NCBI RefSeq assembly: GCF_965277165.1
Contig: NZ_CBDICE010000005.1
Coordinates: 344,443 to 408,442, forward strand
DNA length: 64,000 nt
Origin: Rhodopila sp.
GTDB taxonomy: Bacteria; Pseudomonadota; Alphaproteobacteria; Acetobacterales; Acetobacteraceae
Reading direction: 5' to 3'
Part shown: piece after piece, positions 1 to 64,000 of the stretch
How positions within the stretch are numbered: the stretch's first letter is position 1
Layout of the letters: every line of letters starts with the position of its first letter
Program-made: the position numbers and the translations under genes
The notes under the pieces: model-generated
Seen by the model: the letters and a program-made list of their open reading frames with translations, nothing else
The model's database searches: none
Told to the model about the DNA's origin: nothing

Positions 1-352
1 GGCCGGATCGAAAACTTTGCGGCTGGCGATGGAGTTTGCGCCCGCGCGCTACCGGGTCCGATCGCCATGATCGCAGCGAGCCAAAGCAGCGGAGAGTATA
101 GGCAGTATCTACTGGCTCGCCCGCGATGGCCGATCATGGAAATTACCCCTGGCTGGTGAGGGCGCATGCATGAAAGGCAAGATGCGCCGCACGCGACTCA
201 ACAGTCTGTGATAACATGGAGATTCGGTAAGCCAGTGCTTGACCGCGCCGGGTCCTTGGTAAGGTATTCCGGTGCGTCCACGGTGCCCGGCAAAAGTTTC
301 TTGCGACAGCCAAGAGATTGTCCGCGCGAAGCGCCGCCGCAGGAGGAAACAA

Positions 353-2182
353 ATGAAAACGAACTTGTCGAGGCAAGTCGCGGTAGCCACGGTGTTGTCT
401 TCCATGCTGTTGATCGGGAGTGGACACGCCCAAAACGCCGGCGGCGACGATCTTCTGAAAATGCAGCAAAACCCTGCCAATGTCGTCATGCCGACCAATA
501 CTTACGACAATCAGCGGTATTCCAAGCTGGACCAGATCAATGCCGGCAACGTCGGCAAGCTGCAGGTCGCCTGGACATTCTCGACCGGTGTTCTGCGCGG
601 ACATGAGGGCGGCCCCCTGGTTATCGGCGACGTGATGTATCTGTCGACCCCATTCCCCAACACAGTGTACGCACTCGATCTCAATAATGACGGCAAGATC
701 TTGTGGAAATACGAGCCGAAGCAGGATCCGAACGTCATTCCGGTGATGTGCTGCGACACCGTGAACCGCGGAGTCGCTTACGGCGATGGCAAGATCTTCC
801 TGCATCAGGCCGACACCACGCTGGTCGCATTGGATGCAAAGACCGGAAAGGTGGTCTGGTCGGTCAAGACCGATGATCCATCGAAAGGCGCCACCGGCAC
901 CGAAGCGCCGATGGTGATCAAGGACAAGGTTTACGTCGGCGTCTCGGGCGGCGAGTTCGGCGTTCGGGGGTGGCTTGCGGCCTACTCCGTCAACGACGGC
1001 AAACAGGTCTGGCGAGCCTATTCCGAAGGGCCGGACAACGAAATCCTGGTTGATCCGAAGAAGACGACCGAACTGGGCAAACCGATCGGAGAGAACAGCA
1101 GCCTCAAGAGCTGGCAAGGCGATCAGTGGAAAATCGGCGGTGGCGGAACCTGGGGCTGGTACTCATACGATCCGAAACTCAACCTGATCTATTACGGCAC
1201 CGGCAACCCGTCGACCTGGAACCCCAAGCAGCGTCCCGGCGACAACAAGTATTCGATGACGATCTTCGCTCGTGACCCCGACACCGGGGAGGCGAAGTGG
1301 CTCTATCAGATGACGCCACACGACCAGTGGGATTACGACGGGGTCAATGAAATGATCCTGACGGATCAACAGATCGGCGGAAAGATGCGCCATTTGCTGG
1401 TGCATTTCGACCGCAACGGCTTCGGCTACACGCTGGATCGTGCCACCGGCGAACTTTTGGTGGCGGCCAAATACGATCCGGCGGTGAACTGGGCCACCAA
1501 AGTGGACATGGACAAGTCGAGCGAGACTTACGGTCGACCGGAGGTGGTGGCCAAATACTCCACCCAGCACAACGGTGAGGATACCAACACCCAAGGCGTC
1601 TGCCCGGCCGCGCTCGGCACCAAGGATGAGCAGCCGGCGGCGTTCTCTCCAGATACCGGGCTGTTCTACGTGCCGACCAACCATGTCTGCATGGATTACG
1701 AGCCGTTCCGAGTGTCCTACACCGCCGGGCAGCCCTATGTTGGCGCGACCTTGTCGATGTATCCAGCACCTGGCGGCAATAACATGGGCAATTTTATCGC
1801 CTGGGACGCCAAGGCCGGCAAAATCGTATGGTCGGACCCGGAACAATTCTCCGTCTGGTCCGGGGCATTGGCCACCAAGGGCGACGTCGTTTTCTACGGC
1901 ACGCTGGAAGGTTACCTGAAAGCGGTTGACGCCAAGACCGGCAAGCAACTCTACAAGTTCAAGACCCCGTCCGGCATCATCGGCAACGTCATGACCTACG
2001 AACATGCCGGCAAGCAGTACGTCGCGGTGCTGTCGGGCGTCGGTGGCTGGGCAGGAATTGGCCTCGCCGCCGGGTTGACCGACCCGCACGCCGGTCTAGG
2101 CGCGGTTGGAGGATATGCCGCGCTGAACGATTACACCTCACTTGGCGGCACACTGACGGTGTTCGCTATTCCTGCAAGCTGA
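353..2182 (+). CDS. xoxF: PQQ-dependent methanol/ethanol dehydrogenase, XoxF (lanthanide) type
   Basis: Track ORF 272..2182. The preferred start is ATG 353, preceded by AGGAGGA at 341-347. The N-terminus is a signal peptide ([27 protein letters not shown]). The vicinal Cys-Cys motif [10 protein letters not shown] is present. WDYDG carries an Asp two residues after the catalytic Asp, which is the XoxF signature; MxaF has DYA. The whole length has propeller-repeat character. Confidence 0.93.
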
Positions 2183-2199
2183 TCGAGCTGGTTTCATTG

Positions 2200-2240
2200 C
2201 CGGCGCCGGGGCGCTGAACCTCGGCGCCGGTTTGTATTTT
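2200..2240 (+). terminator. Intercistronic hairpin plus T-rich tail between xoxF and xoxG (candidate partial terminator/attenuator)
   Basis: CCGGCGCCG (2200-2208) pairs perfectly with CGGCGCCGG (2222-2230) across a 13-nt loop. TTTGTATTTT follows immediately. Confidence 0.55.
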
Positions 2241-2263
2241 CATTCCGGATCAGGAAATTCATC

Positions 2264-2782
2264 GTGCACCGTATCCTGCGTGTCGCCGCCGTCGTGGTTG
2301 CGGCGTTGGCTCTGCCGTCAAGACTTGTCCACGCCGATAGCCCGATCGATCCGACCGCGGTCAAATCCGACAATGGCAAATGGACCGACAAGGACGGCAA
2401 CCCAACATTTAAGGTCGAGCAGGATGGCACCGTCGACTGGTATACCTATATTGGATTTACCCGTTACTCAGCCGAATGCCTGCGGTGTCACGGACCGGAT
2501 GGCTTGGGATCCACCTACGCGCCCGCGCTGACGGATTCGATGAAGCACTTAAACTACGCTGAGTTCTTTGCCACAGTCGCGGGCGGCAAGAAGGCCGTAT
2601 CGGCATCGCAAGATCTGGTGATGCCGGCCGAGGGCCAGAACAAGAACGTGATGTGTTTTATAGACGAAATATATAGTTATCTGCGCGGGCGCAGTACTGG
2701 TGCGGTGGGCCGCGGACGACCGACCAAGCATGCGCCAAAACCGGCCGGGTTCGAAAAGGCCGAAGACGAATGCATGGGCTAG
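2264..2782 (+). CDS. xoxG: Periplasmic c-type cytochrome, XoxG/cytochrome cL-like
   Basis: GTG start at 2264 and a signal peptide (MHRILRVAAVVVAALALPSRLVHA). A single heme motif CLRCH is present. The gene lies directly downstream of xoxF. Confidence 0.85.
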   Translation: MHRILRVAAVVVAALALPSRLVHADSPIDPTAVKSDNGKWTDKDGNPTFKVEQDGTVDWYTYIGFTRYSAECLRCHGPDGLGSTYAPALTDSMKHLNYAEFFATVAGGKKAVSASQDLVMPAEGQNKNVMCFIDEIYSYLRGRSTGAVGRGRPTKHAPKPAGFEKAEDECMG

Positions 2783-2783
2783 G

Positions 2784-3644
2784 ATGATCGCACCAGTTTG
2801 GGGAAAGCCACGATTTCTCCGGCTGTGCGTCTGGCATCTGCTGGCGCTGCTTCTACTCGGCCATCGCGCCGCTGCTCATGCACCTGGTCTCGGAGGATCG
2901 GTCGAATTGGTCGATCCCAAGGTCTTCCGGGTGTGCGCCGATCCCCACAACCTGCCGTTCTCCAATCAGCAGGGGCAGGGATTCGAGAACAAGCTGGCGG
3001 AACTTTTCGCTCGCAAGCTGAACGAGCCCACAAGCTATACTTACTTCCCTCAGGTAATCGGATTTGTCCGCAATACGTTGAATGCACTGCGCTGCGACGT
3101 GATCATGGGCACGGCGGTCGGCGATCCCCTGGTGCAGACCACCAACCCGTATTACCGCACCACCTATGCTCTCGTATTCAGACCGGACAGCGGATTGAAC
3201 GGGGTCGATAGCCTGGCCGACCCGCGTTTGAAGGATAAGCGCATCGGCATCGTCGCCGGCACGCCGCCGGCCACCATCCTGGCCGAGGACGGGCTGATGG
3301 CCGCGGCCAAACCATATCCTCTCACGGTCGATACACGCTCGACGTCATCCCCCCAGATGATGACCGACGACATCGCCGCGGGTCGGATAGATGCGGGTGT
3401 GTTATGGGGGCCGATGGCCGGCTACTACGCCCAGCGCACCACCCCTCATCTCACCGTTGTGCCGCTGCTGAAGGACGGACCCCATATGGATTTCCGCATT
3501 GCCATGGGTGTGCGCCGGACCGATCAGGATTGGAAGCGCCGGCTCAACCGACTGATCGCGCAAAACCAACCGGAGATCGACAAGATCCTGGCGGACTACG
3601 GCGTGCCGATGCTGGATGAGCAGGGACAACCCAAGCTGCAATGA
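2784..3644 (+). CDS. xoxJ: Quinoprotein dehydrogenase-associated periplasmic binding protein (MxaJ/XoxJ family)
   Basis: Track ORF 2700..3644. ATG 2784 lies just after the xoxG stop. The N-terminus is hydrophobic, and the full length resembles MxaJ-type type-2 periplasmic binding proteins (FRVCADPHNLPFSN..., GVLWGPMAGYY). Confidence 0.82.
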   Translation: MIAPVWGKPRFLRLCVWHLLALLLLGHRAAAHAPGLGGSVELVDPKVFRVCADPHNLPFSNQQGQGFENKLAELFARKLNEPTSYTYFPQVIGFVRNTLNALRCDVIMGTAVGDPLVQTTNPYYRTTYALVFRPDSGLNGVDSLADPRLKDKRIGIVAGTPPATILAEDGLMAAAKPYPLTVDTRSTSSPQMMTDDIAAGRIDAGVLWGPMAGYYAQRTTPHLTVVPLLKDGPHMDFRIAMGVRRTDQDWKRRLNRLIAQNQPEIDKILADYGVPMLDEQGQPKLQ

Positions 3645-4195
3645 CTCCACAGCCTGCAACCATCGCTGTTTTCGCCACCGTGCTGATCGGGGCCGCCACG
3701 ATTGCCCCCGAACCACCTGGCTATCGGATGGAGCGATACCGCGCCCCGACCCCGGCGACCTTGGCGGGCGCCACCGTCCTGACCACCGAGCAGGCCCACG
3801 CCCTGTGGTCCGATCGGCGGGCAGCGTTCATCGACGTGTTGGCCCGGCCACCGCGACCCCGGGGGCTACCCCCGTCCACGATCTGGCATCCGAAACCACG
3901 CGCCGATATCCCCGGCAGCATCTGGCTGCCGGATACCGGATACGGCGCCCTCGCACCGGTCATGGAGACATATTTCAGCAATGGTTTGGCGCAGGCTTCA
4001 GCAGGCGATCGAGGCCGCGAACTGGTATTCTATTGCCTGAAGAATTGCTGGATGTCGTGGAACGCGGCAAAGCGAGCGATGACACTTGGCTATACACATA
4101 TCGTCTGGTACCCGGACGGTACGGACGGCTGGGAAGCGCATGGCTTTCCGACCGAGGCGCGCCAGCCGCTGCCGCGTCCCTCGGCCAGCGAATGA
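3641..4195 (+). CDS. Rhodanese-like periplasmic protein of the 'PQQ-dependent catabolism-associated CXXCW motif' type
   Basis: The ATG overlaps the xoxJ stop (ATGA at 3641-3644). The motif FYCLKNCWMSWNAAKRA is followed by WYPDGTDGWE. The family name is recalled from memory. The spacing seen here is C-x3-C-W. Confidence 0.7.
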   Translation: MTPQPATIAVFATVLIGAATIAPEPPGYRMERYRAPTPATLAGATVLTTEQAHALWSDRRAAFIDVLARPPRPRGLPPSTIWHPKPRADIPGSIWLPDTGYGALAPVMETYFSNGLAQASAGDRGRELVFYCLKNCWMSWNAAKRAMTLGYTHIVWYPDGTDGWEAHGFPTEARQPLPRPSASE

Positions 4196-4849
4196 TCAGC
4201 CAAGCTCCTGCTGTATCTGGCGCGCAAGTGAGAATAGCCGCTGCTCGATCTTTCCGGGCACATCGCAAGCGTAGCTCAAGGCCTGACGGCGATCCTGAAA
4301 CACCTCCGCCTCCCAGGTCACCTTCTGCGTCATCTGCTGCACCGCGTTTGGGTCGGATGTGGAAGCGGTTTGCAGCGCCCGCAACTTTTCGTTGTCGGCA
4401 CGGAGTTCTGCAGCAAGCTCTTTCTGCCGTCCACCAAAACGGTCCAGACCCGCCATCACGCTATCCCTCTCTTGGCCCAGAACATCGAACAATCCAGCCA
4501 GCACCAGAAGCAGCCGAGGCTGCTTCTGGTCTCCGGCGTGCTGCGCGAAATCGTGAACCAGCCCCTGTGCGTGCTCGATCGGCTCGCGTCGCGGGGCCAG
4601 CTTTTCCACCAGGTCGGCTACCGCGGGATCGTCTTTCCAGGCTGTGCCACCGGTATCGATAGCCGGGCCGGACCAGACCGCCGCGATCGACAGTTCCGGC
4701 ACCTTGATCTGCTGACAGGGCCAATCAGGATCGCGCGCGCCCGGAGGCTGGGCAAGGCAAGGCACCGAAGCAAGCAATCCCACCGCCACGATCGCCTGAC
4801 GGATCACGCCGCGGCTTCGGGGCTGGTCATTTCGGCGCCACGACGACAC
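4196..4849 (-). CDS. Secreted hypothetical protein (xox-island accessory, unknown function)
   Basis: The 217-aa ORF has coding-like composition and a signal-peptide-like segment IRQAIVAVGLLASVPCLAQ. An alternative GTG start at 4807 would remove the overlap with the upstream gene. I recognise no motif. Confidence 0.55.
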   Translation of the reverse strand: MSSWRRNDQPRSRGVIRQAIVAVGLLASVPCLAQPPGARDPDWPCQQIKVPELSIAAVWSGPAIDTGGTAWKDDPAVADLVEKLAPRREPIEHAQGLVHDFAQHAGDQKQPRLLLVLAGLFDVLGQERDSVMAGLDRFGGRQKELAAELRADNEKLRALQTASTSDPNAVQQMTQKVTWEAEVFQDRRQALSYACDVPGKIEQRLFSLARQIQQELG

Positions 4850-5801
4850 CCCAGGGCAGCCGGCCGACCGGGATCGATTTCACGACACGCAACGCCGCGA
4901 CGTCGATGACCGAAACGTCGTTGGACAAGCCGTTGGTGCTCAGCAGGTATTTGCCGTCCGGTGTGAATGCCATCTGCCAGACGCGCTGTCCCACCAGCAG
5001 ATACTTCTTCACCTTGTAGGTCTTGGTATCGACCACCGCGATCCGGTTTGCCGGGCCGAGTGCTACGAAAGCCGTGGCATCGTCCGGCGTAAAGCGGATG
5101 CCGACCGGCTGAATCCCCTCCGCCCGCAACCCCTGAACGCTGAACCTGATGATTCGTGTGACGACGTGCTTTTGCGGATCGATCACACTGACCATGCCGC
5201 CCTGTTCCGAGGACACCCAGACCTCCGACCCATCGTGCTTGAATTGGGCGATGCGCGGGCGGGCGCCGACCAGCACGCTTGCTACCATCTTGCGGGTGGC
5301 GACGTCAAAGAAATGCGCCATGTTCGTCGTTTCGGAAGTGTTCACGAACGTCTTGCCATCGGGGCTGACGGCTATGCCTTCCGGCTCGACCCCGGTTGGA
5401 ATCTGGGCAAGCATCTTGCGCGTCGCCACATCGATGACGGTGACCAGATTGTCATCCTCGTTCGAAACGAAAAGCGGGTTCCCCGAGACGTGCAATGCGA
5501 AGGTTTCCGGATCCGGACCCGATGGCAGATCGCCGACCACGCGCAGGCTCTTAGGATCGACGATCTGAATTGTATTATCATCGCTTGCACAGATCAGGAT
5601 TTCGCCGCCGTCCTTGGTCATCGTGATGCCGCGCGGGCGCTGCCCAACCGGGACGGTCTTCACCGTCTTCATCTGACCGAGATCGATCACGCTCATGGTG
5701 TCGTCGCGCTCATTCGTTACGTAGGCAAGATAGGCTCTGGCCGGCATTGCTCCCAGCGGCAGAAGCGTGAGCACGATCAGCGCGAGCCGGCCCGGGATCA
5801 T
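4827..5801 (-). CDS. YVTN-type beta-propeller repeat protein (PQQ-catabolism-associated)
   Basis: Repeated V(S/T)xDG/VIDxxT propeller units (YVTNERDDTMSVIDL, VSNEDDNLVTVIDV, LSNDVSVIDV). ATG 5801 overlaps the stop of the upstream binding-protein gene (ATGA). A signal peptide is present. Confidence 0.8.
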   Translation of the reverse strand: MIPGRLALIVLTLLPLGAMPARAYLAYVTNERDDTMSVIDLGQMKTVKTVPVGQRPRGITMTKDGGEILICASDDNTIQIVDPKSLRVVGDLPSGPDPETFALHVSGNPLFVSNEDDNLVTVIDVATRKMLAQIPTGVEPEGIAVSPDGKTFVNTSETTNMAHFFDVATRKMVASVLVGARPRIAQFKHDGSEVWVSSEQGGMVSVIDPQKHVVTRIIRFSVQGLRAEGIQPVGIRFTPDDATAFVALGPANRIAVVDTKTYKVKKYLLVGQRVWQMAFTPDGKYLLSTNGLSNDVSVIDVAALRVVKSIPVGRLPWGVVVAPK

Positions 5802-7021
5802 AGCTTGCACCTTGTTTCCGGACGGTCGAAGCCCAGCGTATCAAGCTCGGTCACTTGATGCAGGAAGCCGGGTTGCGGCGATACCGACACAACCGACCGT
5901 CCATCATCCAGCAGGATCGGCTGGCGCAACTGCAGGTCCCAGTCGCGCAGTGTGAGTTCCTGCCCCTTATAGGCCGCAATGCCGAAATTGGGCCCTTTCA
6001 TGTATTGCATGATCTTGGTCGGATCGGTGGACCCGGTGCGGCTGGCAGCCTCGCCGATCATCCGGCACGCGGTCCAGGCCTGCATGTCGAGTGGCGTCAT
6101 CCGCCGATGCATCGCCCGCATGAAGCGATCCTGAAGCTGGGCACCGCCCCAGGACTCGCTGCTTGGGCTCCAGGACACCGGGCGCAATCCGGCTGATCCG
6201 ACAACAGGACGAGGGTCCCAGGTGCGGAACGGCAGGTAGCCCGCAAACACTTCGTTCTCATCAGCGGTCACCAGCACATCGTAGTCGGGCAGCCCTTGAG
6301 TGAAGACCGGCATTTGCTGTTGCGTCTGCACCACCCCCGAATCGGTTTGCCGCGCGCCGCCGGTGTCCTTGAACTGCAACTCCTTCACGATGCGCGCACC
6401 AAATCGTTTGGCTGAACGCCGGTAGTCATCCGCCAGCAGTCCATCGTCGGGGTGGGAGCCATAGGCCAGAACCCAGCGAGCCCATCTCTTCCAGACCAGA
6501 TATTGCGCTATCGCATCGGCCAGCATGGCTCGTGACGGCGCCACATGAATCACATTGCTACGACAGGATTCCTGCCGCAGCGCATCATCCGGCGCGGCGA
6601 TGTTGAAGAGCGTGACGCCTTTGGCCAAGGCGGGCGCCGCCATGGCAAGTAGTTGCTGCGACGGAACATCAGTCAGGGCGAGGACGATTCCTGATGCCGC
6701 CACCTTGCCGACCGCCCCACCCGGATCATCACCGGCGCTTACCGGGGCATCGCTCAAGACAAATTGCTGATTGATGAAGTGGCCGGTGGTATTGTTGTCA
6801 CTAGTAGCAAGCCGAGCACCGGCCAGGCCATTGTCCGGTGCCGGCTTGTCTAGCAAGGAGATCGTTGGTCGCCGCTCAGTCCAGCGGAGATAACCGACTT
6901 CGACGGATGCGCCTTCGGCCGGCGACTCGGGTGCCATTGCCGCCAGCGTCGTCCCGGCCGCGGTTGTGATCAGCGCCCGTCGACCGAGTCCGTCACCTGG
7001 TGACGGTTTTGAACGTTCCAT
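5798..7021 (-). CDS. Periplasmic substrate-binding protein (LivK-like fold) of the PQQ-dehydrogenase-associated ABC system
   Basis: ATG at 7021 and a Tat-like N-terminus (GRRALITTAAGTTLAAMA). The 407-aa protein resembles type-1 periplasmic binding proteins. No cognate permease or ATPase is in the window. Confidence 0.7.
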   Translation of the reverse strand: MERSKPSPGDGLGRRALITTAAGTTLAAMAPESPAEGASVEVGYLRWTERRPTISLLDKPAPDNGLAGARLATSDNNTTGHFINQQFVLSDAPVSAGDDPGGAVGKVAASGIVLALTDVPSQQLLAMAAPALAKGVTLFNIAAPDDALRQESCRSNVIHVAPSRAMLADAIAQYLVWKRWARWVLAYGSHPDDGLLADDYRRSAKRFGARIVKELQFKDTGGARQTDSGVVQTQQQMPVFTQGLPDYDVLVTADENEVFAGYLPFRTWDPRPVVGSAGLRPVSWSPSSESWGGAQLQDRFMRAMHRRMTPLDMQAWTACRMIGEAASRTGSTDPTKIMQYMKGPNFGIAAYKGQELTLRDWDLQLRQPILLDDGRSVVSVSPQPGFLHQVTELDTLGFDRPETRCKL

Positions 7022-7095
7022 TCAGGCAGTATGCGGAACCCTTCTGGCCGCATCAACATGACTGCCGCCAAATCGCGCCTCCGACAGGGGATTTC

Positions 7096-7599
7096 ATGAT
7101 GAAGAATCTGCCATGTGCCTTGTTCATCGTCGCGTGCTGTACCGCAACAGCAGCCATGGCGAAGCAGCCTTCGCCCACCGCGGTGTTTAGTTTCGGCTTC
7201 GATGACACCAGCCCGCAGGATCCGCAGGCCGCCGACAGCAAACGTCTGGCCGCGCTGAACATCGAATTGCGGGACATGCTGGTTCAATCGCACTGCTGCT
7301 CGATCGTCGATCTCGGGCCGGTGGCGACGCAGGCTCATAGCGTGGACATGCGCACCTGCAATGGCTGTGACGTCGATCTGGCACGCAAGGTCGGAGCAAG
7401 GATCTCGGTGATCGGCTGGGTCCAAAAGGTGTCGAACCTGATCCTCAATATCAACCTGGTGGCGCGCGATGTCTCCACCGGTCAGGTGATCGAGGCAGGC
7501 AGCGTGGACATCCGCGGCAATACGGACGAAACATGGTCGCGTGGCCTATCCTACTTGTTACGCAACCGGCTGCACCCATCCGCATGGTTGAAATCATGA
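7096..7599 (+). CDS. Secreted hypothetical protein
   Basis: Track ORF 7000..7599. ATG 7096 gives the signal peptide MMKNLPCALFIVACCTATAAMA. A Cys cluster is present (HCCS, CNGCD). I cannot name the family with confidence. Confidence 0.55.
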   Translation: MMKNLPCALFIVACCTATAAMAKQPSPTAVFSFGFDDTSPQDPQAADSKRLAALNIELRDMLVQSHCCSIVDLGPVATQAHSVDMRTCNGCDVDLARKVGARISVIGWVQKVSNLILNINLVARDVSTGQVIEAGSVDIRGNTDETWSRGLSYLLRNRLHPSAWLKS

Positions 7600-7603
7600 C
7601 GCC

Positions 7604-7831
7604 TTGGCGAGAACGTTAATGAACCTGGTCGACCTTATCGTGCTCGCATGCACGCTGGCGAATCCGAGCGCGTGCCACGAATACCATGTCTTGTTTCAAA
7701 GCTCGGGTTCGCTGCAAAGCTGCATGACGCAGGCGCAGCCGTATCTGGCGCAGTGGGCCGGCGAACATCCGGCCTATCAGATCAGGCGCTGGCGGTGTGC
7801 CTGGCCGGACCAAGAAGGCGGGAAGATTTGA
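7604..7831 (+). CDS. Small hypothetical protein (four Cys)
   Basis: The 75-aa ORF starts 5 nt after the previous stop, at TTG 7604 or ATG 7619. The N-terminus is hydrophobic. It is supported only by position and codon usage. Confidence 0.4.
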   Translation: MARTLMNLVDLIVLACTLANPSACHEYHVLFQSSGSLQSCMTQAQPYLAQWAGEHPAYQIRRWRCAWPDQEGGKI

Positions 7832-7834
7832 TCG

Positions 7835-8293
7835 GTGGGCGCTGACAACGCGCCGGCCTATACTGGAACGACTTGCCGCAAGCTGCGCGCAAAGCGAGGT
7901 ATTTTGATAGGCAAATGTCTTTTCGCCATCGTGGTCGGCGCATGCTTGGCTGCTCCGGCGCACGCCCAGGACGCAGCGGCCGGCGAGAAGGATTTCGTCG
8001 TCTGCCGAGCCTGCCATCAGGTTGGGCCGGGCGCCAAAAACGCGGTTGGTCCGGTTCTGAACGGCGTCGTCGGACGGAAGGCGGGCACTTACCCGGACTT
8101 TGACTATTCGTCCGCCAACAAGGACTCCGGTATTATCTGGACACCCCAGGCGCTTGATAAGTATCTGACCAGTCCTCAAACGGTTGTTCCGCACACCAAG
8201 ATGATATTTCCTGGTCTCAGGGACGCGCAAAAGCGCAAGGATGTCATATCTTTTTTGCAACAGTTCAATGAGGATGGTACGACTAAGAAGTAA
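7835..8293 (+). CDS. Class I c-type cytochrome (cytochrome c2/c550-like)
   Basis: CRACH heme motif and a distal Met region (TKMIFPGL). The signal peptide is clearer if the start is TTG 7904 (IGKCLFAIVVGACLAAPAHA). Confidence 0.85.
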   Translation: MGADNAPAYTGTTCRKLRAKRGILIGKCLFAIVVGACLAAPAHAQDAAAGEKDFVVCRACHQVGPGAKNAVGPVLNGVVGRKAGTYPDFDYSSANKDSGIIWTPQALDKYLTSPQTVVPHTKMIFPGLRDAQKRKDVISFLQQFNEDGTTKK

Positions 8294-8338
8294 TACCCCG
8301 CCGGCGGATCCGGCGTTGGACCAACGGGAGACCCGCTC

Positions 8339-9448
8339 ATGCAAACGCGCGCTGCTGTGGCACGCCAGGCCGGCCAAGCCCTCAGCCTGGAAACCGTGGA
8401 ACTCGAAGGCCCCCGCGACGGCGAGGTTCTAGTCGAAATAAAGGCCACCGGTATCTGTCACACCGATGAATTTACCCTGTCGGGTGCCGATCCCGAGGGG
8501 ATTTTTCCGGCCATCCTCGGCCATGAGGGCGCCGGCATCGTGGTAGAGGTCGGCCCCGGCGTGACATCCTTAAAAAAGGGTGACCACGTCATTCCGCTCT
8601 ACACGCCGGAATGCCGGCAATGCGAATACTGCCTGTCGCGCAAGACCAATCTCTGCGTCGCGATCCGGGCCACGCAGGGCAAGGGGCTGATGCCGGACGG
8701 CACCAGCCGGTTTTCCGCCGACGGCGCGCCGATCATGCACTACATGGGCACTTCCACCTTCTCCAATTTCACGGTGCTGCCCGAGATCGCGCTAGCGAAG
8801 ATCCGCAACGACGCTCCGTTCGAGAAGGTCTGCTACATCGGCTGTGGTGTCACCACCGGGATCGGCGCGGTCATCAACACCGCCAAGGTGGAACCGGGCG
8901 CGCGTGTCGTGGTGTTCGGCCTCGGCGGCATCGGCCTCAACGTGCTTCAGGGTGCCAGACTAGCCGGTGCCGAAATGATCGTCGGGGTCGACCTCAATCC
9001 CCGGAGGCGGGAAATCGCCGAGAAGTTCGGCATGACCCATTTCGTCAATCCCAGCGAGGTGCAGGGCGATCTGGTGCCGTATCTGGTGGACCTGACCAAA
9101 GGCGGCGCCGATTACACGTTCGAATGCATCGGCAACACCAAGGTGATGCGACAGGCGCTGGAATCCGCTCATCGCGGTTGGGGAAAGTCGATCATCATCG
9201 GCGTGGCCGCCAGCGGGCAGGAAATCGCTACCCGTCCATTCCAGCTTGTTACGGGGCGGGTATGGATGGGCACCGCGTTCGGCGGCGCGCGCGGTCGCAC
9301 CGACGTGCCGCGGATTGTCGACTGGTATATGGATGGCAAGATCAATATCGACGATCTGATCACCCATGTTCTGCCGTTCGACAAGATCAATGACGGCTTC
9401 GACCTGATGCGACGTGGCGAGAGCATCCGCACCGTCGTGACCTATTAA
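8339..9448 (+). CDS. frmA: S-(hydroxymethyl)glutathione dehydrogenase / class III alcohol dehydrogenase
   Basis: The 369-aa protein shows the Zn-ADH signatures GICHTDE and [12 protein letters not shown], the structural Zn cluster [15 protein letters not shown], and the Rossmann motif VFGLGGIGL. Confidence 0.93.
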
Positions 9449-9488
9449 GCGAGGCCGAGCGACCGCTCGACCTCGGCCGCCCTGACTG

Positions 9489-10067
9489 TCAGTGGGGCTG
9501 CAGCCCCGCCGTCTTGGCTGCGTGCGTTGCGATGGCGTCCATCAACGCCGGCGACAAGCAGTCGTACGGCTCCAGCCCAACGTCCTTCAGCCGACCACGA
9601 ACGCTGGCCATTCTTTCCGGCGCCACGCCAGCCTCGATCACCGACGACACAAATGCCGCGAACTCCGGCGGTGGCCAGCCTGACTCCTGGAACAATTCCG
9701 GGTGGATGAAGTCAAAGCCATAAAACGGATGGTTCTTGTTCTCGATCCGGCCATACATGTGGACGCCGCAACCCCTGCAGGCGTGCCGCTGAATAGCCGC
9801 CGAGGCATCGACAACCTCCAGCTTGCCTTCGTTCTGGGTGACCTGAACCTTGTCCCGCGGAACCGCTGCCACGAGGGAGAAATCCGTTCCGGCCGGCTTC
9901 CAGCACTTGGTGCATCCGCACACATGATTATACGCTATCGAGCCGTCTATTTTGATCTTTACCGGATCCTGTGTGCATTTGCAGATCAACGTTCCACCGT
10001 TGAAACTGGCGGTGCCAGGCTTTAGCCCGGAATCCACAACTGGGTGGATGTGAATCGCCTCGGACAT
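9489..10067 (-). CDS. gfa: S-(hydroxymethyl)glutathione synthase (glutathione-dependent formaldehyde-activating enzyme)
   Basis: The 192-aa protein has the Gfa Cys pattern ([21 protein letters not shown]) and is convergent with frmA. Confidence 0.9.
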
Positions 10068-10213
10068 GCTCTCATCCCTTTCATTATTTGACTGCCAAGC
10101 CGTTCAGGCGGCAATAGCGCGGCCCGAAACAAGATGCGCTAAGTCCTTCGGCCGGCACTAAAGTACTATCGACAATCCCGGGTAACGTCAAAGAACTCCC
10201 GATGATGCTCCGG

Positions 10214-11908
10214 TCAGGCAGCCCGAGGCCCACGCACCAGCCGCCCCGGCAACGCACCGGTCGGCTCGCCCGCCCGATAGACCACCTCCCCAGACACCAC
10301 CGTCGCGTCGAAGCCATCGGTCCGCTGCACCAGGCGCTTGCCGCCGGCAGGCAGGTCGTAGACAACTTCAGGGCTGCGCAGCACCAGCCGGTCGTAGTCG
10401 ATCACGTTGACATCCGCCTTCATACCCACTCGCAGCAATCCACGATCGTTCAAACCGATCGCCGTGGCGTTGTCGTGACTGAGCCTTTTCACCGCCCAGG
10501 CGACCGGAAACAACTCGCCACGGCCGCGTTCGCGGGTCCAGTGCGTCAGGGTATAGCTGGTCGCGGTCGCGTCGCACATGATCCCGACATGCGCGCCACC
10601 ATCGCCCAACCCGAGCAGAGTATCCGGATGGGCAATCATCGTCCGTACCACATCCAGATTGCCCGCCGCATAGTTGGTCACCGGAAGATAAAGTATTGCC
10701 TTGCCGTCACGCTGCATCAGCAGGTCATAGGCAACCTCGTCAGGCGACCGGCCTTCGCGCGCCGCGAGGGCGGCGACACTGTTATCCGGCGGCGGTTCGT
10801 AGTCTGGCGGGTCGCCCAGTGGGAACATAGTGTTCCACCCGCCACGCCGTCCGATCGGTGCGTCTTCCGCCAGCAGCGCCGCCCGAAACGCCGGATCCCG
10901 CAGCCGCTGCATCCGCTCGGGAAAATTGAGTTTGGCGATCGTCTTATACGATGGCCTGCTCATGAACGGGTTCTGCGACAACTCGAAGCCCAGCAGCACG
11001 CTGGTCGGCCGCGACCGCACCTGACCGGTGATGCGCAACCCGTCCGCGTTCGCCGCTTCGATCTGATCCAGCAACTCGCGCCATCCGGCCGGCCTCGAGT
11101 CCGACTGCAGCAGCGTCAATGTCACCGGCCGCCCGGATTCCTCCGCCAGCCGACGGAACAGCCCGAACTCCTGGTCCTGATCTTCGAAATCCGAAACGAT
11201 CTGCAGCCAGCCCGCACTGGCCCGGCGCATGGCATGGGCAATCGCGGTCAGCTCCGCCTGCTCGGCACGCAGCGTGGGGATGTGCTTCCCGTCCAGCGTC
11301 CGGTGATTGAGCGTGCGCGAGGTGGAGAACCCAAGCGCCCCGGCGCGGATGCCCTGTTCGGCCAACTCGGCCATCCGGCCACGGTCCTGTTCGGTAGCCA
11401 GTTCCCGGTCAGCGCCGCGTTGCCCCATCACGTAGACCCGTAGCGCCGCATGTGGCACCTGCGTGGCAATATCGACATCATATCGCCGCCGGTCCAGCAC
11501 ATCGAGAAACTCAGGGAACGTATTCCAGCTCCAGGGCAGGCCCTCGGTCAGCACAACCTCGGGAATGTCCTCGACGCCTTCCATCAGCTTGACCAGCATC
11601 TCGCGCTGACCCGGATGGCAAGGTGCGAAGCCGACGCCGCAATTGCCCATCAGGACAGTGGTCACACCATTCCATGACGACGGAGAAAGCTGCGAACTCC
11701 AGGTCACCTGGGCGTCGTAATGAGTATGCACATCGACAAAGCCAGGCGTGACCAGCCGGTCCCGCGCATCAATCTCCTGCCCGCCTCGCGGAAGCGACTT
11801 GCCGATTGCGCTGATCCGTCCGTCGGTAACCGCGACATCAGCCTGCAGCGGATCGCGTCCGGACCCGTCGATGACCGTGCCGTTGCGGATGACCAGGGTC
11901 GCGGGCAT
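10214..11908 (-). CDS. Amidohydrolase, N-acyl-D-amino-acid deacylase (D-aminoacylase) family
   Basis: ATG 11908 follows GGAGGAGAAAGCC. The N-terminus (IRNGTVIDGSG...VTPGFVDVHTHYD) and the 564-aa length are typical of the family. Confidence 0.85.
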   Translation of the reverse strand: MPATLVIRNGTVIDGSGRDPLQADVAVTDGRISAIGKSLPRGGQEIDARDRLVTPGFVDVHTHYDAQVTWSSQLSPSSWNGVTTVLMGNCGVGFAPCHPGQREMLVKLMEGVEDIPEVVLTEGLPWSWNTFPEFLDVLDRRRYDVDIATQVPHAALRVYVMGQRGADRELATEQDRGRMAELAEQGIRAGALGFSTSRTLNHRTLDGKHIPTLRAEQAELTAIAHAMRRASAGWLQIVSDFEDQDQEFGLFRRLAEESGRPVTLTLLQSDSRPAGWRELLDQIEAANADGLRITGQVRSRPTSVLLGFELSQNPFMSRPSYKTIAKLNFPERMQRLRDPAFRAALLAEDAPIGRRGGWNTMFPLGDPPDYEPPPDNSVAALAAREGRSPDEVAYDLLMQRDGKAILYLPVTNYAAGNLDVVRTMIAHPDTLLGLGDGGAHVGIMCDATATSYTLTHWTRERGRGELFPVAWAVKRLSHDNATAIGLNDRGLLRVGMKADVNVIDYDRLVLRSPEVVYDLPAGGKRLVQRTDGFDATVVSGEVVYRAGEPTGALPGRLVRGPRAA

Positions 11909-12339
11909 GGCTTTCTCCTCCGATCCCGAAGCCTATCGACGGCCGCATCGGCGGGCAAGCAAGACGGTCACAGCTAACGTCACAGGCCGCCGAAGCAATT
12001 ATGTTATTATTAAGAAATAATTAGACCACGGGACGACCCGCCAACACCCAACGCTCGCCGTATTTGGCGCTTGACGTTCGGGCCGGCTTTCATCTTTGTG
12101 TGCGCCGACGACGGGCACCAGCCCGCTTTGCAATACGCCGTGCGATAACAAATACTTGAACCGAGGTTCATCTGTCCGGTCGCGCTGACATTGTCGATGT
12201 CGATGTCGATCCACTGGCTGAGCGGTCGCGCCGGCGAAACACCCTGCTGCGCATCGGCCTGCCGCTATGCGGGGTAGGCCTCATCATCGGCTTCCTGCTC
12301 GGCATTGCCGTCTATGCCGATAACGCCAACCGCGCCGGC

Positions 12340-14457
12340 GTGCTGGGCCTGTCAAGCACGCTGCTGCGCAGCACGCAGGAGCGAATCTCGCTGCAGGTGT
12401 CCGCCTATCTCGAACCCGCCGCGCACGCCACGCTGCTCGCCCACACCATGCTCGGGCGCGGCGGCGCAACGCAGCATGACAAAGAGGCATACGCCTTCGC
12501 CGCCTCGGTGCTGACCGAGACGCCACAGATCGCCAATGTGCTGTTCGCCGACGGCGCGGGAAACTTCATGCTGGTGACACGGGCCGCCAACGGCCAGCCT
12601 GGCGCCACCGATACCAAACGCATCCTGGTGTCGGCCTCCGGCAGAACCGTCGAATGGGTCACCCGCGACAAAAGCGGCGCTGTCACCGCCCGCCGCGAGG
12701 ATCCAAAGGACGATTACGATGCCCGGACCCGGTCCTGGTTTACTGGCGCGCGAGCCTCCGCCGACGTGTTCTGGAGCGGGGTCTATATCTTCTTCTCGGA
12801 ACGAGCGCCCGGCGTCACGGCCGCGGTACACGGTCCCGGCCCCGATCCCGATGTGATCGGCGTCGATATTCGACTGGACGCCATCTCCCGCTTCCTCGGC
12901 GGGCTTTCGATCGGACAGACCGGTCGAGCCTACATTGCCACACGCGACGGCGAGATGATCGCCGGGCCTGATTCGAAGCGCATCCTGCAAACCGTCGACG
13001 GAAAACTTGCACCAGCCCGGATCGGGCAGGTTGGTGATCCCGACCTGACTGCCAGTTGGGATCATTTCCGTGCCCAGGGCCCGGGCAACCGCGTCATCGA
13101 TGTCAACCAACGCCGGCTGATCTCCATCGTCACCCCGCTCGCCAACAACGGCCAGGACTGGCTGCTGTTCATCACCGTGCCGGAGTCCGAATTCAGCGGT
13201 TTCGTCACCGCCAACACCCGCCGTGCCGCGCTATTGTCGCTGGTCGTGGTCGCACTGGCTGCCGGCTTAGGGGTGCTGCTGGTGCGCCAGGGATTGCGCG
13301 CCGACCGGTCCGCCAGGGTAGTCGCCGAACGATCCGCCGCGGTCGAGCAGCAAAGCGCCGCCTTCGCCCGGCTGTCCGCCGAGGCAGGCATGTTCGACCC
13401 CGACGGCACCCCGCCCAAGGCGTTGACCGAGACCTTGGCCGAAGCCACCGGCGCCAAAAGAGCCGCGGTGTGGCGATGTTCCGGCCAGGGCCAGGCCCTG
13501 CGCTGCGACGACAGCTTCGAACCCGCGACCGGAGGCCATGTCGGCGGCCTCGAACTATCACGCCAGGAGATGCCGGCGCTGTTCGATGCAATGGCGGAAG
13601 ACGAAACCATAGACGCACCCGATGCCAGGCGAGACCGGCGCACCGCGGCACTACATGGCTCCCTGATGGCCCCCTTCGGCAGTAATGCCCTGTTAGCCGT
13701 GCCGGTTACCCGGGCAGGACGAGCGATCGGCCTGGTGACGCTGGAAGACGCACGCCGGGACCCTGCCGCCCGCGATTTTGCCCGTGCCTGCGCCACTCTG
13801 GTGGCCCTGGCCACCCCTGACAGAATACCGGAAGCCGGAACCGCCCCGCAGACCTCGGCGGCGGCCGAAGCCGAACCCGTGGCGGACGAACGTGGCCTCG
13901 ATCCGGCGCTCGCTGCCTACAGCGCCGCCGACGAAACCCACCCGCAGGCGATGGTGCTGGTGCTGACACTGCCCGACGCCACGGCCCCGCTGGCGCATCA
14001 GGTCGCCTGCTCGGCGCAGTCCATCGCCGCCGCCCATGAAATCCCTTACGTCAAGATGCTAGGCACCACGATCGTCGCCGCCGCCGGCTTTGCCACCCAA
14101 TCACCCGCCGGACTGGCCGAAGCCGCATCGAGGATGGCCGACGTCGCTATCGCGCTGCGCGAACGCTGCGCCGAACTGTTCGATTCCGACGGCGGACTGG
14201 CCGCGTTCGGCCTCGGTCTGGATGTCGGGTCCGTCGTCGGCGCCACCCTCGGCTATACACCCGGCGTGTTCAATCTGTGGGGCGAGACGGTGCAAGCCGC
14301 CGGCGCGCTGGCCGCTTCGGCTCCCGCTGAGTCCATTCAGGCCAGTGAGCCCGCCTACCTTTTGCTGCGTCAGGGCTTTTTGTTCCGCCCGCGCGGCCTG
14401 TTCTATCGTCCCCATACCGGCGATTCACGCAGCTTCGTCCTGGCCGGCCGCGCATGA
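12340..14457 (+). CDS. Membrane sensor: dCache-like periplasmic region, TM, GAF-like region, and a degenerate class III nucleotidyl-cyclase homology domain
   Basis: Cache-like features are present (DARTRSWFTGA, IGVDIRLDAIS). A second TM segment reads AALLSLVVVALAAGLGVLLV. The C-terminal cyclase-like block reads KMLGTTIVAAAGF...LGLDVGSVVGATLG...FNLWGETVQAAGALA. The true start is probably upstream, because an in-frame TM segment is encoded at 12241-12339 (see findings). Confidence 0.75.
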   Translation: MLGLSSTLLRSTQERISLQVSAYLEPAAHATLLAHTMLGRGGATQHDKEAYAFAASVLTETPQIANVLFADGAGNFMLVTRAANGQPGATDTKRILVSASGRTVEWVTRDKSGAVTARREDPKDDYDARTRSWFTGARASADVFWSGVYIFFSERAPGVTAAVHGPGPDPDVIGVDIRLDAISRFLGGLSIGQTGRAYIATRDGEMIAGPDSKRILQTVDGKLAPARIGQVGDPDLTASWDHFRAQGPGNRVIDVNQRRLISIVTPLANNGQDWLLFITVPESEFSGFVTANTRRAALLSLVVVALAAGLGVLLVRQGLRADRSARVVAERSAAVEQQSAAFARLSAEAGMFDPDGTPPKALTETLAEATGAKRAAVWRCSGQGQALRCDDSFEPATGGHVGGLELSRQEMPALFDAMAEDETIDAPDARRDRRTAALHGSLMAPFGSNALLAVPVTRAGRAIGLVTLEDARRDPAARDFARACATLVALATPDRIPEAGTAPQTSAAAEAEPVADERGLDPALAAYSAADETHPQAMVLVLTLPDATAPLAHQVACSAQSIAAAHEIPYVKMLGTTIVAAAGFATQSPAGLAEAASRMADVAIALRERCAELFDSDGGLAAFGLGLDVGSVVGATLGYTPGVFNLWGETVQAAGALAASAPAESIQASEPAYLLLRQGFLFRPRGLFYRPHTGDSRSFVLAGRA

Positions 14458-15233
14458 GTATGCTCTCTGTCGTCGGCGCCGAGACCCGCAAGCGCTCGTC
14501 CTACGTGCTGCAGCTCGCTTCCCTGTTCTGGGGCGTGATCCGCGAAATCGCATGGCCATCCACCTGGCGACGGACCTTGCGCGCCGTGTTCCGAACCACC
14601 CTGACCCAGACCGTCGCCGGCTCCCTCGGAACCATTGCAGTCACCGCGCTGATCGTCGGTCTGGGCCTGGTGTTCGAGGCGATCTATTGGCTGCGCACCG
14701 CTGGGCAACAGGAACAGATCGGCCGCATCCTGGTCGTCGTGCTGTTCCGCGAGATCACCCCGCTGCTGGTCGGCATCATCCTGCTGGGCCGCGCCGGCAC
14801 AGCGGCGACCGCCGAACTCGGCATGCTGACAGCCGACGGAGAGATCGCGATACTGCGCGCCGAGGGAGTGGACATCTTCGATTTCATGGTGCTGCCGCGC
14901 GCCGTTGCGTTCGCTCTGGGGTCATTCACGCTGGGAGTGATGTTCGTGCTGGTGGCATTGATCAGCGGCTTCGTCACCGGCAGCTTCGCCGGCGTGGTCA
15001 ATACCTCGATCTTCGGCTTTCTGGACAATGTGCTGCGCGCCATGACACTGGGTGACATGGTGATCTTCCCAGCCAAGCTGTTGCTGATCGGGCTGGTCGT
15101 GGCGCTGAGTTCCTGCGTCACCGGGCTCGGCGCGCAAGAAGCCGATACACCGTCTAGCCTGCTGCCCCGCGGCTTTACCAGAGGCGTCACCGGCATCCTG
15201 ACGGTGAGCCTCGTACTGAGCGCCACGATTTGA
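14454..15233 (+). CDS. MlaE/YrbE-family ABC permease
   Basis: ATG 14454 overlaps the upstream stop (ATGA). The family block FREITPLLVGIILLGRAGTAATAELGMLTADGEIAILRAEG is present in a multi-TM, 259-aa protein. Confidence 0.88.
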   Translation: MSMLSVVGAETRKRSSYVLQLASLFWGVIREIAWPSTWRRTLRAVFRTTLTQTVAGSLGTIAVTALIVGLGLVFEAIYWLRTAGQQEQIGRILVVVLFREITPLLVGIILLGRAGTAATAELGMLTADGEIAILRAEGVDIFDFMVLPRAVAFALGSFTLGVMFVLVALISGFVTGSFAGVVNTSIFGFLDNVLRAMTLGDMVIFPAKLLLIGLVVALSSCVTGLGAQEADTPSSLLPRGFTRGVTGILTVSLVLSATI

Positions 15234-15928
15234 CCCCACCGCCCACCCTGGCTCTGCAGGCGGCGCGCGGTTCGGGCGAACGAATGCCCCTCGCCGCGCT
15301 CAACCTGACCCTTTTAGCCGGAGACTTCGCGCTGATCGAGGTCATGGGATCGCGACGTGGCGCGGCGTTCGCCGATCTGTGCTGTGGTCTGGCGCCGCTC
15401 GCGTCCGGCGGCGCGCATTTCCTCGGCCGGGACTGGCATGCCATCCCACGCCATCATGCCGACGCGTTGCGAGGCCATATCGGTCGGCTGTTTCATGTGC
15501 CGATGCGCCAGGACACGCCCGACGTCGCCACCCGCGTGCTGCTGGCACGGCTGCACCACACCCGCGTCCCGGAGGCCACGTTGCGCGCCGAGGCCACCAG
15601 ACTGGCGCTGCGCTTCGGCCTGCCCGGTCTGCCTGCCGGCCCGGCTCGTCGCTTGACCGACCCGGATCTGCTGCGCGCGGCCTGCGTGCGCGCCTTCATT
15701 GGGCAGCCGCGTCTGGTGATCCTGGAACTGCCGGGGACCACGCAGCAGGACGACCTTGTGCCGGCCCTGCTGGAAGCCGGCACCGAGGCGCGCGGCCAGG
15801 GCGTGGCGGTGATCTGGCTGGCGGGTGCCGGCCCGGTGCTGCGCGACCGCTCGATCCGCCCCACCCACCGCCTGCGTCTGAACGACACCGGGCTGGCGCC
15901 TATGCGAACCTTGGCGCGCGCGGCATGA
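15230..15928 (+). CDS. ABC nucleotide-binding-domain-like protein with degenerate catalytic motifs (pseudo-ATPase candidate)
   Basis: TTG 15230 overlaps the mlaE-like stop. Overall order and spacing match MlaF. However, VMGSRRGAA replaces Walker A, LTDPD replaces LSGGQ, and LVILELP replaces hhhhDEP. Confidence 0.65.
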   Translation: MTPPPTLALQAARGSGERMPLAALNLTLLAGDFALIEVMGSRRGAAFADLCCGLAPLASGGAHFLGRDWHAIPRHHADALRGHIGRLFHVPMRQDTPDVATRVLLARLHHTRVPEATLRAEATRLALRFGLPGLPAGPARRLTDPDLLRAACVRAFIGQPRLVILELPGTTQQDDLVPALLEAGTEARGQGVAVIWLAGAGPVLRDRSIRPTHRLRLNDTGLAPMRTLARAA

Positions 15929-16878
15929 GGATCCTGCGCAATACCGACGAATGGATCGGTCTGCTGGTGCTGCTGAGCATCGGCGTTTTCGTCGCCGCCG
16001 TCCTGCACGCCGGCCTGCTGAGCGATTGGTTCCGCCCCACAGAAACCTTGCGTGTCATATTGCCCGAGACCGGCAGCCAGGGTCTGTCCTCGGGCGCCGA
16101 TGTCCAGGTGCTGGGCACCAAGGTTGGCACCGTGCGCCGCGTCGTGGTCGACCCCAGTACCCGCATGTATGCCGAGGTCGAGCTGGACCAGCAGGCGACG
16201 GCATTCATCCGGCGCGACAGCCACGCCTTGGTGAAGAAGCAGTTCGGCGTGGCGGGCGCGGCCTATCTGGACATCACCCGCGGCACCGGAGCGCCGCTCG
16301 ACTGGAAGTACGCGGTGATCGACGCGGTGACGGAACGCGACCCGACCGAGAACATCGGCGCAATGATCGACCAGGTTAAGGCGAAGGTATTTCCGATTCT
16401 GGACGACGCCGCCAAGACCATGCACGCCTTGGCCGATACCACGCAGAGCATAGCCGAGGGCCACGGTGACGTCGGGCGATTGCTGAAGAACGAGGATCTG
16501 GCGAACCAGTTGACCCAGACCCTGGCAAACCTGAAGACCGCGACCAACCGACTGAATGCCTCATTGGCCGACGTCAATTCAGTGACTGCCACGGCCAGCG
16601 GCCCACAGGGCGTCCCAGCGCTGCTGCGCCGCGCCGACGCCTCGCTTGCCTCGGTGCAGAAGGCGACCCACGATTTGGCCAACGCCACGCCGAGACTGCC
16701 GGCGATTACCCGCGACGTCGGCACCAGCACCGCCAATCTGCCGGCGCTGCTGACCCAGACGCAGACGACGATGGTGGAACTGGAAAAGCTCACGGACCAA
16801 TTGCGCCATACCTGGCCGCTTTCCGGTTCGGCCAAACCCGAACCACGCCGCCTGTCGCCGGAACAAGTAAGACCATGA
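15925..16878 (+). CDS. MlaD/MCE-domain protein with long C-terminal helical extension
   Basis: ATG 15925 overlaps the upstream stop (ATGA). An N-terminal TM segment (WIGLLVLLSIGVFVAAVL) is followed by an MCE beta-barrel-like block (LRVILPETGSQGLSSGADVQVLGTKVGTVRRV). Confidence 0.85.
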   Translation: MRILRNTDEWIGLLVLLSIGVFVAAVLHAGLLSDWFRPTETLRVILPETGSQGLSSGADVQVLGTKVGTVRRVVVDPSTRMYAEVELDQQATAFIRRDSHALVKKQFGVAGAAYLDITRGTGAPLDWKYAVIDAVTERDPTENIGAMIDQVKAKVFPILDDAAKTMHALADTTQSIAEGHGDVGRLLKNEDLANQLTQTLANLKTATNRLNASLADVNSVTATASGPQGVPALLRRADASLASVQKATHDLANATPRLPAITRDVGTSTANLPALLTQTQTTMVELEKLTDQLRHTWPLSGSAKPEPRRLSPEQVRP

Positions 16879-17714
16879 AGCGGCTGACGCTCGTTCTGCT
16901 GCTGCTGGCTGGTTGTTCATCCACCCCCAAGAGCAAACCCCAGGATCCGACGTTGTCGCGGTTGGATCATGCTGGCGATATCGCCTTCGACCTGGAGCAG
17001 CCGGATCAAGCCGTGACGCAATTCCGTGCGGCGCTGGCGCGGGCTCACACCGCCGACAACGCGTCGGCGATCGCCGATGCCGGCTTCAACCTTGCGACCG
17101 CCGAGCTGCGTGCCGGACGGCCGCACGACGCACTGCGAACCGCACAGGAATTAACCGCGGGACTGGCAAGACGCGGCATCGTCGATCCGGATTTCGAGTT
17201 GATTTCAGCGACCGCGCTGTTTCGCCTTGACAACTTGCCGGCATCCGCCCGAGCAGCCAATAGATTGACCGCAGCCAAGAGTCCCGCGCTGACCAATGCG
17301 GCCTGGTTTCTGCTCGGTCTGATCGCTGACCAGCGACACGATCGAACCGGTCTTGAAAAGGCCATCGCGTCGATGACCCCGGCGGCTGATCCAGGTGACC
17401 TGGCTGAACTCCAGGCCAGGCTTGCCCACAGCGCGCCGCTGGCACTGCATGCAGCCGATTTGCGCCGAACCCAATTGGACTACCGGGGGATGGCGCGCGC
17501 GCTGGCGCTGGCAGCACAGTACTCCGCCAACGCCCGGAATGCGACGGATCTGTATCTCCGCGCCGGTCGCAGCGCCGCCGGCCAGGGCGATGCCGCCAAT
17601 GCCAAAGCCTGGCTTGGCAGCGCACGAGGGCTGGCTCCGGATACCGCCCTTCGTACCGATGCGGAGCATGCGTTGCATGACCTGTCCAGTCGCCCCGCGC
17701 ACGGATCCAACTAG
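16875..17714 (+). CDS. Lipoprotein with helical (TPR-like) repeats, last gene of the Mla-like operon
   Basis: ATG 16875 overlaps the upstream stop (ATGA). The lipobox is LLLLAG-C. The remainder is Ala/Leu-rich helical sequence. Confidence 0.65.
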   Translation: MKRLTLVLLLLAGCSSTPKSKPQDPTLSRLDHAGDIAFDLEQPDQAVTQFRAALARAHTADNASAIADAGFNLATAELRAGRPHDALRTAQELTAGLARRGIVDPDFELISATALFRLDNLPASARAANRLTAAKSPALTNAAWFLLGLIADQRHDRTGLEKAIASMTPAADPGDLAELQARLAHSAPLALHAADLRRTQLDYRGMARALALAAQYSANARNATDLYLRAGRSAAGQGDAANAKAWLGSARGLAPDTALRTDAEHALHDLSSRPAHGSN

Positions 17715-17798
17715 GCGCGCGGCTCCATCCGGCAGACGCCCCGGAGACAAGCCGGCCGCAACGTTAGCCGGCTATGATGAACGTAGGAGGCCCAGACC

Positions 17799-18356
17799 TT
17801 ACCGATAAACCAGCGCGCTCGGCGAAAGTCCCATCGCCGTGACCGTTGCCGGGGTCAGTTGCCCACTCGGTTCCAGTCCACGGTTGCGTTGGAACTGACC
17901 GACCGCGTTCTGCGTGCCTTCTCCCCAGACCCCGTCGACGCCGCCCGTGTAGAAGCCCAGGCTGCGCAGCCGCTCTTGAACCGCTCGCACCGAACCCGGC
18001 CGCAGTGTGTCCGCCGGGGGCGGCGCCGGAGCCGCAGCGGCCGCGGGCTGCGCACCCAGCAATGTCTGCGGATCAAGCCCGAGCGTCGCCACCGTCGCCT
18101 GGTTCAACTGGCCCGTCACTTGAAGCTGATGACTGGCCTGAAATTGCTGCAGCGCCACGACGCTGTCCGATCCCCATACCCCGTCGACCGCGCCGCTATA
18201 GGCTCCGGCCTGGCGCAAGTGCTGTTGAACGGCCTGCACCCCGGCGGGCGACACCGGCTGGACATAGGCCAACGGCGGGATGGTCTGGCCGGAAGCCAAC
18301 GGGGCGAACGAGGCGGCCAGAACCGCGCCCGCGGCAAGTATCGCAAAAGGTTTCAT
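17799..18356 (-). CDS. Secreted protein with two peptidoglycan-binding (PG_binding_1-like) repeats
   Basis: ATG 18356 gives the signal peptide MKPFAILAAGAVLAASFAPLASG. Two copies of the GxYxGxVDGVWGxxxxxAxxxFQ unit are present. Confidence 0.8.
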   Translation of the reverse strand: MKPFAILAAGAVLAASFAPLASGQTIPPLAYVQPVSPAGVQAVQQHLRQAGAYSGAVDGVWGSDSVVALQQFQASHQLQVTGQLNQATVATLGLDPQTLLGAQPAAAAAPAPPPADTLRPGSVRAVQERLRSLGFYTGGVDGVWGEGTQNAVGQFQRNRGLEPSGQLTPATVTAMGLSPSALVYR

Positions 18357-18579
18357 GTTGCACACCCAGTACTGTCCGCGATGAAACGCCGCCGCCGGCG
18401 CAGCCGTTTCATTGTCGGCATACGCCGTCGATCAGCTTTTGGTTAGCACAGGTTTTCCCGGCACGGCGCATGATCCCAAGCAACGAGGTGGGTCCGGCCC
18501 GTGCGCGACCGCAACCAGGAAAGGTTGCGGCAATCACCATCGTAGGCCATCGTCGCGGCGATCAGACAGGGACGATCCG

Positions 18580-19929
18580 ATGCAGCGCGATGCACGCGGT
18601 CTCCAGCTCTCGACCGACAGCGCCGCGGCGGCCGCGCTGTTCGATCGCGCGGTGGAGCATTTCTTGAAATATCACCGCGACACCATGAACCTGGTCAGCC
18701 AGGCGCTCGCCGCCGATCCGGGGTTCGTCATGGGGCACTGCATCAGCGGCTACCTAATGATGGCCGGCGCCAATCCGGCGCATCGGCCGGCGATCGCCCG
18801 CAGCCTCGCCGCGGCCGAAGCCGGGTCCGCCGTCGCCACCAGGCGTGAGCAACGCCATGTCACGGCGCTGTCCGCCTGGACCCGCGGCGCCCTGGGCGAG
18901 GCGTTTGCCGTCTGGCGCGATCTGCTCGATGACGATCCCACCGATCTGCTGGCGGTGCGCATCAGCGACACCACGCATTTCCGCTTCGGCCACACCCAGG
19001 CCGTCCTGGACCAGGCCGACCGCCTCGCGCCGGCCTGGTCACCCGATCTGCCCGGCTACGACTGCTTCCAGTCGGTCTGGGCCTTCGCCCACGAGGAAGC
19101 CGGAGACACCGAAGGCGCCGAACGCGCAATCGACGCCGCGTATGAACGCGACCCGGAAAATTTCTTTGCCCATCATGTCAAAGCCCACATCCTGGAGGCC
19201 GACAGCCGCCCGCATCAGGGCAACGACTGGCTCGCCGCGCAGACCGGCTATTGGCCGATTGGCAACAACCTCGTGCATCACCTGTGGTGGCACCGCGCGC
19301 TGATGCAGCTCGATCTCGGCCAGCGCGACGCGGTGCTCGCCAGCTACGACGCCAACATCCGCAACCTGGGCGCCCCGCTGACCAAGGCGGCCCCCGACCA
19401 GTTCAACGACCTGCAAAACGCCACCGCGCTGCTTTGGCGGCTGGAACTGCTGGGACTGGACGTCGGGGCGCGCTGGGACGAATTGGCCGACAAGGCCGAA
19501 GCGCGGATTGGCGACACCGCCTATCTGCTGCTGCCACCACACCTGATGTTGGCATTGGCGGCAACCGAACGCGACGCCGCCTCCGCCCGCTTCCTGGCCG
19601 CGCTGCGCGAGCAGGCCGGCGATCCCAATCGATGGGACGCCGCAGCGATCGGCGATGTGGTCGTGCCGGCGTGCGAGGCCGGCCTGGCGCATCGGCGTGG
19701 ACAGCACGCTCAGGTCGTCACCCTGCTGGCGCCCCGCCTGGAGCAAATCCGCCTGCTCGGCGGCAGCAACGCCCAACGCGACCTGTTCCGCCAGATCCTG
19801 ATCGATTCCGCGATGCGGGCGGATCGTCGCGACGTCGTTGCCGCGATGATCGCCGAGGAGACCGTCAGCCATACCGTTCCACCAGCTGAACGTGCCGGTT
19901 ACGCCGCCGCGGCGCGCTGGCTGATGTAG
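18580..19929 (+). CDS. TPR-repeat protein (TTC38-like family)
   Basis: ATG 18580 within track ORF 18412..19929. The helical-repeat protein begins MQRDARGLQLSTDSAAAAALFDRAVEHFL. The family call is from memory. Confidence 0.6.
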   Translation: MQRDARGLQLSTDSAAAAALFDRAVEHFLKYHRDTMNLVSQALAADPGFVMGHCISGYLMMAGANPAHRPAIARSLAAAEAGSAVATRREQRHVTALSAWTRGALGEAFAVWRDLLDDDPTDLLAVRISDTTHFRFGHTQAVLDQADRLAPAWSPDLPGYDCFQSVWAFAHEEAGDTEGAERAIDAAYERDPENFFAHHVKAHILEADSRPHQGNDWLAAQTGYWPIGNNLVHHLWWHRALMQLDLGQRDAVLASYDANIRNLGAPLTKAAPDQFNDLQNATALLWRLELLGLDVGARWDELADKAEARIGDTAYLLLPPHLMLALAATERDAASARFLAALREQAGDPNRWDAAAIGDVVVPACEAGLAHRRGQHAQVVTLLAPRLEQIRLLGGSNAQRDLFRQILIDSAMRADRRDVVAAMIAEETVSHTVPPAERAGYAAAARWLM

Positions 19930-19940
19930 GGGACCAACCC

Positions 19941-20324
19941 ATGCCGGCAATCGAACGCCTGATGCTAGACGGCCAGCCCGAACCAGTCAGCCACTACTGC
20001 CATCTGACCAAGGCCGGCAACCTCGTCTGGGTATCCGGCACTGTAGGGGTTTCGGCGGATGGCAGCGTCCCCGACGACGTCGTCGAGCAGTTCGAGATCG
20101 CCATCGCCAACCTGGACACCTGCCTCAAATCGGTCGGCGCCGGCGCCGAGCACGTGGTCAAGGTCACAGTCTATCTGACCGACGTCGCCGATCGCCGCAA
20201 GATCAATCCGATCCGGCAGCGATACTTCGGCACCCATCGGCCAGCCTCGACCTTGGTCGAAGTGTCGGCCCTCGTGCTGCCTGCACTGAAGGTGGAGATC
20301 GAGGCGCAGGCGGTCCTGCCGTGA
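19941..20324 (+). CDS. ridA: RidA/YjgF family reactive-intermediate deaminase
   Basis: The 127-aa protein has typical blocks (VWVSGTVG, VKVTVYLTD, PASTLVEVSALV...KVEIEA). Confidence 0.85.
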   Translation: MPAIERLMLDGQPEPVSHYCHLTKAGNLVWVSGTVGVSADGSVPDDVVEQFEIAIANLDTCLKSVGAGAEHVVKVTVYLTDVADRRKINPIRQRYFGTHRPASTLVEVSALVLPALKVEIEAQAVLP

Positions 20325-20414
20325 AGCAGCAGTCCGAAACTGCCTCCGATAATCGCCCGGGCGGCTCTGACCGTTACTTTCAAGCATTGTATTAATCGGC
20401 TGTCGCTGCCCTGA

Positions 20415-20783
20415 TTACGGCATGGAACGGCCGCGCCGGACGCGCCAGCCACCTCGAAGCATCCACAGTAAAACCCATACCACGATCCGGAACGCGATGA
20501 TGGCAAGGGTTATCTGCACCCACAGTCCAAAATTCCCAAGCGTGGCCTCGATCCGGTCATTCCACGGGTAAGGCAGCAGGCCGCACCCGGCTTCGATCAT
20601 CGAGGTGGTCGTCCGCTTCCACCAGATCAGCATTTCCGGCGCATACAGCCAGCCGTAGACATAGCCGATCAGAATCGCCCCGGCGGTCCACACCCTGAAA
20701 AAATGGTTTCGCAGCCACGCCCGCGTGCTGTTCCGGGAATTATCCAACGCCGGTTTCCCGCTCGGTTGCTGGCTTGAACTCAT
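20415..20783 (-). CDS. Small integral membrane protein, unknown function
   Basis: ATG 20783 within track ORF 20415..20843. Two clear hydrophobic spans are separated by a Trp-rich loop. Confidence 0.5.
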   Translation of the reverse strand: MSSSQQPSGKPALDNSRNSTRAWLRNHFFRVWTAGAILIGYVYGWLYAPEMLIWWKRTTTSMIEAGCGLLPYPWNDRIEATLGNFGLWVQITLAIIAFRIVVWVLLWMLRGGWRVRRGRSMP

Positions 20784-20885
20784 GTCCGCCCCGATTGTTC
20801 CCGCCCCGTAGATTTTTCCCCTGCCATACACTTGACGTGCCAATTCGCGCGGTCACTACTTCCGGCCCTAATGGGAGGCAAACAA

Positions 20886-21176
20886 ATGGCCGTCAGACTC
20901 GTTGTCACGATCAACGCCACCGCCGGCAAAGGCAGCGAACTCTCGCAGGTGTTTCGCCAGCGCTGCCTCGAGGTCGTCAAGGAACCCGGCTGCCAGGAGT
21001 TTGAGGTCTTCCAAAGCGTGCTGAACCCCGACAAGCTGGCCCTGCTGGAGCTTTGGCAAGACCAAGCCGCGCTCGACGCGCACGCCAAGGTCAACGCCGG
21101 CCGCGCGCCGTTGCCGGATGGCCTGCGAGCCGCCGGCGGCTCGCGTGAGGATTACCAATATAACAAAACCCGGTAG
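20886..21176 (+). CDS. Antibiotic-biosynthesis-monooxygenase (ABM/Dabb) family protein
   Basis: ATG 20886 follows GGGAGG. The roughly 96-aa protein contains CQEFEVFQS...LALLELWQDQAALDAH. Confidence 0.75.
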   Translation: MAVRLVVTINATAGKGSELSQVFRQRCLEVVKEPGCQEFEVFQSVLNPDKLALLELWQDQAALDAHAKVNAGRAPLPDGLRAAGGSREDYQYNKTR

Positions 21177-21195
21177 CGTCCAAAATGCCGCCGCC

Positions 21196-22272
21196 ATGAA
21201 GGTCTCCTATTTCGAAACCGGCCGCTATCAGGCCCCAACAACCATGCCGCCGATCTGGCCGATGCCGCCAGGCGCCTATGACGCGCACGCCGGAACCCAA
21301 CTCTACCAGGACATGGTGCAGCGGATCGCCTTGGTGGAACAACTCGGTTTCGATTGGTTCAGCCTGTCCGAGCACCACTACTCGCCGCGCATCCTGACGC
21401 CATCGCCGCAGCTTGCCGCGGCCTACATCGCCGCCCGGGTGCCCGACATCAAGATCGCCCTGCTGGGCCCGATCGTCTCACACAGCAATCCGGTGCGCCT
21501 TGCCGAGGAACTCGCGATGCTGGACGCCATGGCCCCCGGGCGCCTCGTCGTCGGCTTGCTCCGAGGGACATCGAATGAAGCCCTGACCTACGACCTCAAT
21601 CCCCGGGAATCCCGCGAACGCACCGATGAGGGGATGGAGTTGATCCTGAAAGCCTGGTCGGAGCCGCATCCTTTCGGCTGGCAGGGCCGGCACTTCAAAT
21701 ACCGCACCGTATCAGTCTGGCCACGCCCTTGCACCCTGCCGCATCCGCCAACCTACGCGTTGGGAACCAGCCGCGAGGCAGCGGACTTCGCCGCCCGCAA
21801 TCACATCGGTCTCGGTGTCTCGTACGGCCCGTTCGAGGTGATGGGAAAGGCCACCGGCTACTATCGCGAGCAATGCGACCGCCACGGCTGGCAGCCGGAC
21901 TCCGAACAAATTGTTTTCCGGGCAAACATAATCCTTGGGGCAACCGATGCAGACGCGCAGCGTACCCTGCAGGCCTATCCGCCGCGTCCGCCGTTCGCCC
22001 TGGGTAACGCGGTGGCCGAAGCATTGCTGGACCTCGATTCCCGCAACATCGCCGGCGAGGCACGGCCTGCCAGCGTCAACCGCGCGCTGCCGATCAATTT
22101 CGTCGGCGGACCGGATACCGTCATCGAACAGATCAGGCGATGCCGGGAAGCAACCGGCGCGGGTGTGATCGACCTGGGATTCCAGACCCCGGAATCCTCC
22201 GATCCCGCCGCGCTGCTGGCCGTGCTCGAAACGTTCGGCAAGCACGTCCTGCCGCGGATCCGCGATATCTGA
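21196..22272 (+). CDS. Luciferase-like (LLM class) flavin-dependent oxidoreductase
   Basis: ATG 21196 within track ORF 21118..22272. MKVSYFE...GFDWFSLSEHHYSP is a typical LLM N-terminus. Confidence 0.85.
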   Translation: MKVSYFETGRYQAPTTMPPIWPMPPGAYDAHAGTQLYQDMVQRIALVEQLGFDWFSLSEHHYSPRILTPSPQLAAAYIAARVPDIKIALLGPIVSHSNPVRLAEELAMLDAMAPGRLVVGLLRGTSNEALTYDLNPRESRERTDEGMELILKAWSEPHPFGWQGRHFKYRTVSVWPRPCTLPHPPTYALGTSREAADFAARNHIGLGVSYGPFEVMGKATGYYREQCDRHGWQPDSEQIVFRANIILGATDADAQRTLQAYPPRPPFALGNAVAEALLDLDSRNIAGEARPASVNRALPINFVGGPDTVIEQIRRCREATGAGVIDLGFQTPESSDPAALLAVLETFGKHVLPRIRDI

Positions 22273-22284
22273 CGGAGGCGGATC

Positions 22285-23091
22285 GTGGCGAACACCACAC
22301 CCGGCACGATGTTCCAAGAGCGGTGGGTCGAAGCGGACGGCTTTCGCATCCGGTTCATGCAGGCCGGAGACGGACCTCCCTTGGTTCACCTGCACGGATC
22401 GGCTGGTTTGCAATTGACCCCGGCCCACGACCTGCTGAGCCAAAGTTTCCGCGTGATCGTGCTCGAGATGCCGGGCTTTGGCGCCTCACCGAGGAACTCG
22501 CGGACGCAGAACATGCCCCAGATGGCCGCCACGATGGCGGCGGCGGCGACCGCGATCGGGCTGGATCGCTTTCACCTGATGGGCACCTCGTTCGGCGCTA
22601 CAGTGGCGCTTTGGCTGGCCGCCAACCATTCGGCCTTGGTCCGCACCCTGGTCCTGGAAGCCCCCGCGGCAATCCGTCCCAAGACCATGCAGCCGGTCTC
22701 GGGCACACCGCAGCAGATCGCCGGCCGGCTTTACGCTCACCCCGAACGGATGCCGCCCCTGCCGGCCACTGACCCGGGACCGGCCGTGCAAACCCTGATC
22801 CTGCTGCGCCGCTTGCGCGGCTCGTCGCGCGATCCGGCGCTGGAGGACCGGCTGCTCCAGGTCGCCACCCCGACCCTGGTGGTGTTCGGCACCCGGGACA
22901 GCGTCATCCCGCCCGATACCGGCCGGCTCTATAAGACACTGATGCCGAACGCCAATCTCGTCTTCCTCTACGACGCCGGCCACGCGGCCGCGGCGGAGCG
23001 CCCTGAAGCATTCGCGGAAATCGTCAGCGACTTCCTCCAGCATGGCGACGCGTTTCTGATCAGCCGCGGCAAGACGCTGATCTTTCCATGA
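22285..23091 (+). CDS. Alpha/beta-fold hydrolase
   Basis: HLHGSAG oxyanion region, nucleophile elbow GTSFG, and the C-terminal DAGH(A) His motif. Confidence 0.85.
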   Translation: MANTTPGTMFQERWVEADGFRIRFMQAGDGPPLVHLHGSAGLQLTPAHDLLSQSFRVIVLEMPGFGASPRNSRTQNMPQMAATMAAAATAIGLDRFHLMGTSFGATVALWLAANHSALVRTLVLEAPAAIRPKTMQPVSGTPQQIAGRLYAHPERMPPLPATDPGPAVQTLILLRRLRGSSRDPALEDRLLQVATPTLVVFGTRDSVIPPDTGRLYKTLMPNANLVFLYDAGHAAAAERPEAFAEIVSDFLQHGDAFLISRGKTLIFP

Positions 23092-23110
23092 GAGTGAGGC
23101 TTTGGGACAA

Positions 23111-23953
23111 TCAGGCTTTGGACGGCGCCCAGTCGTAGACCCGCTGCAGTGTCCCGCCCATCAACACCGCGCGGTCGCTGTCGGACAGGCGATCGGTGAC
23201 GCGAAATGCCTCCACCCCCTGTTGGTAGCTCAGCAATTCCACCCCTCGGGTCCAATCGGTGCCCCACAGGCATCGATCCAGGCCAAATCCGTCGAAGATG
23301 CGGCCGAGCGGATCCCACAGGTCGTCATACGGAAACGGTTGGTGTGACAGCGTGCAGGCCCCGGTGATCTTGACGACGATGTTGTCATGCTTGGCTAATG
23401 CCAGCAGCTTTGGAAGCTCGGCGAACGCCGCCGCCGGCGCCGGCGGCTCGAACGGCTGCTGCAGCCCCAGGTGATCGATCACCAGCCTCGTGTCCGGGTT
23501 CCGTGCCGCCAACGTCCCGACCTGCTCCAAACGCCCCCAGCACAGCAGATTGACCGGCAACGCGTGTCGCGCCGCAGCCGCGAGAACCCCGTTGAGCCCC
23601 GGGTCGGCGGCATCGGTCGATACGTCGCCCCGCATCATGATGCGGATGGCGACAGCGCCATCGGTCGCAGCCCAATCCGCGATCGTATCGACCACCGCCG
23701 GATCGCCGGGATCGACCGGCTTGATCACGGCGAACCGGCCGGGATGGGCCTTGCGCACGCTGATCGCATAGCTGGCGTCGTAGCGGTACATGGTGAATGC
23801 CGACACCAGCAGCGCGCCGTCGACCCCGACCGCGTCCATCGCCGCCACCATGTCGTCGCCGGTGACCTCGGGCGGCCCATGCAGCACAGCCGCCCATGGC
23901 CGTCCCGGATGGTTGCGCTCATAGGCATGTACCTGGGCGTCTATCGTGACCAT
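23111..23953 (-). CDS. Amidohydrolase_2-family metal-dependent hydrolase
   Basis: ATG 23953 is preceded by GGAGGAGGAATC. MVTIDAQVHAY provides the HxH-type motif, DHLG appears in the middle, and the C-terminus has WGTDW. Confidence 0.8.
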   Translation of the reverse strand: MVTIDAQVHAYERNHPGRPWAAVLHGPPEVTGDDMVAAMDAVGVDGALLVSAFTMYRYDASYAISVRKAHPGRFAVIKPVDPGDPAVVDTIADWAATDGAVAIRIMMRGDVSTDAADPGLNGVLAAAARHALPVNLLCWGRLEQVGTLAARNPDTRLVIDHLGLQQPFEPPAPAAAFAELPKLLALAKHDNIVVKITGACTLSHQPFPYDDLWDPLGRIFDGFGLDRCLWGTDWTRGVELLSYQQGVEAFRVTDRLSDSDRAVLMGGTLQRVYDWAPSKA

Positions 23954-24097
23954 GATTCCTCCTCCGTGTCCCAGGGTCTTTTTCAAGCCCCTTTTCGCCG
24001 ACGAACCCTAATTCCCCCAATCAACCGCGGCGGCGCCGTGAATCGATTCGTCACAGCCGCAACAGATCATCCGCCGGCAATCACGCAGCCGCCCCAC

Positions 24098-24913
24098 TCA
24101 GCCCGACTTGCCAAGGTTTTCCAGCAACGCCAACGCGCCCGGCAGCTCCCGCCGCCTCTCCCGCAACAGCTTTTCGCCGCCGACGGCATAGACCGCAACG
24201 GCCGAAAGCAGGTCCCGCAACCGCCCGGAACTGCGTGCGTCGAACGGCAGGACGCAACCGCCGGTGCGCTTGGCAAGGTCCCAGAACACCTCGGCATCGC
24301 GGCCCGCGGTGCGGTCGGCGGTGTCGTGCAGCACGATCAACTTTGTGTCCTGCCGGCCCATGGCATCGGCCAGCCTGCGACCTTGCGGCACGCTCTCCTC
24401 GAACACGTCGCCGATATAGACCACAACCCGCACGGCTGGCCGTGCCAGGCTGACTGACAGGATCGGCAGCAGCCGGGTCAGCCCGGCCGCGCAGGCAACA
24501 CCGGCGGCTCGATCGCGCAGCGTACCGGCATCGCCTGTGAACGCCGTGAAAGTGTGCACCCGCGACCCGCCATGCACCGCCAGCGCCACGTCCAACTCCC
24601 CCGGGAGCGCCTGCACTAGCACGTCCGTGACCCGCCGAGCGGCGGCCCAAGCCGGCTCGCGGGACGCGGTGGCGTCCACCGCGAAAATCAGCCTGGCCCG
24701 CGGCGCCGCGCCGCTTTCGGCCGGTGGTTCGGCGTGAGTCAACGCCGGCAGAGCCGCCGCCGCCGCCGTCGCGGCCGTGCTCGCCAATATTCGCAGCCGC
24801 CCCAGTACATTCGCACTTCGCGCCACGGCAGGGGACCCCGTTGCGACGGGCGCCGTTGCGGAGGGCGGCGGCGTATCGTCGGGGATCAGGACGAAGTTCG
24901 GCTTGTCTCCCAT
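24098..24913 (-). CDS. von Willebrand factor A-like domain protein
   Basis: ATG 24913 follows GGAGA within track ORF 24098..25066. LIFAVDATAS is a MIDAS-like D-x-T-x-S motif. The strand/helix alternation is typical of VWA domains. The function is unknown. Confidence 0.55.
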   Translation of the reverse strand: MGDKPNFVLIPDDTPPPSATAPVATGSPAVARSANVLGRLRILASTAATAAAAALPALTHAEPPAESGAAPRARLIFAVDATASREPAWAAARRVTDVLVQALPGELDVALAVHGGSRVHTFTAFTGDAGTLRDRAAGVACAAGLTRLLPILSVSLARPAVRVVVYIGDVFEESVPQGRRLADAMGRQDTKLIVLHDTADRTAGRDAEVFWDLAKRTGGCVLPFDARSSGRLRDLLSAVAVYAVGGEKLLRERRRELPGALALLENLGKSG

Positions 24914-25010
24914 GGCCGTCTCCGATGCTTGGATCACCGACCATAAAGCAGGATCGGGCAGGACGGAATGTCTCCAAACCTTTGGAGCACGCCCGAGAGG
25001 GGTCACCCGC

Positions 25011-26459
25011 TCAGCGAAACGGCGGCTCATCAAAGCTACGCAGCTTGCGCGAATGCAGCGCGGCAAGGTCGTCGCGCAGCAGGTCGAGCGCGGCCAGGCC
25101 GATGCTCAAATGCTCGCCCACCGCGCGTTGGTAGAAACTGCTGGCCGTGCCGGGCAGCTTGATCTCACCGTGCAACGGCTTATCGGACACACACAACAAC
25201 GTGCCGTACGGCACCCGCAGGCGGTAACCCTGCGCCGCCAGCGTGCCGCTCTCCATATCGACCGCAATCGCCCGCGACAGATTGATCCGCCGTCGCTCCT
25301 GAGACCAGCGCAGTTCCCAATTCCGATCGTCGTACGACACCACGGTCCCGGTGCGCAGCCGTCGTTTCAGCGCATCGCCGCGCTCCCCGGTTACCCTGGC
25401 CGCCGCTTCCTGCAATGCCACCTGCACCTCGGCCAGCGCCGGCACCGGCACCTCGGGCGGCACCAGGTCGTCCAGGATGCGGTCGCGCCGCAGATAGCCA
25501 TGCGCGAGCACGTAATCCCCGATCGCCTGCGACTGCCGCAGCCCACCGCAATGACCGATCATCAACCAGCAGTGCGGCCGCAGCACGGCCAGGTGATCGG
25601 TGATGTTCTTCGCGTTGGACGGACCGACGCCAATGTTGACGATGGTCACCCCACCTTGGTCGTCGCCGCGGGCAAGGTGATAAGCCGGCATCTGAAATCG
25701 CTGCCAGGGCGCCCCGGCAAGCCTGGCCTCGGCCGCGGCCGCATCGTCGCCGCGGCTGGCGACAGCACCGCCGGGGGCAATAAGACGCTGATACGGGCTG
25801 GCCGGATCGGCCAATTCGTCCAGCCCCCAGCGCACGAACTGATCGACATAGCGCTGGTAGTTGGTCAGCAGGATCCACGGCTGGATATGGCGCCAGTCGC
25901 CGCCGGTATAGTGCAGCAGGCGCTGCAGCGAGTAATCCACCCGCACTGCGTCGAACAGTGCCAGCGGCCGCGGCTGCCCCGCTTCGGTCGTCCACAGCCC
26001 ATCCGCCACCTCGTCGCCGACCGCGGACAGCAACGGCGTCGGAAAATACCGCGCCAGCTCAGCCGGCGAGGCGCCACTGTCGGCCAGCTCATCGCCGCGG
26101 TCGAGCACATAAGGGAACGGCATTTCCTGGTCGCTTAGCTCCACCCGGATCGATGCGCCATATTCGGCGACCAGCGGCCGCAACTGCTCCAGCAGGTAGG
26201 CGCGAAAGAATTCGGGTTGGGTAACCGTGGTGGCGTAGCGGCCGGGCGCCTGGAACTTGCCCCAGGCACGGCGGGTCATCGGCACGGTTCCGTTTGGCGC
26301 CCAGTGCAGGCAAAGTTCGGGATAACGAAATCCCCGCCGTTCCGCCCGGTCCGGCGGCGCGCCGCCGGCGGCAAAGCGCACCAGAGCGTCGCGCTGCCCC
26401 CGCGCCGCCTCGGCGTGCATCGACTCCAGCCGGTCCACGGCCTGCTCGGGGGTCAGCAT
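25011..26459 (-). CDS. amn: AMP nucleosidase
   Basis: The 482-aa protein has a regulatory N-domain plus a PNP/UDP-phosphorylase-like catalytic domain (VNIGVGPSNAKNITDHL, VDMESGTLAA). Length and order match Amn. Confidence 0.88.
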   Translation of the reverse strand: MLTPEQAVDRLESMHAEAARGQRDALVRFAAGGAPPDRAERRGFRYPELCLHWAPNGTVPMTRRAWGKFQAPGRYATTVTQPEFFRAYLLEQLRPLVAEYGASIRVELSDQEMPFPYVLDRGDELADSGASPAELARYFPTPLLSAVGDEVADGLWTTEAGQPRPLALFDAVRVDYSLQRLLHYTGGDWRHIQPWILLTNYQRYVDQFVRWGLDELADPASPYQRLIAPGGAVASRGDDAAAAEARLAGAPWQRFQMPAYHLARGDDQGGVTIVNIGVGPSNAKNITDHLAVLRPHCWLMIGHCGGLRQSQAIGDYVLAHGYLRRDRILDDLVPPEVPVPALAEVQVALQEAAARVTGERGDALKRRLRTGTVVSYDDRNWELRWSQERRRINLSRAIAVDMESGTLAAQGYRLRVPYGTLLCVSDKPLHGEIKLPGTASSFYQRAVGEHLSIGLAALDLLRDDLAALHSRKLRSFDEPPFR

Positions 26460-26736
26460 CGTTTCGCGTCCATCTGGTTCGGCAGCCTCCGACAGCGACC
26501 GTCATGCGGCAACCACGCAGCCGCCGACATGATCGCTTCCGGCCCGCGGTGCAAGCAAACCAAAGCGCGAGCGGCTGGCAGCAGGGCAAATATCGCTGCC
26601 TTCAAATCAACAACCGCGCCGCATCCTGTCCCCTGGGCCAGACTACCGTCGCACTCGAACCCCGCTTCCCGACCAATCAAATCCCTTTGCATCCACCCGC
26701 CGTCTGACGCATTCTGTCCGCCGTCCCAGGCACCCG

Positions 26737-26916
26737 CCGCGGGAGAGCAGCGGGCCAACACCCCGCCGCCGAAGGCGCAACCGGCCCCCGGAAACGCTCA
26801 GGCAACCAGGACCGCGACGGGCAGGGATCTCTGGAAAGCCGAACCGCGCGCACACGCGGTTTGCACCGACGGAGTAAGGGGTTGCGGCCCCGAATCTCTC
26901 AGGTACCGTGACAGAG
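26737..26916 (+). promoter_or_regulatory. Tandem glycine riboswitch (two aptamers) in the gcvT leader
   Basis: Aptamer 1 contains GGGAGAG...CGCCGAAGGCGCAA...CGCTCAGGCAACCAGGACCGCG. Aptamer 2 contains CTCTGGAAAG...CACCGACGGAGTAA...TCTCTCAGGTACCGTGACAGAG. Both match the conserved glycine-aptamer cores in the canonical order and sit upstream of gcvTHP. Confidence 0.9.
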
Positions 26917-26974
26917 GGGGGTCATCGCCGCCGGCATTCCGCCGGCGGATGGCCCGGTCGCGGAGAATCCCATC

Positions 26975-28135
26975 TTGGCTCAGAACGCCCTGCCCGACGA
27001 TCCCGCGACGACGCCCCGCAGTGTCCCCCTCGATCCTTGGCACCGCCGCCATGGCGCACGCATGGTGACTTTCGCCGGCTACGCCATGCCGGTGCAATAC
27101 GATCCGGCCGGCGACCTTGCCAGCCGCTGCCGAGGCGGCGTCCTGGCCGAACATCTGCACACCAGGACCCATGCAGGACTGTTCGACGTCTCGCACATGG
27201 GTCAGGCCACGCTGACCGGAGCCAACGTCGCGACCGCACTGGAAACCCTGGTCCCGGGCGACATCGCCGGCCTCAAACCCGGCCGTCAACGCTACACCCT
27301 GCTGACCAACGAAGCCGGCGGAATCATCGACGACCTGATGGTCGCCCGGCTCGACGCCGATCGCTTGTTCCTGGTGGTCAACGCCGACCGCAAGGACGTC
27401 GATTTCGCCCACCTCGCCGCCAACCTTCCCGAACACCTGATCCTCACCCCGCACGACGACCGCGCGCTGCTGGCGCTGCAAGGGCCCGAAGCCGCCGCCG
27501 TCATGTCACGCCTGTCACCCGACGCCGCCGCGCTGCCGTTCATGGCCATCACCGCCGTCAACCTGGATGGCATCGACTGCCTGGTGTCGCGCTCCGGCTA
27601 CACCGGCGAGGACGGGTTCGAGATCTCGATCCAAGCCGACCATGCCGAAGCCCTGGCGGACCGACTGATCGGCCAGCCCGAGGTCGCCCCGATCGGCCTC
27701 GGCGCCCGTGATTCGCTGCGACTTGAAGCCGGCCTCTGCCTCTACGGCAACGATATCGATGAACTGACCAGTCCGATCGAGGCCGGCCTCACCTGGGTGA
27801 TCAGCAAGCGCCGCAAGACGAACTGGGATTTTCCCGGCGGTATGGTGATGCGCGATCAGCTCGACAACGGCGTGCCCCGCCGCCGCGTCGGCATCCGTCC
27901 GGACGGCCGAACTCCCGCCCGCGCCCAGACCACCATCGTCGCCGACGACGGTACCGAGGCCGGCACCATCACCTCCGGCGGCTTCGGCCCCAGCGTGAAC
28001 GGCCCGATCGCCATTGGCTACGTCCGCAAGGATCTCACCGCCGACGGCACCAAGCTGAACCTGATCGTCCGCGGCAAGACCATTCCCGCCACCGTCGTGC
28101 CGCTGCCGTTCACACCCCACCGCTACCTGCGTTGA
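26975..28135 (+). CDS. gcvT: Glycine cleavage system aminomethyltransferase (T protein)
   Basis: TTG start at 26975 after GGAGAA. Family blocks are present (MVTFAGYAMPVQY, LFDVSHMG, SRSGYTGEDGFEI, LGARDSLRLEAGL). Confidence 0.92.
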   Translation: MAQNALPDDPATTPRSVPLDPWHRRHGARMVTFAGYAMPVQYDPAGDLASRCRGGVLAEHLHTRTHAGLFDVSHMGQATLTGANVATALETLVPGDIAGLKPGRQRYTLLTNEAGGIIDDLMVARLDADRLFLVVNADRKDVDFAHLAANLPEHLILTPHDDRALLALQGPEAAAVMSRLSPDAAALPFMAITAVNLDGIDCLVSRSGYTGEDGFEISIQADHAEALADRLIGQPEVAPIGLGARDSLRLEAGLCLYGNDIDELTSPIEAGLTWVISKRRKTNWDFPGGMVMRDQLDNGVPRRRVGIRPDGRTPARAQTTIVADDGTEAGTITSGGFGPSVNGPIAIGYVRKDLTADGTKLNLIVRGKTIPATVVPLPFTPHRYLR

Positions 28136-28168
28136 GACCGTTACCCTACGCCGAGAAGGAACGCCCCG

Positions 28169-28555
28169 ATGGCCAGCAAGACTGCTGACAAGCGTTATAC
28201 CAAGGACCACGAATGGGTGCTGATGGACGGCGACATCGCCACCGTCGGCATCACCGACCACGCCCAGGAACAGCTCGGTGACCTCGTCCATGTCGAGCTG
28301 CCGGAACTGGAACGCGCCGTCGCCGAGGGCGAAACCTGCGCCGTCGTCGAAAGCGTCAAGGCCGCCTCCGACGTGTTCGCCCCCCTGGCCGGTAAGATCG
28401 TGGAAATCAACGAAACGGTCACCGAAGACCCCTCTATCGTCAACAGCGACGCCGAGGGCGAGGGCTGGTTCTTCCGCCTCGAACTCGACGACACAGACGC
28501 GTTCGAGGCGTTGATGGATCAGGACGCCTACGACGAATACCTCGAGACTCTGTAG
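28169..28555 (+). CDS. gcvH: Glycine cleavage system H protein
   Basis: The 128-aa protein carries the lipoyl-lysine motif VESVKAASD and the N-terminal block YTKDHEWV. Confidence 0.95.
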
Positions 28556-28557
28556 CG

Positions 28558-31434
28558 ATGGATCTCCCCAGCCTGGACGCCGCGGCCGAACTGGCACTGC
28601 TCGAGGACAACGACGGCTTCGTCCGCCGCCACATTGGACCGTCCGAGACCGAACTCACCGCCATGCTACACCGCATCGGCGCCGCTACGCTGGACGATGT
28701 CGCCGGCAAGACGGTGCCCGCCTCGATCCGCTCCAACGCCGCCCTGGACCTGCCGGCGGCGATCGACGAAGCCGCCACGATCGCCGAACTCCGGGACCTG
28801 GCCGGGCAGAACGCCACCACCAAGAGCCTGCTGGGAATGGGCTACCACGGCACCGTCACGCCCCCAGTCATCCTGCGCAACGTGCTGGAAAACCCCGGCT
28901 GGTACACCGCCTACACCCCCTATCAGGCCGAAATCGCCCAGGGGCGCCTGGAAGCCCTGCTGAACTTTCAGACAATGATCTGCGAACTCACCGGCATGCA
29001 GATCGCCAACGCCTCACTGCTGGATGAGGCCACCGCCGCGTCCGAGGCGATGGCGATGGCCCACGCCCTCGGCAAAACCCGATCCAACGTGATCGCCGTC
29101 GCCACCGACGTGCACCCCCAGACCCTCGCCGTACTCGCCACCCGAGCCCGGCCGCTCGGCATCAAACTGCATTCGGTCGCACCCGGAGACATCGCCGCGA
29201 CCGGCGCCGTCCATCCGTTCGCGCTGCTGCTGCAATATCCCGGAACCAGCGGTGCCCTGCGCGACCTGTCGGAAGAAATCGCCGCCGCGCAGGCAGCCGG
29301 TGCGCTGGCCATCGTCGCCACCGATCCGCTCGCCCTCGCCCTGTTGACCCCGCCGGGCGAGATGGGCGCCGACATCGTGGTCGGTTCGGCGCAGCGTTTC
29401 GGCGTCCCGGTCGGCTTCGGCGGCCCGCACGCCGGCTTCTTCGCCACTCGGGAGAACTTCAAGCGCACCATGCCGGGACGCCTCGTCGGCGTCTCGCTCG
29501 ACGCCGCCGGCCACCCCGCCATGCGCCTGGCGCTACAAACCCGCGAGCAGCACATCAGGCGCGAGAAAGCCACCTCCAACATCTGCACCGCGCAGGTCCT
29601 GCTGGCGGTCATCGCCGGCTTCTACGCCGTCTGGCACGGCCCGGACGGCCTGCGCCGAATCGCCCGCCGGGTCTCCTTGCAGGCGCGCATGCTGGCCGAC
29701 GCGGCGATCCGAGCCGGACTGCGTCTGCGCCACGACGCGTTCTTCGATACCATCGTCATCGAGACCACCGACGACCTGATCACCCGCGCCGCCGCCGCCG
29801 GCTATAACCTGCGCCGCGTTGACGACACCGGCGTCGCCATCGCACTGGATGAAACCGTCACGCGCGACGACCTCCTCGCCCTCGCCCGGCTGCTCGGAGC
29901 CGACCTTGGGGGCGCCGTCGCCGCGATTCCGCCGATGGTGCTGCGCGGCACCGACTTCCTGGGACAATCGGTGTTCAGCCAGCACCACGCCGAACACGAG
30001 ATGCTGCGCTACCTCAAACGCCTGGAAGACAAGGACATAGCGCTGAACCGCAGCATGATTCCGCTAGGCTCCTGCACCATGAAACTGAACGCCACGGCCG
30101 AGATGATCGCCGTCACGCTGCCCGGCTTCGCCGACATCCATCCGTTCGCGCCGCCCGACCAGACCACCGGCTATCTGACCCTGATCCGCCGCCTGGAATC
30201 CTGGCTCTGCGCCGCCACCGGCTTCGCAGCGGTCTCGCTGCAGCCCAACGCCGGCTCGCAAGGCGAGTACGCCGGGTTGCTGGTGATCCGCGCCTGGCAC
30301 CAGTCGCGCGATCAGGGCCATCGCAACGTCTGCCTGATCCCATCCTCGGCGCACGGCACCAACCCCGCCAGCGCCGCGATGGCCGGAATGCAAGTGGTCG
30401 TCGTCGGCTGCGATCGCGACGGCAACGTCGATCTGTCGGACCTGCGCGCCAAGGCGGCGAAACACGCCGACCGGCTGGCGGCGCTGATGATCACCTACCC
30501 ATCGACCCACGGCGTGTTCGAGGCCGGCATCCGCGACATCTGCGCCGCGATCCACCAACACGGCGGCCAGGTCTACATGGACGGCGCCAACATGAATGCG
30601 CAGGTCGGACTGACTTCGCCCGCCTCGATCGGCGCCGATGTCTGCCATCTTAACCTGCACAAGACGTTCTGTATCCCGCACGGCGGCGGCGGCCCAGGCG
30701 TCGGCCCGATCGGAGTGGCCGCACATCTCGCCGGCCTGCTGCCGAATCACCCCTTGCGCGACGACGCCGGCCCGGCAACCGGCATCGGCCCGGTCTCCGC
30801 CGCCCCGTTCGGCAGCGCGCTCATCCTGCCGATCGCCTACGCCTACATCCGCATGATGGGACCGGCCGGGCTCAAGCGGGCCACCGAGGTCGCCATCCTG
30901 TCGGCCAACTACATCGCCGGCCGTCTGCGCGGCGCCTATCCGATCCTCTATGCCGGCCCCGACGGCATGGTGGCGCATGAATGCATCATCGACTGCCGCG
31001 GCTTCGCCGCTGAGGCCTCCATCCAGGTCGAGGACATCGCCAAGCGCCTTCAGGATTATGGCTTCCATGCCCCGACCATGTCCTGGCCGGTCGCCGGCAC
31101 GTTGATGATCGAGCCCACCGAAAGCGAGTCGAAAGCCGAGATCGACCGTTTCTGCGACGCCATGATCGCGATCCGGGCCGAGATCGCAGCCATCGCCGCC
31201 GGCAAGCTCGATCGTGCCGATAACCCATTGAAACACGCGCCCCACACCGCCGCCGAAGTCATGGCGGAGGTCTGGACACACGCCTATACGCGGACCCAGG
31301 CTGCCTTTCCGTTGCCGTGGCTCGTCGCGTCAAAATACTGGCCGCCGGTCAAGCGCGTCGACAACGTCTATGGCGACCGCAACCTGATTTGCACCTGTGC
31401 CCCGCTTCAGGCCTATGCCGCCGCTGCGGAGTAG
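28558..31434 (+). CDS. gcvP: Glycine dehydrogenase (decarboxylating), single-chain P protein
   Basis: The 958-aa protein has family blocks ([20 protein letters not shown], the PLP-Lys region [19 protein letters not shown]). Confidence 0.95.
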
Positions 31435-31606
31435 GGTCAGCCTTCCACGATGTCAGCCGAAGGAAGTTCGACGTCGGCGTAGATCGCCGAAAGCGGTATC
31501 CGGGCGTTGACCTCGGGCATCGCCAGGTCGGCGTCTCCGGTCAGCACAGTTACGGTCCAAGTGTCGCCTTGCTTCAGATAGACCGTCGCCGCGTTGCGCC
31601 CGCCGC

Positions 31607-32470
31607 TCAGGTATCCGCCAACGCCACAAGTATCGCGTCCCGCCCCGAAATATCGCCAGCCCGATGCACCGGCTGGATCGCCACGTGCGTCGCCCCGGCA
31701 GCGAAATGCGCGCGCAGCCCGGATTTGACCTGCTCCGCGCTGCCCCAAAGCACCATCGCATCAATGAACGCGTCCGATCCGCCGTTCGACAGATCAGCCT
31801 CGGTGAAGCCCATGCCCAGCCAGGAATTACGGTAGTTGTCGAGCACCAGGTAGCGCGAAAGCTCCTCCCTGCCCAACGCCCGCGCCCTGATCGGGTCGGT
31901 CTCGATCGTCACCTTCTGCTCGATCGCCAGCCACCTGTCGGGACCCAGGATTTTCGCCGCCTCGGCTGTATGTTTTGGGGTGGTATTATATGGCACCGCG
32001 CCGCGTGTCATCCGCCCGGCCAGCTTCAGCATCAGCGGCCCCAGCGCAGCGATACAGATCGGGAAATCGTCAGCACCCGCCTCGCCCTTCTTGATCGCCT
32101 CCAGGTACGACCGCATCGCCGGCACCGGCTTCTGATACACATGCCCGCGGACACCTTCGACCATCGGCACATGGCTGACCCCCAGCCCGAGGATGAAACG
32201 GTCCCCATACAACTGGTTCAGACTGATCATCCCACGCTGCGAAGTGAACGCATCGCGCGCATAGATCGACGCGATCGAACTGCCAATCTTCAACCTCTCG
32301 CTCCGCGACAGCATATAGCCGGCCACCGTGAACGACTCGTAGCCGCGCGATTCGGGATACCAAAGCGTATCATAGCCGTGTTGCTCGACCGTCTTGACAA
32401 ACGCGGCGATCTGCTGCGCGCCGGCATGCTTGTCCGGGGAATACCAAACCCCAAGCCGCCCCAGTTTCAT
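31607..32470 (-). CDS. LLM-class (F420/flavin-dependent) oxidoreductase
   Basis: ATG 32470 follows GGGAAG. The N-terminus MKLGRLGVWYS is typical, with LLM blocks throughout. Confidence 0.8.
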   Translation of the reverse strand: MKLGRLGVWYSPDKHAGAQQIAAFVKTVEQHGYDTLWYPESRGYESFTVAGYMLSRSERLKIGSSIASIYARDAFTSQRGMISLNQLYGDRFILGLGVSHVPMVEGVRGHVYQKPVPAMRSYLEAIKKGEAGADDFPICIAALGPLMLKLAGRMTRGAVPYNTTPKHTAEAAKILGPDRWLAIEQKVTIETDPIRARALGREELSRYLVLDNYRNSWLGMGFTEADLSNGGSDAFIDAMVLWGSAEQVKSGLRAHFAAGATHVAIQPVHRAGDISGRDAILVALADT

Positions 32471-32484
32471 ATGCAACTTCCCAT

Positions 32485-33672
32485 TCAGATGATCCGCGCC
32501 GAACGAAATCCGAAGATTTCGGCCGCGCTGTAGCCAAGCTCGCCCAGCACCTCGTCATTGTGCTGACCGAACATCGGCGGCGGCCGGTCCACTCGCGGCC
32601 CATCATGACCGAATTTGAACGCCGCGACCGGCACGCTGAACGAACCCTCGATTCCCGGCGCGGCGTCCACCCGATGCAGCAGACCACGCGACGCCAGTTG
32701 CGGGTCCTGCAGCGCCTCCCCCATCGTCCGAACCCGAGACGCCGGTACGTGCCGCTGCTGCAGGTACTCCTCCCAATCGGCGGCCGTCCGCGCCAGCATG
32801 ATCTCGGCCAGGACCGAAGCCTCGCGCTGATGATCGGCGTCGCGTTCGTCGTTGCTGCGCTTGATCAATTCCGGCCGTTCCAGCACCGTCCACAGCCGTT
32901 TCTGCTGCCGCAGATTTGACGCCCCCAGCATCACCAGGCCGTCGGCCGTCTGGTACGCCATTGAGGTCGCGTGCGGCATACGGTTGCCCGACGGCCGCGG
33001 ATGCTTGCCGTTGCGCAGATAGCCGGTGACATGGCTCGCCATCAGCATCATCGCGACATCCAGCATCGCCATGTCGATCCGCTGCCCCTGCCCGGTGCGC
33101 TGGCGCTGGAACAAAGCCGCTGACAGTGCATAGGCACCCATCGTCCCGGTCGCGTAATCGATCGCCGGAGCACCGATCTTGATCGGATTGACCTCCGGCG
33201 TGCCGGTCATCGCCATGATGCCCGAGGTCGACTGGATGACATGGTCATAGGCGGTGCGCTGGCGCTTCGGTCCATCCTGTCCGAACGCCGAGAACGACGC
33301 ATAGATCAGTTTTGGATTGATCCCGCGCAGGTCCTCGTAACCCAGCCCCAACGCCTCGAACGCCCCCGGCCGATAGTTCTCCACCAGCACATCCGCCGTC
33401 GCCACCAGCCGTTTCAGGATCTCCCGCCCCGGCTCGGTTTTCAGGTTCAGCGTGATGGCGCGCTTGTTGGACCCCTGAGTGAGGAATCCGGTCCCCATCC
33501 CGGCATGATTCAAATCGTTGTCGGTGCCCGAATCACGACTCTGATCGGGCTCGTCGGGATGCTCCACCTTGATCACGTCGGCGCCCATCAGCCCAAGCTG
33601 ATAGGCGGCGAACGGGCCGGCTAGGACATGGGTGATGTCGATGATGCGGATGCCCTCGAATGGACGTGACAT
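32485..33672 (-). CDS. Family III CoA-transferase (CaiB/BaiF)
   Basis: ATG 33672 follows GGGAGCC. Family blocks are present (GIRIIDITHVLAGPFAAYQLGLMGADVIKVE, VENYRPG). Confidence 0.9.
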   Translation of the reverse strand: MSRPFEGIRIIDITHVLAGPFAAYQLGLMGADVIKVEHPDEPDQSRDSGTDNDLNHAGMGTGFLTQGSNKRAITLNLKTEPGREILKRLVATADVLVENYRPGAFEALGLGYEDLRGINPKLIYASFSAFGQDGPKRQRTAYDHVIQSTSGIMAMTGTPEVNPIKIGAPAIDYATGTMGAYALSAALFQRQRTGQGQRIDMAMLDVAMMLMASHVTGYLRNGKHPRPSGNRMPHATSMAYQTADGLVMLGASNLRQQKRLWTVLERPELIKRSNDERDADHQREASVLAEIMLARTAADWEEYLQQRHVPASRVRTMGEALQDPQLASRGLLHRVDAAPGIEGSFSVPVAAFKFGHDGPRVDRPPPMFGQHNDEVLGELGYSAAEIFGFRSARII

Positions 33673-33731
33673 CGTGGCTCCCTTCGATTGTGTTCCGCCG
33701 GAGCCTGCGAGCTTCGAAGTTTCACGTCAAT

Positions 33732-34058
33732 CTAGCCCTCGCGCGGTGCGAATAGGATCAGCGCGCTACCGGCCAGACAGACCGTCACACCAACCAGGTC
33801 CCAACGGTCCGGACGATGACCCTCGACCATCCACAGCCAGACCAGCGACATCAGGATGTAGATCCCACCATACGCGGCGTAGGCTCGGCCCGCCGCATCG
33901 GTGTCGATCAAGGTGAGCAGACAGGCAAACACCACCAAAGAGGCAACCCCGGGCACGATCAGCCAAGCCGGCCGCCCCAGACGCAACCACGCCCAAAAAG
34001 CGAAGCAGCCGGCGATTTCGGCCAGCGCCGCCGCAAGATAGACAAGAAATGCCACCAT
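33732..34058 (-). CDS. ynfA: YnfA-family (UPF0060) small membrane protein
   Basis: The 108-aa, four-TM protein has the motifs [12 protein letters not shown] and [11 protein letters not shown]. Confidence 0.85.
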
Positions 34059-34064
34059 CCTGCA

Positions 34065-34940
34065 CTAGACCACGATCTCGCCGGGGGGCACATTCGGCGT
34101 CCCGGTTTCCAGCACGGTCACCACATCGCCTACCGCGATGCGGGCAGTCACCACATCGCCGACCGCGATGCGGGCAAAACTCTCGGGGATCATGTTCTGC
34201 CCGAACATCACCCCACCCGATGACCGGCGAAAGGTCCCCAGCGTGTGCAGTGGCTCGTGTGGATTTGGTCTTTCCCCGCTCTGTTGGTCAACGCTGGTCA
34301 CCACACAGCGACTGCATGACTTTGGCAGCCGAAACGCAACGTCTCCCACCCGCACTCGGCGCCAGCCATCCTCGACCCAGGCGCCGGCATGCTCGATCAC
34401 CAGGTTGGGCCGGAAGCGGTTCATTGGCACCGGTATCGCCAAATGGCGGTTAAGGTCTGCGAGTGAACCCATCGACGTTAGCAGCACCGGAAACCCGTCC
34501 GCAAAGCTGACGCGATCGTCCGGCTGTCCATACTCCGGGTCCACCGGCCGGGCATCTTCATTCGCCAGATACACCAACTGGCATGACCGACCCAGCACCG
34601 TTTGCAGCCAGTCTGTCGCCACGCGATGCGCCCGGATGGCAGTCACCGTGCTGCGCCACACGGTGACTGATATCGATTCGGAGTCAATTGCCGACGGTTG
34701 CGCGACAAACATCCCCACGTCGCTTTGGGTCCGCAGAACCAGACCATCCTCAACCAGCTCGGCGGAAATCGTCGCCATCACCGGCAATTCTCTCTGCGAG
34801 ATGAAGCGACCGTCTGGGTCCACCACCATCCAGCGCCGATCGCCCGCGAACCCGCAGCGTTCGACCTCGATCGCCGGCACCGGTTGACCCCGCAGTCCCT
34901 TGACCGGGTAACGCCACAACGCGGCGACACGAATGTTCAT
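34065..34940 (-). CDS. MOSC-domain protein (MOSC N-terminal beta-barrel plus MOSC)
   Basis: YPVKGLRG begins the N-domain. The C-terminal MOSC block reads RFRPNLV...CSRCVVTSVDQ and includes the conserved Cys. Confidence 0.88.
   Translation of the reverse strand: MNIRVAALWRYPVKGLRGQPVPAIEVERCGFAGDRRWMVVDPDGRFISQRELPVMATISAELVEDGLVLRTQSDVGMFVAQPSAIDSESISVTVWRSTVTAIRAHRVATDWLQTVLGRSCQLVYLANEDARPVDPEYGQPDDRVSFADGFPVLLTSMGSLADLNRHLAIPVPMNRFRPNLVIEHAGAWVEDGWRRVRVGDVAFRLPKSCSRCVVTSVDQQSGERPNPHEPLHTLGTFRRSSGGVMFGQNMIPESFARIAVGDVVTARIAVGDVVTVLETGTPNVPPGEIVV
34117..34176 (-). repeat. In-frame 30-bp tandem duplication at the 3' end of the MOSC gene
   Basis: Segment 34117-34146 is identical to 34147-34176 apart from one mismatch (34131 vs 34161). 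It encodes ARIAVGDVVT twice. Confidence 0.95.
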
Positions 34941-35042
34941 TCAGGCCTCAGGGCATGATCGCGGTGGGCGGAAACGTCCAAGGCGCGCGAATCGGCGACT
35001 TCAAACCAAAACCGACGTATCGCGCTTCAACGATGCGCCATA

Positions 35043-36443
35043 TTAGGCGACCTGGTGGCGCGCGTGAGCCAGATCAAGATCCTGCTGGATCTCAGCCAAG
35101 GCCTCCGGCTTGCGCCGCCGCACGCTCAGGATCCAACTGATGCCCGCCACCAGGTAGATCAGGAAAATATAGGGGAAATACACAACCGGCGCGGCTGGTA
35201 CCGGATAGACGCTGCCGACGGTCGGGATGACCAGCAGTGCCAGCGACGCCACGCAGATCACCACGTCCAGCGGACGACGTTGCGACAGCTTCGCCAGATA
35301 GGCGGGTGCGGCAAGGGTGATCAGGATATACGGCACAAGAAAGCCGAACGCGGCGAATGTGCCGACATAGTTGAAGATATCCAGTGGTGCCAGACCCCAC
35401 AGCAGGCCCAGCGCCGGCACCACGAAGGCGATCACCCCCATCACCGAGACAGCGATATGCGGCGTTGCGTTCACGTCGTGCGCGCCAGCAGTCGCCGGAT
35501 GGAACAGGCCGTGGCGTCCCATCGCGAAGATCAACCGGCCACCGGCATTGATGCAGGACAGGCACAACGCGAAGAAACTCACCATCGCCCCCAGTGACAG
35601 CGGGATCTGCAGCAGCGGCACATGCACCATCGCGGCCATTGCGTTGAGCGGCGCGTCCATCTGATCGAGCGGCGGCTTCGCCCCATGCGTCGCCTGCACC
35701 ATCACCTAGGTCACAAATACGAAGAACGCACCCGAGATCACCAGGCTGAGGATCACCGCGCGTGGAATGGTCCGCAGCGGATCGCGCGCCTCATCACCGA
35801 ACGCCGTGGCACACTCGAAACCCACCAGACTGAAGATCGCCACCACCACTCCAAGCCCAAGCCCTGAGAGCGGCAAGTTCGTGGTATCGAACTGCACGTG
35901 GTCGATCGCGAAGCTATGTTGCCACAAGCTGATGACGCACAACAAAAGGATCAGCGTCATGGAAATTCCTTCCATCGCCAGCATCAGCACCGCCGACACC
36001 TTGACGTCTTTCCAGGCGCAGAACCATGCCACCAGCACGCAGGCGGCGGCCAGCGCCAACAGCGGCACATGGATGCCAGCCATCTCGAACAGCTTTTCAG
36101 CGAAGATCGAGAACCCGGCGACGCCCGCCATCGAAATCCCGAGATATGCCCATATCAGCGACCAGCCACCGATCGCCCCCACGGTAAAGCCAAGCCCACG
36201 ACAAATGTAAGCATACATCGAACCCGCCGAGGTCGAGCGGCGGGCAAATTGATTGAGGTTCAGCGCCACGAACAACAGCATCACCGTGCCGAGTGCGTAT
36301 GACAGCCAACTCCAGTCACCGGTGTTTCCATACATCACAGGAATGATCAACGCAGCGGTCATTGTCGGCGAAATCAGCGCGATGCCTTGAGCCAGCAATT
36401 CAATGAAACCCAGGCAGTTGTTCCTTAAAGTGCCCTGCGACAT
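35043..36443 (-). pseudogene. APC-superfamily amino-acid permease interrupted by a single in-frame TAG
   Basis: Track ORFs 35706..36530 and 35043..35705 are contiguous in the same frame. They are separated only by TAG (complement of 35706-35708). Together they give about 466 aa of uninterrupted 12-TM permease-like sequence starting at ATG 36443. Confidence 0.75.
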
Positions 36444-36657
36444 GACCAGAACCTTCAGCTTGACGTTACGCAAACGCTTTGGATTAGGCGCCAGCGTTTT
36501 CGCCTGGCCGTATGGCGCAGCGTCATGCAATCTTCATGCCCATTCAGACACGCAGAATGATGGGCATCTATTATCGGTTCGATATAAAAACAAGTCCGGC
36601 GCATTCGCCGACCCGGCTTAACATGCGAACCGGCTACAAAACCCAGGACGCCTCGCG

Positions 36658-38283
36658 CTAACGCCTAACCACCGGTGAGGCGATGCTCTCGATCATCACG
36701 TTTATCACCGCTGGCTTGCCGCTTGCCAACGATCGCTCGATCGCGGCCGACATGTCGCCGGCGGCGGTCACCAGTTCGCCATGCCCTCCCAGCGCCGTCG
36801 CCACCAGATCGTACCGCGTCGCGTTCAGCTCACATCCGTGCGCTCGGTTCGGCCCATAGTCCCGCACCTGCAAGTTGTGCTCGGCGTTCCACCGCCGGTC
36901 GGTCCCGACGACGGCAACGAGCGGCAGGTCGAGGCGCACAGCCGTCTCGATCTCCGCCATGTGGAACCCGAACGTGCCGTCGCCCATCACCGCGAACACC
37001 GGCGCCCGACGCTCCACCACGCGTGCGGCCACGGCCATCGGCAGCGACGAACCGATGGATCCAGCCACCCCGTTGATCATACGCCGGTCGTTGCGCAGCA
37101 TGGCCTGGCCCCACTGCGCGAACTCGCCACCGTCGCAGATCAGCACGCTGTCCGGATCGCCATCGAGATAACGCTGCAGGCTTGCGAACACCTGCGCCGG
37201 ATGCAGCATTCCCTGGGTTTTCGACACCAGGTGCACCCATTCCGCCGGCCGATCGTCGAAGCACGACCGAGCCTCTGCCAGCCAACCCGCATCGCTCCGC
37301 GCCCGTGCCCTGGCGATCAACGCTTCACCGGCCGGATAGGTATCCGCCACGCAGCCGAACGCCAGACCGCGACCCCGAGCCGCTCGTTGCAGAATCATGC
37401 CATCCGGATCGATGGCGATGAACCGGCAATCCGGCACGAACGGCAACCCGCCGAACTTCAAGGTGAAATCCAGCGCCTTCCCCAGCAGCACCACCAGATC
37501 GGCCTGCTCGGCCACCTTGGCGTAAGCTCCCAGGCTGGCGTCGTTAAACCCGCGCGGCCCCTCGCTGAGACAGGCCGGAACCCCCAGCGCCCGCTCGATC
37601 CGGCGCAACAAGTCACGCCCGGAACGAGTTGCCAGCACCGGCGCACCGATCACCAGCGGCCGCTTCGCCGCCGCCAACAGCGCCAGCACCGCGTCCGCCG
37701 CCGCGTCGTCCAGCGGCAGCGCCGGCGCGGCGAAATCGGCCGCGTCGGGCCACACCACCGCATCCTCCGCCACTGAGGCGTCCAGCACATCCGAAGGCAA
37801 GCTCAGATGCACCGGCCCCGGCCGCCCCGAACGCGCCAGCCGCAGCGCCCGCGCCACCTCCACCCCCACCGTCGCGGTATCGCTCGCCAGCCACGCCGCC
37901 TTGCAGACCGGAGCAGCCATATCCACTTGGCGCAGCTCTTGAAAACCGCCATGGCCAAGCTGATCGGTCTCGGTGTGCCCGGACAGCAGCACCATCGGGG
38001 TCTCCTGCCCCAGCGCGGTGAACAGCGCCCCCACCGCATTGGCATGACCCGGACCGCCGGTTGCCCAGGCGATCCCCGGACGTCCTGTCAGACGTCCATA
38101 CGCATCGGCCATGTGTACCGCCGCCGCCTCATGCCGGACATGCAAGAGCGACAGCCTGGTTTCGATGGCGGCGTCAAACAGCGACATGATGTGGTTACCG
38201 GACAGCGTGAAAATGTGGCTGTGGCCGGCGCGCTCAAGCGTCCGCACGACAATATCGGCGCCGCGAAGTCTGGATGCCATCAA
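36658..38283 (-). CDS. Thiamine-diphosphate-dependent enzyme (acetolactate synthase large subunit / oxalyl-CoA decarboxylase-like)
   Basis: The 541-aa protein has an N-terminal Pyr domain (GADIVVRTLERAGHSHIFTLSGNH, GGPGHANA) and the C-terminal TPP motif GDGTFGFH...N. Confidence 0.88.
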   Translation of the reverse strand: MMASRLRGADIVVRTLERAGHSHIFTLSGNHIMSLFDAAIETRLSLLHVRHEAAAVHMADAYGRLTGRPGIAWATGGPGHANAVGALFTALGQETPMVLLSGHTETDQLGHGGFQELRQVDMAAPVCKAAWLASDTATVGVEVARALRLARSGRPGPVHLSLPSDVLDASVAEDAVVWPDAADFAAPALPLDDAAADAVLALLAAAKRPLVIGAPVLATRSGRDLLRRIERALGVPACLSEGPRGFNDASLGAYAKVAEQADLVVLLGKALDFTLKFGGLPFVPDCRFIAIDPDGMILQRAARGRGLAFGCVADTYPAGEALIARARARSDAGWLAEARSCFDDRPAEWVHLVSKTQGMLHPAQVFASLQRYLDGDPDSVLICDGGEFAQWGQAMLRNDRRMINGVAGSIGSSLPMAVAARVVERRAPVFAVMGDGTFGFHMAEIETAVRLDLPLVAVVGTDRRWNAEHNLQVRDYGPNRAHGCELNATRYDLVATALGGHGELVTAAGDMSAAIERSLASGKPAVINVMIESIASPVVRR

Positions 38284-38489
38284 GTAGTGATCCTTGCGAA
38301 TTGCGGCGCGGTCAAACCGGCGGTGTCACAGCCGTAGCCCGCCGTCGGTGGACGGGCAAAACCCGGCCATCGACCCGCGACCTAATATCCGATCGCAGAG
38401 AAGCGCGAGACGCGGAGCGCCCGCGATTCGGCGTGTAGATCAAATACTCAAATAAAGCGCGACGCATAACGCTTCACTGATGCGCGATA

Positions 38490-39401
38490 CTAGACCGGAT
38501 CCCACGGGTACACATCCCGCGTCCGCTCCAACGGAGTGAAGCTGTTCGTCACCGCCGGCAGCCAATGCTCCGCCAGCTTCTCCGGCGTCCAGCCATCCGG
38601 GCGCGCCATGATCCGGATCGGCCGCGGCTGATTGTACAGGTACACCTCGTTGCCCCGCACCCCGAAGATCTGCCCCGACACCCCCGACGCGGCGTCAGTG
38701 CCAAGAAACGCGATCAACTGTGCGATGTGGTCCGGCCGGGTTTTTGCCGCGCGCGCCTGAAGTTGCTCCTCGGTCTGCCCCGGCACGGTCTCGATCATCC
38801 GGCTGAAGGCGTGCGGCCCGATGCAGTTCGAGCGCACATGATACCGTTGCATATCCATGGCAATGTTGCGCGACAATCCGGCGATGCCCAGCTTGGCGGC
38901 ACCATAATTCACCTGCCCCACGCTGCCGATCAGACCCGATGTCGAGGTGATATGGGTATAGCACCCGCTCTCCTGCTTGCGGAAATGCGGGATCGCCGCG
39001 CGCGAGACATAGAACGCACCATAGAGGTGCACCTTGATCACCGCGTCCCATTCCTCAATCGACATATAGTGGAACATGCGGTCGCGCAGGATGCCGGCGT
39101 TGTTCACCACGATATCGATGCGACCGAAATGATCGATCGCATCCTGCACCATCCGCTGGGCATCGTCCCAACTCGCCACGCTGCCGCCGTTCGCCACCGC
39201 CCGGCCTTTGCCGTTGGCCTGCTCGATCTCGGCCACCACACGCTGCGCCGGACCGACATCCTGGCCCTCGCCGGTCACCGTGGCACCGACGTCGTTCACC
39301 ACAACCTTGGCGCCGTTCGCCGCCAGTGCGATCGCGGTTGCCCGTCCGATGCCGCCTCCGGCGCCCGTCACCACCGCGACCTTGCCGTCAAGCATTCCCA
39401 T
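38490..39401 (-). CDS. Short-chain dehydrogenase/reductase (SDR)
   Basis: ATG 39401 follows GGAGGAAACC. TGAGGGIG cofactor motif, NNAG, and catalytic Y-x3-K (YGAAK). Confidence 0.9.
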   Translation of the reverse strand: MGMLDGKVAVVTGAGGGIGRATAIALAANGAKVVVNDVGATVTGEGQDVGPAQRVVAEIEQANGKGRAVANGGSVASWDDAQRMVQDAIDHFGRIDIVVNNAGILRDRMFHYMSIEEWDAVIKVHLYGAFYVSRAAIPHFRKQESGCYTHITSTSGLIGSVGQVNYGAAKLGIAGLSRNIAMDMQRYHVRSNCIGPHAFSRMIETVPGQTEEQLQARAAKTRPDHIAQLIAFLGTDAASGVSGQIFGVRGNEVYLYNQPRPIRIMARPDGWTPEKLAEHWLPAVTNSFTPLERTRDVYPWDPV

Positions 39402-39733
39402 TGGTTTCCTCCTTCAAAATCGACCGGGACACCATGCGACAGAGCGCGACCCCTGTCATCCTCCGGCCGGGGACAAAGCAAGTCGACCGTCTGACTGACA
39501 AGCCGACACTCAGATGCATCGCAACAGCAAATCGCAACTCATCGCAGCAATTGATCTCATTCTGGGCATTAATTGCCTAGTAATTGTTCGATTAGACGCG
39601 GCACCGACGGGTTAAGCAAATTTTGCGAGCATTTCGCCCCATGCTGCATTGCAGCGATTGTCGGTTCGCTCTAGGCTGCTCTGCACAATGAGCCAATCCT
39701 GACCCCGGAACCGGCGCAAGGAACACCCCGATC

Positions 39734-41029
39734 ATGACCTTCGCCACCGCCAAGCCACCGCGGCAGAGCCTGTCCCGCCGGACCCTGCTGTCCAGCGCCG
39801 GCGCGGTCGCCGGATCGGGCACCCTCACCGGCTTCCCGACCATCTGGGCACAGAACGTCAAGAACATCGTCCTGCGTCACGTCGGACCGCCAGTCACCGC
39901 CATCCCGGCCATCGCCGCGCAGGCCTCCAAGGACCTCGGCTTCACCATCCAGATGCAGGCAGCCGAGAACGCCGACCTGCTGAACCGTTTTCTGTCCAGC
40001 TCCAACGCGATCGACTGCGCCGATGTCAGCATCGTCTACATGCGCTACTTGATCGGGCGGAACGTGTTGCAGACCATCCCGGTGGCGAAATTCAAGTATA
40101 TGGACCAGACCATGCCGCTCTTCACCAAGGGCGAGTATCCCGATGGTCGTAAACTGCCACAGCAGGGCATCACCCCGACCTCGGTGCTGTATGCCACCGA
40201 CGCCACCGGCAACAAGGCAACCGGCGGCCCGCAGACCGAATGGCTGACCGTCATCCCCACCGTCACCAACGGCGACACGCTGGGCATCCGCCCCGACCTG
40301 ATCCACCGCAAGGTCGATAGCTGGGCCGACCTGTTGGCGCCGGACTTCAAGGGCAAGGCCGCCATCCAGGACAACCCCGCGATCGGTGTGATCGACGTCG
40401 CCATGGCACTGGAAGCGCGCGGCGACATCAAATACCGCGACAAGGGGAACATGACCAAGGATGAGATCGACAAGACCATCAAGATCATGTTGGACATCAA
40501 ACAGGGTGGCCAGTTCCGTTCGTTCTGGACGTCGTTCGACCAGTCGGTGAATTTGATGGCCTCGGGCGAGGTGGTGATCCAATCTATGTGGTCCCCCGCC
40601 GTCGCCGCCGTTCGCTCCCGTGGCATCCCCTGCACCTTCCAGCCGCTCAAGGAAGGCTATCGCGGCTGGGGTTACTCGCTCGGTGTCATGAAGCACGTCG
40701 ACGGCCTGAAACTCGACTGCTTCCACGAATACATGAACTGGTACACCAGCGGCTTCGAAGGCTCGTTCATCGCCCGCGAAGGCTACTACTCGGCCCAACC
40801 CGACAACGCGCGAAAATTCCTCACCCCGGCCGAGGCGGCCTACTGGTTCGACGGCAAACCGGCCCAGACCGACATCCTCAGCCCGTTCGGCAAGGTCATG
40901 GAAAAGGCCGGCAAGGTGCGTGACGGCGGTTCCATGTGGGAACGACTGGGCAACATCGCGGTGTGGAACTCGGTGATGGATCAGGATCGCTATCTGACCC
41001 GCCGGTGGAACGAATTCATCACCTCCTGA
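39734..41029 (+). CDS. Periplasmic substrate-binding protein of a PotD/PotF-type ABC importer (Tat signal)
   Basis: The twin-arginine-like N-terminus reads SRRTLLSSAGAVAGSGTLTGFPTIWAQ. The 431-aa protein is the first gene of a tightly packed five-gene operon. Confidence 0.8.
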   Translation: MTFATAKPPRQSLSRRTLLSSAGAVAGSGTLTGFPTIWAQNVKNIVLRHVGPPVTAIPAIAAQASKDLGFTIQMQAAENADLLNRFLSSSNAIDCADVSIVYMRYLIGRNVLQTIPVAKFKYMDQTMPLFTKGEYPDGRKLPQQGITPTSVLYATDATGNKATGGPQTEWLTVIPTVTNGDTLGIRPDLIHRKVDSWADLLAPDFKGKAAIQDNPAIGVIDVAMALEARGDIKYRDKGNMTKDEIDKTIKIMLDIKQGGQFRSFWTSFDQSVNLMASGEVVIQSMWSPAVAAVRSRGIPCTFQPLKEGYRGWGYSLGVMKHVDGLKLDCFHEYMNWYTSGFEGSFIAREGYYSAQPDNARKFLTPAEAAYWFDGKPAQTDILSPFGKVMEKAGKVRDGGSMWERLGNIAVWNSVMDQDRYLTRRWNEFITS

Positions 41030-41044
41030 ACTGGAACCCCTGCC

Positions 41045-42127
41045 ATGCAGCTAGGCGTCTTCATTCCGATCGGCAACAACGGCTGGCTGATCTCCACCAC
41101 CTCGCCGCAATACAAACCCAGCTACGATCTGAATAAGACCATCGTCGACAAGGCCGAGCAGTTCGGTTTCGACTTCGCGCTGTCGATGATCAAGCTGCAC
41201 GGCTTCGGCGGCCCGTCGGGATTCTGGGACTACAACCTGGAATCGTTCACTCTGATGGCCGGCCTCGCCGCCACCACCAGCCGGATTAAACTGTTCGCCA
41301 CCTGCGCCGTGCTCACCATGCCGCCACCGATCGCCGCTCGCATGGCGGTCACCATCGACAGCATCTCGCACGGCCGGTTCGGCGTGAACATCATCTCCGG
41401 TTGGCAACGCCGTGAATACACCCAGATGGGGATCTGGCCGGGCGCCGAACACTACAAACGCCGCTACGAGTATTGCGCCGAATATGTCACCGTGATGAAC
41501 CAGCTGTGGCAAGACGGCCGTTCCGATTTCCGCGGTGACTTCTTCCAGATGGACGATTGCCGCTGCCTGCCCACGCCAACCGCCAGAATCCCGATCATCT
41601 GCGCCGCACAAAGCGACGCCGGAACAAAGTTCGCCGCGCAATACGCCGACTACAACTTCTGCGCCGCGTTCGGCCACAACGCCCCCACCTCCGTCGCACC
41701 CAGCGTCGCCCGCCTGGTCGAGGCCAACAAGCAGACCGGCCGCGACTGTGGCGCGCTTATCCTGATCATGATCATTGCCGACGAAACCGATGCCGCCGCC
41801 GACGCAAAATGGAACCACTACAAAGCCGGAACCGACCTCGAGGCACTCGCCTATCGCGACGAGCAGGCACAGGACGACCCAAGCACCGACATCTATGCCC
41901 AGCCCAACCGACGCCGCATCATGGGCACCGACAAGTTGCCGACCAACCAGGGCGTGCTGGTCGGGTCCTACGCATCGGTTGCCCGAATGCTCGACGAACT
42001 GGCCGAAGTCCCCGGTGTTCGCGGCGTGATGATGACCTTTGACGACTTCGTCATCGGCATGGAGCAGTTCGGCACCCGTATCATGCCGCTGATGCGCTGT
42101 CGCAACGCAATCAAACAGGCGGCATGA
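41045..42127 (+). CDS. RutA-like FMN-dependent (LLM) monooxygenase
   Basis: Resemblance to E. coli RutA, as I remember it, runs through the whole protein ([80 protein letters not shown]). The stop overlaps the permease start. Confidence 0.8.
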
Positions 42128-43056
42128 GCACAGCCGGCCTCAGCTCGGTCTTGCCCATCGGCCGCGCCGACGCGACGTCCAGGCGGCATCGATCCGCCCG
42201 GCTGCCACCGTGGCTGGTATCGTGGCTTCAGGTCAGCCCGCTGGCGCTGATCCTGTTCGTCCTGTTCGCCCTGCCGACCACGCTGTTCCTGATCGTTAGC
42301 TTCTACGACTACGACCGCGTCGGCATCTACCCGGCCTTCCTTTTGGACAACTACCGCGAACTGCTGACCACGCCCGCCACCTGGCGCGTTTACGTCAGTT
42401 CACTCCGCTTCGCCTTCATCGTCTGGGCGATCACCCTCTTCCTCGGCTTCAACATCGCCTACTTCCTTATCTTCCATATCCGGAACAACATCACCCGCAC
42501 CGTGTTGTTCCTGCTCTGCGCCGTCCCGTTCTGGACCTCCGGCATCATCCGCACCATCGCCTGGATCCCATTCCTTGGCCGAAACGGTGCCTTCAACCAG
42601 CTTCTGATGGGCCTCGGCCTCACATCACATCCGCTGACCTTCCTGCTGTTCTCCGACTTTGCCGTCATCGTCACCTACGTCCACCTGTTTACTTTGCTGA
42701 TGGTTGGCCCGATCGCCAATTCGCTGTCGAAAATCGACCCCGCGCTGCTCGAGGCCGCGGTCGACGCCGGCGCCAGCCGATGGCGCACCATGGTCGACAT
42801 CGTCATCCCGCTGTCGAAAACCGGCATCACCCTGGGCTCGATCCTGGTGTTCACTCAGGTGATGGGCGACTATTTCGTTGTCCGCCAAATGAGCGGCGGC
42901 CAAAGCGCCTCCATCGTCTCGATGCTGTCCACCGAAATCCAGGCGATGCAGTATCCGCCGGCATCGGCCAACGCCATGGTGCTGGTCGTCTTCGTCGCCA
43001 TCCTGGTCGCCGCCATGATGAAGGTCGTCGACGTCCGCAAGGAATTGGTGAAATAG
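42124..43056 (+). CDS. ABC transporter permease (PotB-like)
   Basis: ATG 42124 overlaps the upstream stop (ATGA). The multi-TM protein has an EAA-type loop ([26 protein letters not shown]). Confidence 0.88.
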
Positions 43057-43057
43057 C

Positions 43058-43903
43058 ATGCCGGCCGGCCGCATCAGCGACAAACGCCCCTGGACCTTCT
43101 ACGCCCTGGCAACCCTGTTCGGTGCCTTCCTGCTGTTTCTCTACGGACCGATGTTCGTCATCTACGTGCTGTCGTTCCAGGGTCCGAACGGCGGTGTCAC
43201 CTTCCCGATGGTCGGCACCTCGCTGGTCTGGTTCCGCGAGGTGTTCCAGAAAGGCCAGATGGCCAACCTGCCGGTGGCGTTCGAACGCTCGATCGCCCTC
43301 GGCGCCGTGGTCAGCGTGCTGACCGTCATCATCTCGGTCGCCGCCGGCCTTGGCTTCCGCCGCCGGTTCCCCGGATCGGGCGCGCTGTTCTACCTCGCCG
43401 TCGCCAGCCTGGTGATGCCCAGCCTGCTGGTCGGCTTCGGCATCGGCCTCGGCTTCCAGTTCCTCGGTCTCCAACCCAGCCTGTTCACCTCCGCGCTCGG
43501 CGCCCAACTGACCTGGACCCTGCCGTTCGGCCTGTTTGCCATGTTCGCCGTGGTCAACCGCTTCAACCGATCGTGGGAGGAAGCCGCCACCGATCTCGGC
43601 GCAAACGCCTGGCAGCGATTGCGCCACATCACCATCCCCATCCTGCTGCCCGGCATCATCGGCGTCGCCATGGCCGCCTTTACCCTGTCCTATGACGAAT
43701 ACGCCCGCACCACGCTGACCATCGGGCCGAAGAACACCCTGCCGCTGGAGATCTACGCGCTGATCTCGTCTGACACCTCACCCACACTGTTCGCCATCGG
43801 CACACTGACCACCGCTGTCTCGTTCCTGGCGATCACCGTCTCGCTGCTGGTCGTGCTGCGGCTGCAGCGTCGGCGCGGCCGCACATTGGCAAAGGTCGGA
43901 TAA
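43058..43903 (+). CDS. ABC transporter permease (PotC-like)
   Basis: It starts 2 nt after the previous stop. The EAA-type loop reads SWEEAATDLGANAWQRLRHITIPIL. Confidence 0.88.
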   Translation: MPAGRISDKRPWTFYALATLFGAFLLFLYGPMFVIYVLSFQGPNGGVTFPMVGTSLVWFREVFQKGQMANLPVAFERSIALGAVVSVLTVIISVAAGLGFRRRFPGSGALFYLAVASLVMPSLLVGFGIGLGFQFLGLQPSLFTSALGAQLTWTLPFGLFAMFAVVNRFNRSWEEAATDLGANAWQRLRHITIPILLPGIIGVAMAAFTLSYDEYARTTLTIGPKNTLPLEIYALISSDTSPTLFAIGTLTTAVSFLAITVSLLVVLRLQRRRGRTLAKVG

Positions 43904-44943
43904 TGGATACGCGTTTCGATGTCGAACTGGTATCGGTGACCAAGCGCTACGGCCCAACCCTGGCCGTCGATACCATCTCGCTCCGCATCCCCCGCGCCAC
44001 CTACTGCTGCCTGCTCGGTCCCAGCGGTTGCGGCAAGACCACCACGCTGCGCATGATCGCCGGGCATGAGGCGGTCACCGAGGGCGACATCCTGATCCAC
44101 GGCCAGAACGTCTCCGACCTGCCGCCGATCAAGCGCGGCACCGCGATGATGTTCCAAAGCTACGCCCTGTTCCCGCACATGTCGTGCCTCGACAACGTCG
44201 CCTTCAGCCTGAAAATGCGCGGCGTCGCCAAGCAGGAACGCCACGCCCGGGCGCGGGAGTACCTTGCTTTGGTTCACATGGCCGACTTCGCCGCCCGCCT
44301 GCCCGCGCAATTGTCCGGCGGTCAGCAACAGCGCATCGCCCTGGCCCGCGCGCTGATCAACCGCCCCCGGGTGCTGCTGCTCGACGAACCCCTGTCGGCG
44401 CTCGACCCCTTCCTGCGCGTCAAGGTGCGCGAGGAACTCAAGCGCCTGCAGCGCGAACTCGCCATCACCTTCATTCACGTCACCCACAGCCAGGATGAGG
44501 CCATGGCGCTCGCCGACCTCATGGTGGTGATGGAAAACGGCCACATCCGCCAATCCGCCCCCCCGCGCGACGTGTTCGAGCGGCCCCTCAGCCCGTTCAT
44601 CGCCCGCTTCATCGGCAGCCACAACGTGCTTCGTTCGAACCAGGGTCCGGTCGCCGTGCGCGCCGACCGCTGCCGCCTCGGCAGCCCCCAGGACGGACCG
44701 CATATCAACGGCCAGATCACCGCCGTCGAATACCAGGGCTCAATGGTCCGGGTGGCACTGATGACCGAGGCCGGCGACGAGGTGTCCGCCCTGGTCCCCG
44801 ACCAGACCTTCTACCGCAAGCCCGCCGAACCCGGCGACCCGGCGACCCTGGTATGGTCCGAACAGGACACCCACGCGTTGTCCGAACAGGACACCACCCA
44901 CGCGTTGTCCGAGCAGGACACCCATGCGTTGATCGAATCGTAA
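43903..44943 (+). CDS. ABC transporter ATP-binding protein (PotA-like) with repetitive C-terminal tail
   Basis: Motifs are intact: Walker A GPSGCGKTT, signature LSGGQQQR, Walker B LLLDEP and H-loop THSQ. The C-terminus ends in EQDTHALS-type repeats. Confidence 0.92.
   Translation: MDTRFDVELVSVTKRYGPTLAVDTISLRIPRATYCCLLGPSGCGKTTTLRMIAGHEAVTEGDILIHGQNVSDLPPIKRGTAMMFQSYALFPHMSCLDNVAFSLKMRGVAKQERHARAREYLALVHMADFAARLPAQLSGGQQQRIALARALINRPRVLLLDEPLSALDPFLRVKVREELKRLQRELAITFIHVTHSQDEAMALADLMVVMENGHIRQSAPPRDVFERPLSPFIARFIGSHNVLRSNQGPVAVRADRCRLGSPQDGPHINGQITAVEYQGSMVRVALMTEAGDEVSALVPDQTFYRKPAEPGDPATLVWSEQDTHALSEQDTTHALSEQDTHALIES
44857..44931 (+). repeat. Three in-frame tandem units (24/27/24 bp) at the 3' end of the ABC ATPase gene
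   Basis: The units are TCCGAACAGGACACCCACGCGTTG, TCCGAACAGGACACCACCCACGCGTTG and TCCGAGCAGGACACCCATGCGTTG. They encode SEQDTHAL, SEQDTTHAL and SEQDTHAL. Confidence 0.95.
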
Positions 44944-44950
44944 CGGCCGT

Positions 44951-46195
44951 TCAACTCGCGTCCGCCGGCGCCGCGCCGACGTATTTGAACTGGTGCACAA
45001 CATCCGTCGGCGGATAACTCGGGTCGAACTTCACCTGGAACACACTGACGACGTGCGACTCCAAGTCACCGTTCGCATCGAAGGCCAAGTCTCCCTGTAG
45101 CGTTTTCACCCGACCGGACTGGATCGCGTCACGCACCGCCGCCCGGGTCACCGGCTGATTGGTTTTCGCCACCGCCGCTATCGCCGCCAGCACAACCTGC
45201 GCCGCGTCATAGGCAGTGATTGAATAATCCGCCGGCCGTGTGCCCCAGCGCTTGTAGTAACGATCCATCCAGGGCTGCACCACATTGTCGTCCAGCATGT
45301 GGGGCGCGGCGATCGTCGTGTACCAGCCCTCCGCCGCGGGAAAGCCGGCGCCGCCCAGCACAGACACCTGGTGCAAGCCGTCGCCGCCCGCCTTGATCAT
45401 GTTCGGCACGATCTCGTACGACTGCTTGACCAGCTTGATTCCGGCCAGCGCGCTGGAACCGCAATACAGTGCCTGCGCATCCAGCCCGCGCACCTTGGTC
45501 AGCACCGACCTGTAGTCAGCCGCCAACGGATCGACCCGGTCGCGGCCAAGCACGTTGATCCCGATCTTCGCCGCCCGGGCCTGGAAGGCATCGGCGATGC
45601 CGACCCCGTAGGCGCCGCTGTCGTCCAGCACGAAGACCGATTTGACCTTCAGTTGCTGCGCCATGAAGTTCGCCATGTTCGGACCCTGGTACGAGTCCGT
45701 GGTCACGGTGCGAAAGTAGATCGCCTTTCCGCCTGGCCGATATTGCGCGGCGTATTTCGGATCGGTCAGGTCGGGATTGGTCGAACTCGGCGTCACCGTC
45801 GCCAGATCGGACTGGCTGAGGATCGCCGCCATGGCTTTTCCACTGCCGCTGTTCATCGGGCCGATCGCGCCGACCACGCTCTTGTCGATCACCAGCCTGC
45901 GGGCATTCACCGCCGCCTGCATCGGATCATACTGCCCGGCGGTGGCGGTGGCGTTGTCCAGCGTCTCGATCTGCACTTGATAGCCGCCGGGACCACCCGC
46001 CGCGTTGGCTTCCTCGATCGCAAGCACAGCGCCGTGCAGGATGTTCACCGCGTCCTCCGCGCCCGCGCCGGTCAGCGGCAAAGTGATGCCGACGCTGACG
46101 CTGCGGGTTTCCGATCGCGCGGCACGAGAGCGGAAGAGCGACGCGATAGTTGCGGAACCGATCAGCTTGGTTAGGGCACGACGCGAAGAATCCAT
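44951..46195 (-). CDS. Branched-chain-amino-acid-type (LivK-like) periplasmic binding protein
   Basis: ATG 46195 follows GGGAGA. The Tat-like N-terminus is SRRALTKLIG, and a type-1 PBP block follows (VSVGITLPLTGAGAED...). Confidence 0.82.
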   Translation of the reverse strand: MDSSRRALTKLIGSATIASLFRSRAARSETRSVSVGITLPLTGAGAEDAVNILHGAVLAIEEANAAGGPGGYQVQIETLDNATATAGQYDPMQAAVNARRLVIDKSVVGAIGPMNSGSGKAMAAILSQSDLATVTPSSTNPDLTDPKYAAQYRPGGKAIYFRTVTTDSYQGPNMANFMAQQLKVKSVFVLDDSGAYGVGIADAFQARAAKIGINVLGRDRVDPLAADYRSVLTKVRGLDAQALYCGSSALAGIKLVKQSYEIVPNMIKAGGDGLHQVSVLGGAGFPAAEGWYTTIAAPHMLDDNVVQPWMDRYYKRWGTRPADYSITAYDAAQVVLAAIAAVAKTNQPVTRAAVRDAIQSGRVKTLQGDLAFDANGDLESHVVSVFQVKFDPSYPPTDVVHQFKYVGAAPADAS

Positions 46196-46468
46196 GGAAC
46201 CATCTCCCGAATAAGGGGACGCACGGCACGGCAAATGTATGAAACCGCGCTACGCAAGGCCTGTGCCAAACTACTCGCGACAAGGCCGGTGTAGGGTAAT
46301 CGCCAACGACCATCACTCAAGCACTTTCACCGCCACCGTAGAACTCGTTTCCAGGCAGGAGCCCCTCGTCTGGTCACGAAATCCTAAATGCCTGAATAGC
46401 TACCGCCCCGACTTGACGACCGGTCTGTCACGCCCTACCTCCATCCCGAATCTGGAATTCCGAATTCC

Positions 46469-47164
46469 ATGTTGCAGCCGCTGACCACGACCCATAACCT
46501 GATCGATCGCACCTACCAGCAGATCCTGCAGGCGATCGCTGACGGCACCCTCGCCCCCAGCCAGCGCATTCGCCAGGCCGAACTCGCCGACAGCCTCGGC
46601 GTGTCGCGCCAGCCGGTCAGCCACGCTCTGCATCTGCTGAAACGCCAAGGCCTGGTCGAGGAAGCCGGCCGCCAAGGTCTCCGGGTCATCCCGCTCGATC
46701 CACTGCGGGTGAAGCAGTTGTATCAGGTGCGCGAAGCCATCGACGGCCTCGCCGCCCGCCTCGCCGCCCAGACCGTCGCTACCCAAATCACCGCCGGCCG
46801 AAGCAGCAACGCCGAAACCGACGCGCTCCAGCGCCAACTCGCGGACGGCATGCAGTTCACCGCCGCCACCCCCATCCCGATTCTGGTCCGCGCCGACACT
46901 GATTTCCACCGCGCGGTGTATCGCCTGTCAGCCAATCCGGCGATCGAGGAAATCACCGCCCCCTGGTGGCCCCACCTGATGCGCTCGATGGCCACCGTGC
47001 TGCGCGAACCGAACTACGCCACCAGGGTCTGGCACCACGAACACGCCGAGATCCTGCACCACATCCTGGCCGGCGACCCAGCGCGAGCCGAAACTGCCGC
47101 TCGGGCCCACGCCGCCACCGCCGCTCGCCTCACCGACGAACAACTGCAACCCCAAGCCGCATAA
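46469..47164 (+). CDS. GntR-family transcriptional regulator (FadR/FCD subfamily)
   Basis: The N-terminal winged HTH reads IRQAELADSLGVSRQPVSHALHLLKRQGLV. The C-terminus is a helical FCD-like domain. Confidence 0.88.
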   Translation: MLQPLTTTHNLIDRTYQQILQAIADGTLAPSQRIRQAELADSLGVSRQPVSHALHLLKRQGLVEEAGRQGLRVIPLDPLRVKQLYQVREAIDGLAARLAAQTVATQITAGRSSNAETDALQRQLADGMQFTAATPIPILVRADTDFHRAVYRLSANPAIEEITAPWWPHLMRSMATVLREPNYATRVWHHEHAEILHHILAGDPARAETAARAHAATAARLTDEQLQPQAA

Positions 47165-47183
47165 ATCCGCTGGAGGAAACCAA

Positions 47184-47981
47184 ATGCTGACCGAAGCCCA
47201 GACCCGCCAGTTCCACGACGAAGGTTACCTGTTCCTGCCGGAGACCTTCTCCGCGACCGAGGTCGCCCTCCTCAAATCCGAGGCCGAACAGATCTACCGC
47301 CAGCAGCGTCCGGAAGTCTGGCGCGAGAAATCCGGCGCCCCGCGCACCGCCTTCGCCGCCCATCTCTACAACCAGGCACACGCGCTGCTCGCCCGCCATC
47401 CGCGCATGATCGGCCCGGTCGAACAACTGTTCGGCGAGCCGGTCTACATGCACCAATACAAGATCAACGCCAAAGCCTCGTTCACCGGCGACGTCTGGCA
47501 GTGGCACCAGGATTACGGCACCTGGGCACGTGACGACGGCATGCCCGAACCCCGCGCCATGAACATCGCCGTCTTCCTCGACGAGGTGATGCCGATCAAC
47601 GGCCCGCTGATGCTGGTCCCGCGCAGCCACACCCAAGGCGTGCTCACCGCCGCACACGACACCAGCACCACGTCCTACCCGCTGTGGACGCTGGACGAGC
47701 AGACCGTCACCGATCTGGTGGCGAAAGGCGGCATCGTCGCCCCCACCGGCAAGCCCGGCGGCCTGCTGCTGTTCCACGGCAACCTGGTGCACGGCTCCGC
47801 CGGAAACATCACCCCCTACCCGCGCAAGATCGTCTATCTGACCCTGAACGCCGTCTCCAACTACATCCGCACGCCGACCCGCGCGGAGTGGATCGCCCAC
47901 ACCGACTTCGCCCCGATCGTGCCGACAGAAGACGGCGCCCTGACCCGCTACGCCGAGGACTTCAAACAAGCCGCCGAATAG
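47184..47981 (+). CDS. Fe(II)/2-oxoglutarate dioxygenase, PhyH family (ectoine-hydroxylase-like motif)
   Basis: FHDEGYLFL N-terminus. WQWHQDYGTWARDDGMP resembles the EctD signature and carries the HxD iron ligands. A distal His lies in FHGNLVHGS. Confidence 0.78.
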   Translation: MLTEAQTRQFHDEGYLFLPETFSATEVALLKSEAEQIYRQQRPEVWREKSGAPRTAFAAHLYNQAHALLARHPRMIGPVEQLFGEPVYMHQYKINAKASFTGDVWQWHQDYGTWARDDGMPEPRAMNIAVFLDEVMPINGPLMLVPRSHTQGVLTAAHDTSTTSYPLWTLDEQTVTDLVAKGGIVAPTGKPGGLLLFHGNLVHGSAGNITPYPRKIVYLTLNAVSNYIRTPTRAEWIAHTDFAPIVPTEDGALTRYAEDFKQAAE

Positions 47982-48021
47982 CCGAAACCCACCCGTCGGT
48001 CGCACCGCGCCCCAGGCGAGG

Positions 48022-49077
48022 TCAGCAACCGGCGGGCGATCCGGCCAATTCCCGCCGCACCATCGCCGCCGCCTGCGCCATCGCCCGCAGCTTGCCGAAC
48101 GCGGTCTGCCGCGGCAGATACTTCATCCCGCAATCCGGCGCCGCGACCAGCCTGTCGGCCGCGACATAGCGCAAGCCATCCCTGATCCGGTCCGCCACCA
48201 CCTTCACCGGCTCGATCTTCGGATCGTTCAGGTCCAGCACCCCCAGCAGGATCGTCTTGCCGGCCAGCTCTCGCAGCACGCCAAGGTCCAGCCGGGGCTG
48301 CGCCGCCTCGATCGAGATCTGCCCGGCAATCGTATCCCCCAGTTCCGCCAGGAACCCGTATCCGCTCGGCTTCTCCGCCACCACCGCGGCATAGCCGAAA
48401 CACAGATGCACCACCGTCGGCCCCTCGATCCCCTCCAGCGCCCGGTTGATCGCCTTGACGCCATACCGCACCGCCTGCTCCGGCGCCGTCCTCACCCACG
48501 GCTCGTCCAGTTGCACCACATCGACCCCTGCGGCCTTCAGCGCCCGCAACTCCGCATTCACCGCCACGGCGTAGTCCATCGCCAGTGCTTCCTCGTCGCG
48601 ATAGAAATCGTCCTGCACCTGCCGCGACAGCGTGAACGGCCCGGGCAGGGTCAGCTTCGTCGGCCCCACCGCGTTCGCCCGCAGGAACGCCGCATCCCGC
48701 GTTTCCACCCCCGCCACGCGGCGGATCGGTCCCACCACCCGCGGCACCTTGGTCACCCGACCGCCGGCGGACCGCAACTCACCCGGCGCCTCGGCGTCGA
48801 TGCCATCCAGCGCCAGCGCAAAGCGATTGGAGTAGCTTTCCCGCCTGATCTCGCCGTCACTGACGATGTCGATCCCGGCCCGTTCCATGTCGCGGATCGC
48901 CAGGATCGTCGCGTCATCCTGCGCCTGTTCCAGCCCCTCGGGCGCCACCCGCCACATGTCGCCGGCACGCGCGCGGGGCACCCCGTGCTGATGCAGCGTC
49001 GCGCGATCCACCAGCCAGTCCGGCTGCGGATAGCTGCCAACGACTGTGGTCGGCACCAAATGACTGGGATAGGGCAT
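48022..49077 (-). CDS. Cobalamin-independent methionine synthase catalytic-domain (MetE C-terminal-like) protein
   Basis: The 351-aa protein begins VPTTVVGSYPQP. It has the family blocks VVQLDEP, HLCFGY and the C-terminal Zn-ligand region PDCGMK. Confidence 0.82.
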   Translation of the reverse strand: MPYPSHLVPTTVVGSYPQPDWLVDRATLHQHGVPRARAGDMWRVAPEGLEQAQDDATILAIRDMERAGIDIVSDGEIRRESYSNRFALALDGIDAEAPGELRSAGGRVTKVPRVVGPIRRVAGVETRDAAFLRANAVGPTKLTLPGPFTLSRQVQDDFYRDEEALAMDYAVAVNAELRALKAAGVDVVQLDEPWVRTAPEQAVRYGVKAINRALEGIEGPTVVHLCFGYAAVVAEKPSGYGFLAELGDTIAGQISIEAAQPRLDLGVLRELAGKTILLGVLDLNDPKIEPVKVVADRIRDGLRYVAADRLVAAPDCGMKYLPRQTAFGKLRAMAQAAAMVRRELAGSPAGC

Positions 49078-49157
49078 GCAACGGAACCTCCACCGCTACG
49101 ATTGCACCATGCCCCACCTCGCCGCAAACTCCAACCTTCGTGCCAGGAGACGAGCCC

Positions 49158-50042
49158 ATGTGGCCGATTCGATCCGCGCTGTTCGTGCCCGCCCATCGCC
49201 GCGATTGGGTCGCCAAGGCCATCCGGGTGGCCCCCGGCGCCGTGATCCTCGACATCGAGGACTCTGTCCCGCCGCAATTCAAGCCGCAGGCCATGGATCA
49301 ACTGAAGAGCGAAATCCACCAACTGCGCGACGCCGGCGTCGCCGCCTTCGTCCGCATCCAGCCGCTGCACGATGCCACCGCGGCCGAGATCGAAGCCGCC
49401 GTCACCCAGGGCCTCACCGCCATCGTGCCGCCGAAAGTCGCCACCGCCGAGGAAGTCCGCCGCTTGCACGATCTGCTCAGCTACGCCGAAGGTCGCGCCG
49501 GAATCACCCACGCCAGCATCGCCATCCTGCCGCTGCCGGAGACCGCCCAGGGCATGTACCACGCCTACCACCTGGCCAACGCCAGTCCCCGGGTGCGCGG
49601 CATCCACGGCGCGCTCAGCGGCCCGGTGTCCGGCGACTTCGCCCGCGCCTTCGGCTTCCGAGCCACCGTCGGCGGCGAGGAACAACTATACTTGGCATCA
49701 AAACTGGTGCTCGACAGCCGAGCCGGCGGCGCGATGTATCCGATCGCCGGTATCTTCGGCACACCGCAGGACGACCTCGCGGCGGTGGAACGGCTGATCC
49801 GCAAGGCCCGCGACATCGGCTATTCCGGCGTCGCCGTGATGCACCCGTCCCACGTCGCCGTCGCCAACGCTGTCTATCGGCCCACCGCCGACGAGGTCAC
49901 CTACTTCAAGGGCCTGCTGCGGGCCTTCGAGGCGGCGGAAAAAGCCGGCCTCGGCGCCGTCAGCTACCAGGGAGCGATGGTCGATTACGCCATGCTGCCG
50001 TTGGCCCAAGAGGTCCTCGCCGAAGCCGCCCGAAACCGCTAG
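49158..50042 (+). CDS. HpcH/HpaI aldolase / citrate-lyase beta (CitE)-like acyl-CoA lyase
   Basis: ATG 49158 follows AGGAGA. Family blocks are present (RSALFVPAHR, AVILDIEDSV) with a later PETA-type motif (LPLPETAQG). Confidence 0.82.
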   Translation: MWPIRSALFVPAHRRDWVAKAIRVAPGAVILDIEDSVPPQFKPQAMDQLKSEIHQLRDAGVAAFVRIQPLHDATAAEIEAAVTQGLTAIVPPKVATAEEVRRLHDLLSYAEGRAGITHASIAILPLPETAQGMYHAYHLANASPRVRGIHGALSGPVSGDFARAFGFRATVGGEEQLYLASKLVLDSRAGGAMYPIAGIFGTPQDDLAAVERLIRKARDIGYSGVAVMHPSHVAVANAVYRPTADEVTYFKGLLRAFEAAEKAGLGAVSYQGAMVDYAMLPLAQEVLAEAARNR

Positions 50043-50043
50043 C

Positions 50044-50227
50044 GTGGCCAACCGTTAGCCCCGCCAGACCGTTGGCGCCGCCAAACCGTTAGCCTGCCAT
50101 ACCGTTATCTCGCCATACCGTTAGCCTCACCAAACCGCTAGCTCCGCCAACCGTCAGCCTCACCAAACCGCCAGCCCCGCCAAACCGCCAGCCCCGCCAA
50201 ACCGTAAGCCTCGCCAAACCGTAAGCC
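50044..50227. repeat. Imperfect tandem array, 11 units of 16-17 bp (consensus about CGCCAAACCGTTAGCCY)
   Basis: The ACCG cores occur at 50051, 50068, 50085, 50101, 50117, 50134, 50150, 50167, 50184, 50201 and 50218. The array fills the whole spacer between the CitE-like stop (50042) and the pepN RBS (GGAGAA, 50228-50233). Confidence 0.95.
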
Positions 50228-50236
50228 GGAGAACCC

Positions 50237-52870
50237 ATGCCCGCAGATGCCATCGCCACCGATGTCGCCCCGCAGGAAATCCGGCTGGCCGACTACGCGC
50301 CGCCAGCCTTCCTGATCGACACCGTGGACCTGCGCTTCGACCTTGACGAAGCCGTCACCACCGTCGTCGCCAACCTAAACCTGCGCCGCAATCCCGCCGC
50401 ACCTGCCGACGCCGCCCTGCATCTCGACGGCGAGGCGTTGACCCTGCTCCGCCTGACCCGCGACGGCGTACCCCTGACTGAAACCGACTACCACATCGTC
50501 AAGGCCGGCCTGGTCATCCCCGACATGCCCGACGCCTGCACGCTGCAAATCGAAACCCGCATCGCGCCAAAGGACAACAGCGAACTCAGCGGCCTCTACG
50601 TCTCCGGCGGCAACTATTTCACCCAGTGCGAGGCTCAGGGCTTCCGCCGCATCACCTACTTCCCCGACCGTCCTGATGTGATGTCGCGCTACACCACGAC
50701 CATCATCAGCGCCTGCCCGGTCATGCTGTCCAACGGCAACCCCGGCCCGACCATCCAGTTCGGCGACCGCCGCTCGGTCACCTGGACCGACCCGCATCCA
50801 AAACCATGCTACCTGTTCGCCCTGGTCGCCGGCGATCTCGTTTCTGTCAAGGACCATTTCACCACCCGATCCGGCCGCCCCGTCGAGCTCGGCGTCTACG
50901 TCCGCCGCGGCGACGAGGACCGCTGCGCCCACGCCATGCGCTCGCTAAAGACGTCGATGACCTGGGATGAAGAGGTGTTCGGCCTGGAATACGACCTCGA
51001 CGTGTTCAACATCGCCGCCGTGTCCGACTTCAACATGGGCGCAATGGAGAACAAGGGCCTCAACGTCTTCAACACCAAATACGTCCTCGCCCGGCCCGAG
51101 ACCGCGACCGACACCGACTACCAGGGCATCGAGACCGTCATCGCGCACGAGTATTTCCATAACTGGACCGGCAACCGCGTCACCTGCCGCGACTGGTTTC
51201 AACTGTCGCTGAAGGAAGGCCTCACCGTCTACCGCGATCAGGAATTCTCCGCCGACCAGGGCAGCCGGGCCGTCAAACGAATCGGCGACGTCCGCGGCCT
51301 GCGCGCGGCGCAGTTCCGCGAGGACGCCGGCCCGCTCGCCCATCCGGTGCAACCCGCGAGCTACATGGCGATCGACAACTTCTACACCGCGACCGTCTAC
51401 AACAAGGGCGCCGAGGTAATCCGCATGATGGCCACCATCATCGGCCGTCCGGCGTTCCGCCGCGGCATGGACCTCTACTTCGCCCGCCACGACAATCAAG
51501 CCGTCACCATCAATGATTTCGTGCAGGCCATGCAGGACGCATCAGGCGTCGATCTGCAAGACTTCAAATTGTGGTATCACCAAGCGGGCACGCCGGAAAT
51601 CTCGGTCGAGGATACCTACGATCCCGCAACAAAACGCTACACCTTGACGATCCGACAGAGCACCAAGCCCACCCCTGGCCAGCCGGACAAATATCCCCAG
51701 GTCATTCCGGTCGCCATGGGCCTGCTCGATGGCAACGGACAGCAACTCGCCACCCGGCTCCAAGGCGACCCCGACCCCGCGCCCGGCACCCGGATCCTGC
51801 TCGCCACACGGACGGAAAACCGCTTCGAATTCATCGACGTCGCCAGCCCCCCGGTGCCATCTCTGCTGCGCGATTTCTCCGCCCCGGTGAAGCTATCGGG
51901 CCTCGCGCCCGATCGTCTGCGCTTCCTCGCCGCGCACGACAGCGACCCGTTCGTGCGCTGGGAATCCGGCCAGCAATTCGCCGCCTCGGTACTGCTCGAC
52001 ATGGTCGCCGCCATCCAGGCCGGACGCGATCCAGTCACCGACCCCGCACTGATCGAGGCGATGGCGTCCACCCTGGACCAGGAACCTGCGTTCGCCGCCG
52101 AGGCCTTGGCGCTTCCCGGTGAAGCCTCGCTCGCCGACAAGATGAACGTCGTCGATGTCGATGCGATCCACACCGCCCGCGACACCGCCCGCAACGCGAT
52201 CGGCCAGGCACTCTGTGGCCAGCTGCGCGCCCTGTATGACACATTGACCGACAATGGTGGATACACCATCGACGGGCCGGCGATCGGCCGCCGCTCGCTG
52301 CGCAACGCCTGCCTCAGCTATCTGGTCGCCGGCGGCGATGCCCAGGCGGTGCCGCTCGCCAAGGCGCAGTTCGACACCGGCGCCAACATGACCGACGTGC
52401 TGGCCGCGCTTGCCATCCTGTCAGGCGTGGATTGCCCGCAGCAAGCCCAAGCACTGGATAGGTTCTACCAAGCCTGGCAAGGCGATCCGCTGGTGCTCGA
52501 CAAATGGTTCGCGATCCAGGCGCTGTCGCCGCTGCCCGCCACCGCCCAAGCGGTGCGCGACCTCAAGGCCCATCCCGACTTCGACCTGCGCAACCCCAAC
52601 CGGATCCGCGCCCTGGTCAGCAGTTTCGCCGCCAATCAGGTGCGCTTCCACGACCGATCCGGCGCCGGCTACCTCTTGTACGCCGACACCATCGTTCAGC
52701 TCGACCCAACCAACGGCCAGGTCGCCGCCCGCATGGTCTCGCCGCTGGGTCAGTGGCGCCGCTTCGACACCGTTCGGCAGCATCTGATGCAGGCTGAACT
52801 GCAACGGATTCTCGACTTGCCCGGCCTCTCGCGCAACACCTTCGAAATGGCCTCCAAGAGCATCGCATGA
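50237..52870 (+). CDS. pepN: Aminopeptidase N (M1 family)
   Basis: The 877-aa protein has GAMEN, the zinc motif HEYFHNWTGNRVT plus WFQLSLKEGLT, and full-length PepN organisation. Confidence 0.95.
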   Translation: MPADAIATDVAPQEIRLADYAPPAFLIDTVDLRFDLDEAVTTVVANLNLRRNPAAPADAALHLDGEALTLLRLTRDGVPLTETDYHIVKAGLVIPDMPDACTLQIETRIAPKDNSELSGLYVSGGNYFTQCEAQGFRRITYFPDRPDVMSRYTTTIISACPVMLSNGNPGPTIQFGDRRSVTWTDPHPKPCYLFALVAGDLVSVKDHFTTRSGRPVELGVYVRRGDEDRCAHAMRSLKTSMTWDEEVFGLEYDLDVFNIAAVSDFNMGAMENKGLNVFNTKYVLARPETATDTDYQGIETVIAHEYFHNWTGNRVTCRDWFQLSLKEGLTVYRDQEFSADQGSRAVKRIGDVRGLRAAQFREDAGPLAHPVQPASYMAIDNFYTATVYNKGAEVIRMMATIIGRPAFRRGMDLYFARHDNQAVTINDFVQAMQDASGVDLQDFKLWYHQAGTPEISVEDTYDPATKRYTLTIRQSTKPTPGQPDKYPQVIPVAMGLLDGNGQQLATRLQGDPDPAPGTRILLATRTENRFEFIDVASPPVPSLLRDFSAPVKLSGLAPDRLRFLAAHDSDPFVRWESGQQFAASVLLDMVAAIQAGRDPVTDPALIEAMASTLDQEPAFAAEALALPGEASLADKMNVVDVDAIHTARDTARNAIGQALCGQLRALYDTLTDNGGYTIDGPAIGRRSLRNACLSYLVAGGDAQAVPLAKAQFDTGANMTDVLAALAILSGVDCPQQAQALDRFYQAWQGDPLVLDKWFAIQALSPLPATAQAVRDLKAHPDFDLRNPNRIRALVSSFAANQVRFHDRSGAGYLLYADTIVQLDPTNGQVAARMVSPLGQWRRFDTVRQHLMQAELQRILDLPGLSRNTFEMASKSIA

Positions 52871-53589
52871 CCAGCTTCTGCGACCACGCCTGGCAAAGCA
52901 CCACCGAACTGCGCGCCGCCATCCATGCCTTGCCGTTCAACCGCGAACTCGCCGCCGGCACGCTCGATCCGGCCAGGTTCGGGTTCTACATCACGCAGGA
53001 TGCACTCTATCTCGACCAATACGCCCGCATCCTGGTGATCGCCGGAGCCAAGGGGCCGGACGGCGCCACCTTGCGCCTATTCGGTGAATGCGCGCTGCAA
53101 GCCGTGGCGGTCGAGCAGGCCCTGCACGCCCAATATCTGACCCAGTCCGCCGCCGCTCCGGCGCCACCCGAACCATCACCCGCCCAACCATCTCCTGCCC
53201 AACCATCACCTGCCGAACCATCACCTGCCCTACCATCACCTGATTGTCTGAACTACACCAGCTTCCTGCTCGCCACCGCCTACCATGAACCGTGGGAGGT
53301 GCTGATGGCGGCGCTGCTGCCCTGCTTCTGGATCTACTGGGACGTCGGCAACGCCATCGCCCGAACCGCCGCCCCCGACAACAAATATCGCGCCTGGATC
53401 GGCACCTATTCCGACACCGCGTTCGGCGACGCCGTCCGCGCCGTCATCGCCGCGACCGACCGCGCCGCAGCCGCCGCAACCGATGGACTGCGCGCACGAA
53501 TGATGACCGCCTTCACCCGCTCCACCCAATACGAATACCTATTCTGGGACGGCGCCTACCAACAACGAGGCTGGCCGCTGTCAGACTGA
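52867..53589 (+). CDS. tenA: TenA/thiaminase II-family protein with a Pro/Ser-rich repeat insertion
   Basis: ATG 52867 overlaps the pepN stop (ATGA). TenA blocks are present (PFNRELAAGTLDPARFGFYITQDALYL, YTSFLLATA, LPCFWIYWDVG, EYLFWDGAY). The insertion reads PEPSPAQPSPAQPSPAEPSPALPSP. Confidence 0.85.
   Translation: MTSFCDHAWQSTTELRAAIHALPFNRELAAGTLDPARFGFYITQDALYLDQYARILVIAGAKGPDGATLRLFGECALQAVAVEQALHAQYLTQSAAAPAPPEPSPAQPSPAQPSPAEPSPALPSPDCLNYTSFLLATAYHEPWEVLMAALLPCFWIYWDVGNAIARTAAPDNKYRAWIGTYSDTAFGDAVRAVIAATDRAAAAATDGLRARMMTAFTRSTQYEYLFWDGAYQQRGWPLSD
53170..53244 (+). repeat. Five in-frame tandem 15-bp units inside tenA
   Basis: The units are GAACCATCACCCGCC, CAACCATCTCCTGCC, CAACCATCACCTGCC, GAACCATCACCTGCC and CTACCATCACCTGAT. 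Confidence 0.95.
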
Positions 53590-53637
53590 GCACGCGTGAT
53601 GACCGCACCCGGGTCGCTCCGTGACGCGGAACACGCG

Positions 53638-54120
53638 CTACTCTTCCCGGACGCCGGTCTCCGGGATCCCCTGCTCATTGCCGTAATACTTGAACGGCAG
53701 GAACTTTCCCGACATCGTAATCTTCACCCGGTCGCCCATCGGATTGGCCTCCCGATCGATCGCCACATCGAAGTCGATCGCCGACATGATGCCGTCGCCA
53801 AACTCCTCCTCGATCAACGCCTTCCAGGCCGGCCCATTCACCATCACCAGCTCATAGAACCGGTAAAGCAACGGATCAGTCGGAGGCATCGGGCTTCCGC
53901 GATACGGAACCTCGTTCAACATCCGCTGCTCGGCCGCGCTCAGCCCGAACAATGAAGCCGCCTTCCGTGCCAGCGGCTTGACCAGCTTCATCTGTCCGAG
54001 CAGCGCGCCGACAAGCAGTATTTCCGACATGCCGCCGATCTGCTCGCAGATATACTTCCAGGTCCAATCCTTCTCCCGCTTGATATCAAGGATTTTCTCG
54101 GTCAATTCCACTCGGGTCAC
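53638..54120 (-). CDS. cynS: Cyanase (cyanate hydratase)
   Basis: The 160-aa protein has an N-terminal HTH-like half and the conserved C-terminal block (RFYELVMVNGPAWKALIEEEFGDGIMSAIDF...GDRVKITMSGKFLPFK). Confidence 0.92.
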   Translation of the reverse strand: MTRVELTEKILDIKREKDWTWKYICEQIGGMSEILLVGALLGQMKLVKPLARKAASLFGLSAAEQRMLNEVPYRGSPMPPTDPLLYRFYELVMVNGPAWKALIEEEFGDGIMSAIDFDVAIDREANPMGDRVKITMSGKFLPFKYYGNEQGIPETGVREE

Positions 54121-54200
54121 CTGTCACCTCCATTGTATAGGCAATAAAGGATGGCAAATGTCCCGCCGAAAGGGAAGATCGCTCGCGATCCGAGATTCAG

Positions 54201-54449
54201 CTATGGGATATTCTTGTGCGACCCATCGCAAAGCGGCGCTTTGCCGCTTCCCTTGCATCCACAGAACGATACCGTGCGGCTCTCATCCGCTTCGAACTTG
54301 ATCGGGGCGAAGCCGGAACCCTTGTGTTTCCCGTCGCAGAACGGCTGCGTGCCGCTTTGGCCACAGGCGCACCACCAATAGGACTTTCCTGCTTCGACCT
54401 CGATCTTGTAGGACCCCTTCTGGGCAACGAGTGGCAGCGATTGCGACAT
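54201..54449 (-). CDS. CDGSH-type iron-sulfur domain protein (two CDGSH motifs)
   Basis: ATG 54449 follows GGAAGGAAAATGAT. The two motifs are WWCACGQSGTQPFCDGKHK and FCGCKGSGKAPLCDGSHK. Confidence 0.88.
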   Translation of the reverse strand: MSQSLPLVAQKGSYKIEVEAGKSYWWCACGQSGTQPFCDGKHKGSGFAPIKFEADESRTVSFCGCKGSGKAPLCDGSHKNIP

Positions 54450-54501
54450 ATCATTTTCCTTCCGTTGTCTCGGCCAGGCAAGTTGCCCACCATAAAGCGC
54501 C

Positions 54502-56196
54502 TCAGGCCGTCTCCACGCCATACAGATGGCATGCTTCCACCGCGGTAACGTAACCGTCCAGCAGGTCTTGGGAAAGGGCCGCCGGATCGCGTGCCGAAGG
54601 CGGCCCGTAACCCCCCGACCCCGGCGCCTCCATCACCACCAGTGACCCGGCCGGCGCCAGGAACCCGCCCTTGCTGGTCAGCCGGCGCGCATTCGATCGC
54701 GGCGCGATCAGTTCCAGCCGCGCCGCCGCCCCAGCCAGGCCGCCGTCCAAACCGAACGCCGGCGTGACCGTCCGCTCGCAGCAAACCGCGGCATGGGCCT
54801 GATTCTCCAGCACCCGCCACACCCGCCGCACCCCGAGCCCACCGCGATAGGTGCCGGCGCCGCCGCTGTCAGGCACCAGCGAATATTCTTCCACCCGCAA
54901 CGGAAAACTCATCTCCAGGATCTCGATCGGCGTGTTGCTCATGTTGGACACGGTGCTCGCCACCGCGTTTATGCCGTCCTTGATCGGCCGCGCCCCAAAC
55001 CCGCCCTTGACCGACTCGTAACTGACGAAACGATCGCCGCTGCGATAATCCACCCCACCGAAGGTGATCACCGCCGAAGTCCCCTGCGAACCCGCCATCA
55101 CCGAACGCGGGGTGATCGCAAACAGCGCCGCCATCACCATGTCCGCCACCCGGTGCGAGATCTCATGATTGGCGTAAACCACCGGCGAGGGATGCTGCGC
55201 GTTCACCACCGATCCCAGCGGCGCGGTGACCGTTACCGGACGCCAGCAACCGGAGTTCGGCGGGATCAGGCTGTTCGGGTCGGCGATCATCTTCAGCGCG
55301 CAGAACACCCCCGACGCGGTCACCGTCAGCGGCGCGTTCATCGGCCCTGCAACGGCACCGTCCGACCCGCTGAAGTCGGCGGTGATGGTATCGCCGCGCT
55401 TCACCACCTTGATATGAACCTTGAAGGTCTCGTCCTCGGCCTCTCCCGGCCCGATCACCCCGTCACCATCGAACACATCGGTGAATTCGGCTTCACCGTC
55501 AGGCAGCGCCCGCAGCGCCGCCCGCATCATCCTCTCCGAGTAATCCAGCACCTCCTGCATGATCTCCAACAGCGAGTCGGTGCCATACTTCGCCGCCAGC
55601 TCCCCCAGCCGCTGCGCCGCCCGATAGTTCGCCGCCACCTGCGCGCGCAGATCGCCCAGCCGCTCCGCCGGAGTGCGCACATTGGCCAGGATGATCGCCT
55701 CCACCGCCGGGTCCGGCCGGCCATCCCGATACAGCCGTACCGGCGGCAGGCGCAGTCCCTCGCCATAGATCTCAGTCACCGCGCCGTAACTGCCCGGCGT
55801 GGCACTGCCGATGTCAGGCCAGTGCGCACGGACGCAGCCGAATCCCAGCAGACGACCCTGATGGAACGCCGGCGCCACCACGTTCACGTCCGGCAGATGC
55901 GATCCCCCGTCATACGGATCGTTGTGGATGAACACGTCCCCCGGAACCACGTCGCCGAACGCCCGCACCACCGCGCGCACCGCATCCGGCATCGATCCCA
56001 GGTGGATCGGCAGATCTGGCCCTTGCGCCACCATGTTCCCATCAACGTCGAAAATGCCGCAGGAGTAGTCCCCCGCCACCTTCAGCAGCGGCGAATAGGC
56101 GGTTTTCGCCAGGACGATCTTCATCTCCTCGGCCGCCGAATAAAGCGCGTTCTTAACGACTTCGAAACAAGCCGGATCGCTTTTCAATGGCGCCAT
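54502..56196 (-). CDS. Hydantoinase B / oxoprolinase family protein (HyuB-like)
   Basis: The 564-aa protein has the typical N-terminal blocks (DPACFEVVKNALYSAAEEMKIVLAKTAYSPLLKVAGDYSCGIFD, NDPYDGGSHLPD). Confidence 0.88.
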   Translation of the reverse strand: MAPLKSDPACFEVVKNALYSAAEEMKIVLAKTAYSPLLKVAGDYSCGIFDVDGNMVAQGPDLPIHLGSMPDAVRAVVRAFGDVVPGDVFIHNDPYDGGSHLPDVNVVAPAFHQGRLLGFGCVRAHWPDIGSATPGSYGAVTEIYGEGLRLPPVRLYRDGRPDPAVEAIILANVRTPAERLGDLRAQVAANYRAAQRLGELAAKYGTDSLLEIMQEVLDYSERMMRAALRALPDGEAEFTDVFDGDGVIGPGEAEDETFKVHIKVVKRGDTITADFSGSDGAVAGPMNAPLTVTASGVFCALKMIADPNSLIPPNSGCWRPVTVTAPLGSVVNAQHPSPVVYANHEISHRVADMVMAALFAITPRSVMAGSQGTSAVITFGGVDYRSGDRFVSYESVKGGFGARPIKDGINAVASTVSNMSNTPIEILEMSFPLRVEEYSLVPDSGGAGTYRGGLGVRRVWRVLENQAHAAVCCERTVTPAFGLDGGLAGAAARLELIAPRSNARRLTSKGGFLAPAGSLVVMEAPGSGGYGPPSARDPAALSQDLLDGYVTAVEACHLYGVETA

Positions 56197-56272
56197 CGCA
56201 AACCCACCGCTCCCAGTCGCCTTGTTTTGATCGACGGTCGAGGCGAAACGCCACCATCCAACAGCGATCGCG

Positions 56273-56581
56273 TCAGCTTCGCCGGTGCGACCGATGCGAA
56301 GTCTTGCGGTTGGCGAAGGACATCGACAGCCCGACGCAAACGATCCCCGCCGAGGCCGGGACCAGCCAAGCCGGCCGCACCAGCAGTGGCTGGATCACCG
56401 ACGTCCACACCCAGGTGCCCAGGGTCCGGGTTGACCAGTCAGGCAGCTTGTCCAGTACGTCATGGTCCAGCATGTAGAGCGCCTGCCCCAGCGATATGCT
56501 TTCCGGCCCGAACGTCGCAACGGCGACGGCAGCGACCAGGAAAATGGCGGACATCACGGCCAGGACGCGTTGGGCAATCAC
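56273..56581 (-). CDS. Small membrane protein, unknown function (occupies the position where msrQ is expected)
   Basis: GTG 56581 overlaps the msrP stop (GTGA); ATG 56554 is the alternative. Hydrophobic spans are present, but the paired heme-ligand His residues of MsrQ are absent. Confidence 0.5.
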   Translation of the reverse strand: MIAQRVLAVMSAIFLVAAVAVATFGPESISLGQALYMLDHDVLDKLPDWSTRTLGTWVWTSVIQPLLVRPAWLVPASAGIVCVGLSMSFANRKTSHRSHRRS

Positions 56582-57495
56582 ATGAATAGCTTCTCTGTCT
56601 TCAGGTTAGCGTATAACGCAGCGACCTGTTCAGCATAGCCATTAAAAATCTGTGTTGGCACTCTTTCGTCGGTGCCCAGCAGCCGTTCCGTCGCCTGGCT
56701 CCACCTGGGGTGCGGAACCCCCGGGTTCACGTTCGCCCAGAAGCCATATTCCGATGGCCCGAGGGCTTCCCAGAATGTCATCGGACGCTTGTCGGTGAAG
56801 CTGATCTTCACGATCGCCTTGCCCGATTTGAAGCCGTATTTCCACGGCACCGTCAGCCGGATCGGCCCGCCGTTCTGCGGCGGCAGCGGCTTGCCATACA
56901 TCCCGGTGGAGATGAACGCCAGGTCATTGCCGGCTTCGGCGATCGTCACCCCCTCCACATATGGCCACGGATAAAGCGGCACATCCAGACCCGGCATCAC
57001 TTTGTTCTGTGCGGTCTCGAACACCACGTATTTGGCCGAACCCAGCGGCTCAGCCAGCTTCAGCAGCGCGGCGAGCGGAAAGCCGGTCCACGGCACCGTC
57101 ATCGCCCACGCCTCGACGCAACGGTGACGATAGACCCGCTGCTCCAGCGACACCTGCTTGAGCAAATCGTCGATAGCGATGGTGCGCGGCTGCTTCATCA
57201 TGCCGTCCAGCTTGATCGTCCACGGCCGCTGCTTCAGCGCCTGCGCGTCGCGCCAGATGTTCTTGCTGTCGCCGAACTCATAATAGTTATTGTAAGTGGT
57301 CGCATATTTCTCCTCGGTCAGCGGCCGCCCAGGCTTGTAGTCCTGCACCGTGGGGGTGTCGGCGTAAGCCATCATCGCCGGCAGCATGGTCATCGCCGTC
57401 GCGCCGGCCAGCACCGACCGGCGATGCAGCACCAGATGTTCCGGGGTGACCGCACGCTCCGCCACCTCCCAACCGTACCTTCGGATGATGTGCAT
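56578..57495 (-). CDS. msrP: Periplasmic protein-methionine-sulfoxide reductase, molybdopterin subunit (MsrP/YedY)
   Basis: Tat signal (HRRSVLAGATAMTMLPAMMAYA). YedY blocks are present (YNNYYEFG, HRCVEAWAMTVPWTGFPL, GGPIRLTVPWKYGFKS). Confidence 0.9.
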   Translation of the reverse strand: MHIIRRYGWEVAERAVTPEHLVLHRRSVLAGATAMTMLPAMMAYADTPTVQDYKPGRPLTEEKYATTYNNYYEFGDSKNIWRDAQALKQRPWTIKLDGMMKQPRTIAIDDLLKQVSLEQRVYRHRCVEAWAMTVPWTGFPLAALLKLAEPLGSAKYVVFETAQNKVMPGLDVPLYPWPYVEGVTIAEAGNDLAFISTGMYGKPLPPQNGGPIRLTVPWKYGFKSGKAIVKISFTDKRPMTFWEALGPSEYGFWANVNPGVPHPRWSQATERLLGTDERVPTQIFNGYAEQVAALYANLKTEKLFM

Positions 57496-57651
57496 GGCTA
57501 TCGCCCTTCCCGTATGCGCTTTTCTACCCGTCCGATACGAAGATTAGCCGCCGCCGGACAAGCCTATCTGGCCCTCGAATGCCGGATGGGACAGGATACA
57601 CCAAATTAAACATTAGATAGCCAGCCAAAACAATTCTCCAGGAGAACGCTC

Positions 57652-58656
57652 ATGCATCTCGCCCGATTTCCGCGGGTTCGCCTGTTCCCGGCGCCAACCC
57701 CGCTCGAGCGGCTGGAAAACCTGACGCGCACCCTCGACGGCCCCGAGATCTGGATCAAGCGCGACGACTGCACCGTCGTGGCCACCGGCGGCAACAAGGT
57801 GCGCAAGCTGGAATGGCTGATCGGTGAGGCCAAGGCGCAGGGCGCTACCCACGTCGTCACCCAGGGCGCGGTGCAGTCCAACCATGTCCGCCAAACCGCC
57901 GCGGTCGCTCGAAAAGTCGGCATGACCTGCACCGCGCTGCTCGAGCATCGGGTCGAAACCAACGATCGCGACTACCTCGGCAGCGGCAATGTGCTGTTGG
58001 ACAAGCTGTTCGGATGCAACATCGAATATCGCGCCGCCGGCCTCGACATGAACGCCGAAGCCGAGACAAAGGGCGCCGCCCTGCGCGCCGCCGGCGAGCA
58101 GGTTTACGTAATCCCCGGTGGCGGTTCCAACAAGGTCGGCGCGCTCGGCTATGTCTCCTGCGCCCAGGAACTGATGCAGCAGGCCGACGAAATGGGCTTG
58201 CGGATCGACCGCATCGTCACCGCCACCGGTAGTGCTGGAACCCATGCCGGCCTGCTGGTCGGGCTGGAGGGAATCAACGCCCAGGTTCCGGTGCTCGGCA
58301 TCGGCGTGCGGCTGCCGCGTGACCGCCAGGAGGAGAACGTCCACCGCCTGGCCCAGGACACCGCTCAGTATGTCGGGATGAAAGCCGGCGTGCCGCGCCA
58401 GGCCGTGGTCGCCAACTGCGATTATGTCGGCACCGGCTACGGCATCCCCACCCCAGCCATGCGAGAGGCCGTCCAGATGCTCGCCCAGCAAGAGGGAATC
58501 CTGCTCGATCCGGTTTACTCGGGCAAGGCAATGGCTGGGATGATCGACCTGATCCGCAAGCGCATCCTGCCCAAGCACGAGACCGTCGTGTTCCTGCACA
58601 CCGGCGGCGCCGTCGGCTTGTTCGGCTATACCAGCTTCATGGAGGCCGCCGGCTGA
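57652..58656 (+). CDS. PLP-dependent D-cysteine desulfhydrase / ACC deaminase family protein
   Basis: Family blocks are present, including the PLP-Lys motif (PTPLERL, IKRDDCT...[19 protein letters not shown]). Confidence 0.88.
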
Positions 58657-59828
58657 TGCTCAGCAGCCAACACCGCATCCTGACCACCCATACCGGCAGC
58701 CTGCCCCGTCCAGCCGCACTGACCGACCTCTATGCGCGCCGCGCCGCCGGCGAGGCGATCGACGAAGCGGCGCTGGATGCCGCCGGCAAGCTGGCGACCC
58801 GCCACGTCGTGCGCCAGCAGATCGCCTCGGGAATCGACGTCGGCAACAACGGCGAGCAGCAGCGTGAGGCGTTCTTCCTCTACGTGCGCCGGCGCATGAC
58901 GGGCTTCGGCGGCACCTGGAACCGCCGGCCGATGGCCGACGTCGTCAAATACCCCGGATATCAAGCCTGGGCCAGCGAACAGGACAGCGCCCGCCGTTCG
59001 GTTAGCAACCGCGGCGCCCTGCCCAAGGCGATCGGAGCCGTGGCCTATCTGGACCCCGCCCTTATCAAGGCCGAGTGCGACGAATTCCACGCCACCCTGT
59101 CCGAGGTGGAGGGCCGCTTCGCCGAACCGTTCATGACCGCGCCATCGCCAGGCATCATCGCCGCCGCCCTGATGAACGAACATTACGACACCGAGGACGC
59201 TTATCTGCACGCCCTCGGCCAGGCCCTGCGCATCGAGTACGAGGCAATCGTCGCGGCCGGCTTCCTGCTGCAGATCGATGCGCCCGACCTCGCGCTGGAA
59301 CGACACGTCTCTTTCCAGGACCGCAAGCTGGGCGATTTCATCGACTTCGCCGAACGCGTGGTGGAAACCATCAACCAGGCCCTGGCCAATATCCCTGCCG
59401 ACCGGGTCCGCATTCATGCCTGCTGGGGCAATTACGAGGCGCCGCACGATTGCGACGTCGATCTGCAGGACATCCTGCCCACCATCGCTCGGGCAAAAGT
59501 CGGAGGCTGGGTACTGCCATTCGCCAATCCCCGCCATGCCCACGAATACCGCTGCCTGAAGAACCTGCCGCTCGCCGACGGCCAGGTGGTGGTGGCCGGG
59601 GTGATCGATCCGCTGACCAATTTCGTCGAGCATCCCGAGGTCGTGGCCGACCGGCTCGAGCTGGCAGTCCGCGCGGTCGGCGATCCGACCCGCGTGCTGG
59701 CCGGGACCGATTGCGGCTTCGATACCTCGGCCGGCCGCGGCCGGGTCGCCGAGGACGTGGTATGGGCCAAGCTGCGGGCAATGGCCGACGGCGCTCGTAT
59801 CGCTTCGCAGCGGCTAGGAATGACCTGA
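58656..59828 (+). CDS. Cobalamin-independent methionine synthase catalytic-domain (MetE-like) protein, second paralog
   Basis: The ATG shares one base with the upstream TGA (TGATG). The protein begins ILTTHTGSLPRP, has the block LLQIDAPD, and carries the C-terminal motif TDCGF. Confidence 0.8.
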   Translation: MLSSQHRILTTHTGSLPRPAALTDLYARRAAGEAIDEAALDAAGKLATRHVVRQQIASGIDVGNNGEQQREAFFLYVRRRMTGFGGTWNRRPMADVVKYPGYQAWASEQDSARRSVSNRGALPKAIGAVAYLDPALIKAECDEFHATLSEVEGRFAEPFMTAPSPGIIAAALMNEHYDTEDAYLHALGQALRIEYEAIVAAGFLLQIDAPDLALERHVSFQDRKLGDFIDFAERVVETINQALANIPADRVRIHACWGNYEAPHDCDVDLQDILPTIARAKVGGWVLPFANPRHAHEYRCLKNLPLADGQVVVAGVIDPLTNFVEHPEVVADRLELAVRAVGDPTRVLAGTDCGFDTSAGRGRVAEDVVWAKLRAMADGARIASQRLGMT

Positions 59829-59889
59829 TTTCGATGTCCAACCAGACGCCGCGGGAAAACCGATCGGCGCCGAGCAGCAGGGCCGCACC

Positions 59890-60519
59890 ATGAACACCGA
59901 CCTGTTTGAGATCATCCGCACCACACGCTCGATGCGCCGGCTGAAGCCAGACCCGGTGCCCGCCGCACTGATCCGCCAGATCCTCGATGCCGGCATTGCG
60001 GCGGCCAACGGCGGAAACATGCAAACCTGGCGCTTCCTGGTGATCCGCGATCCCGCGATCAAGGCCGCGACGGCGCACTGGTACCGCCGCGCCTGGCACG
60101 AAACCGTGGCGCCGCGATACCGCGCTGGCGCTCCGGCACCCGGATCGACCCGTGACCGGTTCGACCGCATGTTGGCGGCGGCAGAGCATCTGGCCGACCA
60201 TTTGCACGAAGCGCCGGTATGGATCGTGCCCTGTCTGCAGGGCGGAACCCACACCAGGACCTCGGGCGCCTCGATCTACCCGGCAGTGCAGAACATGCTG
60301 TTGGCAGCCCGCGCGCTCGGCCTCGGTGCCACCCTGACCACGCTCTATCTGCTGTTCGAGAAGCAAACGGAAGCCGCGATGGGACTGCCCGAGGACGCCC
60401 ATTCCTACGCCATACTGCCAGTCGGCTACCCGCTGGGAAAGTTCGGACCGGTCGGACGAACCGCGTTGCAGGACGTCGTCTTCACCGACCACTGGGGACA
60501 AAAATGGTCTGACGCATGA
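59890..60519 (+). CDS. Nitroreductase-family flavoprotein
   Basis: Family blocks are present (IIRTTRSMRRL, AANGGNMQTWRFLVI, QNMLLAARALGLGATL). Confidence 0.88.
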   Translation: MNTDLFEIIRTTRSMRRLKPDPVPAALIRQILDAGIAAANGGNMQTWRFLVIRDPAIKAATAHWYRRAWHETVAPRYRAGAPAPGSTRDRFDRMLAAAEHLADHLHEAPVWIVPCLQGGTHTRTSGASIYPAVQNMLLAARALGLGATLTTLYLLFEKQTEAAMGLPEDAHSYAILPVGYPLGKFGPVGRTALQDVVFTDHWGQKWSDA

Positions 60520-60616
60520 CAGTCAAAAAGCGCGCCAGCATAGACCCACGGCTTGCCAGTTTCCGGAAAAGCTGGCTCGTCGGCGATCACTCAAAGCCCT
60601 CGAACCGGAGGATTCG

Positions 60617-60831
60617 ATGACCAGTCGGACCGACAACCTTCCGCCGATCCATCCTGGCGTAGTCCTGAAGATGAACTTGAAGCGCTAGACACGAGCGCCC
60701 GAAAATTCCCCGCCCGCGTCCACGTGCCGTACAACGCCATTAAGGAAATCATTAACGGTGATTAGGTCATCACCGTACAAATAGCGATCGGGTTCGGTCG
60801 GGTCCTCGGCATATCAGCGCATATTGAATGA
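60617..60831 (+). pseudogene. higA: Decayed HigA/VapI-type (Xre HTH) antitoxin remnant
   Basis: ATG 60617 follows GGAGGA and opens MTSRTDNLPPIHPGVVLK, the IHPGE(I/V)L signature. The homology continues in another frame (EDELEALDTSARKF...AIKEIINGD). It then runs past an in-frame TAG (VITVQIAIGFGRVLGISA). The gene therefore has at least one frameshift, one nonsense codon and a C-terminal truncation. Confidence 0.55.
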
Positions 60832-60951
60832 ACCTGCAGTCGATCTGTCAATTGAAAATCGTCCGGTCGACGATGGACAACGAAACAATCGAACCATACA
60901 CCTTTGGTCGGTTGATACCACCGACCTGACTACCCAAAACAAAGTCGCTTC

Positions 60952-61028
60952 TGGTCGGAGTGAGAGGATTCGAACCTCCGGCCCCTGCGTCCCGAACACA
61001 GTGCTCTACCAGGCTGAGCTACACTCCG
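60952..61028 (-). tRNA. tRNA-Pro (anticodon CGG)
   Basis: The reverse complement folds by hand into a 77-nt cloverleaf. Acceptor CGGAGTG/CACTCCG, D-arm GCTC...GAGC, anticodon stem CTGTG/CGCAG with loop TTCGGGA, T-arm GGAGG-TTCGAAT-CCTCT, discriminator A, and an encoded CCA. Confidence 0.93.
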
Positions 61029-61092
61029 GCCGAATTCGCGCCTATAGCCCCCGAACGCGGCGGAAGCAAGGCACCGATCGACCTCAAACCCC

Positions 61093-62226
61093 TCAACCGC
61101 CCAGCACCCCCAACGCCGCATTCACCCCGAAATCCCCCGGCAGCCCACCGCGCGGGAAAAGCCGTGTCACATGCCCCATCTTCCGCCCCGGCAACGCCGC
61201 CGCCTTGCCATACAGGTGCGGGATCAGACCCGGCTCCGCCACCGCGGCCGGCCACAGCGCCACACCTTCGGGCCCGATCAGATTCTTCATCACCGCATCC
61301 GAATGCCGCGTCGCCGACGGCAACGCCAGCCCGGCAATCGCCCGGATGTGCAACTCGAACTGGCTCGCCGGGCATGCATCGATCGTCCAGTGCCCGGAGT
61401 TGTGCGGCCGAGGCGCGATCTCGTTCACCAACACCTTGCCGTCGCTGTCGATGAACATCTCCACCGCCAGCAGCCCAACCACGTCCAGCGCTTCCGCGAC
61501 ACGACAGCCGATCGCTTGCGCCGCCTGGTCCGCCGCCGGCGAAATTCGCGCCGGTGCCAGGGTCAGATCTAGTATGTGATCGCGATGACGGTTCTCTACG
61601 GTATCGAAGCTCGACAAGGCGCCATCGTCGCCCCGCGCCACCACCACGCTGATCTCCTGGGCGAAGTCCACGAACCCTTCCAGCACCAGCGGCTTCGGAT
61701 CCAGCCGAGCCCACGCGCCGTCCAGGTCCGCCATCGCGCGCAGCGTCGCCTGCCCTTTGCCGTCATAGCCCAGCCGGGTGGTCTTCAGCACCGCGGGAAG
61801 CCCAAGCCGACGCACCGCCTCGTCAAGCTCCCGCCTGGAATCCACCCGCGCCCAAGGCGCCGTCGCAACGCCCGCGCCATTGAGAAAAGTCTTCTCATCC
61901 ACCCGGTCCTGGCTGATCCGCAGCACTGAGGGCGAGGGTCGCACCGGCCGGATCGAGGCCAACAGATCCAACCCCTCGGCGCTGACGTTCTCGAACTCAA
62001 AGCTGATCACGTCCGCCACATCGGCGAACGCGCGCAACGAGACCGGATCGCTGTAGTCACTGATCGTCACGCCATGCGAGACCTGCGCCGCCGGACTGTC
62101 GGTCTCCCGGGTCAAAATGTGGCAGCGGTAACCAAGTCGCGCCGCGGCCAGCGCCGACATCCGGCCAAGCTGCCCACCTCCCACCAGTCCGATCGTCGCA
62201 TTCGGCGGCAGCGGAAACCGGGTCAT
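61093..62226 (-). CDS. purK: N5-carboxyaminoimidazole ribonucleotide synthase
   Basis: ATG 62226 overlaps the purE stop (ATGA) within the longer track ORF. The protein begins [12 protein letters not shown] and has ATP-grasp blocks throughout. Confidence 0.92.
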
Positions 62227-62750
62227 GATGGATCCTCGCGCCCCCCCCGCCCGGTCGTCGGTTCCGGAGCCTCCGGCACCGCCGCGGTCTGCTCGGCCCG
62301 AAACGCATCTAGCCGTGCCGCAACCGAGGCATCGCCGGTGGCCAGGATTGCCGCCGCCAGCAGCGCCGCGTTCACCGCCCCGGCCCGGCCGATCGCCAGG
62401 GTGGCGACCGGAACGCCCGCCGGCATCTGAACCATCGAGAGCAGGCTGTCCATGCCGCCCAGCGTCGGCCCCTCCACCGGCACACCCAACACCGGCAGCG
62501 ATGTCCACGATGCACACATCCCCGGCAGATGCGCCGCACCCCCTGCCGCGGCGATGATGACCTTCAATCCGCGATCCCGAGCCGTCTTCGCAAAGCCGCG
62601 CAACCGATCCGGGGTCCGATGCGCCGAGACGATCTTCACCTCATGAGGCACACCAAGCCTGGCCAACATTTCGGCCGCGTGCCTCAGCACCGGCCAGTCC
62701 GACTGGCTGCCCATGATGATCCCGACCAAAGCTGCCTGTCCCGCCGCCAT
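62223..62750 (-). CDS. purE: N5-carboxyaminoimidazole ribonucleotide mutase
   Basis: ATG 62750 lies 1 nt after the upstream DUF465 stop; TTG 62759 is the alternative. PurE blocks are present ([32 protein letters not shown]). Confidence 0.93.
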
Positions 62751-62751
62751 G

Positions 62752-62955
62752 TCAGGCAATACTGTCCGGGATCAGCCGGCTTTCCAGCCAGGCAATCTCA
62801 TCGCGCAGCATCAACTTGCGCTTTTTCAGACGCTGCAGATGCAGCTGATCCGACGCGCCCTGGTCAGCGAGGCGCGCAATGACGGTGTCCAGGTCCCGAT
62901 GCTCGCTGCGCAACCCATGCAGCTTGCGCAGCAGTGAATCCCTATCGCTCAGCAT
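62752..62955 (-). CDS. DUF465 (YdcH-like) small protein
   Basis: The roughly 67-aa protein has a coiled-coil-like motif [17 protein letters not shown]. Confidence 0.75.
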
Positions 62956-63102
62956 GACCACAACCTACGATAGAAATAAATCCTCAAACCGAGAACGAAG
63001 TTGTAGCTGGTCAGGTCGATGGCAAACGCGTTACGTTGAACCGCCGCGGTCACTGCGGTGCCCGCTGGCAGCCCACCGGTTAAACGCGGAGGTACCCAGT
63101 CC

Positions 63103-63276
63103 ATGAGCCTGAATACCCGTCTCGACGCGCTGAAGGAACGGCATGCGTCTCTCGAAACGCGAATTTTCGACGAGGACCATCGTCCGCAACCCGATACGGA
63201 AGCCCTCATGCGACTAAAACTCGAAAAGCTGCGCCTGAAAGACGAAATAGAGAGGCTGCGAACCCAAGCCGACTGA
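63103..63276 (+). CDS. DUF465 (YdcH-like) small protein, divergent paralog
   Basis: ATG 63103 follows GCGGAGG. The 57-aa protein contains LKERHASLETRI...LMRLKLEKLRLKDEIERL. Confidence 0.75.
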   Translation: MSLNTRLDALKERHASLETRIFDEDHRPQPDTEALMRLKLEKLRLKDEIERLRTQAD

Positions 63277-63290
63277 ACGGACACCGTTCA
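63274..63290. terminator. Short perfect hairpin between convergent genes (candidate bidirectional terminator)
   Basis: TGAACGG-ACA-CCGTTCA starts at the DUF465 stop codon. No T-tract follows, so the call is weak. Confidence 0.35.
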
Positions 63291-63310
63291 GCTTGCCCCC
63301 GCCAGGCCGG

Positions 63311-63886
63311 TCAGGCGGCCTCGTCCGCCTCCGGCTGCGGCACCGGCACGGCGCGCCCTTCCCGCTGCAAGCGGTCGTTTGCCTGAGCCACCGCCGCATT
63401 CAAGTCTGTCTGGCTGCACAACCCCAGGATGATCGGATCACGCGGCTTGATGTTTGCACTGTTCCAGTGCGTGCGTTCCCGCACCTTCTGAATCGTGTCC
63501 TTGGTCGTGCCGAGCAATTTGCCGACCTGGGCTTCCGAAAGCTGCGGATAATTGCGCAGCACGAACGCAATCGCGTCCGGGCGGTCGTTGCGTTTGGCAA
63601 CCGGTGTGTACCGCGACCCGCGCAGCCGCTTGGGCATCGGCAGGGCATTCGCGATCAGCTTCAGCCGGGCGTTCGGATCGGCCTCGCACTGGCGAATGTT
63701 CTCCGAAGTTGTCTGCATATTGGCAACCGGGTCGTAGCCGACGATCCCTTGAGCGACCTCGCCGTCGGCAATCGCCTGCACCTCTAGCGGATGCATGCCG
63801 CAGAACTCCGCAATCTGTGTGAACGTAAGGGCGGTTTTGTCGATCAACCACACGGCGGTGGCCTTTGGCATCAGCGGAAGGGTCAT
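63311..63886 (-). CDS. DUF1013-family protein (TrcR-like cell-cycle regulator family of alphaproteobacteria)
   Basis: The 191-aa protein begins MTLPLMPKATAVWLIDKTALTFTQIAEFCGMHPLEVQAIADGE and carries a duplicated HTH-like module. The family assignment is from memory. Confidence 0.8.
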   Translation of the reverse strand: MTLPLMPKATAVWLIDKTALTFTQIAEFCGMHPLEVQAIADGEVAQGIVGYDPVANMQTTSENIRQCEADPNARLKLIANALPMPKRLRGSRYTPVAKRNDRPDAIAFVLRNYPQLSEAQVGKLLGTTKDTIQKVRERTHWNSANIKPRDPIILGLCSQTDLNAAVAQANDRLQREGRAVPVPQPEADEAA

Positions 63887-64000
63887 GGCTTTTTCACACT
63901 CTCAGGGCCGAAGGCGGGCGATTTTCGTTTTGGTGCTGCCGATCGCAGGCCATTCACCGCAAATGCCCACACAAAACAACAACAACTGGCCGCGGCCGAA

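Follow-up and report, generated by a model that had tools for sequence, protein, structure and literature searches.

A widely conserved, uncharacterised MCE-type envelope operon in Rhodopila with a degenerate ABC ATPase and a degenerate cyclase-homology receptor

Closest described systems and operon layout

The Pqi and Let systems are described as being without an ATPase domain, and the Mpc (Mla-Pqi chimeric) system of Brucella as having an MlaD-needle-plus-lipoprotein architecture that spans the envelope (PMC12436622). Of the characterised architectures, Mpc is the closest to the operon described here, for whose envelope-spanning parts it is a precedent. The operon lies in the 64-kb window that we analysed (a stretch of 64,000 nucleotides of Rhodopila sp. 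DNA) and consists of five co-directional genes on the + strand (12172-17714; Table 1), with all five ORFs present in the order receptor (cyc), mlaE, pseudo-NBD gene, mlaD, lipoprotein gene. A literature search did not find a characterised function for this dead-NBD five-gene system in the searchable literature. The initial annotation had been unable to place the operon among the characterised Mla, Pqi, Let or Mce systems. This holds as far as function is concerned, with the addition that Mpc was not among the systems it listed. The operon encodes an MCE-type envelope system that is conserved widely and has yet to be characterised.

Table 1. Features of the operon, in positions of the window.
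Feature	Position	Strand	Support
Shine-Dalgarno-like GAGG, 5 nt 5′ of CTG start	12163..12166	+	sequence
Receptor gene, 761 aa, CTG start	12172..14457	+	Pfam domains; comparative start evidence
Conserved cytoplasmic N-terminal peptide ADIVDVDVDPLAERSRRR, directly before TM1	12184..12237	+	kept in loci down to ~33% identity
Receptor TM1 LLRIGLPLCGVGLIIGFLLGIAVYA	12244..12318	+	sequence; missing from NCBI model
Periplasmic dCache_1 sensor domain with amino-acid-binding AA_motif	12586..13170	+	Pfam 44.2 bits
AA_motif residues YDARTRSWF ... VY ... VDI	within 12715-12876	+	alignment to Pct chemoreceptors
Receptor TM2 AALLSLVVVALAAGLGVLLV (putative)	13225..13284	+	sequence; placed as in other dCache receptors
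Cytoplasmic GAF domain	13420..13812	+	Pfam PF01590, 3.8e-12, 47.3 bits, over cut-off
Ala/Pro/Glu-rich linker, GAF to cyclase-homology domain	13813..13947	+	weakly conserved; length and sequence vary in alignments
Degenerate class III cyclase-homology domain	13948..14454	+	Pfam Guanylate_cyc 1.7e-8
MlaE-type permease, 259 aa, ATG overlapping receptor stop	14454..15233	+	Pfam MlaE 1.3e-33
ATGA start/stop overlap, receptor gene/mlaE	14454..14457	+	sequence; kept in about 18/21 loci
Pseudo-NBD, 232 aa, TTG start overlapping mlaE stop	15230..15928	+	AF2/Foldseek, profile alignment, hhalign
TTGA start/stop overlap, mlaE/pseudo-NBD gene	15230..15233	+	ATG or GTG at same codon elsewhere
Walker A position, VMGSRRGAAF	15341-15370	+	alignment
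Q-loop Gln replaced by His	15482-15499	+	alignment
LSGGQ replaced by LTDPD	15653-15667	+	alignment
Walker B Asp-Glu pair replaced by Glu-Leu, catalytic Glu lost	15713-15733	+	alignment
H-loop His replaced by Gly	15812-15832	+	alignment
MlaD/MCE protein, 317 aa	15925..16878	+	Pfam MlaD 5.9e-10; NCBIfam MlaD and Mce
ATGA start/stop overlap, pseudo-NBD gene/mlaD	15925..15928	+	sequence
Lipoprotein, 279 aa	16875..17714	+	lipobox, AF2, weak TPR matches
ATGA start/stop overlap, mlaD/lipoprotein gene	16875..16878	+	sequence
Lipobox LAGC	16905-16916	+	Cys14 invariant in 33 homologues

The four 4-nt overlaps have exactly the positions and letters first reported for them, and most of 21 related genome loci share them, even some at just 31-46% identity. 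This conservation exceeds chance. The five-gene order is found in 18 of the 21 loci (Rhodopila, Acidisphaera, Elioraea, Stellaceae, Rhodospirillales). Conserved overlaps and conserved order together indicate that the genes are one unit, and the proposal of a single translationally coupled unit is upheld. Purifying selection acts on each of the five genes (dN/dS 0.1-0.3), and hence the operon is not decaying. We hold the anatomy of the operon with high confidence.

The pseudo-NBD and the envelope components

A Pfam scan of the pseudo-NBD gave no match, while the genuine ABC ATPase of the window (43903-44943) scores 7.7e-34. The AlphaFold model of the pseudo-NBD (pLDDT 87.8) resembles the NBDs of YbbA, FtsE, MacB, MlaF and LolD (TM 0.73-0.82 by Foldseek), and we are confident that the predicted fold is that of an ABC ATPase. 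The family profile is colinear with FtsE (E=1e-23) and has non-consensus residues at every catalytic motif position. The motifs that had been read by eye as dead are indeed so in the profile alignments, where Walker A, the Q-loop, LSGGQ, the catalytic Glu and the H-loop His are all replaced. Of 26 close family representatives and 149 distant ones, none has a catalytic motif, and the P-loop is missing from all 149 distant representatives inspected (149/149). Few regions of the family are less conserved than the P-loop block, and dN/dS for the gene is 0.16-0.32. Intact ATPase or cyclase motifs elsewhere in the pseudo-NBD or the receptor were also looked for, and the profile alignments place none.

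In mycobacteria, the Mce systems use an ATPase, MceG, whose gene lies outside their operons, and there are well-known examples of heterodimeric ABC transporters in which one site is degenerate. By analogy, a canonical MlaF-type NBD from elsewhere could replace the pseudo-NBD or pair with it, leaving the system ATP-driven, and the permease is a typical MlaE. We regard such borrowing, which the initial annotation had also proposed, as quite unlikely. Walker A, Walker B and the signature are all lost. Both halves of a composite site are therefore missing, and even pairing with a normal NBD in a heterodimer would leave no consensus ATP site. The pseudo-NBD gene is also coupled to mlaE and under purifying selection, which argues that its product occupies both NBD docking sites of the MlaE dimer stoichiometrically. 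The sole genuine ABC ATPase within the window is an importer subunit that resembles MalK and has a TOBE domain.

The envelope components are more conventional. The permease is of the MlaE type as annotated, and its PDB matches are MlaE and YrbE. The MlaD/MCE protein has an N-terminal TM anchor, an MCE domain and a tail of ~190 aa. The MCE assignment, which MlaD structures among the PDB matches also support, and the long tail are borne out; the helicity of the tail is presumed from its composition, faint matches of homologues to PF28544 (Helical_needle) and a weak PDB match to a 312-aa Mce/MlaD protein (13hr), in which the alignment reaches residue 251. The last gene encodes the expected helical-repeat lipoprotein, with a LAGC lipobox, a disordered tether of ~25 aa and a predicted 14-helix TPR-like solenoid (AF2 pLDDT 85.8). 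Its Foldseek matches are generic TPR proteins only (CTPR, LGN, PilF, BamD), and Pfam and NCBIfam gave no PqiC or MlaA signal.

The receptor and its cyclase-homology domain

A receptor start at 12160, as first annotated, is ruled out, since no ATG, GTG or TTG occurs from the stop at 12157-12159 up to the GTG at 12340. The NCBI gene model (P0121; 100% identical, 705 aa) begins at that GTG and is without TM1. We took CTG 12172 as the start because the homologous codon is CTG in eight loci, GTG in L002 and TTG in L006 and L007, and because the N-terminal residues are conserved in a tblastn comparison. A purine-rich GAGG, AGAGG or GGAGGA stands at a matching distance from the start in L002, L003, L007 and L008. 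With this start, the receptor (dN/dS 0.13-0.23) consists of an N-terminal cytoplasmic motif, TM1, dCache_1, TM2, GAF, a variable linker and the cyclase-homology domain. The N-terminal motif is a candidate for docking; sediment and soil loci have variants of it of the form [IV]V[DE][IL]SxD.

Pfam and the family profile confirm the dCache, GAF and class III cyclase-homology regions of the initial annotation. The dCache_1 score is just under the cut-off of 45 bits, and the call is rescued by the family profile, which matches PctA at 2e-18. The best PDB matches of this domain are the amino-acid chemoreceptors PctA, PctB and PctC, whose Y121, R126, W128, Y144 and D173 pair with Y, R, W, Y and D of the receptor. 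By the definition of the AA_motif in PMC8915833, the domain carries the complete amino-acid-binding motif, which points to an amino-acid-type ligand. The motif is conserved in 46 of 47 family members.

In the cyclase-homology domain, the first canonical metal Asp position is Thr, with an Asp three residues further on, and the second is also Thr (KMLGTT, 14050-14070). The transition-state Asn and Arg are replaced by Gln and Gly (WGETVQAAGA, 14278-14307). The substrate Lys is retained and the substrate Asp is Asn. Both motif substitutions had been called by eye, and they recur in pairwise alignments to AC8-C2 and mycobacterial Cya; the family profile matches AC5, AC8 and Cya at 1e-29 to 1e-32 with the motif mapping unchanged. 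Degeneration is graded across the family. The clade of the window has lost the second metal Asp, the Asn and the Arg (T, Q, G), while several sediment and gammaproteobacterial clades keep Asp at the second metal position and have Lys for Arg. Nucleotide binding by the domain is conceivable within the family, in the clades with these two residues.

One or both proteins might then be cryptic enzymes with non-canonical catalysis or nucleotide binding, e.g., a cyclase domain that binds ATP or GTP and takes over the nucleotide step of the NBD. Many members keep the substrate Lys, the second-position Asp, the Asp three residues beyond the first position and Lys for Arg, and the recurrent pairing of cyclase domain and pseudo-NBD across phyla would suit a functional hand-over. 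This is very improbable given the T, Q and G of the window's own clade and the replacement of the Asn in all members inspected except L107. The unconserved P-loop region of the pseudo-NBD also argues against an alternative nucleotide site there.

Some non-proteobacterial members have a degenerate cyclase domain in a protein of its own (~346 aa), encoded inside the operon (L111) or adjoining it (L107). The window's cyclase domain matches these free-standing proteins by BLAST (E 9e-12 and 2.5e-8), and the same search gave no match to an active cyclase in a Verrucomicrobia locus (L110). That CHASE2-cyclase, three genes downstream in this locus, bears on whether the system is a sensor or scaffold and not a transporter. 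The MCE part would report the envelope or lipid state or tether the inner and outer membranes to each other, the pseudo-cyclase would sequester or heterodimerise with an active cyclase or other partner, and the output would be signalling or envelope architecture in place of cargo flux. Two dead enzymatic outputs are typical of pseudoenzyme scaffolds. In class III cyclase geometry, a dead and an intact monomer would form two incomplete sites. ABC modules have been repurposed for sensing, e.g., BceAB-BceS, and BceA is among the best PDB matches of the pseudo-NBD profile. We nevertheless consider a sensor or scaffold unlikely. Unrelated genes separate the L110 cyclase from the operon, it has no counterpart in other loci, and the neighbourhoods of the different loci share no conserved output domain or partner. 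The strictly conserved MlaE-MlaD-lipoprotein conduit better fits a role that requires a channel.

A possible mechanism and the distribution of the system

The catalytic residues of the ATP motor and of the cyclase are lost and yet both genes are under selection, which suggests that the system works without ATP, probably under the control of the amino-acid-type sensor. Our preferred, tentative reading is an MCE conduit or tether that is gated by the receptor and independent of ATP. MlaE, the pseudo-NBD and MlaD would probably assemble as in MlaFEDB, in a 2:2:6 ratio, with the MlaD tails probably forming a periplasm-spanning tube as in the Pqi, Mce and Mpc systems. The outer-membrane TPR lipoprotein would probably cap or anchor this tube at its outer end. 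Like PqiAB and LetAB, the device would need no ATP to move or bridge lipids or another hydrophobic cargo.

How the conduit would be gated is our best guess. The pseudo-NBD dimer would sit on the coupling helices of MlaE as a structural cap and allosteric adaptor, opened and closed by the receptor and not by ATP. Binding of an amino-acid-type ligand to dCache in the periplasm, and possibly of another ligand to GAF in the cytoplasm, would change the arrangement of the pseudo-cyclase dimer, which would dock on the pseudo-NBD/MlaE face and gate the conduit. Two observations suggest that the receptor acts at this face. One is the separate degenerate cyclase proteins in or beside the operon (L111, L107). 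The other is a split variant, comprising the remaining three of the 21 genome loci (L008, L009, L011), in which mlaE and the NBD gene keep the receptor gene beside them and no mlaD and lipoprotein gene adjoin; an mlaD-lipoprotein gene pair is located elsewhere (L108, L109). The gating model supplies neither an energy source nor directionality.

The genes that flank the operon are not conserved across the loci compared. The five-gene order itself is identical in a Chromatiaceae MAG and is kept in essentially all of the metagenome loci compared. Among the informative cases in 80 metagenome loci, mlaE was present in 68/68, mlaD in 75/75, cyc upstream of mlaE in 49/49 and the lipoprotein gene downstream of mlaD in 46/47. 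The arrangement is therefore not peculiar to this strain. The dead-NBD family comprises ~1,250 clusters at 50% identity from Alpha- and Gammaproteobacteria, Verrucomicrobiota and Kiritimatiellia (1,254 at E<=1e-3, 556 at <=1e-10 and 159 at <=1e-30). Judged from this distribution, neither catalytic loss is strain-specific and the system is common to many environmental bacteria. In some distant pseudo-NBD systems (L112, L106) a cyclase-domain gene was not found nearby, and the core can therefore do without the receptor or pseudo-cyclase. This dead-NBD MCE core predates the receptor fusion and has a wider distribution.

Composition and reading frames of the operon

The operon belongs to the MCE/Mla-type envelope systems, and its new feature is two conserved pseudoenzymes on the cytoplasmic side. 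It is made up of five consecutive ORFs on the + strand. Pfam and NCBIfam matches, together with structure models, bear out the gene content proposed in the initial annotation (a receptor, MlaE, an NBD-like protein, MlaD and a lipoprotein), and the four 4-nt overlaps lie exactly where they had been placed. These start/stop overlaps are kept in most of the related loci. The receptor (gene 1) matches GAF (3.8e-12), dCache_1 (44.2 bits, cut-off 45) and, partially, Guanylate_cyc (PF00211, 1.7e-8, above the cut-off), the last being homology by profile. Gene 2 encodes a 259-aa MlaE (PF02405, 1.3e-33, 116.9 bits against a cut-off of 22.5; PDB MlaE, 1.3e-12) on which no other Pfam family was found. A search of the 5′ region of the operon for riboswitches and known RNAs gave nothing above noise, and internal promoters and terminators were counted at or below shuffle expectation.

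The receptor start given in the initial annotation had to be corrected by comparison of related loci. From the preceding stop codon to GTG 12340 the frame holds no ATG, GTG or TTG, and the stretch 12172-12340 codes for a conserved N-terminal motif and the first transmembrane helix (TM1). The codon homologous to CTG 12172 is CTG in eight related loci, GTG in L002 and TTG in L006 and L007, and a GAGG-like motif precedes it in each locus compared (GAGG in the window). Because of these codons, the motif before them and the conserved N-terminus, the gene most likely starts at this CTG and encodes 761 aa. Owing to the CTG start, the receptor is truncated in automated annotation: the NCBI model P0121, an identical Rhodopila sp. 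protein of 705 aa, lacks both TM1 and the N-terminal motif. Three GTCGAT repeats encode the (VD)3 stretch within DIVDVDVDPLAER, the conserved N-terminal peptide. Since this peptide is kept across the family, the repeat is coding and not a slippage artefact.

The 317-aa MlaD (gene 4; PF02470, 5.9e-10, 39.7 bits against a cut-off of 25.1) begins with an N-terminal anchor (hydrophobic residues 10-31), followed by a single MCE domain and then by a tail of ~190 residues in which helix formers abound. A GRLL motif, also known from other long MCE proteins, lies in this tail, and MlaD homologues give faint 'Helical_needle' matches. The best PDB sequence match to the whole protein (E 8.6e-4) is 13hr chain I, a 312-aa 'Mce/MlaD domain-containing protein' with 8 chains. 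The alignment is weak and reaches residue 251, i.e., part of the tail, and 13hr may be a structurally characterised long-MlaD system. The lipoprotein (gene 5; MKRLTLVLLLLAGC) has a signal peptide with a lipobox of the form L-[AS]-[GA]-C, and weak TPR matches. Its Cys14 is invariant in 33 homologues, and lipoboxes were also found in the divergent homologues of L018, L019 and L021. The model (pLDDT 85.8) consists of a disordered tether of ~25 residues and a 14-helix TPR-like solenoid, which in Foldseek matches generic TPR proteins only. A PqiC- or MlaA-like lipoprotein was ruled out by the TPR solenoid structure and the lack of a PqiC signal in Pfam and NCBIfam.

Coordinates of features in the window and in compared loci (L prefixes; each in the numbering of its own locus)
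Locus	Positions	Strand	Feature
Window	12157-12159	+	Stop codon preceding the receptor frame
Window	12172	+	CTG, most likely receptor start
Window	12193-12210	+	GTCGAT x3, (VD)3
Window	12340	+	GTG, receptor start in NCBI model P0121
Window	14454-14457	+	ATGA, receptor/mlaE overlap
Window	15230-15233	+	TTGA, mlaE/NBD overlap
Window	15925-15928	+	ATGA, NBD/mlaD overlap
Window	16875-16878	+	ATGA, mlaD/lipoprotein overlap
Window	17799-18365	-	Secreted protein bearing two PG_binding_1 domains; its gene converges on the operon end
Window	18412-19929	+	505-aa ORF without Pfam match, after the PG-binding gene
Window	39734-44943		Unrelated ABC importer cluster dependent on a solute-binding protein: SBP_bac_8, luciferase-like monooxygenase, permeases, MalK-like ATPase with TOBE
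Window	43903-44943		Genuine ABC ATPase of that cluster, used as control
L008, L009, L011	~4900-8700		Rhodopila-type receptor-mlaE-NBD
L108, L109	5051-6867		Lone mlaD-lipoprotein pair, uncultured Rhodopila
L107	9747-10796	-	Homologue of the L111 346-aa protein, convergently adjacent to the operon
L107	10800-13264	-	Ras/Roc-like small GTPase and OmpA-domain protein
L110	9650-13182	+	SH3 protein, M48 peptidase and CHASE2-cyclase after the four-gene core
L111	9719-10759	+	346-aa soluble protein, next operon gene

The NBD-like protein and the receptor domains

The NBD-like protein (gene 3) has no Pfam match. Its signals are weak (NCBIfam FtsE, 2.8e-5; marginal PDB matches to OppF and FtsE), while the control ATPase of the window scores 7.7e-34 on ABC_tran. 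The pseudo-NBD of the distant locus L110 still receives an ABC_tran match in precomputed Pfam annotation. The fold is nevertheless kept. An AlphaFold model built with 26 homologues (pLDDT 87.8, pTM 0.87) has the RecA-like and helical subdomains of an NBD and superposes in Foldseek on those of YbbA, FtsE, MacB, MlaF and LolD (TM 0.73-0.82). A profile of 40 diverse members is colinear with FtsE over positions 6-211 (E=1e-23) and matches MlaF at 6e-20 to 2e-17.

The ATPase motifs are gone from this fold. The Walker A column (GxxGxGK[ST]; GHSGAGKST in FtsE) holds unconserved residues in the family and MGSRRGAAF in the window, and the Q-loop Gln is replaced by Glu or His (His in the window). FtsE LSGGE aligns with 'lsead' in the family profile and with LTDPD in the window, the Asp-Glu of Walker B (hhhhDE) is Glu-Arg or Glu-Leu (Glu-Leu in the window), and the H-loop His is Ser or Gly (Gly in the window). 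The FtsE profile alignment thus agrees with the initial annotation, in which Walker A, signature, Walker B and H-loop His were all missing. The mapping rests on hmmsearch against the PDB, chosen over hhalign with a single ATPase; in hhalign of the family against the real ATPase of the window, LSGGQ aligns with LTDPD and LLLDEP with VILELP, at a low probability of 5%. The losses are common to 26 close homologues, the divergent loci L018-L021 and 149/149 distant representatives inspected, with one exception, a His at the H-loop position of L018. Intact motifs elsewhere in the pseudo-NBD or in the cyclase domain were ruled out by the colinear profile alignments. The best-conserved parts of the pseudo-NBD are the Q-loop strand, the helical subdomain (FGLPGLP) and the signature helix (RAACVRAFLG), and the P-loop block is among the least conserved. 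To judge from the alignments, this pattern is the opposite of that of a working NBD. The poor conservation of the P-loop block also argues against an alternative nucleotide site at that position.

ATP binding or hydrolysis by the system is not plausible, and the idea that a borrowed ATPase drives it is weakened. Both halves of the composite ATP site have been lost, so a heterodimer with an active partner would still have no consensus ATP site, and the pseudo-NBD is made stoichiometrically with MlaE.

The second pseudoenzyme is the cyclase-homology domain of the receptor. The family profile of this domain matches AC5, AC8 and Cya at E 1e-29 to 1e-32. Its catalytic columns were read from pairwise alignments with AC8-C2 and mycobacterial Cya and from the family profile search, which agree with each other and confirm the KMLGTT and WGETVQAAGA substitutions first read by eye. 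In the window, Thr replaces the second metal Asp (KMLGTT), and Gln and Gly take the places of the transition-state Asn and Arg of GDxVNxAxR (WGETVQAAGA). At the first metal Asp column there is Thr or Arg, and an Asp follows 3 residues downstream; this is the least certain mapping of the profile alignment. The substrate Lys is retained, and Asn replaces the Asp that partners it. In the transition-state Asn column, every family member inspected apart from that of L107 has Arg, Gln, His, Gly or Glu, and the transition-state Arg column holds Gly, Ala, Ser, Lys or Gln. Asp persists at the second metal position in many sediment and gammaproteobacterial members. Degeneration is thus family-wide yet graded, and the Rhodopila-type clade of the window is the most eroded. 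Residual nucleotide binding by the cyclase domain is conceivable only in the clades that keep the Asp and the Lys; it is not in the clade of the window. Database labels for proteins of the operon include 'phospholipid/cholesterol/gamma-HCH transport system ATP-binding protein', 'ABC transporter ATP-binding protein', 'adenylate cyclase' and 'hypothetical'. The labels 'ATP-binding protein' and 'adenylate cyclase' come from automated annotation and are misleading for these proteins.

In the PDB, the periplasmic dCache domain is matched best by PctA, PctB and PctC, which are chemoreceptors for amino acids (1.5e-7 for the single sequence and 2e-18 for the profile). The amino-acid-binding motif of dCache_1 domains comprises Y121, R126, W128, Y144 and D173 in PctA numbering (PMC8915833). 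All five residues align as Y, R, W, Y and D in the window receptor (phmmer against PctA), and the motif is kept in 46/47 family members, in which the first Tyr is Tyr or Phe. The predicted ligands are therefore molecules that carry both a carboxylate and a free amino group.

Distribution, gene order and partner genes

The pseudo-NBD has 360 close homologues. A HMMER profile search of 1.84 billion cluster representatives gave 1,254 matches at E<=1e-3, 556 at <=1e-10 and 159 at <=1e-30. Named carriers are Rhodopila, Stellaceae, Chromatiaceae and other Gammaproteobacteria, Verrucomicrobiota and Kiritimatiellia. Among 21 genome loci drawn from GTDB species representatives, 18 have the order receptor-mlaE-NBD-mlaD-lipoprotein, down to 31-46% identity, among them loci of Rhodopila, Acidisphaera sp. 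S103, Elioraea tepidiphila DSM 17972, Stellaceae and Rhodospirillales MAGs. The lipoproteins of L018 and L021 were too diverged for tblastn but were found, with their lipobox, by inspection. HMMs of the five families were also applied to 80 metagenome loci, which are biased to the 'RAACVRAFL' subfamily because the scan used A4, a pseudo-NBD alignment of 12 sequences. In the informative cases, mlaE lies upstream of the NBD gene (68/68), mlaD downstream of it (75/75), the receptor gene upstream of mlaE (49/49) and the lipoprotein gene downstream of mlaD (46/47). The gene order and the substitutions, for which a search of other genomes had been suggested, do recur, and an order specific to this strain is ruled out by the genome and metagenome loci. 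Pairwise dN/dS is 0.10-0.32 for all five genes, including those of both pseudoenzymes. These values (0.1-0.3) and the deep conservation rule out decaying pseudogenes or an annotation artefact. In two MAGs the reading frames are broken: the receptor ORF runs into mlaE in L015, and the receptor gene, mlaE and mlaD are fragmented in L017. Misassembly, or decay confined to those MAGs, is the probable cause of these fusions and frame breaks.

We found no conservation of flanking genes across loci, except in L001, which is from the same genus. The PG-binding protein and an amidohydrolase were considered as conserved neighbours and rejected, being common to L001 only; the two ORFs that follow the operon in the window are syntenic in that locus alone. 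We did not find plasmid-borne copies of the operon.

A split variant of the system exists. L008, L009 and L011, the other three of the 21 genome loci, hold the receptor, mlaE and NBD genes without an mlaD or lipoprotein gene. The mlaD-lipoprotein pair of L108 and L109 has the same 4-nt overlap in another genomic context, and may come from the same genomes as the split loci. The receptor goes with the half of the system that lies in the inner membrane and cytoplasm.

Eight more distant systems (L103, L105, L106, L107 and L110-L113) encode MlaE, a pseudo-NBD, a long MlaD and a 300-375-aa protein that is often TPR-like, and have no receptor gene upstream. Some are from Verrucomicrobiota, and other phyla are likely represented too. 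The next operon gene of L111, which again overlaps by 4 nt, codes for a soluble protein with a degenerate cyclase domain at its C-terminus; the L107 homologue of this protein is 33% identical over the full length. This family of ~346-aa proteins has an N-terminal domain of unknown type, a coiled coil and the degenerate cyclase domain. The window cyclase domain matches the L111 and L107 proteins in BLAST (E 9e-12 and 2.5e-8), but gave no match to the canonical active CHASE2-cyclase of L110 (Verrucomicrobia), a catalytically intact enzyme encoded three genes downstream of the core. No cyclase-domain gene was found nearby in L112 or L106. Because related degenerate cyclase proteins occur in L111 and L107 and none in L112 and L106, the degenerate cyclase domain is a recurrent, non-universal partner of the pseudo-NBD MCE core, fused in Proteobacteria to a membrane receptor. 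The GTPase and OmpA-domain protein genes that adjoin the L107 pseudo-cyclase gene on the same strand could encode further partners in that lineage.

Relation to known MCE systems and a possible mechanism

It had been suggested that the operon could not be mapped onto characterised systems. It does differ from Mla, Pqi, Let and Mce, but Mpc of Brucella abortus (MpcE-MpcF-MpcD-MpcA), a chimera of Mla and Pqi, is close in architecture (PMC12436622). Both are alphaproteobacterial operons with an MlaE-type permease, an NBD subunit, an MlaD with a long tail and a terminal outer-membrane lipoprotein, and neither involves MlaA or MlaC. The MCE domain of the Mpc MlaD is followed by a long coiled-coil needle, and the system is proposed to bridge both membranes (PMC12436622). 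However, MpcF is described as a conserved ABC ATPase homologous to MlaF (PMC12436622), whereas the NBD here has no ATPase motif. MpcE has an N-terminal STAS (MlaB-like) domain that is missing from MlaE here, MpcA is PqiC-like and not a TPR solenoid, and Mpc has no dCache-GAF-cyclase receptor. The operon is thus not a member of the Mpc type, which has an active MlaF-like ATPase, a STAS-MlaE fusion and a PqiC-like lipoprotein. Nor is it a canonical Mla system, as genes for MlaB (STAS), MlaC and MlaA were found neither in the operon and its flanks nor in related loci. MlaE and MlaD are homologous to those of MlaFEDB (E. coli, A. baumannii, P. aeruginosa; 6XBD, 7CH8, 6Z5U), and the pseudo-NBD is superposable on MlaF (TM ~0.77). 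MlaF is an active ATPase under the control of MlaB, a STAS protein, whereas the NBD here is dead. The MlaD of MlaFEDB is short (183 aa, against 317 aa) and passes lipids to soluble MlaC and outer-membrane MlaA.

PqiABC and LetAB are likewise MCE-based, and they span the periplasm and work without an ABC ATPase, as is predicted for the system here. PqiAB and LetAB lack an ATPase domain, and Pqi has a helical needle with an outer-membrane lipoprotein cap (PMC12436622). PqiA and LetA are unrelated to MlaE and have no NBD-like subunit, their MCE proteins have 3 or 7 MCE domains instead of one, and PqiC is not TPR-like. Mycobacterial mce operons have no ATPase gene, and the active ATPase MceG, encoded elsewhere, docks on YrbE. 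Here, in contrast, the NBD-fold gene stays in the operon but is inactive. The Mce1-4 systems (8FED) resemble ours in the MlaE-like YrbE and the helical needle extensions of the Mce proteins, but these form heterohexamers and the envelope type differs. The receptor has the sensor-TM-cyclase layout and the homologous domain of class III cyclases (mycobacterial Cya, 7YZ9; mammalian AC C2). As in mammalian C2, the K-x-x-G-D position is not Asp. C2 retains both Asn and Arg, with C1 as its complement, whereas the window domain has neither catalytic set and therefore would form no active site in a homodimer or a C1/C2-like pair. The periplasmic domain with all five motif residues is shared with dCache_1AA receptors (PctA, PctB, PctC; PMC8915833), but the output is a pseudo-cyclase tied to an MCE system and not a chemoreceptor, kinase, GGDEF or active cyclase. 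A full-text literature search on MlaE with cyclase, degenerate or inactive MlaF and pseudo-cyclase returned nothing relevant, and such a variant is not mentioned in the Veillonella Mla paper or the Brucella Mpc paper (PMC12436622).

By homology, two MlaE, two pseudo-NBD and six MlaD subunits would form an inner-membrane complex, and the MlaD tails would form a periplasm-spanning tube up to the TPR lipoprotein, an architecture that resembles Brucella Mpc and Pqi (PMC12436622). Since ATP use is implausible, the system is expected to be a passive conduit or tether in the manner of PqiAB and LetAB. A need of MlaE for a cytoplasmic cap over its coupling helices would explain why the pseudo-NBD has been kept. 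From the genetics of the receptor and of the free-standing pseudo-cyclases, we infer that the cyclase-homology domain sits at the same cytoplasmic face as the pseudo-NBD, which favours allosteric gating. A ligand at dCache, and perhaps also at GAF, would act through the pseudo-cyclase dimer on the pseudo-NBD dimer and MlaE, and a second candidate for docking is the receptor's conserved N-terminal peptide. It is possible, if improbable, that the pseudo-cyclase and pseudo-NBD dimers are a nucleotide-free allosteric pair through which a periplasmic amino-acid-type ligand gates MlaE, making a ligand-gated trans-envelope lipid channel of Proteobacteria and PVC bacteria. Candidate ligands would then be free amino acids and lipid head groups that bear an amino acid (phosphatidylserine, ornithine lipid), and in PVC bacteria the pseudo-cyclase would be free-standing. 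If so, this would be a new way to run an ABC-type machine, with receptor mechanics replacing ATP-driven NBD dimerisation.

The energy source and direction of MCE systems are still debated. To our knowledge, every characterised MlaE- or YrbE-based system (Mla, Mpc, TGD, Mce) has been described as ATP-driven. A large, selected MlaE-MlaD family whose NBD is predicted to be unable to bind ATP would amount to a natural 'ATPase-null' experiment. If lipid movement persists in these systems, MlaE-type permeases are able to serve as passive or gated conduits. The systems may also have a sensing or scaffolding role without transport, and in that case evolution has made a scaffold or sensor out of an ABC transporter. 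The pairing with a degenerate cyclase, and in Proteobacteria with an amino-acid-type dCache, would tie small-molecule sensing to envelope lipid handling. The system is testable in cultured carriers, namely Elioraea tepidiphila DSM 17972, Acidisphaera sp. S103 and Aliidongia dinghuensis.
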